DNA of 59,893 bases, the filler included. It is 4 parts of 4 records of this genome, joined end to end, with 100 filler letters (N's around TTAATTAATTAA, not from the genome) between each part and the next. Parts side by side here need not be neighbours in the genome. Positions count along the whole stretch, not along the records: positions 22,481 to 41,193 come from DRR723986_7442; 3 more parts are not named here. One strand, written 5' to 3'. Position numbers and translations under genes: made by a program. Below the pieces are notes generated by a model, which searched no databases, was not told the origin of the DNA, and saw only the letters and a program-made list of their open reading frames with translations. Below are positions 1 through 59,893 of the stretch, one piece after another; position 1 is the stretch's first letter; each line of letters opens with the position of its first letter.

Positions 1-117
1 CCCGCCAATAGCCGAGTCGAGTTTGAAACCGATGGCAAGCGATGGACGTGGACAATGCAGTATTCCAACAAAGACAATTCGCTTGCCAAAGCCTACGAAA
101 AAGGCATGACTGACTAG
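1..117 (+). CDS. 3' end of a hypothetical protein (truncated by window start)
   Basis: Frame 1 is open from base 1 (PANSRVEFETDGKRWTWTMQYSNKDNSLAKAYEKGMTD) to TAG at 115-117, 20 bp before the next gene; no family recognised. Confidence 0.5.
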   Translation, partial: PANSRVEFETDGKRWTWTMQYSNKDNSLAKAYEKGMTD

Positions 118-137
118 CGCCCGCGTGCCCCTCCAAT

Positions 138-794
138 ATGGTGATCAAAATGGATGTTGATAGTTCGATTCTGGCACGGGAGACGACCAAGGTCTTGTCA
201 ACCGCGCCGCTGCCGGCGACCGACGAACGTCAGACGCTGCAAGAGCTGGTCGATCTGGCTGGCTGGGCTCCGTTTCATCGTCCATGCGACACCTGCCACC
301 ATGACGATTTGGATGGCATTGTGCCTTGGCGGATGCACATTTTCGATTCACCAAACTGTCGTCTCCTTCGCGAGCAATTGCCAAGCGAACGGGCTGGCAA
401 AATCCCGGCAATGTTAGCGTCCGCGTTGGGCATGATCTACACGACTTGGCTTCCCAATACGCCATCCGCCCCTCTACCCGCCGGGCAACTGTATGATCCG
501 ACTCTGGCCAACATGGAGCACATTGCTGCCGCATCGGCCGCAGTTCAAAATCTCCTGTTGGCTGCGACCGCACGTGGCATTGAAAACTACTGGTCCAGCG
601 GTGGTGCGCTACTGCGAGAACCGGAGATTGCTCACTCGCTCGGCGTGAGCAAGGGTGAGATCCTTCTCGGGGCGATTTTTCTTTTCCCGAGTGCGACCGT
701 CGCTCCTGAAAGTGACTCGATCACTCGCGCCAAATCGAAACTTCGGCCGCAGCGACCGTCGAGCAACCGCTGGTCGCGTTGGGTGCAGCTTTAG
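138..794 (+). CDS. Nitroreductase family protein
   Basis: Motifs WAPFH, PWR and AASAAVQNLLLAATARGIENYWSSG are typical of FMN nitroreductases; the start may be the ATG at 150. Confidence 0.85.
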   Translation: MVIKMDVDSSILARETTKVLSTAPLPATDERQTLQELVDLAGWAPFHRPCDTCHHDDLDGIVPWRMHIFDSPNCRLLREQLPSERAGKIPAMLASALGMIYTTWLPNTPSAPLPAGQLYDPTLANMEHIAAASAAVQNLLLAATARGIENYWSSGGALLREPEIAHSLGVSKGEILLGAIFLFPSATVAPESDSITRAKSKLRPQRPSSNRWSRWVQL

Positions 795-836
795 ACAGGT
801 GTTTGCAAAAGCCGCCACTGATTGCCACGGTGGCAG

Positions 837-1466
837 CTAGCTTCGAAACTGCCCATCGTGTAAGAATGCAATCGTTTGTTCTATGGCATCCTTTCGCATC
901 AGTACCGCGGAGTGCATTCCGGGGACATTGCACTGATCCTTGAGTCCGGGTAGCTGGGTTGCCTCCGGATGAACGACTAGATCACCTTGAGCGACCAACA
1001 ATCCAACTTCGCGTTGTAGTGCGAAATCGCGAGGAAGCTGGTTTACGAAGCTGGACTCGTGGTCCGCGATCTGTGGCAGACTTGGACTGAACCATCCCGC
1101 GAGCTTTGCCAATCGCGTTGCAGCGTGGGAACCCTGGTTCGGCGGGCAAAGCATCACAATGCGTTTCAACTTTTCGACGGGCCGAGGAAAACTTGCGAGC
1201 GCCGTTCGCAGTAAGACTCCGCCCATGCTGTGCGTAACGACGTGAAATGAACCAACGGATGTGGCTTCTTCCAATGCGTGAATTTGTTTGGACAGCTTTT
1301 GCGCAAATGACTCGATATCGGACCATACACTTCGGTAACCCCACGGCTTAGGCTCAAAGCCTTCACTGCGAAGCGCCCGGGCAAATCTCCACCACAACAG
1401 TCGGTGCCCTGCGTAGCCGTGGATCAGCAGGACCGGCGGCGGCGGGTTGGTGGTATTGTCGCTCAT
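837..1466 (-). CDS. Alpha/beta hydrolase (lipase/esterase-like)
   Basis: LIHGY oxyanion motif, THSMGG nucleophile elbow, PPNQGS, GDLVV and C-terminal GMHS; ATG at 1466 chosen over the ORF-track TTG at 1484. Confidence 0.85.
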   Translation of the reverse strand: MSDNTTNPPPPVLLIHGYAGHRLLWWRFARALRSEGFEPKPWGYRSVWSDIESFAQKLSKQIHALEEATSVGSFHVVTHSMGGVLLRTALASFPRPVEKLKRIVMLCPPNQGSHAATRLAKLAGWFSPSLPQIADHESSFVNQLPRDFALQREVGLLVAQGDLVVHPEATQLPGLKDQCNVPGMHSAVLMRKDAIEQTIAFLHDGQFRS

Positions 1467-1680
1467 CGACGGATGGTTCTTCAAAAGAAATCAAGCTGCC
1501 GGACGAATACACTTCTCCACCGGCGAAGTAAACCAGCGGCATCTGTGTAGATCATAGATGATCGGCTAGCAATCAACGGGCGAAGCCGCTCCCTGAAATG
1601 CCGCGAAAACGATTACCTGCGGTGGCCGGACGGCCAAGCTGGACCGAACCGGGACTCGCACTAGCTGGCGTGGGCGCAGC

Positions 1681-1690
1681 GGATACAATG
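1681..1690 (+). promoter_or_regulatory. Candidate sigma70 -10 element (GGATACAATG) for the hypothetical-trkA-trkH operon
   Basis: TACAAT at 1684-1689; the identical decamer recurs at 7246-7255 upstream of another + strand gene. Confidence 0.4.
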
Positions 1691-1741
1691 TTCGCTGGTT
1701 TAGCTAGCGAGACAATCCAGCCTGGCGTCGCGTTGAATCGG

Positions 1742-1768
1742 CTAAGTGCTTGAAATGTAACGACTTAG
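1742..1768. promoter_or_regulatory. Interrupted palindrome CTAAGTgcTT-N7-AAcgACTTAG, possible protein-binding site (IHF-like half sites)
   Basis: Inverted repeat seen in intergenic DNA; the left arm on the minus strand (TTTCAAGCACTTA) is one mismatch from the IHF consensus WATCAANNNNTTR. Confidence 0.35.
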
Positions 1769-1849
1769 AGCTGCCTGGCAGCTTCGAAGAGATCTGCCCG
1801 ATCGATTGGATTGGCAGTTCGTAAACTTCATTTTGGGAAATTGATCCCC

Positions 1850-2416
1850 GTGGCAAAGAATTCCGCCAAACAAAACGACCCCAACACTGTGATTGCGGAC
1901 GGTGAGGTCCTCGACTTGCGAAATCGCGGTCTGGCAGCAGTGTTGGCGTGGCTGATTCCGGGGGCGGGCCATGCGTATCAGCGGCGATATTTGAAGTCCG
2001 TTATCTTTTCGGTATCAATCTTTTTCTGTTTCATTACAGGAATGGTGTTTTCCAATTACAAGTGCGTGTACGCATCGTGGGATTCAACCGAGACGCGTTG
2101 GCAGTACTTCCTGCAAGCGGGCGTAGGTATACCTGCTCTGCCAGCCGCGTACCAATGGTGGAAGAATAAGCCAGGTGCTCCAACCATCTTTGGTGACTGG
2201 ATGGCGGCACCGGAGCGAACGAGCGTTCTGGATGATTGGCACCGTGACACTGCGTCGGGTTTCGACATGGGCACTTTGTACACCATGATTGCGGGGCTTC
2301 TCAATATCTTGGTTGTGTACGACGCTTTTGCTGGGCCACTGCCACCGCCTGAGACACGGCAGAAGAAAAAAGACGACGACAACGGGGCTGAGAAATCGAA
2401 GGCGCCCGCTGGCTAG
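1850..2416 (+). CDS. Planctomycete membrane protein (DUF6677-like)
   Basis: AAVLAWLIPGAGHAYQRR N-terminal motif and GTLYTMIAGLLNILVVYDA C-terminal motif; GTG start at 1850 assumed. Confidence 0.65.
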   Translation: MAKNSAKQNDPNTVIADGEVLDLRNRGLAAVLAWLIPGAGHAYQRRYLKSVIFSVSIFFCFITGMVFSNYKCVYASWDSTETRWQYFLQAGVGIPALPAAYQWWKNKPGAPTIFGDWMAAPERTSVLDDWHRDTASGFDMGTLYTMIAGLLNILVVYDAFAGPLPPPETRQKKKDDDNGAEKSKAPAG

Positions 2417-2487
2417 GTGAGTCGCCCGTTGTGGTTCTTCTTGTTTTCGGTGAAGGGCGTAGTGCGCCTTAGAGAATCGGAGTCGTT

Positions 2488-2682
2488 ATGCTTGAAAGTA
2501 TGTCCGTCGGTTACCTGCTACTCTACATACCATTGTTGGTAGCAGTCTCATGTGTCATCGGGGGAACCCGACATGAGAAACCGGACTTGATTCTCAATCA
2601 AATCCTTCGCAACGCGGCTTGGATCACTTCCTTCATGTTCGCGATCTACATCGTACTGCAAATCGTTTCCTGGATGCTGTGA
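2488..2682 (+). CDS. Small two-TM membrane protein
   Basis: 64 aa with two hydrophobic segments around GGTRHE; GGAG RBS upstream; co-oriented with trkA. Confidence 0.65.
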   Translation: MLESMSVGYLLLYIPLLVAVSCVIGGTRHEKPDLILNQILRNAAWITSFMFAIYIVLQIVSWML

Positions 2683-2753
2683 GCTAATTCGCTCGATGCG
2701 CCCAAATGTAAACACTCTGACGCACACGACTGCTTGAACACCGAGTTTCTCCA

Positions 2754-4094
2754 ATGAGAGTTCTTACCCTTGGCGGTGGCACCGTCGGCACTTGGATTGC
2801 CGACTTGCTCTGCCGATACCGTCACGACGTGACTGTTGTCGACACCGATGCTGAAAATGTGCGGCGTATCAACAACGATTTGGACGTACGCGCCATTCAG
2901 GGCTCTGCCAGCCAGTCGAGCGTGCTCTTCCAAGCGGGGATCTTGGGGTGCGATGTCTGTCTGGCTGTGACCGGGAACGACGAAGTTAACATGGTCGCCG
3001 CGAGCATGGCAAAGGCAATGGGCGTCCGTCGGAGCGTTGCGCGGGTTTACGCACCAGTCTTTCGCGACTTAAGTACGTTCGACTACCAGCGCCACTTTGG
3101 CATCGACCGACTGCTCAGCCTTGAACACCTGACTGCGATGGAGCTCGCTCGAGCGATCTGCAACCCCGAGAGTATCACGCTGGAGCATTTCGCCCGAGGT
3201 CACCTGGAGGTCGCAGATTTTGAGGTGACAAGAACGAGTAGCATGTTGCACGTGCCGCTGAAGGAACTTGCCATGTCGCCCCACGTGCGACTGGGGACCA
3301 TTCGTCGACGGGGTCGATCATGGATTGCTCGTGCGACTGACGAAGTGCACATGGGGGACTGGATCAGCCTGCTTGGGCGAGCCGATGAGGTTGAGCAGTT
3401 AAAGCGTGAGTTTGCCGCCAATTCCGCGCAACGTAGTTTTGTTGTCGTCGCCGGTGGTGGTGAGACGGGCTACCACCTTGCCAAGGCCTTGGATGCCCAA
3501 CGACACAAGGTCCTGCTGCTGGAAGACGACGCTGACCGATGTGATTACTTGGCATCTCATTTGGACCGAGCAACAGTCGTCTGTGCTGACGCAACCCGGA
3601 AGGTGACCCTCGAAGAAGAACGCGTCGGCGGCTGCGACTATTTCATCGCTTGCACCGGAAACGACGAAAATAACATCATGTCGGGCGTCGAAGCAAAGTC
3701 GCTGGGCGCAGGGCATGTTATGTCCATCGTTGGTCGCCCTGACTACGCTGAAATCGTCGGTAAGCTCGGGATCGACGTGGCCGTCAGCGAACGCGACGCG
3801 ATGGCAAGGCAGATTCTCGGCCTAATGACCGAAGGTAGCGTTCTCAGCCAAATGCAGATGCCGGAAAGCGATATCTTTGTCCTTGAGATGGAAGTCGGCA
3901 AAGACGCTGCGGTAGCGAATCGACCACTGATGGAAGTGACGTTGCCCGAAGGCGTCTTGATTGCGGCGGTGCTGCAGGAAGACTATGTGAAAGTCCCCGG
4001 TGCGGGAGATGCTCTCCTTCCGGGCAACACAGCCCTGGTGCTTTGCCCCAAGTCAGAAGTTGCAAAGTTGACCGAGATCTTCAACGATGCATGA
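2754..4094 (+). CDS. trkA: Trk potassium uptake NAD-binding subunit TrkA
   Basis: Two RCK_N Rossmann motifs (LGGGTVG, AGGGETG), each followed by an RCK_C domain; VTGNDEVN and CTGNDENN; 446 aa. Confidence 0.95.
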   Translation: MRVLTLGGGTVGTWIADLLCRYRHDVTVVDTDAENVRRINNDLDVRAIQGSASQSSVLFQAGILGCDVCLAVTGNDEVNMVAASMAKAMGVRRSVARVYAPVFRDLSTFDYQRHFGIDRLLSLEHLTAMELARAICNPESITLEHFARGHLEVADFEVTRTSSMLHVPLKELAMSPHVRLGTIRRRGRSWIARATDEVHMGDWISLLGRADEVEQLKREFAANSAQRSFVVVAGGGETGYHLAKALDAQRHKVLLLEDDADRCDYLASHLDRATVVCADATRKVTLEEERVGGCDYFIACTGNDENNIMSGVEAKSLGAGHVMSIVGRPDYAEIVGKLGIDVAVSERDAMARQILGLMTEGSVLSQMQMPESDIFVLEMEVGKDAAVANRPLMEVTLPEGVLIAAVLQEDYVKVPGAGDALLPGNTALVLCPKSEVAKLTEIFNDA

Positions 4095-4156
4095 GCCACG
4101 CTTATGGCAGCTCTTGCTAGGTGCTGTTTCATGCTGGCACACTACGTAGGCCCCTT

Positions 4157-5737
4157 ATGAATTACCTACTCCTCAGCCGATCACTCGGGCACATCTGTTT
4201 GATCTTCGCATCGACGATGCTCTTTTCGCTTCCCTGGGCACATCCCAGTTGGGGGTGGCGTGGACACCTGGAAACCTTTCCAGAGACTTTTGAGTGGGCG
4301 GGCTTTCGCGGGCTGCTAGCCAGCTCCTTTGTTTCTCTGTGTATCGGTGGATTGCTGACCATACTAGGCCGTGGCGCGAAGAAGCAGAAGCTCTTCCGCA
4401 AAGAAGCGATGGCCATTGTCGGGCTGTCCTGGATCTTGGCCACCATCCTAGGTGCATTGCCTTACATTTTCAGCGAAACGAAACTGGCCGATGGCACTCC
4501 GATGACGCTGGTCGACGCCTTGTTCGAATCGCAGTCGGGATTTAGTACGACCGGCGCAACCGTGCTCGGCGACTTAAATGATCCCAACCTTGTCCCGCAC
4601 TGCATTCTTTTCTGGCGAAGCAGCACACACTTCTTGGGTGGTTTGGGCATCGTCGTATTGCTAGTCGCAATTCTCGGCCAGGGGGCGGGCGGCAAGGCGA
4701 TGATGCGAGCTGAGATTACGGGCCCCAACAAAGATTCTGCGCACAGCCGGATGCAGAAAACGGCAACCGTCTTTGCGTTTATTTACGTCGCCCTGAACGG
4801 CGTGCTTGCCATTTTGTATTGGCTCTGCGGAATGTCACCCATGGATGCTATTTGCCATGCCTTTGGAACCATGGCGACAGGAGGATTCAGCACTTACAAC
4901 GCGAGTCTTGGACACTTCGATAGCGACTTGATTGAGTATCTAACGACGGCATTCATGGTTGTCGCTGGCACCAACTTCGCCCTACTGCTTGCTTGCCTCC
5001 ATGGCGGGCCCGCGAAACTGTTTGGTGATGGTGAATGGCGAGTGTACATTGGAATCATCACTGTGGTTTCTGTTGCGGTGATTTGTTTTGGGCTGATGAG
5101 TGGCAATTTTCCAAGTCTGCACGTCGCGATTCGCGATTCGCTGTTTCAAGTTGTTTCGGTCATTACGACGACGGGCTACGGTACCGCAGATTTTGACAAG
5201 TGGAATAACTTTGGACGTGGGGTTTTAGTAGTTCTGATGTTCGTCGGTGGTTGTGCGGGCAGCACCGGTGGTGGAATGAAGGTTATTCGGCACGTCTTGT
5301 TTGCAAAGATCCTTCGACTGGAGCTTGAGCTTTCATACCGGCCGCGCGTCGTGAGACCGTTACGAGTCGGAGATCAAATCATGGAAGACCCCGATTTCAG
5401 AAAGCAGATTTTGGTCTACTTTGGGCTAGTCGGTGCGATATTTGCGTACAGTTGGCTGGTGCTCATCACGATCGAACCAGATTCGCAATGGATTGTTTCG
5501 CAAGGGCCGCAACAACAAGTCAACTTGCTTGACCACAAACTGCTCGACTGCGCCACCGCCGTAACAGCGACGCTTCACAACATCGGCCCCGGTTTGGGAG
5601 TCGTGGGCCCAACGGCCAACTACGCCAATTTCGCTCCCTGGAGCAAAATGCTGTTCGTGTTCCTGATGATGCTCGGTCGGCTTGAAATGTATAGCATCCT
5701 CGTGCTATTCATCCCTGCGTTTTGGCGGAAGATATAG
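4157..5737 (+). CDS. trkH: Trk potassium uptake membrane subunit TrkH
   Basis: Four pore-loop motifs (SGFSTTGAT, MATGGFS, ITTTGYG, HNIGPG), GGCAGSTGGGMK and MMLGRLE. Confidence 0.95.
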   Translation: MNYLLLSRSLGHICLIFASTMLFSLPWAHPSWGWRGHLETFPETFEWAGFRGLLASSFVSLCIGGLLTILGRGAKKQKLFRKEAMAIVGLSWILATILGALPYIFSETKLADGTPMTLVDALFESQSGFSTTGATVLGDLNDPNLVPHCILFWRSSTHFLGGLGIVVLLVAILGQGAGGKAMMRAEITGPNKDSAHSRMQKTATVFAFIYVALNGVLAILYWLCGMSPMDAICHAFGTMATGGFSTYNASLGHFDSDLIEYLTTAFMVVAGTNFALLLACLHGGPAKLFGDGEWRVYIGIITVVSVAVICFGLMSGNFPSLHVAIRDSLFQVVSVITTTGYGTADFDKWNNFGRGVLVVLMFVGGCAGSTGGGMKVIRHVLFAKILRLELELSYRPRVVRPLRVGDQIMEDPDFRKQILVYFGLVGAIFAYSWLVLITIEPDSQWIVSQGPQQQVNLLDHKLLDCATAVTATLHNIGPGLGVVGPTANYANFAPWSKMLFVFLMMLGRLEMYSILVLFIPAFWRKI

Positions 5738-5831
5738 ATGCAGGTACCTGAGATGTTCTCTCACCCAAGCGCGGCTTTGCTTCTGCTCGGCCAGTTACTA
5801 CCCGGCCAGCTACTGCTCTTCTTGAAGCAAG

Positions 5832-6836
5832 CTATTGCTCTGCCAGAATGCGTGCCTGCTCGACCAGTTCGGGAGCGAAGAGCTCGTCTAGTTGCGAGTC
5901 GGAAAGGCGAATGAGGAGCATCGTTTTGTCGCGGCTGCGATCTGCAGATTCAGCTACGAACATTGCAGCGCCCAGCGAGCGGGGCGGAGTTGTTGCGGCG
6001 ACTGCAAGTACACTGCCTTCGCGCAAAAGGACTTCCATCGCGAGTTCTTTCCAGATCCTCTGGCTGCGTTTCATCTCGGGGCGAATGCCATAGTCGCTTG
6101 CGACGAACGATTGACGCACCTCGCCGTGCTGCACCTCCGGGGTCAACCGCACGAGTGCCGATGCATCTCCTTGAGGGATGACGCGCATGTCAAAAAGTGC
6201 ATTTGCTCGTTCGAATGTAGAGCCGGCGACACGTTCGTCGCCGAGACACGTTAGGATGCTGATCGGAACGCTGCTTTCCCGCCGAACCTGGACTTCTTTC
6301 CGGCGACCGGCCCTGCATTGAAGCCGTCGAGCGAGCGTGTCGACGTCGGACGACAGACCGGTCTGCGTCAGCACCTCTTCTTCGCGACTTGGTTTCTCAC
6401 TTAGCCGCTGACGGATGATCGGCGGCAGATTGCCAGTGATAACGCCAGCCCTCAAGCCGTTGCGGGCCAAGAGCAATCGCTGTTCTGGTGGCAAGACACC
6501 TTCATCGATTGAATCCCAGACGGCCTGCAGTTCTTCTTCCAGGTGGGGGGCGAATCGCACAACAACGACGTCCACCGTGATGGCGTCGGCTGATTTTCGC
6601 ATTGGCGGCAGTGCCTGCGAAGTCTTTTCGTCACTTCCGCTGCTCCAACTGCCCATGAAAGCGTCACGCGAAATCCAACCGCCATCGGTTAGCTTGGCGC
6701 ACCCGCTCACCGCACACATGAAAGCACCAAAGCAGGCTACTCCGGCCCGAGCGAAGCTGAGCCTCAATAGCGGAGCCTGGCACGCGTCGGCTGACCGGCG
6801 GTTAGAGTTTTTTTTTGACTTGCGAGAGGAGAACAT
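5832..6836 (-). CDS. Hypothetical planctomycete lipoprotein
   Basis: Long ORF with a hydrophobic stretch ending in lipobox-like VSGC; beta-rich C-terminus; start uncertain (6836 or the ORF-track 6920). Confidence 0.6.
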   Translation of the reverse strand: MFSSRKSKKNSNRRSADACQAPLLRLSFARAGVACFGAFMCAVSGCAKLTDGGWISRDAFMGSWSSGSDEKTSQALPPMRKSADAITVDVVVVRFAPHLEEELQAVWDSIDEGVLPPEQRLLLARNGLRAGVITGNLPPIIRQRLSEKPSREEEVLTQTGLSSDVDTLARRLQCRAGRRKEVQVRRESSVPISILTCLGDERVAGSTFERANALFDMRVIPQGDASALVRLTPEVQHGEVRQSFVASDYGIRPEMKRSQRIWKELAMEVLLREGSVLAVAATTPPRSLGAAMFVAESADRSRDKTMLLIRLSDSQLDELFAPELVEQARILAEQ

Positions 6837-7371
6837 GCATCTAAGGAAACGTGGGGTTCTTGCTGCATTGCGCCAAGAGCATCTTTGCCAGAGAAACACC
6901 GGCGACACGTTGCGGTCCACAACCCTTGCTAGTTAGCGATTATGTGGCTTCGACGCAAGTTGACTTGTGGTATTCCGGTCCGCACCTCCCACCGCTTGCC
7001 AGCGGGGTCGTGAAATCAGCGGCCAATCACTGAGTGCAGAATCACCCGCGAAATGCTAGCAACCCCTAGAACTTGCATCCATGGCGGCGTCCACACCGCC
7101 TCCACACAGTCCCGATGCCCGCCTGTGGTGGGGAGAACAATCGCACGCCTACCTTATTTAGCTAGCACAAGCGGTCCATTGGAGTGAGTTTATGCACAAA
7201 TTTGGGGCGCAGGCGGCTGACTGATTCAAGGTGAAAGTGGGATTGGGATACAATGGTGGGCGTCGGCGCATGGCAGAATTGGACGCTCAGTCTTTCCGCC
7301 TTGAGGTGCCAACGTTGATTGTTTGCCTTCCTACTGGGCTGCGTTGATCGTGGCCAAAGTTTCGGGCTGCC

Positions 7372-8658
7372 ATGATCCACCGACCAATCACTTCTATCCT
7401 GAACGCCGTGGCCGTTTTCTGCGTGCTGGGGGCGGTCTGCGTCGGTCAACAGCCCGCTACCTCTGGCGCGGAAGCGACGTCTGCGGAACGTGTGTCGGAG
7501 CTAATCTCACTCCTGGGCTCTCCGAAATACGAACAGCGCGAATTGGCGACCGCTCTGTTAATCCGGCTCGGCGAAGATGCAGTGCCGGGACTTCAAGCGG
7601 TCGCGGATGATTCGAATATCGAAGTGCGTCTGAGAGCAGAACGAGCCCTGGACAGCATTCAGTCGGCGAGCTTCGATGTCAAAGCGAAGAAGTTTCTGCT
7701 CGAAGCAGACCCCAGTTTGTCTTATGGCCTGCCCGCTTGGGACACGTTTCGAGAGTTGGTTGGTGATTCACGAGTCAGCAAACTGCTCTTTGTGGAATCA
7801 GTAAAGTGCCAGCGACGACTTCTCCAGATCGTAGACGTTTACAGCAGTGCTCAAGAGGACGAGCAAGCTGTCTTAGGACGAGCCGTCGATGCACTTGCAT
7901 CCGTCACGGCCCAGCAGATTCAGGAAGAGCAACTAAAGGGTGCGATGTCAAACCTTGGAGACTTCGTTGCTCTACTTGTGGCTGCATCGGTATCTGGCGG
8001 GCAAGCGCCTCCGGTAGTAAATCAGACTATCGAAACCAGTATCCACCGGTATGTTTTTGCATCGCGGTTGCGTGAGCAGGGTTACTCGACTTGCTTGAGA
8101 CGCCTGCTGGCACACTGGGTGCCGAAGTCGCACGATGAGATTGCTGGCCAAGTCATGCAGATCTCTCTGCAGCATGAGCTCAATACGGGCGCTTCGATCG
8201 CTCGACGACACCTCAAGGAAAACAGTGAAGTACAGGTGCGTGCCCTGGCGCTGCAGTGTATTGCGAGATTCGGTGAAAAGGGCGATCTTCCTGCTGTGGT
8301 AAAACTGCTGGAAGACAAGACGCCGATCTTCAGCTTGTTCTTGGATGACATGGAAGGGCAAGACGATGGAATTGACGTGTCGTACTCTGCCCCGCCGGGA
8401 TTCGAGAGCGCTCCGATGCCGAGAGAACGCAAACGCTTTGTCGTTCAAGTGAATGATCTAGCGCTTGTTGCGGCTATTCAATTGTCCGGCGGCGAACCTG
8501 CGGAGTACTTCCCTAAGATCCGATTCCTGCCATCTTATGGCATCGATACCCGCACGATCGCGACTCCAGCCGATGCACCTGAGCGACGTGAAGCTAGAAT
8601 TGAGGCTTGGCTAGCGGAGTACAACGGCGAAAAGAACACGCCTCCTGCGGGCAGTTAG
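7372..8658 (+). CDS. Exported HEAT/ARM-repeat protein
   Basis: Signal peptide, then HEAT-like repeats (LGSPKYEQRELATALL; DSNIEVRLRAERAL; VQVRALALQCIARFG). Confidence 0.7.
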   Translation: MIHRPITSILNAVAVFCVLGAVCVGQQPATSGAEATSAERVSELISLLGSPKYEQRELATALLIRLGEDAVPGLQAVADDSNIEVRLRAERALDSIQSASFDVKAKKFLLEADPSLSYGLPAWDTFRELVGDSRVSKLLFVESVKCQRRLLQIVDVYSSAQEDEQAVLGRAVDALASVTAQQIQEEQLKGAMSNLGDFVALLVAASVSGGQAPPVVNQTIETSIHRYVFASRLREQGYSTCLRRLLAHWVPKSHDEIAGQVMQISLQHELNTGASIARRHLKENSEVQVRALALQCIARFGEKGDLPAVVKLLEDKTPIFSLFLDDMEGQDDGIDVSYSAPPGFESAPMPRERKRFVVQVNDLALVAAIQLSGGEPAEYFPKIRFLPSYGIDTRTIATPADAPERREARIEAWLAEYNGEKNTPPAGS

Positions 8659-8747
8659 ATGTGGGGCAGCACCATCTGTGGCGGCGGGTACCGTAAGGCT
8701 GTTGAATCTCAGATGCATTTTGCAGTGTCAGTAAACGAGCTGTCCTT

Positions 8748-9971
8748 TTGAGCAAGAGTTTGCAAGACTACTGGTCCGGCGAAGTCGCTGAACTTGCCGC
8801 CGCAGGAAGACTGCGAAAGCGTCGCAAGCTGCCACGCGGCACCGTCAATTTCTCAAGCAATGACTACCTGGGATTATCGCAGCACCCAGAGCTATTGCAG
8901 TATGCTGCGTCCGAGCTGGGAGGCTTGCCCACTTCCGCGTCTGCTAAGTGGGGTGCTGGTGCGAGCCCGGTCGTCGGTGGGTTCTCTGCAAGCCACCGCG
9001 GACTGGAACAAGCGATTTGCGAAATGACATCAGCTCCTGCGGCGTTGACGTTCTCCAGCGGATACGCAGGGAATATGGGAGTCGTCGCAAGCTTGTTCGG
9101 TGAAGGTGATTTGTTGTTGAGTGATTCGCTCAATCACGCCTGCCTAATTGACGGCTGCCGATTGTCACGTGCCAAAGTCGTGGTGTACCCACATCTGGAC
9201 TCTAGCTGGGTTGAAGATTTTCTCAATCGCCAGCGAGACGGCTTCGGCAGAGTGGGGATTCTAACCGAGTCGGTATTCAGCATGGATGGTGACGTTGCAG
9301 ATCTTTGCAAACTTCAAGAGCTAGCGGCAAGCTTCGATTGCGCTCTTGTCGTCGATGAAGCTCATGCTTCGGGCGTGTTTGGTCAGCGCGGTGGCGGCAT
9401 CCTGGAGCTTACCGGCCTGACGGGTGAGGCTTGGCCCGATAATGTCGTCAAGCTTGGTACGCTCAGTAAAGCGATTGGATGCATCGGCGGCTACGTCGCT
9501 GCAACTGAGGCGTGCGTTGACTTTCTGGTCAATCGATGTCGCAGCTACCTCTTCAGTACTGCACAGCCACCAGCGGTGGCTTCCGTCGCGGCTCGTGCAG
9601 TTCGGCTGGCCATTCAAATGACCAACCAGAGAACCCAGCTCCATGAGCGTGCGCGTTCACTCCGTAGCCATCTGGCTTCCTTGAATGCCACGGTTGGCCG
9701 AGGCGGAAATCCGAGTGCGGCTCAAATCGATGCAGCCTCCTCGACCACGATCGCGGCGGCACAGTGCCCCATCGTTCCTTTTGTTGTCGGGGACGACCGT
9801 CGTGCAACCAGTCTATCTGAGTCACTTTTGGAAGAGGGGCTCTATGTTCCGGCAATTCGCCCCCCGACGGTTCCCGAAGGTACCTCAAGATTGCGAGTAA
9901 GTGTCTGTGCTGGGCACACCGCTCAGCAGATTGAAGCGTTGTGCGACCGATTGCAACGCTCGCTCGTTTGA
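8748..9971 (+). CDS. bioF: 8-amino-7-oxononanoate synthase
   Basis: NFSSNDYLGL, FSSGYAGN, NHACLIDG, SVFSMDGD, DEAHA, PLP lysine motif GTLSKA and AIRPPTVP. Confidence 0.9.
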   Translation: MSKSLQDYWSGEVAELAAAGRLRKRRKLPRGTVNFSSNDYLGLSQHPELLQYAASELGGLPTSASAKWGAGASPVVGGFSASHRGLEQAICEMTSAPAALTFSSGYAGNMGVVASLFGEGDLLLSDSLNHACLIDGCRLSRAKVVVYPHLDSSWVEDFLNRQRDGFGRVGILTESVFSMDGDVADLCKLQELAASFDCALVVDEAHASGVFGQRGGGILELTGLTGEAWPDNVVKLGTLSKAIGCIGGYVAATEACVDFLVNRCRSYLFSTAQPPAVASVAARAVRLAIQMTNQRTQLHERARSLRSHLASLNATVGRGGNPSAAQIDAASSTTIAAAQCPIVPFVVGDDRRATSLSESLLEEGLYVPAIRPPTVPEGTSRLRVSVCAGHTAQQIEALCDRLQRSLV

Positions 9972-10217
9972 ACTGCTGGCAACTGGATTCGTAACCTTAT
10001 CCACGACGAGTCTTACACCGCGTGCGCGTCGAGAATGCCAGCGTTTGTACCACCGCGCGGATCGGTTACAATTGGGTACAGCGGATCGGGAAGTCCATCT
10101 ACTATGCTCCCGGAAAGCATGGGAGCTTTCAGCCCGGGCGTCACGCCACACGTCAGCTTGGATTGCACCTACGATTGCTGACCGCATTGTCCACACTCAT
10201 CTAACAGCAGAATCAAC

Positions 10218-11447
10218 ATGCTCAGTCTATGTTCATCTCGCGCAATTTGCTGCGTTTGGATTGTGCTCGCCATTGCAGCAGCGGAAACGTCGGTCGCTCA
10301 AGAACCCAACTTCGCGGGAATCGTTGACGCGAGCGGGTTTGCCAAACTCACAGGCAAACCAGCTCAGGCGAAAATCAAAGGGCGTGACACCGTCTACAAG
10401 GGGCAGTTTGGAACCGTCACTCCGTTAGTGCGAGGTGGATCGGCAATCAAGATGATCGAAATCCAGGAGGGCCGCCGAAAACGTCGCGTGAAGGCTGCTG
10501 AAATCGAAAGCCTCACCATTGGTGGCTCAGCCTACAGCTTGATGACATATGTACCAAACAACCGGTTGTTCCTTGTGAATCAAGACACCAGGCGGTCGGT
10601 CGCCAAACAACAGTTAGCTGCAACTAGAACTCGGCTGGCCCCCATACAACCACCCAATAACTTCCAAACGTATACGGAGCAGTTGCTACAGTTTGCCAAC
10701 GATGCTGCAGAACAACTCGGAGAAGAATTCAATGTGACTGAGTCACAGAATTTCATCATGCTGTCAGAGTTGCCGGAAACGTCCAACGAATCTTTTCAGC
10801 AGGCTGTTGAGAAACTCATCTCTGGACTGAATGATCAGTTTGGTGTCCAAACAATCGGTGTCGTCGGAAGTGGAAAGCCGGTGGTAGGTGTCTTCTTAAA
10901 TCGTGCCTCATTCGAAAAATTTGCCGCAGATCAACTGGAGCAAACGGGTGATATTCGAGGTCATGCGACGTTTTCTGACACCAAAGCAGGATTTGTATGT
11001 GCCGCTGAAGGAGCACGTTCGCCGCGGCAGTTGCTCTGGGAAACCGCCTGGGGGCTCACTGCACTTTACGTTGACCATGCACACTCTAGCCAGGAAATGC
11101 CTGATTGGTTTCGAGTTGGAATGCAGGGAGTGGTTGCCGATCAGATGTTCCCTGGCGTCAACAACGCTCGCATTGATCTTCAGCAGGCCAAGATGGCTCT
11201 ATTCCAGAACCGTTCACTTGAGGGGCTCTTTGTTGCGGATCGCATCGCCGCAGAGTGGGCCTCGGTCGCCAAGCAGCTTGTCGGCTTTATTGCAAAGGCA
11301 AGCCCAGAAGGGTTCGAACAAGTTTTCGAAGATATGAAATATGGCTTCGAGTTCGAGGATGCCGTGAAGACAACGTTTGGAATCGACAAAGCAACTCTGG
11401 TGGCAAACTTTGGCCGCTCGATGGGCTTGCCAGGCCTCAGGCCCTGA
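10218..11447 (+). CDS. Exported hypothetical protein with a degenerate peptidase-MA-like C-terminal region
   Basis: Signal peptide; MPDWFRVG resembles the PxWxxEG gluzincin motif, but there is no HExxH. Confidence 0.55.
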   Translation: MLSLCSSRAICCVWIVLAIAAAETSVAQEPNFAGIVDASGFAKLTGKPAQAKIKGRDTVYKGQFGTVTPLVRGGSAIKMIEIQEGRRKRRVKAAEIESLTIGGSAYSLMTYVPNNRLFLVNQDTRRSVAKQQLAATRTRLAPIQPPNNFQTYTEQLLQFANDAAEQLGEEFNVTESQNFIMLSELPETSNESFQQAVEKLISGLNDQFGVQTIGVVGSGKPVVGVFLNRASFEKFAADQLEQTGDIRGHATFSDTKAGFVCAAEGARSPRQLLWETAWGLTALYVDHAHSSQEMPDWFRVGMQGVVADQMFPGVNNARIDLQQAKMALFQNRSLEGLFVADRIAAEWASVAKQLVGFIAKASPEGFEQVFEDMKYGFEFEDAVKTTFGIDKATLVANFGRSMGLPGLRP

Positions 11448-11599
11448 TTGGCTCAGCCCTTCTTCCAGAACACGGGAGCATGCATATTTCCTATTGCCTA
11501 AGAGCCGTTAGGTGATGGTCGTGTCCGATCTGGAGATTGCAGTCGCAGATCGGTTGGCAAGTGGCAGATCTACCTTGCTTCACGCCCGGCTTCGGCGCA

Positions 11600-11720
11600 T
11601 GATAGAATGCTCCTTCCCACACCTACCCTCCCAAGCTTAGGCATACGATGACTGGCCAGTATCTTACTGGCGCAGTTCTTCATACGCTGCACGAGCCGCG
11701 GTCAACTTCCACGCTGGCCG
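11600..11720 (+). promoter_or_regulatory. Extended -10 (TGaTAGAAT) followed by a C-rich, hairpin-rich 5' leader
   Basis: TGATAGAAT at 11600-11608; CCCACACCTACCCTCCC; perfect stem GCCAGTA-tct-TACTGGC at 11655-11671 and two weaker stems up to about 11716. Confidence 0.4.
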
Positions 11721-11765
11721 AGGCGGTGTATCTATCATTCGTAAGCTCAGAGAGAATCATTTCGG

Positions 11766-14192
11766 ATGAAGACAAAGAACATAGACCTTCACGCGCATCG
11801 CTTGCTTCTTATTGCGGTCAGCCTCATCGCGCCAAGCGTCGCTCAGTCGGCTGAAGTTGATTACGCCGGTGAGATTCAAACAGTGCTTGCTCGGCGTTGC
11901 TACTCATGCCACGGCCCTGATACGCAGGAAGGAGCCATTCGTTTTGACCTGCGGGATACGCTCGTCGACGAAGCGGACAGTGGCGAGCGGGCAATTGTTC
12001 CAGGCAAACCAGATGACAGCGAGTTGCTCCGTCGCGTGACATCCGATGACGAGTACGAACGGATGCCACCCGAGGGCAAGCCACTCAACGAAGCAGAAGT
12101 CGCGGCGCTTCGGGCGTGGATTGAGCAAGGTGCCGAGTTTGAGCAACACTGGGCGTTTAAGCCAGTTCAGCGTCCGGCCACCCCAGCAGTCCAGCAGCAT
12201 GAGTGGCCTCGTTCACCGATCGACGCATTTGTTCTGTCGAAGTTGGAAGACAAGGGGCTGCCTCATTCCGACGAGGCTACGCCCGAAGTGCTCGTCCGGC
12301 GGCTCTATGTCGATTGCACTGGCCTTCCGCCCACGCCCGAACAGCTCGAAAGCCATACGCGGGATTGGTCGGAGGCAAAATATGTCGCTCTCGTTGATCG
12401 GCTCCTGGCTGACCCTGCCTTTGGGGAGCGTTGGGCGCGAATGTGGCTGGACGTCGTTCGATATGCGGAAACCAACAGCTTCGAACGTGACAGTGCCAAA
12501 CCGAACGCATGGAAGTACCGCGACTATGTCATCCGCAGCTTCAACGGCGACAAGCCCTACGACCAATTCGTCCGCGAACAACTCGCCGGTGATGAGCTAG
12601 ACGCGATCACGCCCGACTCGCTCACTGCCACCGGCTACTACCGCCTGGGTATCTGGGATGATGAACCTGCAGACCCGCTTCAGGCTCGCTTTGATGAATA
12701 CGATGATCTGGTCACAACGACATCGCAAGGGTTCTTGGCTCTAACACTCAATTGCGCTCGATGTCACGACCACAAGATTGATCCGCTTACTCAAAAAGAC
12801 TACTACGCGATGGTTGCCTTCATGAGGGACGTGACTCCCTATGGAACACGGGGGGACCAGCGGACGTTTAATCAACGTGACCTCGCACCTGAAATCGCCC
12901 GTCAATATGAGCAAGCTGAATCGCGGCTCAAGGAAGTCAATAAACGGACTCGCGCCATTGAACAGAAAGCGATCAAGAGAATGGATGGCCCTGATCAAAG
13001 GGCAACCGAAGGACCGCGCCGACAGAAGGTGTTGAAGGAAAAGCTCGAGCAGTACGTTGAACCAGCGCAGTGGCAGAAGTACCAGGCACTTGTTCAAGAG
13101 CGAGACGGACTGAACAGCCTGATCGCAGAATTGCCACCGCGCGAAACTGTCCTTGGGCTCGGCAAGCTGACCCCACAACCCGATCCAACTTACGTGCTCA
13201 TGCGAGGCAGTCCTCACAGCCCTGGCGACGAGGTCCAGCCAGTATTCCCGAAGCTCATCGGTGGCGGGCAACCGACGATCCCTGAAGCTCAAGCGGACGA
13301 TTTGAGCGCTGGCCGGCGGCGCGAGTTGGCCGACTGGATCGCCTCAAAGGACAACTGGCTAACCAGTCGAGTCATCGCAAATCGTATCTGGGGGCACTAT
13401 TTCGGTCGCGGGATCGTGGCATCGCCGAACAACTTCGGTTTGATGGGCACGCCACCAACGCACCCGTTATTACTCGATCACCTGGCGAATCAACTGATGG
13501 ACGCCGATTGGTCGATGAAGTCGCTTCACCGATCCATCTTGCTGTCATCTACATATCGCATGAGCAGTGATTGGGACGATTCGGCGGGCGAAGTCGATCC
13601 ATCCAACCAATTGTTCTGGCGGCAGAATATCCGGCGGCTTTCTGCTGAACAAGTTCGCGACGGAGTATTGGCAGTTACCGGCCAACTGAACCGTGAATCC
13701 TATGGTCCAAGCATGTATCCGCAACTATCGGCGGAGGTCTTGGCGAGTCAGTCTCGACCGGGCAAAGGCTGGGGGAATTCGAGCGCGGCCCAGCGAGCTA
13801 AGCGGAGCGTTTACATTCATGTTAAGCGATCGCTACCGGTACCGCTGTTGACTGCCTTTGACTTCCCGGAAACAGACATTAGCTGCGAAGCGCGTTTCCT
13901 GACAACCCAGCCCGCTCAAGCCCTTACGATGATGAATGGCGCCTGGATGCAACAGCAGGCTGAAGCGCTCCTGCAACGTCTGGAGGCCGAGGTCGGCGAT
14001 GATCTTCAACGGCAAGCCCTCCGAGCGCTTCAGTTGACCGGAGCGACGCTCAACGCCGATGCATCGAATGTGGTTGAACTGGTGCAAATGGTTGAAACGC
14101 TGAAGACGACACATGGCGCCAGCGAACGTGACGCTCGACGAGCGATGTGTTTAGTTGCACTGAATACTAATGCATTCTTCTACCTTGATTAA
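11766..14192 (+). CDS. Planctomycete cytochrome c / DUF1549 (PSCyt2) / DUF1553 (PSD1) protein
   Basis: Signal peptide; CxxCH motifs RCYSCHG and CARCHDHK; HWAF, GERWARMWLDVVRYAE, PTHPLLLD, RRLSAEQVRD and PAQALTMMN. Confidence 0.93.
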   Translation: MKTKNIDLHAHRLLLIAVSLIAPSVAQSAEVDYAGEIQTVLARRCYSCHGPDTQEGAIRFDLRDTLVDEADSGERAIVPGKPDDSELLRRVTSDDEYERMPPEGKPLNEAEVAALRAWIEQGAEFEQHWAFKPVQRPATPAVQQHEWPRSPIDAFVLSKLEDKGLPHSDEATPEVLVRRLYVDCTGLPPTPEQLESHTRDWSEAKYVALVDRLLADPAFGERWARMWLDVVRYAETNSFERDSAKPNAWKYRDYVIRSFNGDKPYDQFVREQLAGDELDAITPDSLTATGYYRLGIWDDEPADPLQARFDEYDDLVTTTSQGFLALTLNCARCHDHKIDPLTQKDYYAMVAFMRDVTPYGTRGDQRTFNQRDLAPEIARQYEQAESRLKEVNKRTRAIEQKAIKRMDGPDQRATEGPRRQKVLKEKLEQYVEPAQWQKYQALVQERDGLNSLIAELPPRETVLGLGKLTPQPDPTYVLMRGSPHSPGDEVQPVFPKLIGGGQPTIPEAQADDLSAGRRRELADWIASKDNWLTSRVIANRIWGHYFGRGIVASPNNFGLMGTPPTHPLLLDHLANQLMDADWSMKSLHRSILLSSTYRMSSDWDDSAGEVDPSNQLFWRQNIRRLSAEQVRDGVLAVTGQLNRESYGPSMYPQLSAEVLASQSRPGKGWGNSSAAQRAKRSVYIHVKRSLPVPLLTAFDFPETDISCEARFLTTQPAQALTMMNGAWMQQQAEALLQRLEAEVGDDLQRQALRALQLTGATLNADASNVVELVQMVETLKTTHGASERDARRAMCLVALNTNAFFYLD

Positions 14193-14246
14193 CTCAAATC
14201 CATTCGCTGCTCCTGCACGATGGTTCCGATTGATGGGAAGTAACAC

Positions 14247-15710
14247 ATGAGCCAAGTACCTCACAAGCAATTCTGTGGCCGAACGCGGCGTGAGTTCCTG
14301 TGGCAAACGGGGGCGGGATTTGGAGCGGTTGGGTTAACGAGCCTGCTGTCCGACGACGGGTTCTTTGCTCAAGCTCAGGCGGCGGATGCGGAGGCCGCAA
14401 CTGGTCCACTGGCCGTTCGCCAGCCGCATTTTGCGCCCAAGGCAAAGAGCATCATTTTTCTGTTCATGTATGGCGGCCCCAGTCACATCGATACGTTCGA
14501 CTACAAGCCGAGCATGGTTGGCATGGACGGCAAGACCGTAGACGTAAAGACGTTCGGGCGAGGCGGCCATCGCAATCAAGGGCGAATCGTCGAACCGCGG
14601 TGGAAATTCAAGCAGTACGGTGAGTCCGGAAAGTGGGTTAGCGATCTATTCCCAAATGTTGCCGAGTGCGTTGATGACATCGCGTTCTTGAGCTCCATGA
14701 CGGCGGACTCACCGATTCACGGGTCCGCAATGTTGATGATGAATTCCGGCAAAATCTTGAGCGGGTCGCCCGCCCTCGGCTCCTGGGTAAACTACGGCCT
14801 TGGGACCGTCAATCAAAACCTTCCCGGTTTTGTGGTTATGCTCGATCCGACCGGCGGCCCAATCAGCGGGGCGAAGAACTGGTCGAGTGGCTACATGCCG
14901 GCGACTTATGCTGGGACGGTTTTGAGATCATCGGGAAGCCCAATTCTTGATCTTCAGCCGCCTGAGGGGACGAGCCGATCTGTTCAGCGAACGATGCTAG
15001 ACTCGCTTGCGCAGATTAACGGTCGCCATGCCAACCAACGCAATGGGGAAAGTGATCTCGTTTCGCGAATTCAGAGCTATGAACTTGCCTATAAGATGCA
15101 AGAGCATGCTCCCGAGGCAGTAGACTTGGCAGATGAAGACGCAGAAACGCTGGCCATGTACGGCGCTGATCAACCCAAGACGGAGGATTTCGGTAGGCGT
15201 TGCATTATAGCTCGACGTTTGGTGGAACGAGGTGTTCGTTGCATCCAGCTTTACAGTGGCGGTGCGCACAATGATGACAACTGGGATGCTCACGGCGACC
15301 TCGAAGTAAACCACAATAAGCACGCTGGAGCGACAGACAAACCCGTTGCCGCACTGCTCAAGGATCTGAAACGGCGTGGCCTGCTGGATAGTACGCTCGT
15401 TGTTTGGGGCGGCGAGTTTGGTCGTCAACCAACGGCAGAGTATGCAAAAGGCAGTGGCCGCGACCACAACTCTTATGGCTTTACGATGTGGATGGCTGGC
15501 GGTGGCATTAAAGGTGGTGTTACAGTTGGAACGACCGACGAACTGGGGGCGGCCGCAGTCGAGAAGCCGATGCATGTGAAGCGACTGCACGCCACGATTC
15601 TTCAACAACTTGGTCTCGATCCCAATCGCCTCAGCTACTTCTATAGCGGTTTGGATCAGAAATTGGTCGGTGTCGAACACGTGGAGCCGATCCACGAGAT
15701 CATCGCTTGA
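14247..15710 (+). CDS. DUF1501 family protein (sulfatase-like fold, Tat signal)
   Basis: TRREFL twin-arginine motif; FLFMYGGPSHIDTFDYKP, ARRLVERGVR, WDAH, GEFGR and GRDH; usual partner of DUF1549/1553. Confidence 0.93.
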   Translation: MSQVPHKQFCGRTRREFLWQTGAGFGAVGLTSLLSDDGFFAQAQAADAEAATGPLAVRQPHFAPKAKSIIFLFMYGGPSHIDTFDYKPSMVGMDGKTVDVKTFGRGGHRNQGRIVEPRWKFKQYGESGKWVSDLFPNVAECVDDIAFLSSMTADSPIHGSAMLMMNSGKILSGSPALGSWVNYGLGTVNQNLPGFVVMLDPTGGPISGAKNWSSGYMPATYAGTVLRSSGSPILDLQPPEGTSRSVQRTMLDSLAQINGRHANQRNGESDLVSRIQSYELAYKMQEHAPEAVDLADEDAETLAMYGADQPKTEDFGRRCIIARRLVERGVRCIQLYSGGAHNDDNWDAHGDLEVNHNKHAGATDKPVAALLKDLKRRGLLDSTLVVWGGEFGRQPTAEYAKGSGRDHNSYGFTMWMAGGGIKGGVTVGTTDELGAAAVEKPMHVKRLHATILQQLGLDPNRLSYFYSGLDQKLVGVEHVEPIHEIIA

Positions 15711-15786
15711 CATCTGCAGTGCGGATTCAGCACCCGCTAGATCGAGATACGAATAGACCGCATTCCCCTGCATGATTGTGGGCTGT

Positions 15787-15976
15787 ATATCAGCCGCTGG
15801 GCGCCAGACCGCGGTTTCCACGCTTCGCCGAATCGCAACGATCCAACGCGTTTCATCGCCGCTCGGCCGCTGACGCGTCGTGGCTCACATGAGCTCCTCG
15901 CGAGCTTATCCACCGCCCAGCTTTTAGCCCACGCTTCCTACTCAGAATATCAGCCGCTGGGCGCCAGCCCGCGGTT
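15787..15976. repeat. REP/BIME-like cluster: two direct 30-bp repeats with a degenerate inverted copy between them
   Basis: ATATCAGCCGCTGGGCGCCAG(A/C)CCGCGGTT at 15787-15816 and 15947-15976 (29/30 identical, 160-bp period); inverted degenerate copy at 15861-15890 (16-17/30); the contig ends at the second copy. Confidence 0.7.
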
Positions 15977-16076
15977 NNNNNNNNNNNNNNNNNNNNNNNN
16001 NNNNNNNNNNNNNNNNNNNNTTAATTAATTAANNNNNNNNNNNNNNNNNNNNNNNNNNNNNNNNNNNNNNNNNNNN
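15977..16076. other. Artificial contig linker
   Basis: N44-TTAATTAATTAA-N44 (stops in all six frames); gene content changes lineage across it. Confidence 0.98.
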
Positions 16077-16684
16077 CCCGCCACGCCTTCGTCGAAGGAA
16101 TGAAAGACGGTACGCTGCCCCGCGAGTCGTTCTTGCACTATCTGCGGCAGGACTATGTGTTCCTTATCCATTTCTCACGCGCTTGGGCATTGGGTGTGGT
16201 TAAGGCAGAAACCCACGAAGAGATGCTTGCTGCTTCGGCCACGGTCAATGGCTTGATCAGCGAAGAGATGAAGCTGCATATCGGTGTGTGTGCCGAGGCA
16301 GGCATTTCGCAGGAAGCACTGTTTGCCACGCCCGAGCGGCCTGAAAACCTAGCTTACACGCGCTTTGTGCTCGAAGCGGGGTATTCGGGTGATTTCCTGA
16401 CGCTGTTGGCCGCATTGGCTCCTTGTGCAATGGGTTATGCTGAAATTGGTGCACGGCTATCGCAAGAGGCAACCAGCGAAACCTATCGTGACTGGATCAA
16501 CACCTATGCGGGTGAGGATTATCAAGCCTCCATCCAGTCCGTTGGTGCGTTGTTAGAGGGGGCATTGGTTCATCGTTTGGGTGAAAACTATGACCAACTG
16601 CCGTGTTGGAAAGGGCTGTGTCAGACCTTTGCCACAGCAACGCAGCTCGAAGTTGGGTTTTGGGAAATGGGCATGACCCCGTGA
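16077..16684 (+). CDS. tenA: TenA thiaminase II / aminopyrimidine aminohydrolase (5'-truncated)
   Basis: Frame open from the contig edge (RHAFVEGMKDGTL); YLRQDY, catalytic Cys in LAPCAMGY, WINTY and QLEVGFW. Confidence 0.9.
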
Positions 16685-17409
16685 AACTGGCACCCGAAAT
16701 CACCTTTGTAGGGCAGGCGCATATTGGAACCGGGCAGTTGTTTGCACCGCTTTCACTGACGTTGCCGGCTGGGCAGTGGACCTGTTTGTTGGGGGGATCG
16801 GGTGTTGGAAAATCAACTGTACTCCGGCTTATGGCCGGGTTGCAGACGGGGGCGGTCTTTGACGGTACAATCCGGGCTTCGGACGGTGCTGATCTCGCCC
16901 CCCGCATATCCTATATGGCGCAGGATGATCTGTTACTGCCTTGGGCCACAGTGACCCAGAACATCACCTTGGGGGCACGCCTGCGCGGCGAAAAACCCGA
17001 TCAAGCGCGCTTGCAGCGTTTGCTCAAACGGGTTCGGTTGACGGATCACGCGCTTAAAAAGCCCGATCAATTGTCTGGGGGGCAACGCCAACGGGTGGCG
17101 CTGGCACGGACGCTGATGGAGGACAAACCCGTCATCTTGTTGGACGAACCGTTTTCAGCTCTGGATGCCCAAACACGGGCGGATATGCAGGAGCTTGCTG
17201 TCGAATTGCTGGCCGGGCGTACGGTGTTGTTGGTCACCCACGATCCGGGTGAGGCCGCGCGGCTTGGGCATGTGATCGTGGTGATGGAGCAATCCGGTTT
17301 AACGCATTGCGCGCCGCCAGATGCAGATGTTCCACGTCAAGTGGATGATCTGGAAACCTTGGCCGCACAGGCATCGCTTTTGCGTCTGCTAAGGGGGGAG
17401 GCTGCATGA
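16681..17409 (+). CDS. ABC transporter ATP-binding protein (thiamine/HMP precursor uptake, ThiZ-like)
   Basis: Walker A GGSGVGKS, LSGGQRQR, LLDEPFSALD and VTHD; GTG at 16681 overlaps the tenA stop (GTGA). Confidence 0.88.
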   Translation: MKLAPEITFVGQAHIGTGQLFAPLSLTLPAGQWTCLLGGSGVGKSTVLRLMAGLQTGAVFDGTIRASDGADLAPRISYMAQDDLLLPWATVTQNITLGARLRGEKPDQARLQRLLKRVRLTDHALKKPDQLSGGQRQRVALARTLMEDKPVILLDEPFSALDAQTRADMQELAVELLAGRTVLLVTHDPGEAARLGHVIVVMEQSGLTHCAPPDADVPRQVDDLETLAAQASLLRLLRGEAA

Positions 17410-18140
17410 GGTATCTCCCCGCACTGGCCGCAGCGGTGTTTGCAGTGGCTATCTGGCAGAGTGTTGTCAGCCTGACTGACCTGCCGAAATTCATCCTGCC
17501 GGGGCCCTTGTTGGTGGCGGAAACGTGGTGGAAAAGCCGCTGGTTGATCGCAGAACATACCCTGACGACGGGTATCGAGGTCCTGATTGGGTTAGCCGCT
17601 GGGGCTGCTTTGGGGATCATAACTGCGATCCAGCTGGCTACATCGCGTGTGGCGCGGGTACTGATGCAGCCAATGTTGGTCTTTACGCAGGCGTTGCCAG
17701 TGTTTGCCTTGGCTCCGATTCTGACCCTGTGGCTGGGTTACGGGCTGTGGTCCAAGGTCGCGATGGCGGTGTTGATTATCTACTTCCCTGTGACGTCTTC
17801 GTTCTTTGATGGGTTGATGCGCACACCGCCGGGATATCTGGATCTGGCGCGTACGATGCAGGCAACTCCGCGTGCAATATTGTGGAATATCCGGGTTCCT
17901 GCCGCGCTTCCGAATTTGGCGTCTGGGTTACGCTTGGCCGCTGTCTATGCGCCGATTGGGGCTGTGATTGGCGAATGGGTCGGTGCCTCCAAAGGATTGG
18001 GGTATTTAATGTTGCTGGCCAATGGGCGCGCTAAAACGGACTTGATGTTCGCCGCCATGTTGACCCTTGGGGTGTTGTCGGTGTTGCTGCATATCGCTGT
18101 GCGAAAGGCGACAGCGCGGATGGCGGGCGAGGCGCGTTAA
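17406..18140 (+). CDS. ABC transporter permease (SsuC/ThiX-like)
   Basis: FILPGP, multiple TM helices, EAA-loop equivalent LDLARTMQA and GEWVGASKGLG; ATGA overlap with the ATPase gene. Confidence 0.88.
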   Translation: MRYLPALAAAVFAVAIWQSVVSLTDLPKFILPGPLLVAETWWKSRWLIAEHTLTTGIEVLIGLAAGAALGIITAIQLATSRVARVLMQPMLVFTQALPVFALAPILTLWLGYGLWSKVAMAVLIIYFPVTSSFFDGLMRTPPGYLDLARTMQATPRAILWNIRVPAALPNLASGLRLAAVYAPIGAVIGEWVGASKGLGYLMLLANGRAKTDLMFAAMLTLGVLSVLLHIAVRKATARMAGEAR

Positions 18141-18175
18141 CCTTCTGGAAACCGATTCGGGCCAAGGGTTAAGGG

Positions 18176-18931
18176 ATGTCACAGGATGCCTTTGCCGAAG
18201 CCCCGATGCTATTTGACACTGACGAAGCGCCGATGGTGGAATTGCCGTCGGGCGGTTTGCCGTCCTATATCAAGGATCATCGCCAGCGATTACGGGATCG
18301 GTTTATGCAAGGTGGTGCGGCCGCAATGCCGGACTATGAGCTGCTAGAACTCGTTTTATTTCGATCCATTCCCCGCAAGGACGTGAAACCGTTGGCGCGG
18401 TTGTTGCTCGATCAGTTCGGGGACTTCAACCGCGTTCTCACCGCTCCAATCGAGCGGCTACAGGATGTGAAGGGGATTGGGGATGCCGTAATCACCGACC
18501 TTAAGATTCTAGAGGCTGCTGCCCATCGTATGGCGCGTGCCAAAGTGATGCAGCGCCATGTGATGTCAGGCTGGGATGCGTTGTTGGACTATTGCCACAC
18601 GACGATGGCTCATCGTGAGACGGAACAGTTCCGGGTGTTCTATCTGGATCGCAAGAACGTGATCATCGCGGACGAAGAGCAAGCCAAAGGTACAGTCGAT
18701 CATGTGCCGGTCTATCCCCGTGAGGTGGCCAAGCGGGCCTTGGAATTGAATGCGTCGGCCTTGATCCTTGTCCACAATCACCCATCTGGGGACCCAACGC
18801 CCTCACAGGCGGATATCGACATGACACAGCGTATTCAGAACGCTTGCACCGCGTTAGGGATCACGCTGCATGACCATCTGATCATTGGCAAATCGACCGA
18901 GCTTAGCTTTCGCTCAGACGGCTATCTCTAA
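18176..18931 (+). CDS. radC: RadC family JAB-domain protein
   Basis: HRQRLRDRF, DYELLELVL, HhH VKGIG, GTVDHVPVYPREV, HNHPSGDPTPSQAD and HDHLII. Confidence 0.93.
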   Translation: MSQDAFAEAPMLFDTDEAPMVELPSGGLPSYIKDHRQRLRDRFMQGGAAAMPDYELLELVLFRSIPRKDVKPLARLLLDQFGDFNRVLTAPIERLQDVKGIGDAVITDLKILEAAAHRMARAKVMQRHVMSGWDALLDYCHTTMAHRETEQFRVFYLDRKNVIIADEEQAKGTVDHVPVYPREVAKRALELNASALILVHNHPSGDPTPSQADIDMTQRIQNACTALGITLHDHLIIGKSTELSFRSDGYL

Positions 18932-20487
18932 CGCACCCAGACCTCGACTCGGCGGTTCACCTGACGTCCCCAATCACTGTCGTCACAGGCCATGGGAAGG
19001 GCTTCGCCAAAGGCTTGGACGCTGATCTCAATCCGATCAAGGTTGGCTGTTTCAGCTGCATTCAAAACAGCGTCACGTACCGATTCAGCGCGTTTCTGCG
19101 CAATCTTTGCATTCCCTGCCGCGTTCCCATCCCCATCACTGAAGCCGACGAACATCAGCTGATGCGCATCATAGCGTCCCGCTTCAATAGCTTGGGCCAG
19201 CTGCTGAATATTGGCCCGTGATTGGGCATCAGGGCGGGATGATCCAGCCTCAAATCGAAAAGACGTGGTGAGCCGTGCCAGAGGGCTTAGAACCTCGACA
19301 ACCCTCTGAATCTCTTCAAGTGGCACCTCTTCGCCGGCGGCGGCAATGGCATTTGCAAACCTGTCACCCTGTGCATTGAGGTGGATTAACTCTGGCGTCT
19401 GATCCACAAACCCAGCGCGACGGATCACGACCTGTGCTGCTGGGCTTCGGGTATAGGCCAGGAATTCACGCGCGATTTTCGGCAACCTGCGTTCCGGCAG
19501 ATAAAGGAACATTGGGGAATTCAGCGGGTAATCCTCGGTTTTGATTGTGCGTCGTGTGGCAGACAGGGAAAATCCACAAGATCCGGTCAGCGTAAGGGCG
19601 CGTGCCGTGCCTGTATCCGCGAAACTGGCAATGCCCATTCCAAACGGATCGGTTGAGATCGCCCGGGCCAGGTCACTGCCGCGTTTATGTCGCCGAATGG
19701 TTGGGGACAGTGGTTTCTTTGCGGGCTTTAACAAACGATCTTCGACGGCTTGCGCCAAACCGGACCCGAATGCAGGCAAATGCAAGGAAATCGGCGCATC
19801 AGGACCGCCAAGATCTGCCCAATTCGTAATCTCACCTGCAAACACTTGTGCCAGTTCGGGTGTCGAGATTCGTTGAACCGGATTGCTCGGGGCAACCACT
19901 GGAACCATCGCATCTAATGCCAGAACTCTGCTGCGGTTGGATTTGGTCATATCGCCCATGCCCGCCTCACGCGCGCGTTTCTGTTCTGAGGGCCGGATTT
20001 CGCGCAAGGCCATCACAACATCGGCCTCATTGGCAAGAAGATCAGCAAAGCCTTCGTCGGTGGTCGTCACACGAAATGTAATCGCTGCCAACGGTTGGGT
20101 CCGATTTGGTTGGAACAGCTCATAGACAAAATGCGTCTCATCCAGCGTTTTGCGTTTCGTTCGCAACCTATTCCTAAGGGCGAACCCTTCTATCAAGGCC
20201 GGAACAAGAACCTCTGCCATCGAGGACGATCCAGAAAAGGCAAGTTCCGCAACAAAATCAACAAGGCTGGGGCAGGCGGGGCCTTCGCAGGACACGCCCG
20301 ATCCATCAACCGTGAGTTCGCCATATTTGGTTTCGACGCGATAGAATTCTCCATCGAAGCCCAACAGGTTGCCTTCGATTTCGACCTTGCCATCGCGCGA
20401 GGTCAACATGATGTCCTGTGCCGATGTGGCTTGGACAGATCCGAAAAGAAAGAGTGCGGCTGAAAACGCCGCACGAAGCCAAGCCAT
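18928..20487 (-). CDS. PstS-like periplasmic binding protein / OmpA-domain fusion
   Basis: Signal peptide; PBP-like motifs (FSGSSSM, LALDAMVPVV, VFAGEITNW, EDYPL); C-terminal OmpA motifs GFSD, AQKRAESV and NRRVEV. Confidence 0.85.
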   Translation of the reverse strand: MAWLRAAFSAALFLFGSVQATSAQDIMLTSRDGKVEIEGNLLGFDGEFYRVETKYGELTVDGSGVSCEGPACPSLVDFVAELAFSGSSSMAEVLVPALIEGFALRNRLRTKRKTLDETHFVYELFQPNRTQPLAAITFRVTTTDEGFADLLANEADVVMALREIRPSEQKRAREAGMGDMTKSNRSRVLALDAMVPVVAPSNPVQRISTPELAQVFAGEITNWADLGGPDAPISLHLPAFGSGLAQAVEDRLLKPAKKPLSPTIRRHKRGSDLARAISTDPFGMGIASFADTGTARALTLTGSCGFSLSATRRTIKTEDYPLNSPMFLYLPERRLPKIAREFLAYTRSPAAQVVIRRAGFVDQTPELIHLNAQGDRFANAIAAAGEEVPLEEIQRVVEVLSPLARLTTSFRFEAGSSRPDAQSRANIQQLAQAIEAGRYDAHQLMFVGFSDGDGNAAGNAKIAQKRAESVRDAVLNAAETANLDRIEISVQAFGEALPMACDDSDWGRQVNRRVEVWVR

Positions 20488-20512
20488 GGGAATCCTGAAA
20501 ATAACCTGCGAT

Positions 20513-21514
20513 TTACTTGCTGGCGATTTTCAGGTCTTCGACAAGATTATTCAACACCAGAAAGTCACCTGTAGCCGTGCAATTGGGCATTGACAGCGAC
20601 AGGTCACGGGTCCGGAGGGCCCCGCCTGCGCGCATCTCAAAGGATTGCGCCACAAAATCACGTCCGCAGTTGTAATTGGTGACTTCGGTTTCAATGCTGA
20701 GGGCGACGGTTCCTGAACGGTCCGAGCCTTCTGACGGGTATGTGTAAATTTCAACCAGTTTTGGTGCCAGCGTGTCGCTGATGCCCAGCTGGGTCGATAT
20801 GCCTTGCCCTTGGGTTGTGGCCCCAGCCCAAACATGGCCTGTTTCACCGTAGCCTGCGCCAAATTCACGCGCATGGATTTGAAACCCTGCAGGACCATCC
20901 CATTGAAGGGCGACGCGGTCAAACGCAGCCAGGTCTTTGATGCGTGTCATGGCAACAGCGCCTTGGCCGTTTCCAAAATCGACCACAAATACAGCATTTT
21001 CGCTGAGTGCGGGGATTGTGACCTGTAGCTGACCATCTAAATCTGTGGTTTCGGTAAAGATCAAGCCGCTGTGGTGCACTGTAACGCGTTGGTTGCCATA
21101 ACATGGCGCGTCAACTGACAAATCAACACTCGCCATCGGGGCGACTTTGGCGGTTGTTGTAATTGCGCATCCCAGTTGCGGCACGTCCGGATCAGATGGC
21201 GTGTGTGGCAATAGATCATAGGTCGAGGTCAAAGCCCGACCAACATGATCGTAGTCCAGCGATACATGAGACAGGCGCCGGGGCGCCGGTAGATTTGGCC
21301 GCGCCGAAGTCAGCGTGATGTCCTGCATGTCGAATATGGCATAGTCATCAACATCCGAAACGCCGTGTGGCTCTAGAACCACTTGTTGGACAGCCATCGG
21401 CTTAGGTGACTGAGGGGCACGGTAAATCGGCACTGATTGCTGCATCAAATACCCGATTCCCAAAGCGCAGCACAGGGTGCCGCCCACGGTTAGAATTTTT
21501 AGTTTCGGAATCAT
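20513..21514 (-). CDS. Hypothetical membrane-anchored protein (Cys-containing, beta-rich)
   Basis: ATG at 21514 with a GGAG RBS; one N-terminal hydrophobic anchor; ends 25 bp before the OmpA fusion gene. Confidence 0.7.
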   Translation of the reverse strand: MIPKLKILTVGGTLCCALGIGYLMQQSVPIYRAPQSPKPMAVQQVVLEPHGVSDVDDYAIFDMQDITLTSARPNLPAPRRLSHVSLDYDHVGRALTSTYDLLPHTPSDPDVPQLGCAITTTAKVAPMASVDLSVDAPCYGNQRVTVHHSGLIFTETTDLDGQLQVTIPALSENAVFVVDFGNGQGAVAMTRIKDLAAFDRVALQWDGPAGFQIHAREFGAGYGETGHVWAGATTQGQGISTQLGISDTLAPKLVEIYTYPSEGSDRSGTVALSIETEVTNYNCGRDFVAQSFEMRAGGALRTRDLSLSMPNCTATGDFLVLNNLVEDLKIASK

Positions 21515-21553
21515 TGCACACTCCATGGCCTGTTGGCTCACACAGAGTGTCAT

Positions 21554-21583
21554 AAAAAAAGACGGCCAGTTTGTGGCCGCCTT
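21554..21583 (-). terminator. Rho-independent terminator after secA
   Basis: Minus strand reads AAGGCGGCCA-caaac-TGGCCGTCTTTTTTT: GC stem followed by a U7 tract, about 35 bp past the secA stop. Confidence 0.85.
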
Positions 21584-21617
21584 GGGGAGTCATTTTGTCA
21601 GTGTCGTGGCGCTCGGG

Positions 21618-22380
21618 TTAGGCGAGACGCCCATGACAATGCTTGAACTTGAGACCTGATCCACAGGGGCATTTGTCATTCCGCGAGGGGTTACCCCAAG
21701 TCGAGATGTCATTTTCGTCAAACCCATCAAGCGGCGCCTCAACCGGCTCTGCCTCGGGAGTTGCGGGCGCCTGCATCTGGGCCTGTTGCGCTGCCATTTG
21801 CGCCAACATCTCGCGTTGTTCTTCTTCGCTGAGTGGGCGCACCATGCCCAACTGCTGGCTGACGTTTTCCCGCAGGCTGTCCAGCATGGTTTCAAACAGT
21901 TGGAAGCTTTCGTTTTTGTATTCGTTTAACGGGTCACGCTGCGCATATCCACGGAACCCAACAACTGAACGCAGGTGCTCTAGCGTCAGCAGATGTTCGC
22001 GCCATTTGGTATCGATCGATTGCAGCAGGACCTGCTTTTCGATATTACGCATGTTCTCGGGGCCAAAGGCGACAGCTTTTTTGGCCATCTGCTCGTCGGT
22101 GGCTTTGATCAGGCGTTCGCGAATTTCTTCGTCATCAACGCCCTCTTCAGCAGCCCATTCGATAACCGGGACATCAACGCCCAGCTTTTCGATGACGGCC
22201 GCATACAACCCCTCGGTGTCCCACTGATCCGCATAAGATTTTGGCGGCATGTATTGATCGATCAAGTCGTCAATCACCTGCTCGCGCATATCCGAGACGA
22301 TTTCCGCGAGATCTTCGGCAGCCATAATTTCGCGCCGCTGGTTAAAGATAACCTTACGCTGGTCGTTCATCACGTCATCG
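21618..22380 (-). CDS. secA: Preprotein translocase SecA, C-terminal part (5'-truncated)
   Basis: [30 protein letters not shown] and the SEC-C motif [18 protein letters not shown]. Confidence 0.97.
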
Positions 22381-22480
22381 NNNNNNNNNNNNNNNNNNNN
22401 NNNNNNNNNNNNNNNNNNNNNNNNTTAATTAATTAANNNNNNNNNNNNNNNNNNNNNNNNNNNNNNNNNNNNNNNNNNNN
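22381..22480. other. Artificial contig linker
   Basis: N44-TTAATTAATTAA-N44. Confidence 0.98.
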
Positions 22481-22510
22481 CGACGAGCTACCAGACTGCT
22501 CCACCCCGCA
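22481..22510 (-). tRNA. 5' portion of initiator tRNA-fMet (truncated before the anticodon)
   Basis: Reverse complement TGCGGGGTGGAGCAGTCTGGTAGCTCGTCG matches the acceptor and D arms of proteobacterial tRNA-fMet; the anticodon is not visible. Confidence 0.85.
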
Positions 22511-22540
22511 ATTGACTGGTTGTCTTGTTCTCTAAGACAG

Positions 22541-22620
22541 GTCGCGCATTATAGGGATGGCTTTGGGGGCTTGCAAGCCTTATGTGCGTTTTGTTTCAAA
22601 TTTTTGAAAATACCGATATT
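22541..22620 (-). promoter_or_regulatory. Sigma70 stable-RNA promoter for the tRNA
   Basis: Minus strand: -35 TTGCAA (22576-22571), 17-bp spacer, -10 TATAAT (22553-22548), GC-rich discriminator GCGCGAC and an A/T-rich UP-like tract upstream. Confidence 0.85.
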
Positions 22621-22629
22621 TAAAGCACA

Positions 22630-23397
22630 TTAACCGCTGTGGCGAATGGAGCCATCGACAGGTAGCACGGTGCCGTTGATGAAGGATCCCGCGTCACTCG
22701 CGAGCAAGATGACCGGGCCAACAAGCTCGTCGATATTGCCAAGGCGTTTAGCAGGCATGCGCTGAATATAGGCTTTGCCGGCGTCGGTGGCGAAGAAGTC
22801 TTGGTTCATTTCGGTTAGGAACCAGCCGGGTGCGATGGCGTTTACGCGAATGCCGTGACGCATTAGGTCGAGTGACATTGCCTGAGTGAGGTGGGCGACT
22901 GCTGCTTTTGAGGCGCAGTAAGTGGTTTGGCCACTCTGCGCCATAATCGCTAGTACCGAGGCAATGTTGATAATGCTGCCCTGTAGTCCGGCGGCAACCA
23001 TGCGTGCGGCGCCTTCCTGCGCTACATTCCAAACCCCATTGAAGTTGGTGCCCATAACGAAGTCGCGAGACGCGTCGTCAATTTTAAGAAAGTTCTTCGG
23101 GTCGGCAACACCGGCGTTGTTAATGATGATGTCGGGTGTTCCCAACAGCGCTTCGGCGCGGTCATAGGCGGCATTGACGCTGCTGCGGTCGGCGACGTCC
23201 ATGGCGACTGCATGGGCAACGCCCCCTGCGGCGCGAATTTCTTCCACCAGTGCGTGCAGTTTCTCTTCGCGGCGGGCACAGGCAATGATTTCCGCGCCAG
23301 CCTCGGCCAGCCCTTTGGCGATGCCGTGGCCCAGGCCCGATGAGGCCCCGGTAATAAGTACTCGACGGTTTTGCAGAGAGAAACGTTGCAGGCTCAT
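22630..23397 (-). CDS. Short-chain dehydrogenase/reductase
   Basis: TGASSGLG, NNAG, catalytic YCASK, NAIAPG and VDG. Confidence 0.93.
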   Translation of the reverse strand: MSLQRFSLQNRRVLITGASSGLGHGIAKGLAEAGAEIIACARREEKLHALVEEIRAAGGVAHAVAMDVADRSSVNAAYDRAEALLGTPDIIINNAGVADPKNFLKIDDASRDFVMGTNFNGVWNVAQEGAARMVAAGLQGSIINIASVLAIMAQSGQTTYCASKAAVAHLTQAMSLDLMRHGIRVNAIAPGWFLTEMNQDFFATDAGKAYIQRMPAKRLGNIDELVGPVILLASDAGSFINGTVLPVDGSIRHSG

Positions 23398-23643
23398 TCG
23401 CTTATCCTTCGCTGTTTAGTTATTGAAAGTGTGCCCGATTAAAGCGGCTTTCGGCGCCGATAGGAAGCTCTTTTCATGCCCTGGTGTGTCATTGCACGGC
23501 GGCGATGTCGCGTTAGGACCGTCGTGGCGCGGCTGCGCATCTTTTCAGCAATTGAGGTAGAATTCTGCCCTCAAATAATACCTCTCCCCCGATGGGGCGA
23601 TACTGCTTCGGCGCGACGACGCAGCCGCCGAGGTCTGCGATGA

Positions 23644-24804
23644 GTGAATACGATGGATGAATTTGCCGATATTCGGCCCTACCGCGACAGTGAGGTGCGG
23701 GAGGTGCTGGATCGCCTGTTAGTTGACGATGAATTACTCAACGCCGTTGCTGCGCTGCGCATGCCAAAAGCCAGCCGTTGGTTCCCAAAGTTGCTGAGAC
23801 CGCTGATCAGCGCAATTTTGCGCCGGCAGTTTAAGCGCGTTGTGTCTGTGGCAGATTTTCAGCAGCGGGTGAAAAGCTATATGGATAGCATGATCGCTCG
23901 TTCCACCAGTGCATTCACGGTATCGGGGCTGGAAAACCTCTCGGCAGATAAAGCATACCTGTTTATCAGTAACCATCGAGATATCGCTCTCGACCCCGCA
24001 TTTGTGAACTATGCGCTCCATACCAATGGCATGGACACTGTGCGTATCGCGATTGGCGATAACTTGTTGTCCAAGGCTTTTGCTGCCGATTTGATGCGTA
24101 TTAATAAGAGCTTCATCGTGCAGCGCAGTGCCAAGGGGCCGAGGCAGATGCTGGCCGCATTTAAGAAGCTGTCCAGCTACATTCGCCATTCTCTGCATCA
24201 AGAGCGCTCCTCGATATGGATCGCTCAGCGGGAAGGGCGCGCAAAGGACGGCAACGACGCGACCGAAGTTGCGCTGCTGAAGATGATCGGTATGTCGCAG
24301 CGTAAGGCTGACGAGAGCTATGCCGAATTTATTGCGGCGATGAATATTGTGCCGGTGAGCATCAGCTATGAATGGGACCCGCTGGATGCGGCCAAGGCCC
24401 ATGAGCTGGCGCAGATAGAAATGGACGGCCGTTATGAAAAGGCCGAACACGAGGATCTGAAAAGTATCGCGACAGGAATTGTTGGGCAAAAGGGGCATGT
24501 GCATGTGCATTTCGGCACGCCAATGAGTGGCGACTACAGCGATGCCAGCGAGCTTGCCCAGGCCATCGATGCCCAGATCATTGGTAACTACCGCTTACAC
24601 GGCAGCAACCTGTTGGCCTATATGCGCCTGTTTAACGACGAGCGCTGGCGCTCAGTTACAACCGCCGATGTGCCCGCCGCCGAGGTGGCGCACTTTGACG
24701 AGCACTTCGCCAATATGCCGCCCGACTATCGGCGCAAGGCGCTAGAGATCTATGCGCGACCGCTGATTAACCAATTGGCATTACAAGAGAGCACCTCTGC
24801 GTGA
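23644..24804 (+). CDS. Glycerolipid acyltransferase (PlsC superfamily)
   Basis: FADIRPY N-terminus, HX4D motif NHRDIALD, AIGDNL, QREGRAKDG and ISYEWDP. Confidence 0.85.
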   Translation: MNTMDEFADIRPYRDSEVREVLDRLLVDDELLNAVAALRMPKASRWFPKLLRPLISAILRRQFKRVVSVADFQQRVKSYMDSMIARSTSAFTVSGLENLSADKAYLFISNHRDIALDPAFVNYALHTNGMDTVRIAIGDNLLSKAFAADLMRINKSFIVQRSAKGPRQMLAAFKKLSSYIRHSLHQERSSIWIAQREGRAKDGNDATEVALLKMIGMSQRKADESYAEFIAAMNIVPVSISYEWDPLDAAKAHELAQIEMDGRYEKAEHEDLKSIATGIVGQKGHVHVHFGTPMSGDYSDASELAQAIDAQIIGNYRLHGSNLLAYMRLFNDERWRSVTTADVPAAEVAHFDEHFANMPPDYRRKALEIYARPLINQLALQESTSA

Positions 24805-24822
24805 ATTTGTCGGGAGCCAATA

Positions 24823-26946
24823 GTGCTGAGTGATGCGCTAAAACAGCAGATTCAGGGCGCGTACCGCCAGTTTCTTGATAGCAAATCGCTGCGGCCGCGG
24901 CTCGGGCAGCGCTTAATGATTGCCCATATTGCGCGCGTGCTGGGTGGGATTAAGCGCAATCAAGACCACAAGCGCAGCGGCGGGGACCACCTGTGTGTGG
25001 TGGAAGCTGGCACGGGCACGGGCAAGACCCTGGCCTATGCATTGGCAGCGATACCCATTGCGCGGGAATGTGACAAAACACTGGTGATTGCCACCGCGAC
25101 CGTGGCTCTGCAGGAGCAGATTCTGCAGCGTGACTTGCCCGATATTCTGCAGCACAGCGGCCTGTCTTTTACCTTGAGTTTGTCCAAAGGGCGCCGCCGT
25201 TATTTGTGCCTCTCTAAACTTGACCAGATTCTCAGTGGTGGCGATGCCGCAACCCTACCGCTTTATCCTGATGAGCGCAGCGCCGCACCGGACAACAGCG
25301 CGTTGGCGCTGTATACGCGTTTTGCCGATACCTTGGCGAGTGGCCAGTGGGACGGTGATCGCGATAACTGGGACAGCGTCTTGCCGGAGGAGCAGTGGCA
25401 GCGGGTCACTACCGACCACGCGCAGTGCAGCGGTCGGCGTTGTAGTCATGTGAAGCAGTGCAGCTTCTTTAAAGCGCGGGAGTCGATGGCTCAAGCCGAG
25501 GTGGTTGTGGCAAACCACGACCTCGTGCTGGCCGACTTAGCATTGGGTGGCGGCGCAATACTGCCGCCGCCGGAAGAGTGCATTTATATTTTCGACGAGG
25601 CCCATCACCTTCCCGATAAGGTGATCAATCATTTCAGTGCGAACTTTCGCCTCGGCGCCAGTGAGCGATGGCTGGAACAAGCGGAGCGCAGTATTGCGCC
25701 TATTCTGGCCATACCGGCCATGCAAAAGTCACTCAGGGGCCAGTTTGACTCCTTATTGAACCTGCTCGTTGCCGCGCGAGAGGCGCTGAATCCGCTCAGG
25801 CCGATATTGGTGGAATTGCTAGAGGGGGCCGTTGAGCGGCAGGGTAATAAGCAGCTGCGCTTTGAAGAGGGCAGGGTGCCCGAGCGACTGGCTGAGCGAG
25901 CGCGCGAGTTGCGCGTTGCCTTTGCTGCACTGGTGCAGCATTGCGAGGCCATGAGCGACACCCTCCAGGACGGTTTGGATAAGGGCACATTAGAGCAGCG
26001 CCGCGATGAGTTGGAACAGTGGTTGGGCGATGTGTCGGCGATGCGCTTTCGCTGCCAGAATATGCTGGCCCTGTGGCAGTCCTACGCCAGCGATAGCCGC
26101 ATGGAAAAGCCGCCTATCGCCCGCTGGCTGACGCTGGTTGATGCCGGTCAGGGGCTCAGGGATATGGAGCTCAACAGCAGCCCTATTTTGGCGGCAAAAA
26201 CCCTTCAGTCGTCACTGTGGTCGCGCTGTTATGGCGCGGTATTAACATCGGCTACGCTTACGGCGCTCGGCAGTTTTAAGCGCTTTAGTATGCGCGCTGG
26301 TTTATACGAAGACGCCAGCTTTGAGGTGGTACCCAGCCCTTTCAATCACGCCGATGCGGGGCAATTGCATGTGCCTGCGATGAACTGTGATGCCGGCGAT
26401 GCTCAGGCGCATACCGACGCATTAATTGAGATGTTGCCACAGCTGCTGGACAAGGCGGCGGGAAGCCTGGTGTTGTTCGCATCGCGAAAACAGCTGAACG
26501 CGGTCTATGAGGGAGTGCCTTTGTCGCTGCGCAGCTTGATACTGGCGCAGGGAGAATTGCCGAAACATGACATTCTGCGGCAGCATCGCGAGCGTCTGGA
26601 TGCCGGAAAGGGCAGCGTTATTTTTGGTTTAGCCAGTTTCGCAGAAGGGGTCGATTTGCCGGGTAAATACTGCTCGCACGTGGTGATCGCGAAAATCCCC
26701 TTTGCCGTGCCGGAGGACCCAGTAGAAGAGGCGCTGGCAGAGTGGATAAGCGCCAATAACGGCAACCCCTTTATGGAAATTACCGTGCCGGATGCGGCGG
26801 TTCGCCTTATTCAGGCTAGTGGGCGCTTGCTGCGCAGTGAGTCTGATCGGGGGAAAATCAGTATTCTGGACCGGCGTATAGTCACCCGTCAGTACGGCCG
26901 CAAAATGCTCGACTCAATGCCGCCCTACCAACAAGTAATAGAGTAA
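24823..26946 (+). CDS. dinG: ATP-dependent DNA helicase DinG
   Basis: EAGTGTGKT, Fe-S cysteines (YLCL ... CSGRRC ... QC), DEAHH, TSATL, EGVDLPG and QASGRLLR. Confidence 0.95.
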   Translation: MLSDALKQQIQGAYRQFLDSKSLRPRLGQRLMIAHIARVLGGIKRNQDHKRSGGDHLCVVEAGTGTGKTLAYALAAIPIARECDKTLVIATATVALQEQILQRDLPDILQHSGLSFTLSLSKGRRRYLCLSKLDQILSGGDAATLPLYPDERSAAPDNSALALYTRFADTLASGQWDGDRDNWDSVLPEEQWQRVTTDHAQCSGRRCSHVKQCSFFKARESMAQAEVVVANHDLVLADLALGGGAILPPPEECIYIFDEAHHLPDKVINHFSANFRLGASERWLEQAERSIAPILAIPAMQKSLRGQFDSLLNLLVAAREALNPLRPILVELLEGAVERQGNKQLRFEEGRVPERLAERARELRVAFAALVQHCEAMSDTLQDGLDKGTLEQRRDELEQWLGDVSAMRFRCQNMLALWQSYASDSRMEKPPIARWLTLVDAGQGLRDMELNSSPILAAKTLQSSLWSRCYGAVLTSATLTALGSFKRFSMRAGLYEDASFEVVPSPFNHADAGQLHVPAMNCDAGDAQAHTDALIEMLPQLLDKAAGSLVLFASRKQLNAVYEGVPLSLRSLILAQGELPKHDILRQHRERLDAGKGSVIFGLASFAEGVDLPGKYCSHVVIAKIPFAVPEDPVEEALAEWISANNGNPFMEITVPDAAVRLIQASGRLLRSESDRGKISILDRRIVTRQYGRKMLDSMPPYQQVIE

Positions 26947-26950
26947 AGCT

Positions 26951-27292
26951 GTGAGTGTGTATTATCGCGTGTCCGCAACGCTGATTGATATTGAAGCTGA
27001 GCTGCGTCGCATCGGGCACTGGGAAAGCCAACGGCCGCCCGAGCAGGCACTGCGCAGCGAGCAACCCTTTGCCGTGGATACCTTGTCGTTCAACCAGTGG
27101 TTGCAGTTTATCTTTATTCCGCGAATGCGCTTTCTTGCTGAGCAGAAGCAGAGCCTGCCGGGGGCGTGTAATATTTCGCCAATGGCGGAGGAGTTTTATC
27201 GAGGGCAGAATCTGCCCGTGGCGGAGTTGCTGGCTGCGCTGCGACATATCGACAGCTTATTAAGTGATGGCGGCGACGCGCCGACGCGATAA
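26951..27292 (+). CDS. yqcC: YqcC family protein
   Basis: SEQPFAVDTLSFNQWLQFIFIPRM and ISPMAEE motifs. Confidence 0.88.
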   Translation: MSVYYRVSATLIDIEAELRRIGHWESQRPPEQALRSEQPFAVDTLSFNQWLQFIFIPRMRFLAEQKQSLPGACNISPMAEEFYRGQNLPVAELLAALRHIDSLLSDGGDAPTR

Positions 27293-27325
27293 CTCATCGC
27301 TCCGGCGCTCAGAGGAAGGGGCTGC

Positions 27326-27956
27326 TTAGCTTGCGCTGCTGTTGTCTTCGGCGGCCATTACCATGCGCACCAAATGGGCCAGTGAGCGCACGCCCATTTT
27401 TTCCATCACCCGGGCGCGGTGAATTTCCACGGTGCGTTGGCTGATATCCAGGTCATAGGCAATTACCTTATTGGCCTTGCCTTCAATCATCAGCTCCATA
27501 ACCTGTTTCTCGCGGGGGGTTAGCTCGGCGAGACGCTCAATAATCTTGTGCTTTTCTTCCAGGTCGGCGCGGTTTTCAGCGTCCGCGGCGATCGCCTGTT
27601 GAATCTTGCCCAGTAGCTCTTCCTCTCGGTAGGGCTTCTGCACGAAGTCAACAGCGCCGCGCGCCGCGCTGCATGGCTTCAACGGCCATCGGAACATCGC
27701 CGTGGCCGGTAACGAAGATAATCGGCAAAATGGAGTTTCGCATGTTCAGCTGGCGTTGAAGCTCCATGCCGTTCATGCCGGGCATACGGATGTCCAGTAC
27801 CATACAGCCGGCCATATCGGTGGAGAAATCCTCTAAAAAGGCATCTGCGCGAGAGTACGCGGCAACGTGGTAGCCTACCGATTCCAAGACCATTTGCAGT
27901 GAGTCGCGAACGGCGTCATCGTCTTCAACCAAGTAGACAGTTGCTTCTTTTGTCAT
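27326..27956 (-). pseudogene. FixJ-type response regulator (REC + LuxR HTH) split by a 7-bp duplication
   Basis: N-half (VEDD, LDIRMP, TGHGDVPMAVEAMQRGA) and C-half (GAVDFVQKP, LTPRE, ANKVIA, TVEIHRARVMEK) lie in different frames. GCGCCGC is tandemly duplicated at 27654-27667; removing one copy gives an intact 207-aa protein. Confidence 0.88.
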
Positions 27957-28129
27957 TATCCCGTCCTTGCTTTGTCAGGCGTCTTTCGCCCAGATTAGCC
28001 GAAATCTATGGGGTTTTGCCAGCTTCATGCAGAAATTCCTCACTGCGATACTGGCGAAGCGCGATCTGAGCCGATAAGCTTCTGGTTTATATGCCTTCGG
28101 GCCACCAATATGAAGAAGAAAGGGTGCGC

Positions 28130-31100
28130 ATGAAATCGAAGCGCAGTTTAGTACAGATATACCTCCTCAGCCTGGTTGCCTTGTCGGCAATTCCGCTAGC
28201 TGTGCTGGGTTACATCTGGATCGCCAAAGAGTACGAGCGCTACACTCAGCAGAGTGAGGATTGGCGCGACAGTTATATCGAGTCGCGCCGTGAACTGCTG
28301 CGTCGCGAGGTCGACAAGGCCGTTGAGTACTTAGAGTTTAGGCGCACTCAGCTCAACCGTCAGCTATACAACGACCTGCGCCACCAAGTGGCCATTGGTC
28401 TGTCTCTCATAGAGAACACGCGCAAGGAATATGTGGGTGAGAGCCGTAAGGAACAGCTGAGCCGCTTGCGCACAACAATGAGCTCGCTCAGCTTTCACGA
28501 CAACAACGGCTTTTTCTTTCTTTTCGATTCCGCCGGGCGGGCAATTTTGCCGCCCATGCATCCCGCTGGTGATAAACGCCTGAGCGACGGCAAGGTACTT
28601 AATGCCTTTGCCGAACAGATACGCTCGGTCACACAAAAGAAAAATTACGACTTTGTAGAATACCGAGTCACTGACAGCAGTCGCCCTGGCACCAGTGAGC
28701 GCAACTTCAGCTTTGTGTACTACTTTGAGCCGCTTGGCTTGTACATGGGGGCGAGTGTTTACCTGCATGACGAGATTGCGCGCGTACAGAAAGAAGTTGT
28801 TGAGCGTATAGCCGCTGTGCCCGTCGATACCGAAAACTCAATCCTGTTTATGGTGGACGGCGATGGGCGGCAGTTGGTCAATGGCTATGACCCCGAGGCA
28901 GTGGGCCAGCCAATGCCGGACGTGCTTGCCGTTACTCAGGGGTTGGACGCCGAAAACAACAGCTTGTTTACCGAGCTAAATTGGCGAAACCGGGAAGGCG
29001 GCCAGCAGCCGGTGGTTTCCTATATCCGTCGCTACCAGCCCTGGGGCTGGACCCTGGGCTCGGCAGTGTTTTTGGACGAGCTCAATGCCAAACTGTTGGC
29101 TGAGCGCTCCGCCCTGCAGAGCCGTGTAGAAGAACATATTTTATTCATACTGGTCATCGCCTTCGGCCTGATGCTGTTCTCGATGATCGCGGCGCGCTGG
29201 TTGGCTCGGCGCAGTGCGCACGGCTTCAATATCTTTCAGCAGTTCTTTGCCGACGCCAGCAAGCGTTCAACATTTATCGACGTGGAGCGGCTGCCGTTTG
29301 CCGAGTTTCAACACTTGGCGGAAGATGCCAACTTCATGGTCGAGAAGCGCACCCAAACGGAGCGCGCGCTTAAACTCAGTGAACGGCGCTTCCAATTAGC
29401 CTTGGATGCCGCCCAAAACCACCTCTGGGATCTCGACTTAAGCACTGGCTTAGTGACCGTGGGTGCCAGCTTCTTTCGCTCGCTGGGCTACACCCCACCG
29501 AGCAAGCCCTATGCCGTGGCGGCATTCAAAGAAATTGCCTACCCGGATGATCTGCAGATTATCGCCTCTGCCGTTGATAGTTGGTTGGGTTTGGCAACTG
29601 GCAATAGTGTCGAGTTTCGGGTTCGCGACAGCGACGGAAATTACCACTGGATATACAGTCGCGGCGACGTTGTAGAAAATGACGAGCGCGACCAGCCCCT
29701 GCGCGCCATGGGTATCATGACCGATATCACCGAGCGCAAGCGCATGGAGCAGGATTTGGTGGATGCACGCATTGCCGCTGAAGATGCGCTCCATGCCAAG
29801 AGTCAGTTCCTTTCAAGTGTGAGCCACGAGCTGCGGACACCGCTTAACGGCGTACTGGGCTACGCGCAATTATTGCAAAAAGAGCAGGGCTTCCCGCCAG
29901 ACAGCAAAGAGTATTTGCGCGCGATCGAAAGCTGCGGCAAGCACTTGTTGAACTTGATTAACGATGTGCTCGATCTGGCAAAAATTGAAAGTGGCAATAT
30001 CAATATCGTATGCGAAGCGAATGACCTCGATGATGTTATCGCCAGTGTTGGCGACATTGTCGGCCATCGCGCGAAGTCGAAAGGCCTGGAGTTCATCATT
30101 GAGGTTGGCGACGATGTTGAGCGCAAGCTGCAATTCGACGCCGTAAAACTGCGGCAGGTATTGGTTAACCTGCTCGATAACGCCGTCAAGTTCACCAACA
30201 GTGGACAGGTAGGCCTGAAGGTTGGTGTTAACGAAGTTGACGATAGCTTGCAGTTTGAGGTTCGCGACTCCGGTATTGGTATTCCCGCCGACAAGCTGCG
30301 AGATGTTTTTGAGCCCTTCCGCCAAGTGAATCCTCAAGACGGTAAGGGAACGGGGCTCGGCCTGTCGATCTGTCGCCGCTTGGTAGAGGCGATGGGTGGC
30401 AGTTTGAATGTGCGCAGCGAGGAAGGTGTTGGCAGCTGTTTCTACTTCCATATCCCGCTAATGCCTGTGTCAGAACAAAGCTCGCCGTTATTGGATGCGC
30501 CCGAAACGCCGGAGCCCGTCGCCGAAGAAGCCGAGATATCGGGTAATCCTGCGGTGATTGTTGCCGACGACGTTGCGGTGAATCGCCAGGTATTGCTGGG
30601 CATGCTCGAAGATATTACCGACGACGTTCGAGAAGCGGCGAACGGTCTTGAAGTGATAGAGCGTTTGAAGGAGCGCGACGCCGCCGTTATTTTGATGGAT
30701 TTGCGAATGCCGGAAATGGACGGCATGGAGGCAACGCGGATCATTAAGCAGGAAATGAAACACGATGTTGCCATTATTATGGCATCAGCCACCACCGACG
30801 AGGGAATGGTGGAAGAAGCGCGCTCCTTCGGCTGTGATGATTTCCTTCCCAAGCCGATTAGCATGGCAGACCTGTACAAGGTAATGGCGCGATTCTGCGA
30901 TACCGCCGTGCCGGACGATTCACCGGTGGCGAGCGTTGCGCCGGCGGCGTTAAAAGCGGGATATATCGATGTTTATCCGAACGCATCAGCGTCTGAGGAT
31001 GTGCCGCTGCCCGAGGAATTGCTGGAAAAATTAGCCCACGCCGTAGACCTCGGTGATGTCACCGGGTTGCGAGAACTGCTTGAGGTGCTGCGTAAGCGTC

Positions 31101-31219
31101 ACCCAGAGCAGCGCGAATTGAGCGAAGAGGCCGAGCGCCTCCTGCGTGAATTCGACTTTGAGCGCTTAGGGCAATTGTTCAAGTCAGTAAATGAAGGAGC
31201 CGCCGTCGATGGCACCTGA
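28130..31219 (+). CDS. Hybrid sensor histidine kinase (Cache-type periplasmic region, PAS, HisKA, HATPase, REC)
   Basis: Two TM segments flanking a Cache-like region (YQPWGWTLG); PAS ending in DITERK; SHELRTPLN; NLLDNAVKF; GTGLGL; LMDLRMP. Start 28130 or 28091. Confidence 0.92.
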   Translation: MKSKRSLVQIYLLSLVALSAIPLAVLGYIWIAKEYERYTQQSEDWRDSYIESRRELLRREVDKAVEYLEFRRTQLNRQLYNDLRHQVAIGLSLIENTRKEYVGESRKEQLSRLRTTMSSLSFHDNNGFFFLFDSAGRAILPPMHPAGDKRLSDGKVLNAFAEQIRSVTQKKNYDFVEYRVTDSSRPGTSERNFSFVYYFEPLGLYMGASVYLHDEIARVQKEVVERIAAVPVDTENSILFMVDGDGRQLVNGYDPEAVGQPMPDVLAVTQGLDAENNSLFTELNWRNREGGQQPVVSYIRRYQPWGWTLGSAVFLDELNAKLLAERSALQSRVEEHILFILVIAFGLMLFSMIAARWLARRSAHGFNIFQQFFADASKRSTFIDVERLPFAEFQHLAEDANFMVEKRTQTERALKLSERRFQLALDAAQNHLWDLDLSTGLVTVGASFFRSLGYTPPSKPYAVAAFKEIAYPDDLQIIASAVDSWLGLATGNSVEFRVRDSDGNYHWIYSRGDVVENDERDQPLRAMGIMTDITERKRMEQDLVDARIAAEDALHAKSQFLSSVSHELRTPLNGVLGYAQLLQKEQGFPPDSKEYLRAIESCGKHLLNLINDVLDLAKIESGNINIVCEANDLDDVIASVGDIVGHRAKSKGLEFIIEVGDDVERKLQFDAVKLRQVLVNLLDNAVKFTNSGQVGLKVGVNEVDDSLQFEVRDSGIGIPADKLRDVFEPFRQVNPQDGKGTGLGLSICRRLVEAMGGSLNVRSEEGVGSCFYFHIPLMPVSEQSSPLLDAPETPEPVAEEAEISGNPAVIVADDVAVNRQVLLGMLEDITDDVREAANGLEVIERLKERDAAVILMDLRMPEMDGMEATRIIKQEMKHDVAIIMASATTDEGMVEEARSFGCDDFLPKPISMADLYKVMARFCDTAVPDDSPVASVAPAALKAGYIDVYPNASASEDVPLPEELLEKLAHAVDLGDVTGLRELLEVLRKRHPEQRELSEEAERLLREFDFERLGQLFKSVNEGAAVDGT

Positions 31220-32762
31220 TCGCGGCGGAGAGCAGATACTGCTCGTCGACGACAATCCCACCAATCTCCAGGTATTGTTTAAGACGCTTGAAGGCAGTGG
31301 CTACCGGCTGTTGGCCGCGCGCGACGGTGAGTCAGCGCTCTACACGGCAAAGCGCGCCAAGCCCGCGCTGATACTGCTGGATGTCATGATGCCGGGGGTC
31401 GACGGCTTTGAGGTTTGTGAGCGCTTAAAAGCGGACCCCGAAACCGAAGATATCGTCGTTATTTTCCTCTCGGCATTGACCGATAGTCAGTCCAAAGTAC
31501 ACGGCCTGGCCATTGGTGGTGTCGACTATATCGCCAAACCCTTCCAGGCCGATGAAGTACTCGCGAGGGTGCGCACGCACATCAAGTTGCAGCGCCTGGA
31601 GCGAGCGCTCGCCAAGCGAAATAGCGAACTAGAGGATGAGAATCAGCGTATTCTCAACGCCGTGGATGAGGGGATTTTTGGCCTCGACAGCGCCGGAAGG
31701 GTTTCCTCGATGAACGCGCGTGCCGCAGAGCTCACCGGCTGGCCACAGGCTGACGCGCTGGGCGAGCCGCTGCTGGCACTGAAACTGTTCCCCGGCGACG
31801 ACGGCTTAAACCAAGCCTTGTCGCTGCTCTGCGAAGCCGGTGTGAGCTTGCGCAAGAACCACGTTGAGCTAACCGGCAAGGACGGCGAGCTGGTTCAGGT
31901 GGCCTTGAGCGGCAGCGCCAGCGCAGAGGGTGGGGCAGTGCTAGTATTGCGCGATATTGGCGAATGGCTGGCAAATCAACAAGCGCTGGAGGCGGCCAGA
32001 AACGAGGTGGACCACCAGCGTCAGCACCTGGCGCATATTGAGCGTTTAAGCACCGGGGGCGAAATGGCAGCGGGTATCGCCCATGAGGTCAATCAGCCAC
32101 TTACCGCAGTGAGTAATTACGCCCGCGTTGCCCAGCGCCTGCTGGCGGACTTACCCGATGCGCAGCGCAGTAAGCTGGACGATGTGCTGAGTAAAATCGG
32201 CGTGCAGGCCGAGCGCGCGTCGGCGGTGATTCAGCGGATGCGCAGTTACGTGAAAAAACCCTCAGGGGCGAAGGCGACACTGTCGCTCAATGAATTACTG
32301 GAGGACGTGTTGGCGCTGGCGGAGGTGGATTCGAAGGTCAACCGTACTCGCGTAGTGTTTATGGGCGCCAATGACCTGCCAACAGTCTATGGCGACGAAG
32401 TGCAGATTCAGCAAGTCGCCCTGAACCTGATTCGCAATGCGATGGAGTCGACCGCGGCGGCGCAAAGCACCAGGCCGGTTGAGGTGAGTACGTTTTTCGC
32501 CAACGGCCGGGTTGGTTTTCGCGTTCGTGATTTTGGTCTCGGTCTCGCAAAGGAAGTGGAAGAGCAGTTATTCAGCCCCTTCGTCACTTCCAAAGAGGGA
32601 GGGATGGGGATTGGTCTGTCAGTGTCCCAGACGATTATGCAGGGCCATGGTGGCGATATCGCCTACGAGGCCAACCCGGGTGGCGGGGCAGTTTTCTGTT
32701 GCGAATTTCCCGTTGCACAAGATCCAGCGTTGACGGATTCGCGTGACTCCGCCAGCGACTGA
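31209..32762 (+). CDS. REC-PAS-histidine kinase (FixL/NtrB-type kinase core)
   Basis: LVDD and LLDVMMP receiver; PAS; AHEVNQPL; NLIRNA; GMGIGL; overlaps the upstream kinase stop. Confidence 0.92.
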   Translation: MAPDRGGEQILLVDDNPTNLQVLFKTLEGSGYRLLAARDGESALYTAKRAKPALILLDVMMPGVDGFEVCERLKADPETEDIVVIFLSALTDSQSKVHGLAIGGVDYIAKPFQADEVLARVRTHIKLQRLERALAKRNSELEDENQRILNAVDEGIFGLDSAGRVSSMNARAAELTGWPQADALGEPLLALKLFPGDDGLNQALSLLCEAGVSLRKNHVELTGKDGELVQVALSGSASAEGGAVLVLRDIGEWLANQQALEAARNEVDHQRQHLAHIERLSTGGEMAAGIAHEVNQPLTAVSNYARVAQRLLADLPDAQRSKLDDVLSKIGVQAERASAVIQRMRSYVKKPSGAKATLSLNELLEDVLALAEVDSKVNRTRVVFMGANDLPTVYGDEVQIQQVALNLIRNAMESTAAAQSTRPVEVSTFFANGRVGFRVRDFGLGLAKEVEEQLFSPFVTSKEGGMGIGLSVSQTIMQGHGGDIAYEANPGGGAVFCCEFPVAQDPALTDSRDSASD

Positions 32763-33468
32763 GCAGGGACAGCTCGAGCTGGAGGGCCTGTCGGTGCGCT
32801 ACGTCGTGCGTCGCCAGTCGCAACGCCGCAGGCGCTTGGCGTTGCGCGTTTCCCCGAGCGGCGATGTTGAAGTTCGCGTGCCGCAACATACTCCCCAGCA
32901 CGAAATTGATGCAATGCTTCGCCGTCACGGCCGGTGGCTGAGGTCGTGTATTGAGCAGGCAGTGCCGGCGGCGCCGGCTCCTCAATATCGCTGTGGCGAC
33001 TATTTTTCCTATTTGGGTGAGCGTTGGCAATTGCGCGTTGAGCCGGGGCGTGGCACGAGCATTTTTCCCGAACAGCGTTTGCTGGTTATCAAAGCCAGAG
33101 ATCGAAGCCCGGAAAATATTCGCCGCTTGTTTTTATGCTGGTTACGCGATCGCAGCCGCGACTATTTTGCCGCTCGCCTAACGCAGCTGTCGGCGAGCCT
33201 GCCGTGGCCGCAGCCGCTGCCGCCGCTGCGTGTCAGGGCAATGTGTTCGCGCTGGGGGAGCTGCTCAAGGCGCGGTATTTGCTTGAATACCCGTCTGATG
33301 AAGGCGCCGCCACTGTGCATTGATATGGTCATTGTTCATGAGCTGTGTCACATCCGCGAGATGAACCACAGCAGCGCTTTTTACGCGTTGATGGATGCGG
33401 CCATGCCGGGCTGGCGAGACGCGAGCCGACAGCTGGATGCATTGAGTGATCAGCTGCTGGTTGATTGA
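32743..33468 (+). CDS. YgjP/M48-like zinc metallohydrolase
   Basis: SRWGSCS, LNTRL, HELCH and NHSSAFY. Confidence 0.88.
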   Translation: MTPPATEQGQLELEGLSVRYVVRRQSQRRRRLALRVSPSGDVEVRVPQHTPQHEIDAMLRRHGRWLRSCIEQAVPAAPAPQYRCGDYFSYLGERWQLRVEPGRGTSIFPEQRLLVIKARDRSPENIRRLFLCWLRDRSRDYFAARLTQLSASLPWPQPLPPLRVRAMCSRWGSCSRRGICLNTRLMKAPPLCIDMVIVHELCHIREMNHSSAFYALMDAAMPGWRDASRQLDALSDQLLVD

Positions 33469-34106
33469 CGCTGGTGATGTGCCGACACGGCGGTGAACAG
33501 CAGCACGCTGCTTTCTATTAACGACTCGCGGCTTTCGTGATAGCCATTTAACACCCAGCGCCGCGCCATTTGAACCACGGCGCCCACCAACCCTGCATAG
33601 ACCATGCTGTCATTGGCGGGTTTGCTGAACTCGGCAATACCCAGCACCTGAGCAAGTTCGCCGATCAATTCGGCAAACTCTTCCATCGCTTGATAGTAGA
33701 GCGTATCCATCGCTTTGCTCACGCCAAAGATCTCAAACAGGATGACCCGCGCCAGCTCCGGTTGTTTCTCCAGGGTTTCAAAAAACGCACTTAGCCCGGT
33801 GCGCATGGTTTGCTCAGTCGATAAGCCGGGAGCGGCAATGGCGTTCAGCATCGCGTCGCGAAGCAGGGCGGTTTGCTGTTGATACAGCTCGCCAAGCAGC
33901 GCCTCGCGGTTTGCAAACGACTCGTAGAAATAACGCTCTGTTAACCCCGCCGACGCACACAGACTGCGAACGGTTGCGTTGCTGTATCCCTGAGAAGACA
34001 CCACTTCCAGCGCCGCCTGCAGAAGAAGCTGGCGGCGTTCAGCGCGTCGCGCATCGGGGCTTTGGCCGCGATAAGAGCGGCGGCGTGCGGGGCTTGAATT
34101 TGTCAT
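33450..34106 (-). CDS. TetR family transcriptional regulator
   Basis: RSYRGQS...RRAERR and HTH TVRSLCASAGLTERYFYESF; ATG at 34106 chosen. Confidence 0.92.
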   Translation of the reverse strand: MTNSSPARRRSYRGQSPDARRAERRQLLLQAALEVVSSQGYSNATVRSLCASAGLTERYFYESFANREALLGELYQQQTALLRDAMLNAIAAPGLSTEQTMRTGLSAFFETLEKQPELARVILFEIFGVSKAMDTLYYQAMEEFAELIGELAQVLGIAEFSKPANDSMVYAGLVGAVVQMARRWVLNGYHESRESLIESSVLLFTAVSAHHQRQSTSS

Positions 34107-34115
34107 AGGCAAAAT

Positions 34116-34162
34116 TTTGACATGGCGCGTTGTCAAATGTAAAGTGACAACATGCATTGTCA
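34116..34162. promoter_or_regulatory. Twin palindromic operators TGACA-N8-TGTCA between tetR and the GMC gene
   Basis: TTTGACA-tggcgcgt-TGTCAAA (34116-34137) and TGACAA-catgca-TTGTCA (34145-34162), 27-bp period. Confidence 0.75.
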
Positions 34163-34226
34163 GAATGGCATCGGTTCTGACGGAGAGTCTTTTACCAAAG
34201 AGCGGCGCAGCGGCGCTGAGAGAACA

Positions 34227-35882
34227 ATGAGCAAACAACAAGACTACGATTTTGATTATTTGGTGGTGGGGTCAGGTTTCGGCGGTTCCGTTTCGGCTCA
34301 CCGGCTCACGCAGAAGGGCTATTCGGTTGCCGTGGTTGAATCGGGGAAGCGTTGGAATGCCGACAACCTGCCTGCCAGCAACTGGCGTTTTTGGCGTTGG
34401 CTGTGGCGCCCTCTGCTTGGCTTAAAAGGTTTCTTCAATATTCGCTGGTTCCGGCATGTGCTGATCTTGCAGGGCAACGCTGTTGGCGGCGGGTCGGTGA
34501 CGTATGCCAACACGCTGTTGGTGCCCAAGGAAACGGTGTGGGATGACGGCAGCTGGGCGGGCCTGACTAACTGGAAGCAGGTTATGCCCCGGCATTACGA
34601 TTCTGCCAGGGCGATGTTAGGGGTCACAGAAAATCGCATCCTTGGGCCCGCAGATCATGCGCTGAAAGAGATTGCTGACGACTGGGGCTGTGGCGACACG
34701 TTCTACCGAACACAGGTGGGCGTGTTTTTCGGCAACGAAGAGGATGAGCCGGGCACCCGTTATGACGACCCTTACTTTGGTGGCGATGGTCCGGCGCGTA
34801 ACAGCTGTATCGCCTGTGGTGGTTGCATGGTTGGTTGTCGGCACAATGCCAAGAATAGCCTGGATAAGAACTACCTTTACTTCGCAGAAAAGCAGGGCGC
34901 AAAAGTATTTGCCGAGAGCAAGGTCGTCGATGTGCGACCACTCGGCGATGCCCAAGGCTCGCAGGGCTATGAGGTCACGGCGATAAGCAGTACCTCTTTA
35001 TTTCGCAAAAATGTCCGCCGCTGGCGAGTGCGCTCGGTTGTGTTTGCGGCCTCGTCACTGGGCACTCAAGACTTGTTATTTAAACTGCGCGACAAAGGGT
35101 CGCTGCCAAATATTTCGTCGCAACTGGGTCGCCGGGTGCGAACCAATGCAGAGTCGTTGATTGGGGTTCGTGTGCCGGGCAATCCGGAAATGGATAAGGG
35201 GATTGCGATAGGTTCGGGGGTGTACCTGGATGAGCACACGCATATCGAAGCAACGCGTTATCCAAAAGGGTCCGACGCGATGGGCATGCTGGTTACGGCA
35301 ATGACGCGCGGCGATACAAGTGCCACGCGCATCGCTGTGTGGATCAAGACCGTACTCAAGCTCCTGCTAACCCGTCCCCTGCAGGGGATTCGCATGCTGA
35401 TCCCCTTTGGTATGGCCTCGCAAACGATTATTTTTCTGTGTATGCAAACCCTGGAAGGGCATATCGATATGCGCTACCGGCGCCCTTGGTACTGGCCCTT
35501 TAGCAAGAAAATGCTCAGTCATGGCGAACGCATTCCCACGTATATTCCTCAGGCCAGCGATTTCGCCCAGCGGGCGGCGGAAAAGCTGGGTGGAATGGCG
35601 GGAAGTTTGCTTACAGAGGTGCTCTTTAATATTCCTGCCACCGCGCATTGTATGGGCGGTGCGGCGATGGGGCGCTCTGCTGACGAGGGGGTGATTGATT
35701 ACCGCAACCGGGTGTTTGGCTACCAAAACATGTATATCTGTGACGGTTCCATGCTGGGCGCGAACCTGGGTGTAAACCCCTCGCTCACCATCACAGCCTT
35801 GACCGAGCATGCCATGAGTCACATTCCCGCCAAGCAGGAGCTCGCCGACGAAAACGCTGCCCCTAGCAGCGCTGCTGCCTAG
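34227..35882 (+). CDS. GMC family flavin oxidoreductase, cholesterol oxidase (ChoD)-like
   Basis: GSGFGGSV, GNAVGGGS, CIACGGCMVGC, AKNSLDKNYL, TAHCMGG and GVNPSLTI; ATG at 34227. Confidence 0.88.
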   Translation: MSKQQDYDFDYLVVGSGFGGSVSAHRLTQKGYSVAVVESGKRWNADNLPASNWRFWRWLWRPLLGLKGFFNIRWFRHVLILQGNAVGGGSVTYANTLLVPKETVWDDGSWAGLTNWKQVMPRHYDSARAMLGVTENRILGPADHALKEIADDWGCGDTFYRTQVGVFFGNEEDEPGTRYDDPYFGGDGPARNSCIACGGCMVGCRHNAKNSLDKNYLYFAEKQGAKVFAESKVVDVRPLGDAQGSQGYEVTAISSTSLFRKNVRRWRVRSVVFAASSLGTQDLLFKLRDKGSLPNISSQLGRRVRTNAESLIGVRVPGNPEMDKGIAIGSGVYLDEHTHIEATRYPKGSDAMGMLVTAMTRGDTSATRIAVWIKTVLKLLLTRPLQGIRMLIPFGMASQTIIFLCMQTLEGHIDMRYRRPWYWPFSKKMLSHGERIPTYIPQASDFAQRAAEKLGGMAGSLLTEVLFNIPATAHCMGGAAMGRSADEGVIDYRNRVFGYQNMYICDGSMLGANLGVNPSLTITALTEHAMSHIPAKQELADENAAPSSAAA

Positions 35883-35915
35883 GGGTAGCCTCCGCCCCGA
35901 AAACCGGGTCCAGGC

Positions 35916-37037
35916 TTAGAGCGGCAGTTGTAGTGACGCGTGGCCGCCGAGCTCGCGCTTGCCTGCTGCTGTCACGCTGATTTCCGCCCTCAGCGAGCGG
36001 CCGAGGGTATAGCGGATGCCGGCGTTGCCGGTATCTCTCTCGTAGCGGTGCTCGGCGTAGTTGTAACCCATAACGAGGGCAAATCGGCGGGTAACGTTCA
36101 AGCTCGCCGAGAGGTTGACGTCGCGACGCTGTGGCGCCTCGCCAAAGCGTGCTCTTGGCACGAGGTCACCCATGATCTGCACATCTCCCCAGGGGCGTCG
36201 ATAGTCGATCCCGGCGATCACCCGGCTGCGTTGGCGGTAGAGGTCACCGCTGGCTCCGCGCAGGGATTCGGTATACAAGTCTTTGACTAACAGGTGCAGG
36301 CCGACATGACCAATGGTATGTCGCATGCCGAGGTCGGCATTGAGTTGCACGCGGTTCTTAATGTCGGTGTCCCAGTCGAACACTTTATTCTTTTCGTAGT
36401 CATCGTAATCGATGCGACGCTCAAGCAAGCTGATGACCTGTATCTTGCCCAGAATTCCAAATTCAGTATTCGGCAGAACGTCCAGGCGGAAGTGATAATT
36501 AATGCCCGCGTGGTTTTCCAGCACGGCGGAGATATCCATGTAGGATTCTAGGTCGGGGCCGCCAAACAGGCCGGTTATTCCGGCAAAGCGCAGGCGATTT
36601 TCATCGCCTTCGTCATAGTAAAAGCGCGCGGTGCCACGCAGCTCGCTGCCCAGCCGGTAGTGAAACGGGCTCTCATTGGATGTTGCCAGAATAATTGTGC
36701 CGCGGCTGCGCAGGCTGGTGGTCGCGCCGTCCAAGGCTTCGAGCGCGTCGACTAAATCTTGTTCGTCACCCGGAATCAACAATAGGCCTCGCGACCTCGC
36801 CTCGAGATTTTCGCCTTCTTCTTTTACCTCCAGTGCTTTGTCCAGCAGGTCGTCCCTGTCGTCGAAGTAGATCTCGCCGTAACTGTAGAGCAGGGTTTCT
36901 TTTGGGTCGCGGCTGGTTTGTGCGTCAGCCGGATTGTTGTCCAGTGCGCGCAGGTCCACGGGTTTTGAGTGCTGTGCGATGGCAATGCAGCTGTACAGGT
37001 AGCAGGGGATAAGCAGTAGCTTAAGAAGTCGGCTCAC
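35916..37037 (-). CDS. TraF-like (TraF_2) outer-membrane beta-barrel protein
   Basis: Signal peptide from GTG 37037, NNPA motif, DDRDDLLD, NADLG and alternating beta-strand C-terminus; family call from memory. Confidence 0.55.
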   Translation of the reverse strand: MSRLLKLLLIPCYLYSCIAIAQHSKPVDLRALDNNPADAQTSRDPKETLLYSYGEIYFDDRDDLLDKALEVKEEGENLEARSRGLLLIPGDEQDLVDALEALDGATTSLRSRGTIILATSNESPFHYRLGSELRGTARFYYDEGDENRLRFAGITGLFGGPDLESYMDISAVLENHAGINYHFRLDVLPNTEFGILGKIQVISLLERRIDYDDYEKNKVFDWDTDIKNRVQLNADLGMRHTIGHVGLHLLVKDLYTESLRGASGDLYRQRSRVIAGIDYRRPWGDVQIMGDLVPRARFGEAPQRRDVNLSASLNVTRRFALVMGYNYAEHRYERDTGNAGIRYTLGRSLRAEISVTAAGKRELGGHASLQLPL

Positions 37038-37200
37038 TTGGGGCTCCGGTGTCGCGGCGCGACAGCTAGGCCGCATATTATGGTGTTTTGGCGAGGATAG
37101 CGGGGGCAGCTCAGGGCGGCAAGCGTCGGCGTAGATTCTTGTGTATGATTCTGAGCGTCGGCGATGACCGACAAATAACAATAACGATGTAGAGCGACTC

Positions 37201-37827
37201 ATGACTTCCTATGTTTCTGAGATAGCGCAGCGTAAAACGGTGTGCAGTTATCCCCGGGTTTTAACAGCTATTCACTGGTTGGTCGGTGGCGTGTTTCGGC
37301 TGCGAGGGTGGCGTTTTCAGATGCCTGCGCCGGCGCCGCGCAAATATGTGATGGTCGTTGCGCCGCATACCAGTAATTGGGACTTTTTCTTGATGGTAGC
37401 GCTTGGCGCTGCGCTGGGGCGACAGGTGCGCTTTATGGGCAAGCACAGCTTATTTCTCGGCCCGCTTGGGAGCTTGCTGCGTTGGTTAGGCGGTATTGCG
37501 GTAGAGCGCACAAGTCGACATAACTTTGTTGAGCATATGGTTGAGCAATTTCACAATACCGATGACATGGTGCTAATTATTGCCCCGGAAGGTACGCGCA
37601 AGGCCGTAGAGCGCTGGAAGGGCGGCTTCTACCATATTGCTGCAGGGGCGGGTGTGCCCATTGTGCCGGTGTATCTTGATTACGCGGAAAAACGGGTTGG
37701 CTTCGCGTCGCCGTGTCTACCCACTGGCGATATGGATGCGGATATGGTCGATATCCAGCAGTGCTATGAGCGCGTCACTGCTCGTCACCCCTCCGGCGAT
37801 AGCAGCCATCCCAACAAAGGTAGGTAG
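37201..37827 (+). CDS. Lysophospholipid acyltransferase family protein
   Basis: APHTSNWDF, APEGTR and WKGGFYHIA. Confidence 0.9.
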   Translation: MTSYVSEIAQRKTVCSYPRVLTAIHWLVGGVFRLRGWRFQMPAPAPRKYVMVVAPHTSNWDFFLMVALGAALGRQVRFMGKHSLFLGPLGSLLRWLGGIAVERTSRHNFVEHMVEQFHNTDDMVLIIAPEGTRKAVERWKGGFYHIAAGAGVPIVPVYLDYAEKRVGFASPCLPTGDMDADMVDIQQCYERVTARHPSGDSSHPNKGR

Positions 37828-37921
37828 ATTACCCAATAACCCTGGGCGGTGTGCTTGCTGACAATGTAATTTTGCGTAAAACGGCTACACTCAGCGCATT
37901 ACCACAGCGAGGCGGCAAGTC

Positions 37922-39130
37922 ATGAATGAGTTCTGGCGCAGTATCCTGGGGCCGGAAATGCCACCCCATGGTCACTGCTACCTTTGGAATGAGCAGTTGG
38001 TGTTTCTGCACGTTCTTAGCGACACCTTAATTACCCTGTCTTACTTCACGATTCCCATTGCTTTGATTGTCCTCGTCAAACGGCGTGACGATCTCAAGTT
38101 CAATTATATGTTCTTGATGTTCGCGGTGTTTATTTTTGCGTGTGGTACCACGCACTTAGTGAATATTCTGAATGTTTGGTACGGTGCTTATTGGTTAAGC
38201 GGCACCATAAAGGCGATAACAGCCATCGCCTCTGTCGGCACGGCAATACTCGTGTGGCCCCTCATCCCCAAAGCCCTGGCGTTGCCGAGTAACGCGCAGT
38301 TGGTCGAGCTGAACAATCAGTTACAGAATGAAATTGCGGAGAACCGTCGTAAACAAGAAGAGGTGGAGCGTTTGTCGGCAGACTTGCAGAGCCTTGTTAC
38401 CCAGCGTACCGAAGAGCTCGCCGAAGCGCGGTTGAATAAAACCCTACTCGAAAAGACCAATGAGTCGCTCAGTAATAGCAATACGGCACTGGAAGAATTC
38501 TCGCGCGCCAGTACCGAGGGTTTTGTCGAGCCCTTGAGGGTTATCGATGTATACAGCAAGCGCCTACAAGAGCGCGCTGGCCAGGAGTTGAGCGAGGAAT
38601 CGCGGCAATGGTTAAGCAAAGTCCGTGAGGCAAGCAGCCAGGCGTCGCGCTTGAATGCCGGCTTGCAGCGTTATAGCCAGCTGCCCTTGAATGAGCCCGT
38701 TGAGGAGTTGAGCCTGGACAGCTTGGTGTCGCGAATTATCGACGACGAGGCGATGGCCGATGTCGTGAGCATTCAACCGCCCGGCTTGGGTACCGCCGTG
38801 CTGCCGGGTGGAACGCTGACCTTGGTTATCAGAGAATTATTGCGCAACGCCAAACGCTTCAGTGGCCAGCGCCCATTGCGAGTGGATATCGGCCGCTTAC
38901 CCGACCCCACGACGGGTGGCCTCGCGCTGTTTGTACGGGATAACGGCCGCGGGATTCCCGCTGCCCAGCAGAAGCGTGTCTTTGCGCTCTTCGAGCAATT
39001 TCATTCGGAGGGCGAGGGTGTTGGCCTGGCGTCTATTCGCCGCCTCGTTAGTGAATATGGTGGCCGTGTCAGCGTTATCAGTGACGGAGAGAGTGGCAGC
39101 GAGTTCCGCGTTGAATTCCCGCTGCTGTAA
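37922..39130 (+). CDS. ETR1-type ethylene-binding-domain sensor with a degenerate histidine kinase
   Basis: PHGHCYLW, SDTLITLSYFTIP and FIFACGTTH match the ethylene-binding domain. The H-box reads STEGFVEPL (no His). The ATPase motifs RNAKRF, DNGRGI and GVGLA are retained. Confidence 0.85.
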   Translation: MNEFWRSILGPEMPPHGHCYLWNEQLVFLHVLSDTLITLSYFTIPIALIVLVKRRDDLKFNYMFLMFAVFIFACGTTHLVNILNVWYGAYWLSGTIKAITAIASVGTAILVWPLIPKALALPSNAQLVELNNQLQNEIAENRRKQEEVERLSADLQSLVTQRTEELAEARLNKTLLEKTNESLSNSNTALEEFSRASTEGFVEPLRVIDVYSKRLQERAGQELSEESRQWLSKVREASSQASRLNAGLQRYSQLPLNEPVEELSLDSLVSRIIDDEAMADVVSIQPPGLGTAVLPGGTLTLVIRELLRNAKRFSGQRPLRVDIGRLPDPTTGGLALFVRDNGRGIPAAQQKRVFALFEQFHSEGEGVGLASIRRLVSEYGGRVSVISDGESGSEFRVEFPLL

Positions 39131-39135
39131 TTCGC

Positions 39136-39378
39136 TCACTTTTTGTCTGGTGAGCCGTCAATTTTGTCGAGAATGCGGGTAGCAGTGTCGTTGTCCTCTT
39201 GCCAGAGTTGACGGGCTAACCTTGCTGCGGTGTCGCGGCTTGTCACTAAGTGCTGCCGAAAGCGCCGACAGGGGCCGCAGATCATCAGGTGCATTTTAAA
39301 TTGCAGGCCTGCCCAACCGCGCGGTGGGTTATCGAGGTGGTCACTGGCCAAATGGCTTACTTCCTTGCAGCTTAGCAT
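39136..39378 (-). CDS. zf-HC2 zinc anti-sigma factor
   Basis: MLSCKE...SDHLD and HX3CX2C motif HLMICGPC; overlaps the sigma gene stop. Confidence 0.88.
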   Translation of the reverse strand: MLSCKEVSHLASDHLDNPPRGWAGLQFKMHLMICGPCRRFRQHLVTSRDTAARLARQLWQEDNDTATRILDKIDGSPDKK

Positions 39379-39986
39379 TCCCCCGTCTCCTGAAAGTGGT
39401 CGACAACATCTAATAGCTTGAGTCGCGCTCGGTGAAGTAATACGCGTACATTGCTTTCGCTTAGCAGCAATTGATCGGCAATATCACTCAGTGGCATTTG
39501 CTCTATATCACGCAGCATAAACACCGCTTTTTGGTTCTCCGGTAGCAACGTTAATGTGTGCTCGATACAACAGCGCAACTGGTCTTCCTCTAGCAGGCGT
39601 TCCGGCGTGCCCAGTTCCCAATGCGCTGGCGGGATTTGCCAGTGGCCATCGGCGGCGAAACGGCTCTCCGCGAGCGCTGCAGGAAGCTGTTCGGTATCGG
39701 CTACATTCATATGGCGCTTCTCCTTGCGAAGTCGCGATTTGGCCTCGTTACTGACGATCTGAATCATCCAGGTCGATAGTGCAGAGCGTCCTTCAAAGCG
39801 GTTTATCGCCTTGAATATTGAGGTCCAGGCTTCCTGTACCACATCCTCGGCAAAGACATCACCAATAATGGCGCGGGCCACAATGAGCAGGCGCTGATTG
39901 TAGCGCACAATAAGATCCCTGAATGCGGCGTTGTCACCGCTTTGCAGGCGTTCGAGCAGGGCGTCGTCTTGCGTTACTTGTGACAC
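39372..39986 (-). CDS. ECF RNA polymerase sigma factor
   Basis: AEDVVQE, FEGRSALSTW, FAADGHW...W...PE linker, LPENQKAVFMLRD and NVRVLLHRARLKL; GTG 39986 assumed. Confidence 0.92.
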   Translation of the reverse strand: MSQVTQDDALLERLQSGDNAAFRDLIVRYNQRLLIVARAIIGDVFAEDVVQEAWTSIFKAINRFEGRSALSTWMIQIVSNEAKSRLRKEKRHMNVADTEQLPAALAESRFAADGHWQIPPAHWELGTPERLLEEDQLRCCIEHTLTLLPENQKAVFMLRDIEQMPLSDIADQLLLSESNVRVLLHRARLKLLDVVDHFQETGEC

Positions 39987-40081
39987 GCGTAGTGGCCTTC
40001 GTTTTATTGCGAAACGTAGGCCATAGTGTCCCTGATAACGCGACCCGACGGCAATGCTTGGCGGTAAAATTGCTGACATCT

Positions 40082-40705
40082 TTAGTGGCGTTGTCGCGTC
40101 ATGTAACGGTGGAGGCCGTCATCGATACTCACGTAGCGCCCTCCGCCCATTTTGATCAGGGCCAGTAGCATAATGAAATAAGTGGCTGCGAACTCGATGC
40201 CGTTGTTGAGGATCACGAAGTTGCCGCTCTCAGTCAGCCAATCGTAGTGGCCGTGTTCCTGTAGAATGGATTTCGCCGCGTCCAGTTTTTCCGCTGCGGC
40301 GTCAACACGGGCATTTGCAAAGGGGGCACTCGCATCGGCGATCGCTTGCCAGCCAAAGGACCAGTGCACGGTGGTGGCGGCCACCAGCATGGTAACGGCG
40401 AGCGGCACCGCTATCCAGCGTGTGGCGAGGCCAACGAGCAGCAGGGCGGCGCCCGCCAGCTCAGTGGCCGTAGCCAAGCCTGCCATCAGTGTTGGCATGG
40501 GTAGCCCGAGGCCCCACTCGGGGTTGCCAAACCAGGCGACGGTATCGTCGAAATGGCGGTACTTATTGCTGCCTGCCATCCAAAATATTGGTACCAGATA
40601 GAGCCGAATCAGCAGTGACGGCAGACCAGAGAGCGGCGTCAGCAGGCGCCCTAGTCCCTTGTGTAGGCGAGTGACCGTGTCAGTAGCGGTCTGGAGAAAC
40701 GTCAT
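40082..40705 (-). CDS. DoxX family membrane protein (HvfX/bufferin-locus type)
   Basis: LIRLYLVPIFWMAGSNK, WFGNPEWGLGLP, VHW, NFVILNNGIEF and GGGRYVSID; AAGGA RBS before ATG 40705. Confidence 0.88.
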   Translation of the reverse strand: MTFLQTATDTVTRLHKGLGRLLTPLSGLPSLLIRLYLVPIFWMAGSNKYRHFDDTVAWFGNPEWGLGLPMPTLMAGLATATELAGAALLLVGLATRWIAVPLAVTMLVAATTVHWSFGWQAIADASAPFANARVDAAAEKLDAAKSILQEHGHYDWLTESGNFVILNNGIEFAATYFIMLLALIKMGGGRYVSIDDGLHRYMTRQRH

Positions 40706-40738
40706 GGCGAGCATCCTTATTTTTACAGGTATGCGCCA

Positions 40739-40766
40739 TAGACGAACCGCGTTCGCCATTGTTACA
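40739..40766 (-). promoter_or_regulatory. ECF promoter for doxX-sigma-antisigma: TGTAAC-N16-CGTCTA
   Basis: Minus strand TGTAAC (40766-40761) aatggcgaacgcggtt CGTCTA (40744-40739). Confidence 0.75.
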
Positions 40767-40812
40767 CCGTCTGGAAATATTCCAGCGATGCCAATAAATT
40801 TTATTAATTCGC

Positions 40813-40840
40813 TGTAACAACTTTCTCTGTGAGTCATCTA
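40813..40840 (+). promoter_or_regulatory. ECF promoter for the RiPP precursor: TGTAAC-N16-CATCTA
   Basis: TGTAAC (40813-40818) aactttctctgtgagt CATCTA (40835-40840), mirroring the divergent copy. Confidence 0.7.
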
Positions 40841-40902
40841 TGCTGTAACGCAGGTGCTTTTCGCTGGCGTCAATTAAACTTTCTAAACGAGGTAGTACAT
40901 CC

Positions 40903-41193
40903 ATGAATAAATCAAAAATGACAGCACTGACCGCCGCCATGTTCGCTTCAAGTCTTGCTTCCGCTGCGGTGAGCGATAGCGGCAACCCCTTCAGTGCGCA
41001 ATCGCTGAGCAGTGGCTATCAACAAGTGGATTTTGGTAAGCACGCTGAGGGTAAATGCGGCGAAGGCAAGTGTGGTGGCAAAAAGGCCAGCGACGAAGGT
41101 AAATGCGGCGAGGGCAAGTGCGGTGGCAAAAAAGCCAGCGACGAAGGTAAGTGCGGCGAAGGCAAATGTGGCGGCAACAAAGCCCGTGACGAA
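40903..41193 (+). CDS. HvfA/BufA2-type EGKCG-repeat RiPP metallophore precursor (3'-truncated)
   Basis: GAGG RBS, Sec signal peptide, NPFSAQSLSSGY motif and six visible EGKCG motifs; runs into the contig end. Confidence 0.88.
41047..41193 (+). repeat. 48-bp coding tandem repeat (EGKCGEGKCGGKKASD) x3 plus the start of a fourth
   Basis: Units at 41047-41094, 41095-41142 and 41143-41190, differing mostly at synonymous sites. Confidence 0.95.
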
Positions 41194-41293
41194 NNNNNNN
41201 NNNNNNNNNNNNNNNNNNNNNNNNNNNNNNNNNNNNNTTAATTAATTAANNNNNNNNNNNNNNNNNNNNNNNNNNNNNNNNNNNNNNNNNNNN
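41194..41293. other. Artificial contig linker
   Basis: N44-TTAATTAATTAA-N44. Confidence 0.98.
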
Positions 41294-41426
41294 GGCACAT
41301 CCTACAGCAAAATGACAATACAAGGGTGGGGATTGCTTCGCTCAACCTACCCCACGCCCCGCTCGTCATCCCTATACAAACCCACTCCAATCCCTACACA
41401 TTCCTTCACAAACAGGAGGAACGCGC

Positions 41427-42251
41427 ATGACCATCGCCAACACCGGAACCGATCACCTGCTGGCCGCACTGGAAGGCGGGGTGCTGACGCTCACCATGAA
41501 CCGGCCCGAGGCGCGCAATGCCATGTCGGGCGAGATGAATGCAGCGCTTGGCGCGGCGCTGGCGAAGGCCGAGCTGGACCCTGAGGTCCGCTGCATCGTG
41601 CTGACCGGCGCCGGCAAGGGCTTCTGCGCGGGCGGTGACGTGAAGGGCATGAACGCGCGCAACACCGGCGGCGGGCGCGAGACCACGATCGACGAGGCGA
41701 TCCACACCCAGCGCGTCAACCAGCGTGCCACCTCCGGCAAGCTCTACACTATTCCGAAGCCGACCCTGGCGGCCTTGCCGGGCGCGGCGGCCGGGGCGGG
41801 GCTTGCGCTGGCGCTCGCCTGCGACATGCGCATCATGTCACGTAGCGCCATCATGACCACGGCTTTCGCGCGCGTCGGCTTTTCCGGCGACTATGGCGGC
41901 ACCTTCTTCCTCAGCCAGCTGGTCGGCCAGGCGAAAGCACGCCAGCTCTATTTCCTGTCAGAACGTGTGACCGCCGACGAAGCGCTCGCCCTCGGTCTCA
42001 GCAACTGGGTGTGCGACCCGGAAGACCTGGCAGCGCAGACGATGGACATCGCCCGGCGCCTCGCCTCCGGGCCGTCGGTCGCCTATCGCCACATGAAGGA
42101 AAATCTTAACCGGGCCATGTCGTCCGGCGATGTGTTCGACTGCATGGATCTTGAGGCCACGCACCACGTCCACTGCGCCGCGACAGAAGACCACCGCAAC
42201 GCCACCAAAGCCTTTGTCGAAAAGCGGGAGCCCGTGTTCCAGGGACGGTAA
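41427..42251 (+). CDS. Enoyl-CoA hydratase/isomerase (crotonase) family protein
   Basis: NRPEARNA, FCAGGDV and GAGLALALACD. It lacks the two hydratase Glu and has SGDYGG, as in PaaG-like isomerases. AGGAGG RBS. Confidence 0.9.
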   Translation: MTIANTGTDHLLAALEGGVLTLTMNRPEARNAMSGEMNAALGAALAKAELDPEVRCIVLTGAGKGFCAGGDVKGMNARNTGGGRETTIDEAIHTQRVNQRATSGKLYTIPKPTLAALPGAAAGAGLALALACDMRIMSRSAIMTTAFARVGFSGDYGGTFFLSQLVGQAKARQLYFLSERVTADEALALGLSNWVCDPEDLAAQTMDIARRLASGPSVAYRHMKENLNRAMSSGDVFDCMDLEATHHVHCAATEDHRNATKAFVEKREPVFQGR

Positions 42252-42305
42252 CAGGCCTTGATGCATGGCTTCACGGGCGCCACATGCGGCAGAGAGGGGC
42301 TGCTC

Positions 42306-43118
42306 ATGAAAACCGCCATCATCGGAGATGTGCACGGCGCACTCGGACCGCTACAGGCGCTGGTGGCGAAGCTGGCGCTTGGTGCGGGGGACCGGCTGGT
42401 CTTTGTGGGCGACCTTGTCGACAAGGGGCCGGACCCGGCAGGCGTGGTCCGCTTCGTCCGCCAGCTGAGCGAGACGGCGCCCTATGAGGTGATCCTCATT
42501 GAGGGTAATCATGAAGACCGCCACCGCCGCTATCACATCAACACGGCGAAGCGCCCGAAAGTGGCGCGGGAGATGGCGGCGGATGCGCCGGAGCTACCCG
42601 CGCTGGACGCGGAACTTTCAGAGGCCGACCGCGCCTTTCTGGCCACGGCCATCCCCTTCCTGCACTTGCCGGAATGGGGCGCACTGGTCGTCCATGGCGG
42701 CATTCCGGGCTCGCAGCGCAGCTTTCCCGAAACGGTGGACCTCGCCAATCATTGGCATGGCCGCCGTGCCAAGGCCTTCCGGAAAATCCTCCGGACCCGG
42801 TATGTCTCCGCAGAAACGGGGGAGTATCTTGCGCTCGGCCACAACAAGCCGGGCGACCCGTTTTGGGCAGACGTCTATGATGGCCGGTTCGGCCACGTCA
42901 TCTTCGGCCATCAACCCTGGCTGGATGGCCCGGCCTGTTTTGCCCACGCGACAGGCATCGATACAGCGGCGGTCCATGGAGGCCTGCTGACAGCGCTCAT
43001 CCTGCCGGAAGAGAGCGAACCTTATTTCGAAACTGTACCGGGCATCGACTATGCGCCCCGCAAAACCAGTGAATGGCCGGATCATCCGGGCCATGATCTT
43101 CGTCTGTTCCGCAGATGA
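42306..43118 (+). CDS. Metallophosphoesterase (PPP/ApaH-like)
   Basis: GDVHG, GDLVDKG, GNHE, VHGG, FGH and IDT motifs; ATG at 42306. Confidence 0.9.
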   Translation: MKTAIIGDVHGALGPLQALVAKLALGAGDRLVFVGDLVDKGPDPAGVVRFVRQLSETAPYEVILIEGNHEDRHRRYHINTAKRPKVAREMAADAPELPALDAELSEADRAFLATAIPFLHLPEWGALVVHGGIPGSQRSFPETVDLANHWHGRRAKAFRKILRTRYVSAETGEYLALGHNKPGDPFWADVYDGRFGHVIFGHQPWLDGPACFAHATGIDTAAVHGGLLTALILPEESEPYFETVPGIDYAPRKTSEWPDHPGHDLRLFRR

Positions 43119-43250
43119 CCGGGCAATTGGAATAGGCGAAATTTTTGCCAGAAACGCTTCAACTCGGTTCGTTCTGTCTTAGAATGGAAGTGATTTGCGG
43201 GCAGTGTGGTTTGGCTGCGTTCAGACTGTTCTTTGTGGCGGATGATGCAG

Positions 43251-44183
43251 ATGCCTGTTCTTAAGCGCATATTCGGGATGGATCAGCGTGTGGTGCCTAC
43301 CTGACCCGCCTCGGTTGATCCTTTCGGCAGGGAGGTCCACCGCCACCAGAGTGAGTTCGCTTCACTTGAATATATGGTCGATGGCGCCCCTGAGTTGCGC
43401 CCGCTCGTCATTCTGCAGTCGCTCGAGCTTTGCTGCTGGCCGACGGAACTGTTCTGCCGCACAGTGAAGGCGGCGGGCTTTCGGGTCATCTCGATTCGGC
43501 GTCCGGGGTTTGGCGCGAATTCGCCGCTGACCGACCGGGAGGCGCAAGCTGGCCTGATCCGGAGTTTTCTCGAGGAAATGAATTTTGAGGACGTGGTGCT
43601 GGTTGGAACCGGCTGTTCGAATCCGATCTGCGAGCGCGTGACCCTGTCAGGAGATTCGCGAGTCGCCTTTAGCGTGTTCTCCAATTGCGGCTTCAATTAT
43701 GACCAGATGGGTGAGTTTCAGCCGGAGTGGATCGCCAAGGCGCTCGAGCAGGCGCTCACCAGTCCTGCAGGCTGGCAGCTGTCCCTGATGGCGCTGAAGA
43801 GTTCCCGGGGCGTCTTCGGGCAGACCTGGGTTTTCGAGAATCTCTGGCGCAAGAGCATTGGCGACATCGCATTTCTCCGGAACAATCCTGAACTGATGTC
43901 GGAATCCATATCCATGTTTCAGGCGCGGCTGGATGTACCGACTTTCACGTTTGAGCTCGGTAATGCCCTGAAGGTAGACCCGATTTTATCGGATGGCTGT
44001 TTCAGGGATGTGCCGGCGATGACCATTTCAGGCAGCGAAACCACGGGCAGCTGGAAGGCCGGTATCGATCGCGAGGCGGATCGGCTGGGATTGCCACCTG
44101 TCGCCTACCTCTCTTCTGGCGACATGGCGGTTATCTACCAGTCTGCCGATGAGTTCTTTTCAGTTCTGACCGACGCGCTCTGA
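43251..44183 (+). CDS. Alpha/beta-hydrolase-fold protein, possibly with an in-frame TGA near the N-terminus
   Basis: RRPGFG and LVGTGC (degenerate elbow). The ORF from 43374 is in frame with upstream ATGs (43242-43278), separated from them by one TGA at 43302-43304. Confidence 0.55.
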
Positions 44184-44216
44184 TCAACATTACGAATTGC
44201 ACATAACACGGCGGCC

Positions 44217-44235
44217 TTAAGAGCTCATCAACCAT
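44217..44235 (+). promoter_or_regulatory. CtrA-like box TTAA-N7-TCAAC(CAT)
   Basis: One mismatch from TTAA-N7-TTAAC, about 60 bp before the 44294 ATG; extra GTTAA half-sites at 44256 and 44277. Confidence 0.45.
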
Positions 44236-44293
44236 CCTTGAGCATTCTGCGGACAGTTAATTTTCCTGCCCGTATTGTTAATGAGGATGCGTT

Positions 44294-45892
44294 ATGGCGA
44301 AGAACACTGTGCGCTGGGGCGCAGATGTCGGTTGTCAGACCAAGGTGAAGCCGCTTGAGCTTCCCAATGACCTGGCCGACCACGGCCTGAAAGGCAAACG
44401 AGCCAAGGGCGAGCTGGGAATCAGCCGCCAGATGACCCGCAAGGACGCCAAGGCCGATGCCCAGGATGGCCTGCCTGTGTCCGAGGCCATCACACAGGAC
44501 CAGTGGAGCGAGCGCGAGCAGATGATCGCCGAGCGTGCCGAGGAAGTGCGCCGCGGTCTCAGCACCTGGATGTCCACGGCGTCTGCATCTGTCCGCAACT
44601 ATATCGCCGATTACACGCCGATCGACATTCATCCCGATCAGCTGCGCGAAGCCATCAAGTCGGAAGAGAACGAATATCGTCACTATGAGACCGACGATAC
44701 GGCAGACGCCAAGGAAACCCATTCCGCGGCCATTATCGAACTGCAGCAGTTCCGTGCCCGTCACGGCGACCGGATCGGTGACCGCACACCGGACATCAAG
44801 AAGAACGTCGAGCAGGCGATCGCGATTCTCGTTTTCATCATGATCCTGGAAGGCGGCTTCAACGCCCTCCTGTTCAAGGATGCGCAGGCCAATGGCCTGA
44901 TCGGCGGCATGATGATCGCCTTTGGCGTCAGCGCCGTGAACGTCTGTCTCGGTGTGACCGCAGGCTTCTTCGGCCTGCGTTATGCGCTTAACAGCCCCAG
45001 CATCATCAAGAAAGTGATTGGCGGAACGGTTGCGACGGTCTGCATCATTTCCGGCATCCTGCTGAACTTCTTCGTCGCGCACTTCCGCGACGCTGTGGAA
45101 ACCGGCCTGCACAGCACGGAGGCCGATGCCGGGCTCGGAACCTTCTCCCTGTTCTCGATCTCGCCGTCTGAAGTGTTCGTCTCGATGTTCCCGAACATCG
45201 TCGGCCTCGACAGCTTCATCGCTCTCGGCCTCTTGTTCATGGGGCTGACGGTCTTCGGCCTGGCGATCTATGAAGGCTACGACCGTATCTCTGACCGCTA
45301 CCCGGGCTATGGCCGTGTGTGGCGCAAAGAGCGCAAGGCGTATGAGCGCCGCCAGCAGGTGCGCAATGCCGTCCGCGACGACCTGTCGGACTATTTCACG
45401 CACTGCCGCCAGTGGTTCGAGACGCAACAGTCTCGCCATGTCGCTGCCAAGCGTGAGATCGAGAAGGCGATGAACCTGCTGGATGCCCGGCGTGACTTTG
45501 CCATCGCGATTGCCTCGCGCGCTGCTGATCAGGAGCGCAGCCTGAAGGTCGCGTATCGCCAGGCGCACCGCCGTACCCGCAATGCGAACCGTGACCGCCT
45601 TGGGGATCAGGCGGCTTGCCCGGCCTATTTCGACGAGATCGTCACGCCGCAGCTGCCGTCCTACGACATGGCCAAGGAGCGGGAACAGGCGCAGGCTGCG
45701 ATGAAGACCATCGACAACAACATCACGGCCCTGAACATCTGCCGGGAATGGCTGGAGCAGCACATCCAGCACGTCCAGCAGGGGCTGTCGTCCATCGAGA
45801 AGAAAGTTGCTGAAGAAATCGGCAAGGTCCGTGAGGTCAAGCAGGTCAAGGGTTCTACCCATGTGCCTGTTGATCAGGCCCGCCGCGCCTGA
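44294..45892 (+). CDS. Uncharacterised multi-TM protein with N- and C-terminal coiled coils
   Basis: GAGG RBS; about four TM segments carrying polar residues (LEGGFN, SAVN, LNFFVAHFRD); DRYPGYG; long helical tails; host-like codon usage. Confidence 0.8.
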   Translation: MAKNTVRWGADVGCQTKVKPLELPNDLADHGLKGKRAKGELGISRQMTRKDAKADAQDGLPVSEAITQDQWSEREQMIAERAEEVRRGLSTWMSTASASVRNYIADYTPIDIHPDQLREAIKSEENEYRHYETDDTADAKETHSAAIIELQQFRARHGDRIGDRTPDIKKNVEQAIAILVFIMILEGGFNALLFKDAQANGLIGGMMIAFGVSAVNVCLGVTAGFFGLRYALNSPSIIKKVIGGTVATVCIISGILLNFFVAHFRDAVETGLHSTEADAGLGTFSLFSISPSEVFVSMFPNIVGLDSFIALGLLFMGLTVFGLAIYEGYDRISDRYPGYGRVWRKERKAYERRQQVRNAVRDDLSDYFTHCRQWFETQQSRHVAAKREIEKAMNLLDARRDFAIAIASRAADQERSLKVAYRQAHRRTRNANRDRLGDQAACPAYFDEIVTPQLPSYDMAKEREQAQAAMKTIDNNITALNICREWLEQHIQHVQQGLSSIEKKVAEEIGKVREVKQVKGSTHVPVDQARRA

Positions 45893-45906
45893 GGAGATAA
45901 CTGGTC

Positions 45907-46683
45907 ATGGCAAGACGCAGGAGTACTCGTGGTCCCTGGTTCTGGCGTGGCACCATAGGTGCCATGCTGACCGGCGTGTTCGGCCTGTTCGCACTGGTCG
46001 CTTTCAGCCAGCCGCCTGCCGTGGCGCCGGACACCAGCTGCCGCCTGGACCACAAGGACCCGGCGCATACGATCCTTCTGATCGACCAGTCGGACCCGTT
46101 CAATCCGAACGACATGGATTGGGTGCGCGAACTGGTGAACGACGAGGCCCGGTCACTGCCGAAGTTTGGCAAGCTGAGCGTGATGGTTCCCAACGCAGCA
46201 GACCCGTACAATCCGAAAGTTCTGTACACGTCCTGCTCGCCGGGCAGCGCAGCTGCGGCAAACCCGATCACGCAGAACCCGAAAATGATCGAACAGGCCT
46301 GGCAGAAGAAATTCTACCAGCCGCTGGTCGGCACGGTGGAAGAGGCGCTGATGGACAAGGAGCAGCCAAGCTCTCCGCTGAGCGAAGCGATCTACTCGAT
46401 CTCCGACCGGGCAGACTTCCAGCCCCAACAGGCCGGGCGCCGCGTCGTGCTCGTCTCAGACCTGATGCAGCATTCCGGCGGCTTCTCCTTCTACAAGATG
46501 GGCGCCGACTATGATGCCTATCTGGAATCGGAACTGGCCGAAACGAAGCCCAAGCTGGAAGGCGTCGACGTCGTCGCCCGAATCGTGCCGCGCCAGATCT
46601 ACGACCTGCCGGTTGCGGACGTAAAAGGCTTCTGGCGCGCCTACTTCAACGATGCCGGCGCGATCTACGGGTCTGTGAACTAA
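45907..46683 (+). CDS. Membrane-anchored vWA-like protein
   Basis: GGAG RBS, one TM, MIDAS-like LLIDQSD, SSPLSEAI and VLVSDL; 14 bp after the preceding gene. Confidence 0.65.
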   Translation: MARRRSTRGPWFWRGTIGAMLTGVFGLFALVAFSQPPAVAPDTSCRLDHKDPAHTILLIDQSDPFNPNDMDWVRELVNDEARSLPKFGKLSVMVPNAADPYNPKVLYTSCSPGSAAAANPITQNPKMIEQAWQKKFYQPLVGTVEEALMDKEQPSSPLSEAIYSISDRADFQPQQAGRRVVLVSDLMQHSGGFSFYKMGADYDAYLESELAETKPKLEGVDVVARIVPRQIYDLPVADVKGFWRAYFNDAGAIYGSVN

Positions 46684-46706
46684 GTAAGGACGCAAGCCCG
46701 CGCGCG

Positions 46707-46779
46707 CGATTTCGCTCAGCATGAGCGCTGAGGAAGTGCATCACAGAATGGAACCCATCCTGAACGAGGTCGAAGGATG
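46707..46779. repeat. Imperfect inverted repeat (REP-like/terminator) between convergent genes
   Basis: CGATTTCGCTCAGCATGAGC (46707-46726) pairs 14/20 with ACCCATCCTGAACGAGGTCG (46753-46772); the second arm also folds on itself (CATCCT...AGGATG). Confidence 0.45.
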
Positions 46780-46800
46780 ATTGCAGAGGGAGCGCTGGGC

Positions 46801-47577
46801 TCAGTCCTCAAAAACCCCGATTACCGGCACATGGTCTGACGGTTTGTCCAGGCTGCGGGCCTTGCGGTAGATTTCGACGGACTGGAGCCGGTCGGCGGCC
46901 TGCGGGGAGACCAGCAGATGGTCGATCCGGATGCCATGGTCCTTCTGGAAGGCGCCGCCCTGATAGTCCCAGAAGGTGTACTGGTGGGCGCGGCCATCGG
47001 TGATTTCGAACGCATCCGCCATGCCGAGGTTCTTGATCCGGCGGAAGGCTTCACGCGTTTCGGGCAGGGCGAGGGCGTCATCGGCCCATTTGGTCTCGTC
47101 CCAGCAATCCACCGCCGTGGGGATCGTGTTGTAGTCGCCGCAGAGGACGTAAGGCTCCTCGGCCTTCAGCCGCTCGCGGGCATGATCCAGCAGGCAGGCC
47201 ATCCATTCGAGCTTGTAGTTGAATTTCGGGCCCGGCGCCGGGTTGCCGTTCGGCAGGTAGAGCCCGCCGACCCGTACCGGCCGGTCGGCCATGACCAGCG
47301 CTTCGATGAAGCGGGCCTGGCCGTCCTCCATGGTGGAGAGGCCTTTCGTCACATCGTCCAGCGGATATTTCGAGAGAATGGCCACGCCGTTGTAGCTTTT
47401 CTGGCCCAGCACGGCGCAGTTCCAGCCGGCTTCTTCCAGTTCCATGTAGGGGAAGGCGTCCGTCTCGCACTTCAGTTCCTGAAGGCAGACGACATCACAA
47501 TCGATGTTCTGCAGCACTTCCTGCACAGTCGGGAAGCGCGCTTTGATCGAATTGACGTTCCATGTGGCAATACGCAT
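46801..47577 (-). CDS. xth: Exodeoxyribonuclease III
   Basis: [42 protein letters not shown] and SDHVP; true start 47577. Confidence 0.95.
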
Positions 47578-47661
47578 GCGCTGACCTTTAAGCAGCTTCG
47601 CCCCATTGTTCCAGCCAGTTACGGCCCTTATACTCCCGGAAACTTCAAGGAGACCCCCGGC

Positions 47662-47877
47662 ATGGCCCCCAGCTGGATTCAAATGCTGATCGTTGTGATC
47701 GTCGCGCTGCTGCTGTTTGGCGGCCGGGGCCGGATTTCCGGTATCATGACCGACATGGCGAAAGGCATCGGCGCCTTCCGCAAGGGCCTCAAGGATGAGG
47801 ACGAACCCAAGGCGGTCGACAAGGAAGACATGGTCGATGTCACGCCCCAGAAGGACGAAACCAAGGCTTCGTCCTGA
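47662..47877 (+). CDS. tatA: Twin-arginine translocase TatA
   Basis: AAGGAG RBS; TM-FGG hinge-amphipathic helix [11 protein letters not shown]; first gene of tatABC. Confidence 0.92.
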
Positions 47878-47899
47878 ACCCTGACGGAGGGCGCACCCC

Positions 47900-48340
47900 A
47901 TGCTGCCCGGACTCGGTTTTACCGAACTTATGGTGCTGGCCGTTGCGGCCCTGATCATCGTGGGTCCAAAGGACCTGCCGATGATGATGCGCCGTCTTGG
48001 CCAGTTTGTAGGCAAGGGCCGCGCCATGGCGCGCGAGTTCCAGGCCGCATTTGACGACATCGCCCGTCAGAGCGAACTCGACGACCTGCGCAAGGAAATC
48101 GAGGAATTGAAGATTTCCAATTCGCTGAAGCAGGCGACGAGCGACCTTTCCGACTATGAAAAGGACGTGAACTCCGCCGTCATGGCGCAGTCGCGGTCCG
48201 AGGCGGCGGCGAAGCTGGCCGAGCAGACTTCTCCGGAAATGCCGGAGTCCAAACCGGAATCAAAGCCTGAGGCGAAATCCGAACCGGACACCAAGCCCGA
48301 AACTGGCCCCGCCCCTGAGCCGAAGGGGGATCCGGCATGA
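47900..48340 (+). CDS. tatB: Twin-arginine translocase TatB
   Basis: GFTELMVLAVAALIIVGPKDLP; Pro/Glu/Lys-rich tail. Confidence 0.95.
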   Translation: MLPGLGFTELMVLAVAALIIVGPKDLPMMMRRLGQFVGKGRAMAREFQAAFDDIARQSELDDLRKEIEELKISNSLKQATSDLSDYEKDVNSAVMAQSRSEAAAKLAEQTSPEMPESKPESKPEAKSEPDTKPETGPAPEPKGDPA

Positions 48341-49164
48341 CGCATACGCCCCCCAAGGACGAGCAGCCTGAAATCCTGGAAGACGAGGTCGAGACCTCCC
48401 GCGCGCCGCTGCTGGAACATCTGACCGAGCTACGCTCCCGGCTGATCTGGAGCCTTCTGGCCCTGGCGGTGGCGACGATCGGCTGTTTCTTCTTCGCGCA
48501 GGACATCTACGAATTCCTGCTGGATCCGTTCGCCCGCATGGCGCAGGAGATCCGCGGCGCGAAACTGGACTTCATCTACACCGCGCCGATGGAGTTCTTC
48601 TTCGCCAAGTTGAAGCTCGCCCTGTTTGCGGGCATCTTCGTGGCATTCCCCTTTGTTGCCTGGCAGGTCTACGCCTTCGTGGCACCGGGCCTTTACAAGA
48701 ATGAGCGCGGCGCCTTCTGGCCATACCTGGTTCTGGCGCCGATTCTGTTCTCTTCCGGCGCGGCTTTCGTCTATTACGTCATGCTGCCGATGCTGGCGCG
48801 GTTCACCGTGGGCATGGAGCTGACCGACAGCGAGGTCGCCAACATCACCATGTTGCCCAGGGTGGCGGATTACCTGTCGCTCGTGATGGCGCTGATGCTG
48901 GCGTTCGGCATTTCGTTCCAGCTGCCGCTGATCCTGACTCTGCTCGGCAAGATCGGGGTCGTCAGCTCTGAAGGCCTGTCCAAAGGACGGAAGTTTGCGG
49001 TTGTCGGCATTCTTGCATTTTCGGCTCTGTTCACGCCGCCGGATGCAATCTCGCAGATCCTGCTGGCGGCGCCCGTGCTGTTCCTCTATGAGGTCGGCAT
49101 TCTGAGCGTGAAATTGATTGAGAAGAAAGAAGCTGAGCGCGAGGCGACTTCCGCTGCGGAATGA
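48337..49164 (+). CDS. tatC: Twin-arginine translocase TatC
   Basis: PLLEHLTELRSRL, FVAPGLYKNE, FQLP, TPPD and LYE. Confidence 0.97.
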   Translation: MTHTPPKDEQPEILEDEVETSRAPLLEHLTELRSRLIWSLLALAVATIGCFFFAQDIYEFLLDPFARMAQEIRGAKLDFIYTAPMEFFFAKLKLALFAGIFVAFPFVAWQVYAFVAPGLYKNERGAFWPYLVLAPILFSSGAAFVYYVMLPMLARFTVGMELTDSEVANITMLPRVADYLSLVMALMLAFGISFQLPLILTLLGKIGVVSSEGLSKGRKFAVVGILAFSALFTPPDAISQILLAAPVLFLYEVGILSVKLIEKKEAEREATSAAE

Positions 49165-49251
49165 CTGCGTCGCTGTGCGGCGCTGTTGAAATGACCGCAC
49201 GGATGTAGAACCTTACAAATGAGCCTGGCCTTGAGAAGCAAGGAGTAGTCT

Positions 49252-50379
49252 GTGGCGCGCGTGAAGAGCGTACTGCTCGTGGATTTTGACAACATTTTCG
49301 CCGCCACGGGCATGGCCATGGTCGACACGTTGCCGAAATGGCTTCTGTGGCTGACCGATGGTGCGCTGTCGGAGAAGGGACTCCGCCGCAAATTCGTCTC
49401 CAAACGGGTCTACTGGAACAGCCAGTATGACGTGCACCGCGAAGCCTTCCAGGCGGCGGGCTTCGAGACGTTCGACTGCCGCGCCCATGCCAAGACGAAG
49501 ATCGCCTCGGGCAAGTCTTCGGCCGACATTGTCATGACCATGGATGCCATTGAGTTGCACCACACGATGGGCGGCATCGATGAAATGGTCATCCTGACTA
49601 CCGATTCCGATTTCGTGCCCGTGGTAAACCGCCTCCAGCTGGCAGGCCTGCGTGTCGTCACGGCGGGCAAGGAAACCGACCCGACCTATCAACTATACTC
49701 CGAACATGCCGACGGCGTGATCCATATCGGTGCGTTGAAGTCGGCCTTCGATTATGAGCGCACGCCGCGCAAATGGTACAAGCTTCGCTCCGATCCGCCG
49801 GTGATCGCGCCGCTGCGCCAGCAGGCAGAGCGCCGCTCGCCGCTGATGAAGAAAGTACGCGAAGCGGTGCGTGTGGAGAAAGCAAACGGCACCCCGGCCG
49901 CGGTCCAGCAGATGCGGCTCGCCGCCGATATCGTGATGCAGCTGGGCGCCCGCACACCTGACCAGCCGCTGCCGCGCAACAAGGTGATCCGCGTGCTGGA
50001 AGGCGTGGAAGGCTTCCAGACCAAATATGGTAACCGGGTGAAGCCGTGGCTGGGCCAGAAGAACTTCAAGACGCTGATGTACAAGCTGTCGAAGGAAAAC
50101 CCGGACATCGAGGTCACGGAACTCGCCGACAAGACGGTGCGCATCGTGTGCCGCGTCCGCGGGCCACGTGGCCGGCGCGGCCGCATGGTCGGTGTACCAT
50201 CGCCGCTGGCGCCGCCGCCCAAAAAGCCTGAGCTGCCTGTAGAAACGGCATCGGAGAAGCCGCCTGAGAAATCCAACGGGCAGGCGCCGGAAAAAGTGAT
50301 CGATGCGGCCGCCGAGAAGCCGGCAGAAAAGCCGGCTGCGGCTGAAACGCGAGTGGACGCGCCTGCCGCAGCGGATTAG
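49252..50379 (+). CDS. NYN (LabA/DUF88, PIN-like) domain protein with a probable LOTUS/OST-HTH domain
   Basis: DFDN, KSSADIVMTMD and TTDSDF acidic motifs; WLGQKNFKTLM winged-helix-like segment; low-complexity tail. Confidence 0.85.
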   Translation: MARVKSVLLVDFDNIFAATGMAMVDTLPKWLLWLTDGALSEKGLRRKFVSKRVYWNSQYDVHREAFQAAGFETFDCRAHAKTKIASGKSSADIVMTMDAIELHHTMGGIDEMVILTTDSDFVPVVNRLQLAGLRVVTAGKETDPTYQLYSEHADGVIHIGALKSAFDYERTPRKWYKLRSDPPVIAPLRQQAERRSPLMKKVREAVRVEKANGTPAAVQQMRLAADIVMQLGARTPDQPLPRNKVIRVLEGVEGFQTKYGNRVKPWLGQKNFKTLMYKLSKENPDIEVTELADKTVRIVCRVRGPRGRRGRMVGVPSPLAPPPKKPELPVETASEKPPEKSNGQAPEKVIDAAAEKPAEKPAAAETRVDAPAAAD

Positions 50380-50427
50380 ACGCTGGGGCTGTAGAAGACC
50401 CTTAAAAGTCATCGAAGGCCCGATCCG

Positions 50428-51708
50428 ATGTTTGACCTCCGCGCGATCCGCGAAAACCCTGAAGCTTTCCGCAAGGCCTGGAACCGGCGCAAGCCGGGCC
50501 TCGGCGATGCGGTGGACGATATTCACCGCCACGATGCGGCCCTGCGTACGGCCCTGACCGACAAGCAGGAAGCCGAGAAACTGCGCAATGAAACGTCCAA
50601 GCAGATCGGCAAAGCGAAGGCGTCCGGCGACGAGGCGGAATTCGAGCGCCTGCGCAAAGTGGTGGCCGATGCCAAGGACACGATCGAGGCTTGCGCCGAG
50701 CAGGAAGAGGCGGCGCGCGCCGAGCTGAACGAGCTGCTCTACGGCCTGCCGAACCTGCCGCTGGATGATGTGCCGGAAGGCCAGGACGAAGAGTCGAATG
50801 TCGAACAGCATCGCTGGGGCGAACCGAAACGGCTGAATGGCCCGAAGGACCATGCCGACCTCGGCGAAGCCCTCGGCATGATGGATTTCGAAACCGCCGC
50901 CAAGATGAGCGGTGCGCGTTTCGTGCTGCTGTCCGGTCAGCTTGCCCGGCTGGAACGGGCGCTCGCCGCCTTCATGCTGGACCTGCAGACCCTCGAACAT
51001 GGGTACACGGAGTGCTCGCCGCCGCTTCTGGTGAAAGACCAGGCGCTGGTCGGTACCGGCCAGTTGCCGAAGTTTGCAGAAGACCTATTCAAGACGACGG
51101 CCGATCACTGGCTGATCCCGACGGCGGAAGTGTCGCTAACGAACATCGTCCGTGAGACAATCATCGAAGCGTCCTACCTGCCGCGCCGTTTCACCGCACA
51201 CACGCCATGCTTCCGGTCGGAAGCGGGCAGTGCGGGGCGTGACACCAAGGGCATGATCCGTCTGCACCAGTTCAACAAAGTAGAACTGGTCTCGGTCGTC
51301 GCCAACGAGGAAGAGGGCCTTGCGGAGCTGGAGCGCATGACGAGCTGCGCCGAGGAAGTGCTGAAGCGGTTCGACCTGCCGTTCCGCCGCGTGTTGCTCT
51401 GCACGGGCGACATGGGGGCCGGGGCGCGCAAGACCTATGACCTCGAAGTCTGGCTGCCGTCGCAGAACACCTATCGCGAGATCAGCTCGTGCTCTTATTG
51501 CGGCGACTATCAGGCCCGCCGGATGGACGCGCGCTACCGGCCCGAGCCCGGCGCAAAACCGGAATTCGTGCACACGCTGAACGGCTCAGGCCTCGCCGTC
51601 GGCCGGACACTGGTCGCCGTGATCGAGAACTACCAGAACGAAGATGGCTCCATCACCGTCCCCGAGGCCCTGCGCCCGTATCTTGGCGGCCTTGAGGTCA
51701 TCTCGTGA
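50428..51708 (+). CDS. serS: Serine--tRNA ligase
   Basis: [29 protein letters not shown] and [12 protein letters not shown]. Confidence 0.98.
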
Positions 51709-52466
51709 GAATCCTCCTCACGAACGACGATGGCATCAATGCCCCCGGCCTGTCGGTGCTGGAGGAGATCGCCAAGGAGCTTTCGGACGATATCTGGATC
51801 GCCGCGCCGGAAGAGGAACAGTCCGGCAAGGGCCGCGCCATCTCGCTGACCCATCCGGTGCGCACCCGCAAGGTGGGTGCCCGGGCCTTCGCGATCACCG
51901 GCACGCCGTCCGATTGCGTGCTGCTGGCGACGCATGACCTGATGCCCGACAAGCCGGATCTTGTCCTCTCCGGCGTCAATCGCGGCCAGAACATCGCCGA
52001 GGATACGAGCTTTTCCGGCACGATCGCGGCGGCCATGTTCGGCATGCAGCTGGGCATTCCGTCGATCGCGCTCAGCCAGTCCCAGAATTTCCGCGAGCGC
52101 GGCTCCCTGCCATGGGACACGGCCCGGACCTGGGGTGCCAAGACGCTGCGCCCGCTGATCGACATGGGCTGGCCGGACGATGTGGTGATAAATGTGAACT
52201 TCCCGGACGTGGAGCCCGAGGACGTCCGCGGCGTTCAGATCACCCGTCAGGGCTTCCGCGACGAGTCGATCATCCACACCGACCGGCGGGAAGACCTGCG
52301 CGGGAACGATTATTACTGGATCGGCTATAAGGGCAAATTGTCCAAACCGGATGAAGGAACTGACTTGAGAGCGATCTATGAGGGCTATGTTTCGGTGTCT
52401 CCGCTACATGTGGACTTGACGCACGAGGCGTTCCTCCAAAAGCTCCGGGAGTCATGGCAGGCCTGA
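51705..52466 (+). CDS. surE: 5'/3'-nucleotidase SurE
   Basis: [26 protein letters not shown] and NVNFP. Confidence 0.97.
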
Positions 52467-53107
52467 TCGCCGATCCCTTTCGCGCAGCCCGGCTCGTTCT
52501 CCACCTCAGGCAGGAGGGCGTGACCGATGACGGCGTGCTGCAGGCCATGGAAACCATCGACCGCGCCGCCTTCATCGACGATCCGGGGCTGACAAATCTC
52601 GCTTTCGAGAATGCCATGGTGCCGATCCCATGCGGCCAGATCATTCCGCGCCCGGTCACCACAGGGCAGCTGATTCAGGCACTCGATCTGGAAAAAGGCA
52701 ATGAATTCCGCGTCCTGCTGATCGGTGCAGGCTCCGGCTACACGGCGGCCCTGCTGGCGCAGCTGGCAGCGGACGTGTTTGCGGTGGAGCGTTTCAACAC
52801 CCTCACCGACGCCATCCGGCGGCGAATCCTAGATCTCGAATTGCCCAACCTAGCGGTGCGGTGCGGCGATGGCCTGCTCGGCTGGCCGGAACGGGGACCG
52901 TACGACCGGATCCTGCTGGCAGGGGCCGTGACAGAGATTCCGGATGTCCTGCTCGGCCAGCTTGGCAAGGGCGGCCTGCTGGTGGCCCCGGTGGTCACGT
53001 CAGATGGGCAGGTCCTGATGCGCCTGCACGAGAATGGCGAGCGCCAACGGCTGGGCTTCCGGCATGCGTTGCCACTGTTGCGCGAAGGCCCCGCACAGGC
53101 GCTCTGA
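52454..53107 (+). CDS. pcm: Protein-L-isoaspartate O-methyltransferase (divergent)
   Basis: [23 protein letters not shown] and QLGKGG; follows surE; ISQP is altered to IPRP and LEIG to LLIG. Confidence 0.85.
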
Positions 53108-53200
53108 CTGCGAATTCGCGCCTGCAGCCCTTGTTTGCCAATCCCTGCGGCCACAGCTATAGGGGCGTATCTTTTTCAGGGGCCAGAAGAGAGGAAAATC

Positions 53201-53572
53201 ATGGCGAACAAGCACGTAGCGCTGCTTATCGGAGCGGTCTTGTCGGCGCTTCCGGCAGCTGCCCAGGAAGCGGGTGCCCGTCCGGGCGGCGGCCTGTTCG
53301 AATTGCTGATCATGCCGATCGGACTGGTGGCCATCTTCTACTTCCTGCTGATCCGCCCGCAGCAGCAGCGCGCCAAGAAACACTCCTCCATGCTGACGTC
53401 CCTGAAGCGAGGCGACACGGTCGTCACCTCAGGCGGCCTCGTCGGCAAGGTAAACAAGGTGTTCGACGACGAAATCTCCCTCGACCTGGGCGAAAACGTG
53501 AAAGTTCGCGTGATCAAGACCATGGTCATCGAGGTACGCGGCAAGGCCGAACCGGTCGCAGCAAACGACTAG
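53201..53572 (+). CDS. yajC: Preprotein translocase subunit YajC
   Basis: FYFLLIRPQQQR and GDTVVTSGGLVG; GAGG RBS before ATG 53201. Confidence 0.95.
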   Translation: MANKHVALLIGAVLSALPAAAQEAGARPGGGLFELLIMPIGLVAIFYFLLIRPQQQRAKKHSSMLTSLKRGDTVVTSGGLVGKVNKVFDDEISLDLGENVKVRVIKTMVIEVRGKAEPVAAND

Positions 53573-53624
53573 GCCCAACGACTGAGCCCTGCACCCATCG
53601 GCGCGGCCATTCAAGGATTCACAC

Positions 53625-55229
53625 ATGCTTCAGTTTCCACCCTGGAAGATCGGCCTGATTGCTATGATTCTTCTGTGGGGCGTCGTCCTGGCGCTTCCGA
53701 ACGTGGTGAACATGTCCGGCGCGCCGGGCTGGATGCCGAAGAAGGGCGTGAATCTGGGGCTGGACCTGCAGGGCGGCGTCTATCTGATGATGGAAATCGA
53801 GGCCGATGAAGTCGTTGCCAACCGCCTCGATGTGCTGTCCCGCGACGTGTCGTCGACGCTGACCACGCCGCAGTCGGACCGCATCTTTAACCTGCCGGAA
53901 GTGAAGGGCCGCGAACTGGTCGTTCGCCTCACCCGTCCGGACGTCGATGGCAATTTCCGCACCGAAGACGCGCTGAAGCGCCTTCAGAAGCTGAACGGCC
54001 CCGTTGGCGGCGTCATTGGCGGCGCGCAGATGTATGAAATGCGCATTTCCGGCAAGGACACGATCACCATCACCGTGCCGCAGGCCGCTGAGGAATCGCT
54101 GTTGAAGGATGCCCTCAACAAGACGATGACGATCGTGCGCCGCCGCGTGGACCCGGAAGGCGTTTCCGAAATTTCGATCACGCCGCAGGGCAACAACCGG
54201 ATCATTCTGGAAGCCCCGGGCGAGCCGGATCCGCAGCGCCTGAAAGACCTGCTGAACCGCGATGGCCGGATGACCTTCAACCTGGTCGATTCCAGCCCTG
54301 CCGCGATCCAGGCTGCGCAGGCCGGTGCTGTGAAACCGGGTTTCCGCCTGCTGACGGGTGACGAGACAGGCCCGCTGCTGGTGAACAATATTCCGGAGAT
54401 CGTCGGGTCCGACATCGCCAATGCCGCGCAAGGCTTTGACGAACAGAACCGCCCGCAGATCACCTTCCGTCTGAATGGCAACGGCGCGCGCAAATTCTAC
54501 GAGACGACGGCCAAGAACACCGGAAAGCAGTTTGCCATCGTGCTGGACGAGCACGTCATGTCGGCGCCGAACATCAACGAGCCGATCCCGGGCGGGAACG
54601 TCCGCATCACCGGCAACTTCACCCAGCAGGAAGCCATCGATCTCGCCGCCATCATTGAGGCGGGCGAGATGCCGGCCAAGCTGCAATTCCTCGACCAGCG
54701 GACGGTCAGCCCGACGCTCGGACAGGACTCGATTAATGCCGGTTACACGGCAGCCCTGATCGGCCTCGCAGCCGTCGCTGTCTTCATGGTGCTGATCTAC
54801 GGAACGCTCGGCTTCTTCGCGGTGCTGTCCCTGTCCTGCAACATCATTCTGATCTTTGCCGGTCTGTCCGGTGTGGGGGCGACGCTGACATTGCCGGGCA
54901 TCGCCGGTATCATCCTGACCATCGGTATGGCGGTGGATGCCAACGTGCTGGTGTTCGAACGGATCCGGGAAGAGCAGGGTGAAGGCCGCTCGCCCTGGAC
55001 GGCCACGCAGGCCGGCTATGAGCGCGCCCTGTCGACCATCATGGACGCCAACATTACCACGCTGATCGCCGCGACGATCCTTTACCTGCTGGGCTCCGGT
55101 CCGGTGAAAGGCTTTGCCGTGACCCTGTCGATCGGCATCGTGACGTCTGTTTTCACAGCCTATGTGGTCACCCGGATGATCACGGTCGGATATATGAAAC
55201 TGCTGAAACCCAAGCGGTTCGGAATTTAG
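53625..55229 (+). CDS. secD: Protein translocase subunit SecD
   Basis: LGLDLQGG, AIVLD, TLPGIAG, GMAVDANV, DANITT and GPVKGFA. Confidence 0.97.
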   Translation: MLQFPPWKIGLIAMILLWGVVLALPNVVNMSGAPGWMPKKGVNLGLDLQGGVYLMMEIEADEVVANRLDVLSRDVSSTLTTPQSDRIFNLPEVKGRELVVRLTRPDVDGNFRTEDALKRLQKLNGPVGGVIGGAQMYEMRISGKDTITITVPQAAEESLLKDALNKTMTIVRRRVDPEGVSEISITPQGNNRIILEAPGEPDPQRLKDLLNRDGRMTFNLVDSSPAAIQAAQAGAVKPGFRLLTGDETGPLLVNNIPEIVGSDIANAAQGFDEQNRPQITFRLNGNGARKFYETTAKNTGKQFAIVLDEHVMSAPNINEPIPGGNVRITGNFTQQEAIDLAAIIEAGEMPAKLQFLDQRTVSPTLGQDSINAGYTAALIGLAAVAVFMVLIYGTLGFFAVLSLSCNIILIFAGLSGVGATLTLPGIAGIILTIGMAVDANVLVFERIREEQGEGRSPWTATQAGYERALSTIMDANITTLIAATILYLLGSGPVKGFAVTLSIGIVTSVFTAYVVTRMITVGYMKLLKPKRFGI

Positions 55230-55245
55230 GGGCAGGAGAGACGCT

Positions 55246-56238
55246 ATGCTGATCAAGTACTGGCCCGAACGGACGAACGTCCCCTTCATGAACATGCGGA
55301 TCGCCGGGGCCCTGTTCTCGATGATCCTGATTGCCGCTTCCGCCTTCCTGCTGGGGACGCGCGGCCTCAATTTCGGCGTCGATTTCGCTGGCGGTACGGT
55401 CATGGAACTGGCCAAGACCGATACGGTCACCGTGCCGGCCGTCCGCGCCGCGATGCCGATCAATGCCGAGGTCAACAGCGCCCGCGGCACGGATGGGCGC
55501 GAGATTGTTGTTGTGAAATTCGGCGAAGCGCCCCCGGACCTTCTTGGCGATGACTTCCAGTCGCTGACTGACGAGCAGAAAGCGGAACGCGCATCCGGCG
55601 CCACCAACGAGTTGATCGTGCAGACATTATCGGAGGCGTTTAATCTGAGCGTTGAGAACGGCGATTTCCTGCGCAACGACTCCGTTGGCCCGAAAGTGTC
55701 GAAAGAGCTGTTCACGGACGGAATTACGGCGCTGATCGTCGCCCTGGCCATGATGCTGGTCTATATCTGGTTCCGCTTCCAGTGGCAGTTCTCGGTGGGT
55801 GCCATCGCGGCGCTGGCGCACGACGTGATCATCACGCTCGGCATGTTTGCGCTGCTGCGGATCGAGTTCAACCTCACCTCCATCGCGGCGCTGCTGACGA
55901 TCATCGGTTACTCCATGAACGATACGGTCGTCGTGTTCGACCGCATCCGGGAAGACCGCCGCAAGTACAAGAAGATGCCGGACCGCGAAGTGATCGACAT
56001 GTCGCTGAACACGACCCTGTCGCGTACCTTGCTGACCTCCGGCACGACGCTGATCTCACTGTTCGCGATCTATTTCCTCGGCGGCCCCGTGCTGCAGGGC
56101 ATGAGCTTCGCGCTGATCTTCGGTATATTTATCGGTACCTATTCGTCGATCTTCATCGCCTCGGCGCTGGTCCTGTCACTCGGCATGGACTTCACCCGGA
56201 AGACGGCCGAGGAAGTGCAGGGCTTCACCGGCGTCTAG
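55246..56238 (+). CDS. secF: Protein translocase subunit SecF
   Basis: GVDFAGG, VGP, HDV, GYSMNDTVVVFDRIRE and GTYSSIFIA. Confidence 0.97.
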   Translation: MLIKYWPERTNVPFMNMRIAGALFSMILIAASAFLLGTRGLNFGVDFAGGTVMELAKTDTVTVPAVRAAMPINAEVNSARGTDGREIVVVKFGEAPPDLLGDDFQSLTDEQKAERASGATNELIVQTLSEAFNLSVENGDFLRNDSVGPKVSKELFTDGITALIVALAMMLVYIWFRFQWQFSVGAIAALAHDVIITLGMFALLRIEFNLTSIAALLTIIGYSMNDTVVVFDRIREDRRKYKKMPDREVIDMSLNTTLSRTLLTSGTTLISLFAIYFLGGPVLQGMSFALIFGIFIGTYSSIFIASALVLSLGMDFTRKTAEEVQGFTGV

Positions 56239-56263
56239 GCGCCGATTGGCTCAAGGGCGGGGC

Positions 56264-56827
56264 CTACTGGCCCAGCATCACGATCCGGTCGCACAGCGCA
56301 TCGATCGCTTTTTCCGGCGTGTCGCTGTGCACCAAGGCAGAGCGGAAACTTTCCGGTGTGAACTTGCCGTCGATGATGTGGCTCATCAGCTCGAAGAAGG
56401 GCGTCCAGAAGCCGTCTTCGTCGAGGAAGGCCATCGGCTTTGCATGCAGGCCGAGGCGTGCCCAGGACAGGATCTCGACGGCCTCCTCCAGCGTACCGAT
56501 ACCGCCCGGCAGCACGATGAAGGCGTCCGATTCCTCGAACATCATTTGCTTGCGGGTGTGCATGTCCTCGACGATGCGGTGTTCCACATCCTCATAGATC
56601 ATTTCCTTGGTCAGCAGGAAGCGGGGCATGATGCCCAGCACGTCGCCGGCCGATTCGTGCGCCGCCCGGGCGCAGGCGCCCATCAGGCCGACGCCGCCGC
56701 CGCCATAGACCAGCCGGATATCGCGTTTCGCCAGTTCCCGGCCCAGCCGTTCAGCCAGCGCGATATAGTCCGGGCGCACGTCGCCTGACGCACCGCAATA
56801 CACGCAGACCGACCGCAAATTCGACAT
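56264..56827 (-). CDS. LOG family nucleotide phosphoribohydrolase
   Basis: VCVYCGAS, YGGGGVGLMG, MHTRK and PGGIGTLEE; ATG 56827 assumed. Confidence 0.93.
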   Translation of the reverse strand: MSNLRSVCVYCGASGDVRPDYIALAERLGRELAKRDIRLVYGGGGVGLMGACARAAHESAGDVLGIMPRFLLTKEMIYEDVEHRIVEDMHTRKQMMFEESDAFIVLPGGIGTLEEAVEILSWARLGLHAKPMAFLDEDGFWTPFFELMSHIIDGKFTPESFRSALVHSDTPEKAIDALCDRIVMLGQ

Positions 56828-56970
56828 CCCCTGAACCTCGTTTTCTTTTCTCATTCCTTCCCTCATATGGGGCGCCCTTTGCCCGCGCCAGCGCGAAATT
56901 CAGGCGCTTTCAGGCCCAAAGCGGCGCTTTCGGGTTCCCTGTGGGCCCAAACGGCCCCATATCCGGGGGA

Positions 56971-58806
56971 ATGAGTCCTCCACACGACAGCCAGAACCAC
57001 GACAAGATCGAAAGCGCCGATGGTGGCCTCGGCCCCTCCATAGGGCGCATCCTGAAGCTGCTCTGGCGGCCGGAACTGGCGAAATGGCGCCCGGTCATTG
57101 CGATTGCCGTCCTGCTGACGCTGGGCGCCTCGGTGCTGGAAGTCGTCTCACCGCTCGTTGTCGGCCACGCGATCAACCAGGTCGCCCCGTCCGGGGGCGC
57201 AGCAGCTTCCTTCAGCACAGCGGCCATCTGGCTCGCTTTCGGCATCGGTGTGCGCTTCGCGGCCGGGGCCATGCCCCAGCTGCGCGACTGGCTGTTCTCG
57301 CCGGTCAGCCAGGATGCCCAGCGCGTCGCCAGCGTCGATGCTTTCGGCCATGCCCAGCTCCTGTCGCTGAATTTCCACCAGACCCGCCGCACCGGCGCCC
57401 TCAACCGTGTGATCGAGCGCGGTGCCAGTGCCATCGACTATCTGATCCGCTTCCTCGCCTTCAATATCGGGCCGACTTTTGTGCGCCTGATCCTGGCGTC
57501 CGTCGCGCTGGGTCTCGCCTATGACTACAAGCTCTCGCTGATCGCGGTCGCCACCATCGCCATCTATGTCGTCGCGACGGTTATCATCACCGAATGGCGC
57601 GTGCGCCAGCGCCGCAAGATGAACGAGGCCGACACGTATTTCCGCGCCACCTCGGTCGACATCCTCACCAATTTCGAGACGGTGAAATCCTTCGCCGCCG
57701 AGCGCCGGGAAACCGCCCGCTTCGGCAAGGCGATGGCCAATTACAACCATCATTATGTCGAGACCGTCCGGTCAATGTACATCCTGAACGCCACGCAGGC
57801 TTTCGTGATGAATGCGGGTCTCGCGGCCGTACTGGTCCTGTCGGCCTGGAACGTCATCAATGGCACGATGCAGATCGGCGACCTGACGGCCGTCATGCTG
57901 ATGATGCTGTCGCTCTATGCGCCGCTGAACATCCTCGGCTGGGCCTGGCGCGAGATCAAGCAGGGCGCCGTCGACCTCGAAAAGCTCTACGGCCTGCTCG
58001 ACATGAAACCCGAAATCACCGACGCACCGGATGCTATCGAGCTGGCCCACCCGGTTGGCAGCGTGAAATTCGAGAACGTCTCCTTCAGCCATGAAGGCCG
58101 CGCCGTCGGCGTGCAGGATGTCAGCTTGGAGCTGGAGCCCGGCAAGAAAATCGCCTTTGTCGGCACGTCCGGCGCCGGCAAATCGACCCTGCTGAAGCTC
58201 CTGTTCCGTTTCTATGACGTCAAATCCGGACGCGTGCTGGTAGATGGCCACGACGTGCGCGAGCTGACACAGGAATCGCTCCGCCGCGCCCTTGGTCTCG
58301 TGCCGCAGGATGTGGTCCTCTTCAACGACACGATCCGCAGCAACATTGCCTATGCCCGGCCCGATGCGACGGATGAGGAAGTGCGCGACGCCGCCCGCCG
58401 GGCGCAGCTGCTCGACTTCATCGAAAGCCTGCCCGAAGGCTGGAACACCCGCGTCGGCGAGCGCGGCCTGAAGCTCTCCGGCGGGGAGAAGCAGCGCGTC
58501 GGCATCGCCCGCGTCATTCTCGCCGATCCGGCCATCCTCGTGCTGGACGAGGCGACCTCGGCCCTCGACAGCGCAACCGAACAGGCCGTGCAGGAGGCCC
58601 TTGATGAGGCCTCGCAGGGCCGCACCACGCTGATGGTCGCCCACCGCCTGTCCACCGTGAAGTCCTCTGACGAAATCCTCGTGCTGGAAGCCGGGCAGGT
58701 GATCGAACGCGGAGATCACGCCACCCTGCTGTCAAAGCATGGGAAATATGCTGATATGTGGGAAAGACAGGCCCGCAGTGCGAATCTCGAACTCGTGGCC
58801 GAATAA
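56971..58806 (+). CDS. Atm1/HMT1-type ABC half-transporter
   Basis: RRTGALNRVIERG, LTNFETVKSF, GTSGAGKS, LSGGEKQR and LDEATSALD; ATG 56971 assumed. Confidence 0.92.
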   Translation: MSPPHDSQNHDKIESADGGLGPSIGRILKLLWRPELAKWRPVIAIAVLLTLGASVLEVVSPLVVGHAINQVAPSGGAAASFSTAAIWLAFGIGVRFAAGAMPQLRDWLFSPVSQDAQRVASVDAFGHAQLLSLNFHQTRRTGALNRVIERGASAIDYLIRFLAFNIGPTFVRLILASVALGLAYDYKLSLIAVATIAIYVVATVIITEWRVRQRRKMNEADTYFRATSVDILTNFETVKSFAAERRETARFGKAMANYNHHYVETVRSMYILNATQAFVMNAGLAAVLVLSAWNVINGTMQIGDLTAVMLMMLSLYAPLNILGWAWREIKQGAVDLEKLYGLLDMKPEITDAPDAIELAHPVGSVKFENVSFSHEGRAVGVQDVSLELEPGKKIAFVGTSGAGKSTLLKLLFRFYDVKSGRVLVDGHDVRELTQESLRRALGLVPQDVVLFNDTIRSNIAYARPDATDEEVRDAARRAQLLDFIESLPEGWNTRVGERGLKLSGGEKQRVGIARVILADPAILVLDEATSALDSATEQAVQEALDEASQGRTTLMVAHRLSTVKSSDEILVLEAGQVIERGDHATLLSKHGKYADMWERQARSANLELVAE

Positions 58807-58849
58807 GGGCCCTGAAAAGTTGGGATGGGAAAAGAAAGCGTGCTGAATC

Positions 58850-59752
58850 ATGGATGACCTGGACCACAAGTCCACGCCCTGGCTGAATGGTGGTTTCGAC
58901 ATTGAAGGCATCGTCGTGGCCTTCGCCGTATTCCTCGGCGCCCTGCTGCTCGGCTGGCTGTGGGCACCGCTTTTCTGGCTCGGCTTCCTCGCCTTCATCG
59001 CGACACTGCTGGCGACCCGCTGGTCGCAGCGCACGCCGCCGGAACTTGCCAGCGGCATCGTCGCACCGTGTGACGGCATAGTCGTGTCGATCAAACAGGT
59101 TGAGGCGCCACCTGAACTGCGCCTGCACACGCCTGTCGTAACCCGTGTGCGCATCTCCTCTGCGCCGGTCTCTACCAACAAGATCTACACGCCGATCTCC
59201 GGCAGCCTGGAACATGTCACGCTCGAAGAGGGTGACTCCTCCATCCCGATCGCCATGCGCGCGGATGACGAGGGGCTGGCCCGGGCGTGGATGTGCTTCG
59301 AAAGCCATAGCCAGCAGGTCGGCATCCGCCTCGCGTCCGGTGGCTTCGGTCCGCGCATCGAGATCGACATGAACGCAGGCGACATTGCCCGGCTGGGCAA
59401 GCCGTGCGGCACGCGCCGCCTTGGCGGCTGGTGCGATCTCTACATCCCGGTCAGCTCGGGCAAACTCATCTGGCCCGGCCAGTCACTTGTTGGCGGGGAG
59501 ACCGTGATCGGACGCCTCCGCTCCGATGCGCACGATGCGGATGAGGACGAGATCGAGGAGGCGTTTGAGATTCAGCGCGAAGCTGCGGCCGGCGTTGCAG
59601 AGGAAGATCCGTTCGAACCGGTGCTTGCCGAAGACGAGGAAGACGACGAGCAATATGTCTCGCCCGAAGACGCGGACGTCTCGGAAGAAGACCCGGCCAT
59701 CCTCTTCGCCCGCCTCCGCGAAGCTGCCCGCCGCTCCGAAGAAGGCGATTGA
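58850..59752 (+). CDS. Phosphatidylserine decarboxylase homolog lacking the self-cleavage Ser, with an acidic tail
   Basis: Psd layout (TM, RTPP, VAPCDG, YTPISG, DLYIP, GQSLVGGETVIG), but the usual IRFGSRVD reads RRLGGWCD. Confidence 0.75.
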   Translation: MDDLDHKSTPWLNGGFDIEGIVVAFAVFLGALLLGWLWAPLFWLGFLAFIATLLATRWSQRTPPELASGIVAPCDGIVVSIKQVEAPPELRLHTPVVTRVRISSAPVSTNKIYTPISGSLEHVTLEEGDSSIPIAMRADDEGLARAWMCFESHSQQVGIRLASGGFGPRIEIDMNAGDIARLGKPCGTRRLGGWCDLYIPVSSGKLIWPGQSLVGGETVIGRLRSDAHDADEDEIEEAFEIQREAAAGVAEEDPFEPVLAEDEEDDEQYVSPEDADVSEEDPAILFARLREAARRSEEGD

Positions 59753-59767
59753 TCGGCCGGGCGTAGC

Positions 59768-59793
59768 GTAGGGCGGAGGCAATCCTCCGGCCC
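59768..59793 (+). repeat. GTAG-type REP-like hairpin / possible terminator
   Basis: GTAG followed by the stem-loop GGCGGAGG-caat-CCTCCGGCC just after the psd-like stop; no U-tract. Confidence 0.4.
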
Positions 59794-59893
59794 GCGTCCC
59801 GTAAGATCATGTAACCGCAGAAAAATTCCGGAAAATCCGATCACCGGATTCCCGTGTTAAGTCCCCATGCCAGTCTTCCGGCATGACAGACCT

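Follow-up and report, generated by a model that had tools for sequence, protein, structure and literature searches.

The receptor gene and its neighbours

The window, i.e. the whole stretch of 59,893 nucleotides analysed here, contains at 37922..39130, on the plus strand, an open reading frame of 402 amino acids, the translated coding part being 37922-39127. According to translation, Pfam searches and a structural model, the whole gene encodes an ETR1-type membrane domain, a coiled coil, a DHp domain devoid of His and a CA domain. The protein is 100% (rounded) identical to that of Spongiibacter marinus DSM 17750 (locus L003), where the neighbouring genes match as well. The region initially annotated, 37922-38290, corresponds to the first 123 of the 402 codons only.

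All features of the gene lie on the plus strand. The PHGHCYLW motif (amino acids 15-22; 37964..37987) is the usual N-terminal motif of bacterial members, as indicated by comparison with outside relatives and by PMC6682694 (this and the other papers are cited for the available portions of their text). Three helices follow: helix I (amino acids 24-54; 37991..38083), placed by hydropathy and an AlphaFold model, holds D34, Y41, I44 and P45; helix II (61-87; 38102..38182), placed by hydropathy, the model and an alignment to AzoEtr1, holds I71 and, by homology, the copper ligands C74 and H78; helix III (90-111; 38189..38254), placed by the same alignment and the model, holds K97, equivalent to K91 of ETR1 and K98 of AzoEtr1. 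A coiled-coil linker (124-186; 38291..38479), which in the model is part of a helix unbroken from 124 to 219, leads from the sensor straight to a degenerate DHp domain (187-252; 38480..38677), recognized by orthologue alignment and Pfam HisKA score, where the codon at 38516-38518 specifies E199. The CA (HATPase_c) domain occupies 38702..39127, as indicated by Pfam, alignment and the full-length model. The layout is minimal, as had been stated together with the presence of PHGHCYLW: a Pfam search detected neither GAF nor PAS in the 402 amino acids.

No response regulator adjoins the gene, the locus being flanked by an acyltransferase and an anti-sigma/ECF pair, and a scan for promoters and terminators around the gene gave chance-level results only. 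In all four marine RNA libraries examined, contigs about 97-99% identical to the gene span it wholly or almost so; such contigs can show neither transcription nor strand. On the strand opposite to the receptor, 39136-41193 encodes an anti-sigma factor, an ECF sigma factor, HvfX (NF050144) and a divergent HvfA-type, EGKCG-repeat copper-binding RiPP precursor, the cluster being cut by the contig end. In two of the four RNA libraries the contigs on the precursor have the highest depth, a value inflated by the repeat. A PF05114 maturase for the cluster is located elsewhere in genome G001.

The ethylene-binding domain and its distribution

The initial annotation had described a plant-type ethylene-binding domain with all ETR1 ligand residues, and D34, Y41, I44, P45, I71, C74 and H78 are indeed all present in the translation and in the codon read-out. 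Their spaced pattern occurs a single time when all six frames of the window are read, vs 5e-6 expected occurrences. Pfam family PF25487 (ETR1_N) matches residues 26-121 with 125 bits (cut-off 27; E 1.5e-36). The alignment to AzoEtr1 is gap-free over residues 15-134, with 48% identity over 132 aa and identical letters in the seven residue columns. The Pfam match, the ligand residues and this alignment all point to an intact domain of ETR1 type.

The mapping onto ETR1 numbering runs through AzoEtr1, the alignment not including ETR1 and Slr1212 themselves. AzoEtr1 is said to retain all seven ethylene-binding residues, and its D35, C75, H79 and K98 were equated by the authors with ETR1 D25, C65, H69 and K91 (PMC11819568). 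Because of these equations and of the gap-free alignment, the proposed +9 offset to ETR1 fits D34, C74 and H78, and K97 is identified as the equivalent of K91; for this last residue the offset does not hold, being +6. We take ETR1 Y32, I35, P36 and I62 to be the counterparts of Y41, I44, P45 and I71.

Hydropathy reveals three hydrophobic segments in the domain, and the AlphaFold model (80-row alignment; mean pLDDT 89) predicts helices at 24-54, 61-87 and 90-111: both appear compatible with a three-helix domain. When the domain was used to search the PDB by sequence, only chance antibody matches were returned; the fold search with its model gave generic helical bundles (best Z 10.1, rmsd 3.6, 117 aligned residues, values in the common range). 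With no structure for the domain found in either search, the small receptor represents a compact structure target.

Residues 1-130 of AzoEtr1 bind ethylene (PMC11819568). Given the conserved residues and the homology to AzoEtr1, it is likely that the domain described here binds Cu(I) and ethylene. C19 may stand in for the dimer-forming cysteines of plant receptors; the single N-terminal Cys of bacterial members was remarked on in PMC6682694.

The sensed ligand might instead be copper status, or another ligand of Cu(I) (CO, an alkene or alkyne, a sulfur volatile), acting through the same dead-kinase output. This is unlikely, all three tested kinds of receptor (plant, SynEtr1, AzoEtr1) being reported to bind ethylene. 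In its favour, H16 and C19, both nearly invariant, could serve as metal ligands, the gene converges in 10 of 20 loci on the ECF sigma/anti-sigma/HvfX/HvfA copper-binding RiPP cluster, and the occurrence of PF02332 in 8 of 40 genomes, G001 not being among them, reveals no link to alkene use. The cluster, however, is on the opposite strand, is not seen beside the gene in the S. pelagi or Litorivivens loci, and has its maturase elsewhere. A link of the receptor to alkene catabolism was also considered in its own right, and rejected: PF02332 is distributed independently of receptor presence. PF02461, found in none of the 40 genomes, is uninformative, because the 14 controls lack it as well.

The domain matches 5,866 clusters at 50% identity (E <= 1e-10). 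Their presence in a gammaproteobacterium, which had been presented as surprising, turns out to be routine: the domain scores above the cut-off in 19 of the 401 gammaproteobacterial genomes sampled and in 33 of 301 of the order, and proteobacterial members were already noted in PMC7700396 and PMC11819568. The N-terminal motif and the minimal layout are not distinctive either. They were compared with those of 144 outside relatives, taken as outside the family among the best-scoring matches listed, 142 from the cluster search and two from a second search, the closest ones being left out; since the set is made of best-scoring matches, counts over it lean towards likeness. All seven residues are found in 142 of these 144 best-scoring matches, HGxCxxW in 141 and the exact PHGHCYLW in 60 (for the lone Cys, see PMC6682694 above); the same sensor-DHp layout, in proteins of 340-450 aa, is found in 19. 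The lysine equivalent to K97 is invariant, here as well as in the 60-protein set described below.

What stands out is retention throughout the family. In Spongiibacteraceae the receptor is found in 33 of 40 genomes, and in 22 of the 25 near-complete ones; in other families of the same order, the domain occurs in 24 of 291 genomes. One genome (G036) matches the receptor with a fragment containing a stop, and a second copy in G025 was not recovered by the extraction pattern. That one marine family has kept the receptor almost throughout suggests that a trace gas is of importance to these heterotrophs of the sea.

Some other proteins carrying the domain differ in their C-terminal part. L195 (G725) and L198 (G581) are stand-alone ethylene-type domains in frames of less than 200 aa, with a short coiled tail only. 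In two gammaproteobacterial ethylene-type receptors the kinase is altered: in L063 (G293) neither an H-box nor DxGxG is seen, and in L062 (G048) the His is kept and the G1 motif absent, so that kinase loss may recur outside Spongiibacteraceae. In L067 and L068 the domain is found on proteins of about 426 aa, whose C-termini, we presume, resemble PP2C/SpoIIE-type phosphatases.

The kinase half and the loss of its histidine

In the orthologue alignment, Glu199 occupies the site of the phospho-accepting His and Gly200 that of the acidic residue at H+1, the H-box reading STEGFVEPLR, vs SHDLKEPLR in intact relatives. No His is present in the translation from residue 79 to residue 360, and therefore none in the DHp domain, which scores 13 bits with the HisKA profile (cut-off 26.9); E203, P204, L205 and R206 (EPLR) are retained. 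The CA domain scores 67 bits with PF02518 and keeps N309, D340-G342-G344, F354 and G366-G368; the first Asn of the N-box is replaced by E305, and the ATP lid is about 4 residues shorter than in most orthologues. Fold matches of the full-length model are kinase cores only, with DivL (PDB 4q20) ranking fourth among ordinary kinases. Of the features of a canonical HisKA sensor kinase, the ATP boxes are found; the phospho-accepting His, the H+1 acid and an adjoining regulator are not. From these residues, the transmitter is in all probability devoid of His autokinase activity. Loss of the H+1 acid abolished kinase activity in Agp1, and the N-box Asn partners that acid in autophosphorylation (PMC8292422); we infer that the Asn in question is the first one, lost here.

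Loss of the His was followed across relatives in 32 loci, read by genome; the genus of the window is intended as the database defines it, including Zhongshania. Two of these loci run into contig ends, and in a third genome (G002) the kinase is a different one, which bears a His. Of the 22 readable genomes of the window's genus, 13 have another residue at the His site (R in 7, E in 4, Y and D in one each) and 9 keep the His; in the Litorivivens-type sister genus it is kept in 7 out of 7. By species, the site holds Glu in S. marinus, Arg in Z. aquimaris, and His in Z. antarctica and L. lipolytica. A set of 60 distinct proteins was also assembled: 29 come from the window and loci L001-L051, without L021, L046, duplicates and four truncated ones, and 31, including six outgroups, were hand-picked among the 120 listed of 792 matches. 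The extraction pattern for the locus rows needed part of the sensor motif, but excluded none of L001-L051. The His is missing in 24 of the 60 proteins (E 7, R 11, Y 3, D 1, G 1, Q 1). Among outside relatives with a CA domain, it is present in 85 of 89 (68 by alignment, 17 by eye), the other 4 being unreadable.

In the 24 His-less proteins, H16, H18, C19, W22, the seven residues and K97 are always kept, as are D340, G342, G344 and G368; N309 is kept in 23, and both the H+4 Glu and the H+7 Arg in 22. EPLR is invariant in 21 out of 21, after three divergent rows are set aside. The first N-box Asn follows the His: it is kept in 33 of 36 His-bearing rows vs 3 of 24 His-less ones. To judge from these alignments, the catalytic residues are lost jointly, and the fold, the ATP site and the face of helix 1 are held. 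The most degenerate lineage (P0065, P0075 and L128, the latter from G039) has lost the His, the H+4 Glu, the Pro and the H+7 Arg; its sensor is still invariant. L005 and L006, from Zhongshania, have the His and have already lost the first N-box Asn: they are possible intermediates.

The dN/dS ratio is 0.043 between the window and S. salexigens (L001), with DHp at 0.019/0.54 and CA at 0.009/0.41, and 0.030 for the His-less pair L024 and L026; six His-bearing pairs give 0.049-0.084. A usable whole-gene dS was obtained for two of the seven His-less pairs, five His-less and two His-bearing pairs being saturated. Divergence relative to the sensor is 2.3-2.7 for DHp and 3.2-3.3 for CA in two His-less clades, vs 1.9-3.7 and 1.9-6.1 in three His-bearing ones: both domains diverge no faster, with respect to the sensor, in His-less clades than in His-bearing clades. 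On the two unsaturated pairs, the His-less receptor is under purifying selection, and is not decaying; the two traits of a histidine pseudokinase, His loss and purifying selection, are both found, again on these two pairs. Very probably, the His-less receptor has a maintained function.

Such function could reside in the membrane domain alone, useful in itself, for example as an ion-permeable or copper-buffering dimer, the kinase half being a relic kept for folding. In certain members of the order the domain is followed by no output module (L195, L198) or by a broken-down kinase (L062, L063), and plant ETR1 is reported in a preprint to be permeable to Ca2+ (10.1101/2025.10.20.683334). For the kinase-degenerate subfamily of Arabidopsis, however, that preprint reports no permeability, and the DHp and CA domains, with dN/dS of 0.02-0.04 in both usable His-less pairs and invariant ATP motifs, do not behave as relics, which makes this explanation very improbable.

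As for the history of the loss, 19 His-less and 5 His-bearing Zhongshania rows fall in a single subclade. With the full protein, once the H-box and N-box columns are left out, a clade made of His-less rows only is rejected (47 rows, p-AU 4e-5); with the N-terminal half it is not (p-AU 0.088). The hypothesis of many independent losses was discarded: because two changes suffice and the mixed subclade appears in both trees, a single relaxation, with retention or regain of the His, is as good as several losses.

Two candidate partner regulators were examined. L184 and L188, close in sequence to Marinobacter matches, are loci of another family with the same layout and a His-bearing kinase, where a single-domain regulator lies directly downstream and overlaps the kinase stop. 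A regulator 36-40% identical to this one is found at or near the receptor gene in Litorivivens, and in 9 of the 10 genomes of that genus. As a cognate partner it is plausible, but it was set aside, since it directly adjoins the gene in only 2 (L012, L019) of the 7 loci where it or its neighbourhood is seen, and lies next to ectoine genes; in G002 it lies on another contig from the different receptor. The 28 genomes from the window's genus contain no match to it at E <= 1e-20; at a looser threshold, four of them give best matches of 5e-17 or weaker. Nine genomes of the genus keep the His, yet have no match to it, a point that weighs against the main reading given below. The second candidate, the L164 regulator, belongs to a paralogous kinase pair and is present in 23 of the 28 genomes; it was rejected, not being found in G019 and G040, both His-less and 100% complete. 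The simplest account is that the partner regulator was lost and the His, freed from constraint in the subclade, drifted to several residues.

Possible output of the receptor

The presence of the domain is for the most part routine; the finding proper is the transmitter, conserved though kinase-dead. Histidine pseudokinases as such are already known: DivL, PsmA and a ChrS variant (PMC4211667, PMC12963549, PMC9491836). With a chance that we place just short of even, the receptor may be a Cu(I)/ethylene-type sensor turned pseudokinase, which signals through the docking face for a response regulator. It would form a membrane homodimer, whose three-helix domain would hold Cu(I) at C74/H78; ethylene, or a similar small gas, would bind to this Cu(I), and the pair D34-K97 would relay the change upon ligand binding, after the model in PMC10266040. 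The binding state would then travel down the coiled coil to a transmitter unable to autophosphorylate. This would act on a regulator phosphorylated by another kinase, by either ligand-controlled dephosphorylation or binding and sequestration. The S. marinus genome gives 52 matches to receiver domains.

Since nucleotide binding and the EPLR face of helix 1 appear to be kept, the output is most likely exerted on a response regulator, although we favour this only slightly. In DrBphP, the H+4 Glu serves phosphatase activity, which needs ATP, and the H+7 Arg regulator binding (PMC8292422); because DrBphP keeps its own His, it is no proof of phosphatase activity in a His-less protein. DivL, on the other hand, binds DivK~P without phosphatase activity (PMC4211667). 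EPLR also forms the helix kink, and may be retained for structure; the existence of one His-less lineage without EPLR (P0065, P0075, G039) argues against an output through a regulator.

The same lineage, with its invariant sensor, speaks for an alternative, in which the ethylene-type sensor is an allosteric pseudokinase, acting on another kinase in a heterodimer or higher complex, or on a partner outside two-component systems, as plant receptors do on CTR1. Two kinases of the same subfamily, both with a His and each paired with a regulator (L164, L170), are present in S. marinus, and precedents are DivL on CckA (PMC4211667), RetS on GacS (PMC12189002) and the ChrS variant with HrrS (PMC9491836; see also PMC12963549). 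The His-less genome G040, however, has no close paralogue (best non-receptor match E 2.6e-22, vs 7e-42 in G001), and EPLR, invariant in the 21 non-divergent His-less rows, fits docking to a regulator as well. Allosteric action is, on balance, rather doubtful.

That the transmitter has come to autophosphorylate on Ser/Thr (or Tyr), a behaviour reported for subfamily-2 receptors of plants (PMC4479046), is scarcely probable. The ATP motifs are kept, S197 and T198 lie next to the lost His and three rows have Tyr at the His site; yet no one residue consistently replaces the His (E, R, Y, D, G and Q are all found), 10 of 21 rows carry Ala at position 198, and DivL, which has Tyr at that site, shows no autokinase activity (PMC4211667).

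Among known systems, AzoEtr1 of A. brasilense Sp7 (PMC11819568; L021, 525 aa, on a plasmid record) shares D, Y, I, P, I, C, H and K, and PHGxCxxW, with the Spongiibacter receptor; it differs by its PAS domain, its intact H-box and the regulator encoded next to it, all absent here. SynEtr1 (Slr1212 of Synechocystis PCC 6803), a proven bacterial receptor likened here by description, has the same domain family; it contains PAS/GAF, senses light and transfers phosphate from its His to Slr1213, whereas the Spongiibacter receptor has no phospho-accepting His. Similar in logic are ETR2, ERS2 and EIN4 of Arabidopsis (subfamily-2), which likewise combine an intact ethylene-binding domain with a His-kinase module without catalytic motifs (PMC4479046). 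They differ by four membrane segments and GAF, both absent from the Spongiibacter receptor, and by an output through CTR1/EIN2; as subfamily-2 arose in seed plants, the likeness is a convergence, not membership. Of the proteins with another sensor, DivL of Caulobacter is also a kinase-dead HisKA transmitter and binds ATP weakly (PMC4211667), PsmA of Streptomyces also has Glu at the His site and appears not to bind ATP (PMC12963549), and DrBphP of Deinococcus is phosphatase-only, with EPxR as in the Spongiibacter receptor and its own His kept (PMC8292422). In the mostly open-access literature consulted, no account was found of a His-less bacterial ethylene-type receptor, nor of the domain in Spongiibacteraceae; the surveys by Lacey and Binder 2016, Carlew 2019, Papon and Binder 2019 and Wang 2006 may mention cases.

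It is conceivable, at somewhat less than even chance, that a clade of marine heterotrophs independently repeated the plant step, obtaining an ethylene-gated receptor without His phosphotransfer that works through a bacterial partner. Plant ethylene receptors can signal without the need for His-kinase activity, by means that are understood only in part; phosphotransfer is used by SynEtr1 and predicted for AzoEtr1 (PMC11819568). A compact bacterial receptor made of sensor, coiled coil and dead transmitter, available in culturable type strains, would make the question testable, with the help of kinase-intact and kinase-dead orthologues side by side. If the above is true, the orthologues with and without the His, which share one locus in sister species, form a natural series of 402-aa proteins, which would serve to learn how ethylene binding controls a kinase-dead transmitter.

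Two further kinases, a Cache/PAS hybrid kinase and a REC-PAS kinase, are encoded at 28091-32762, 5 kb upstream of the receptor, and are syntenic in some relatives; no evidence links these two to the receptor. Downstream, at 41194-41293, a run of N with the TTAATTAATTAA spacer joins two contigs. Past position 41293, GC content goes up to 60-64%, compared with about 55% before, and hardly any of 42000-52000 is matched in the nearest genome: the DNA beyond the spacer probably belongs to another organism in the same bin.
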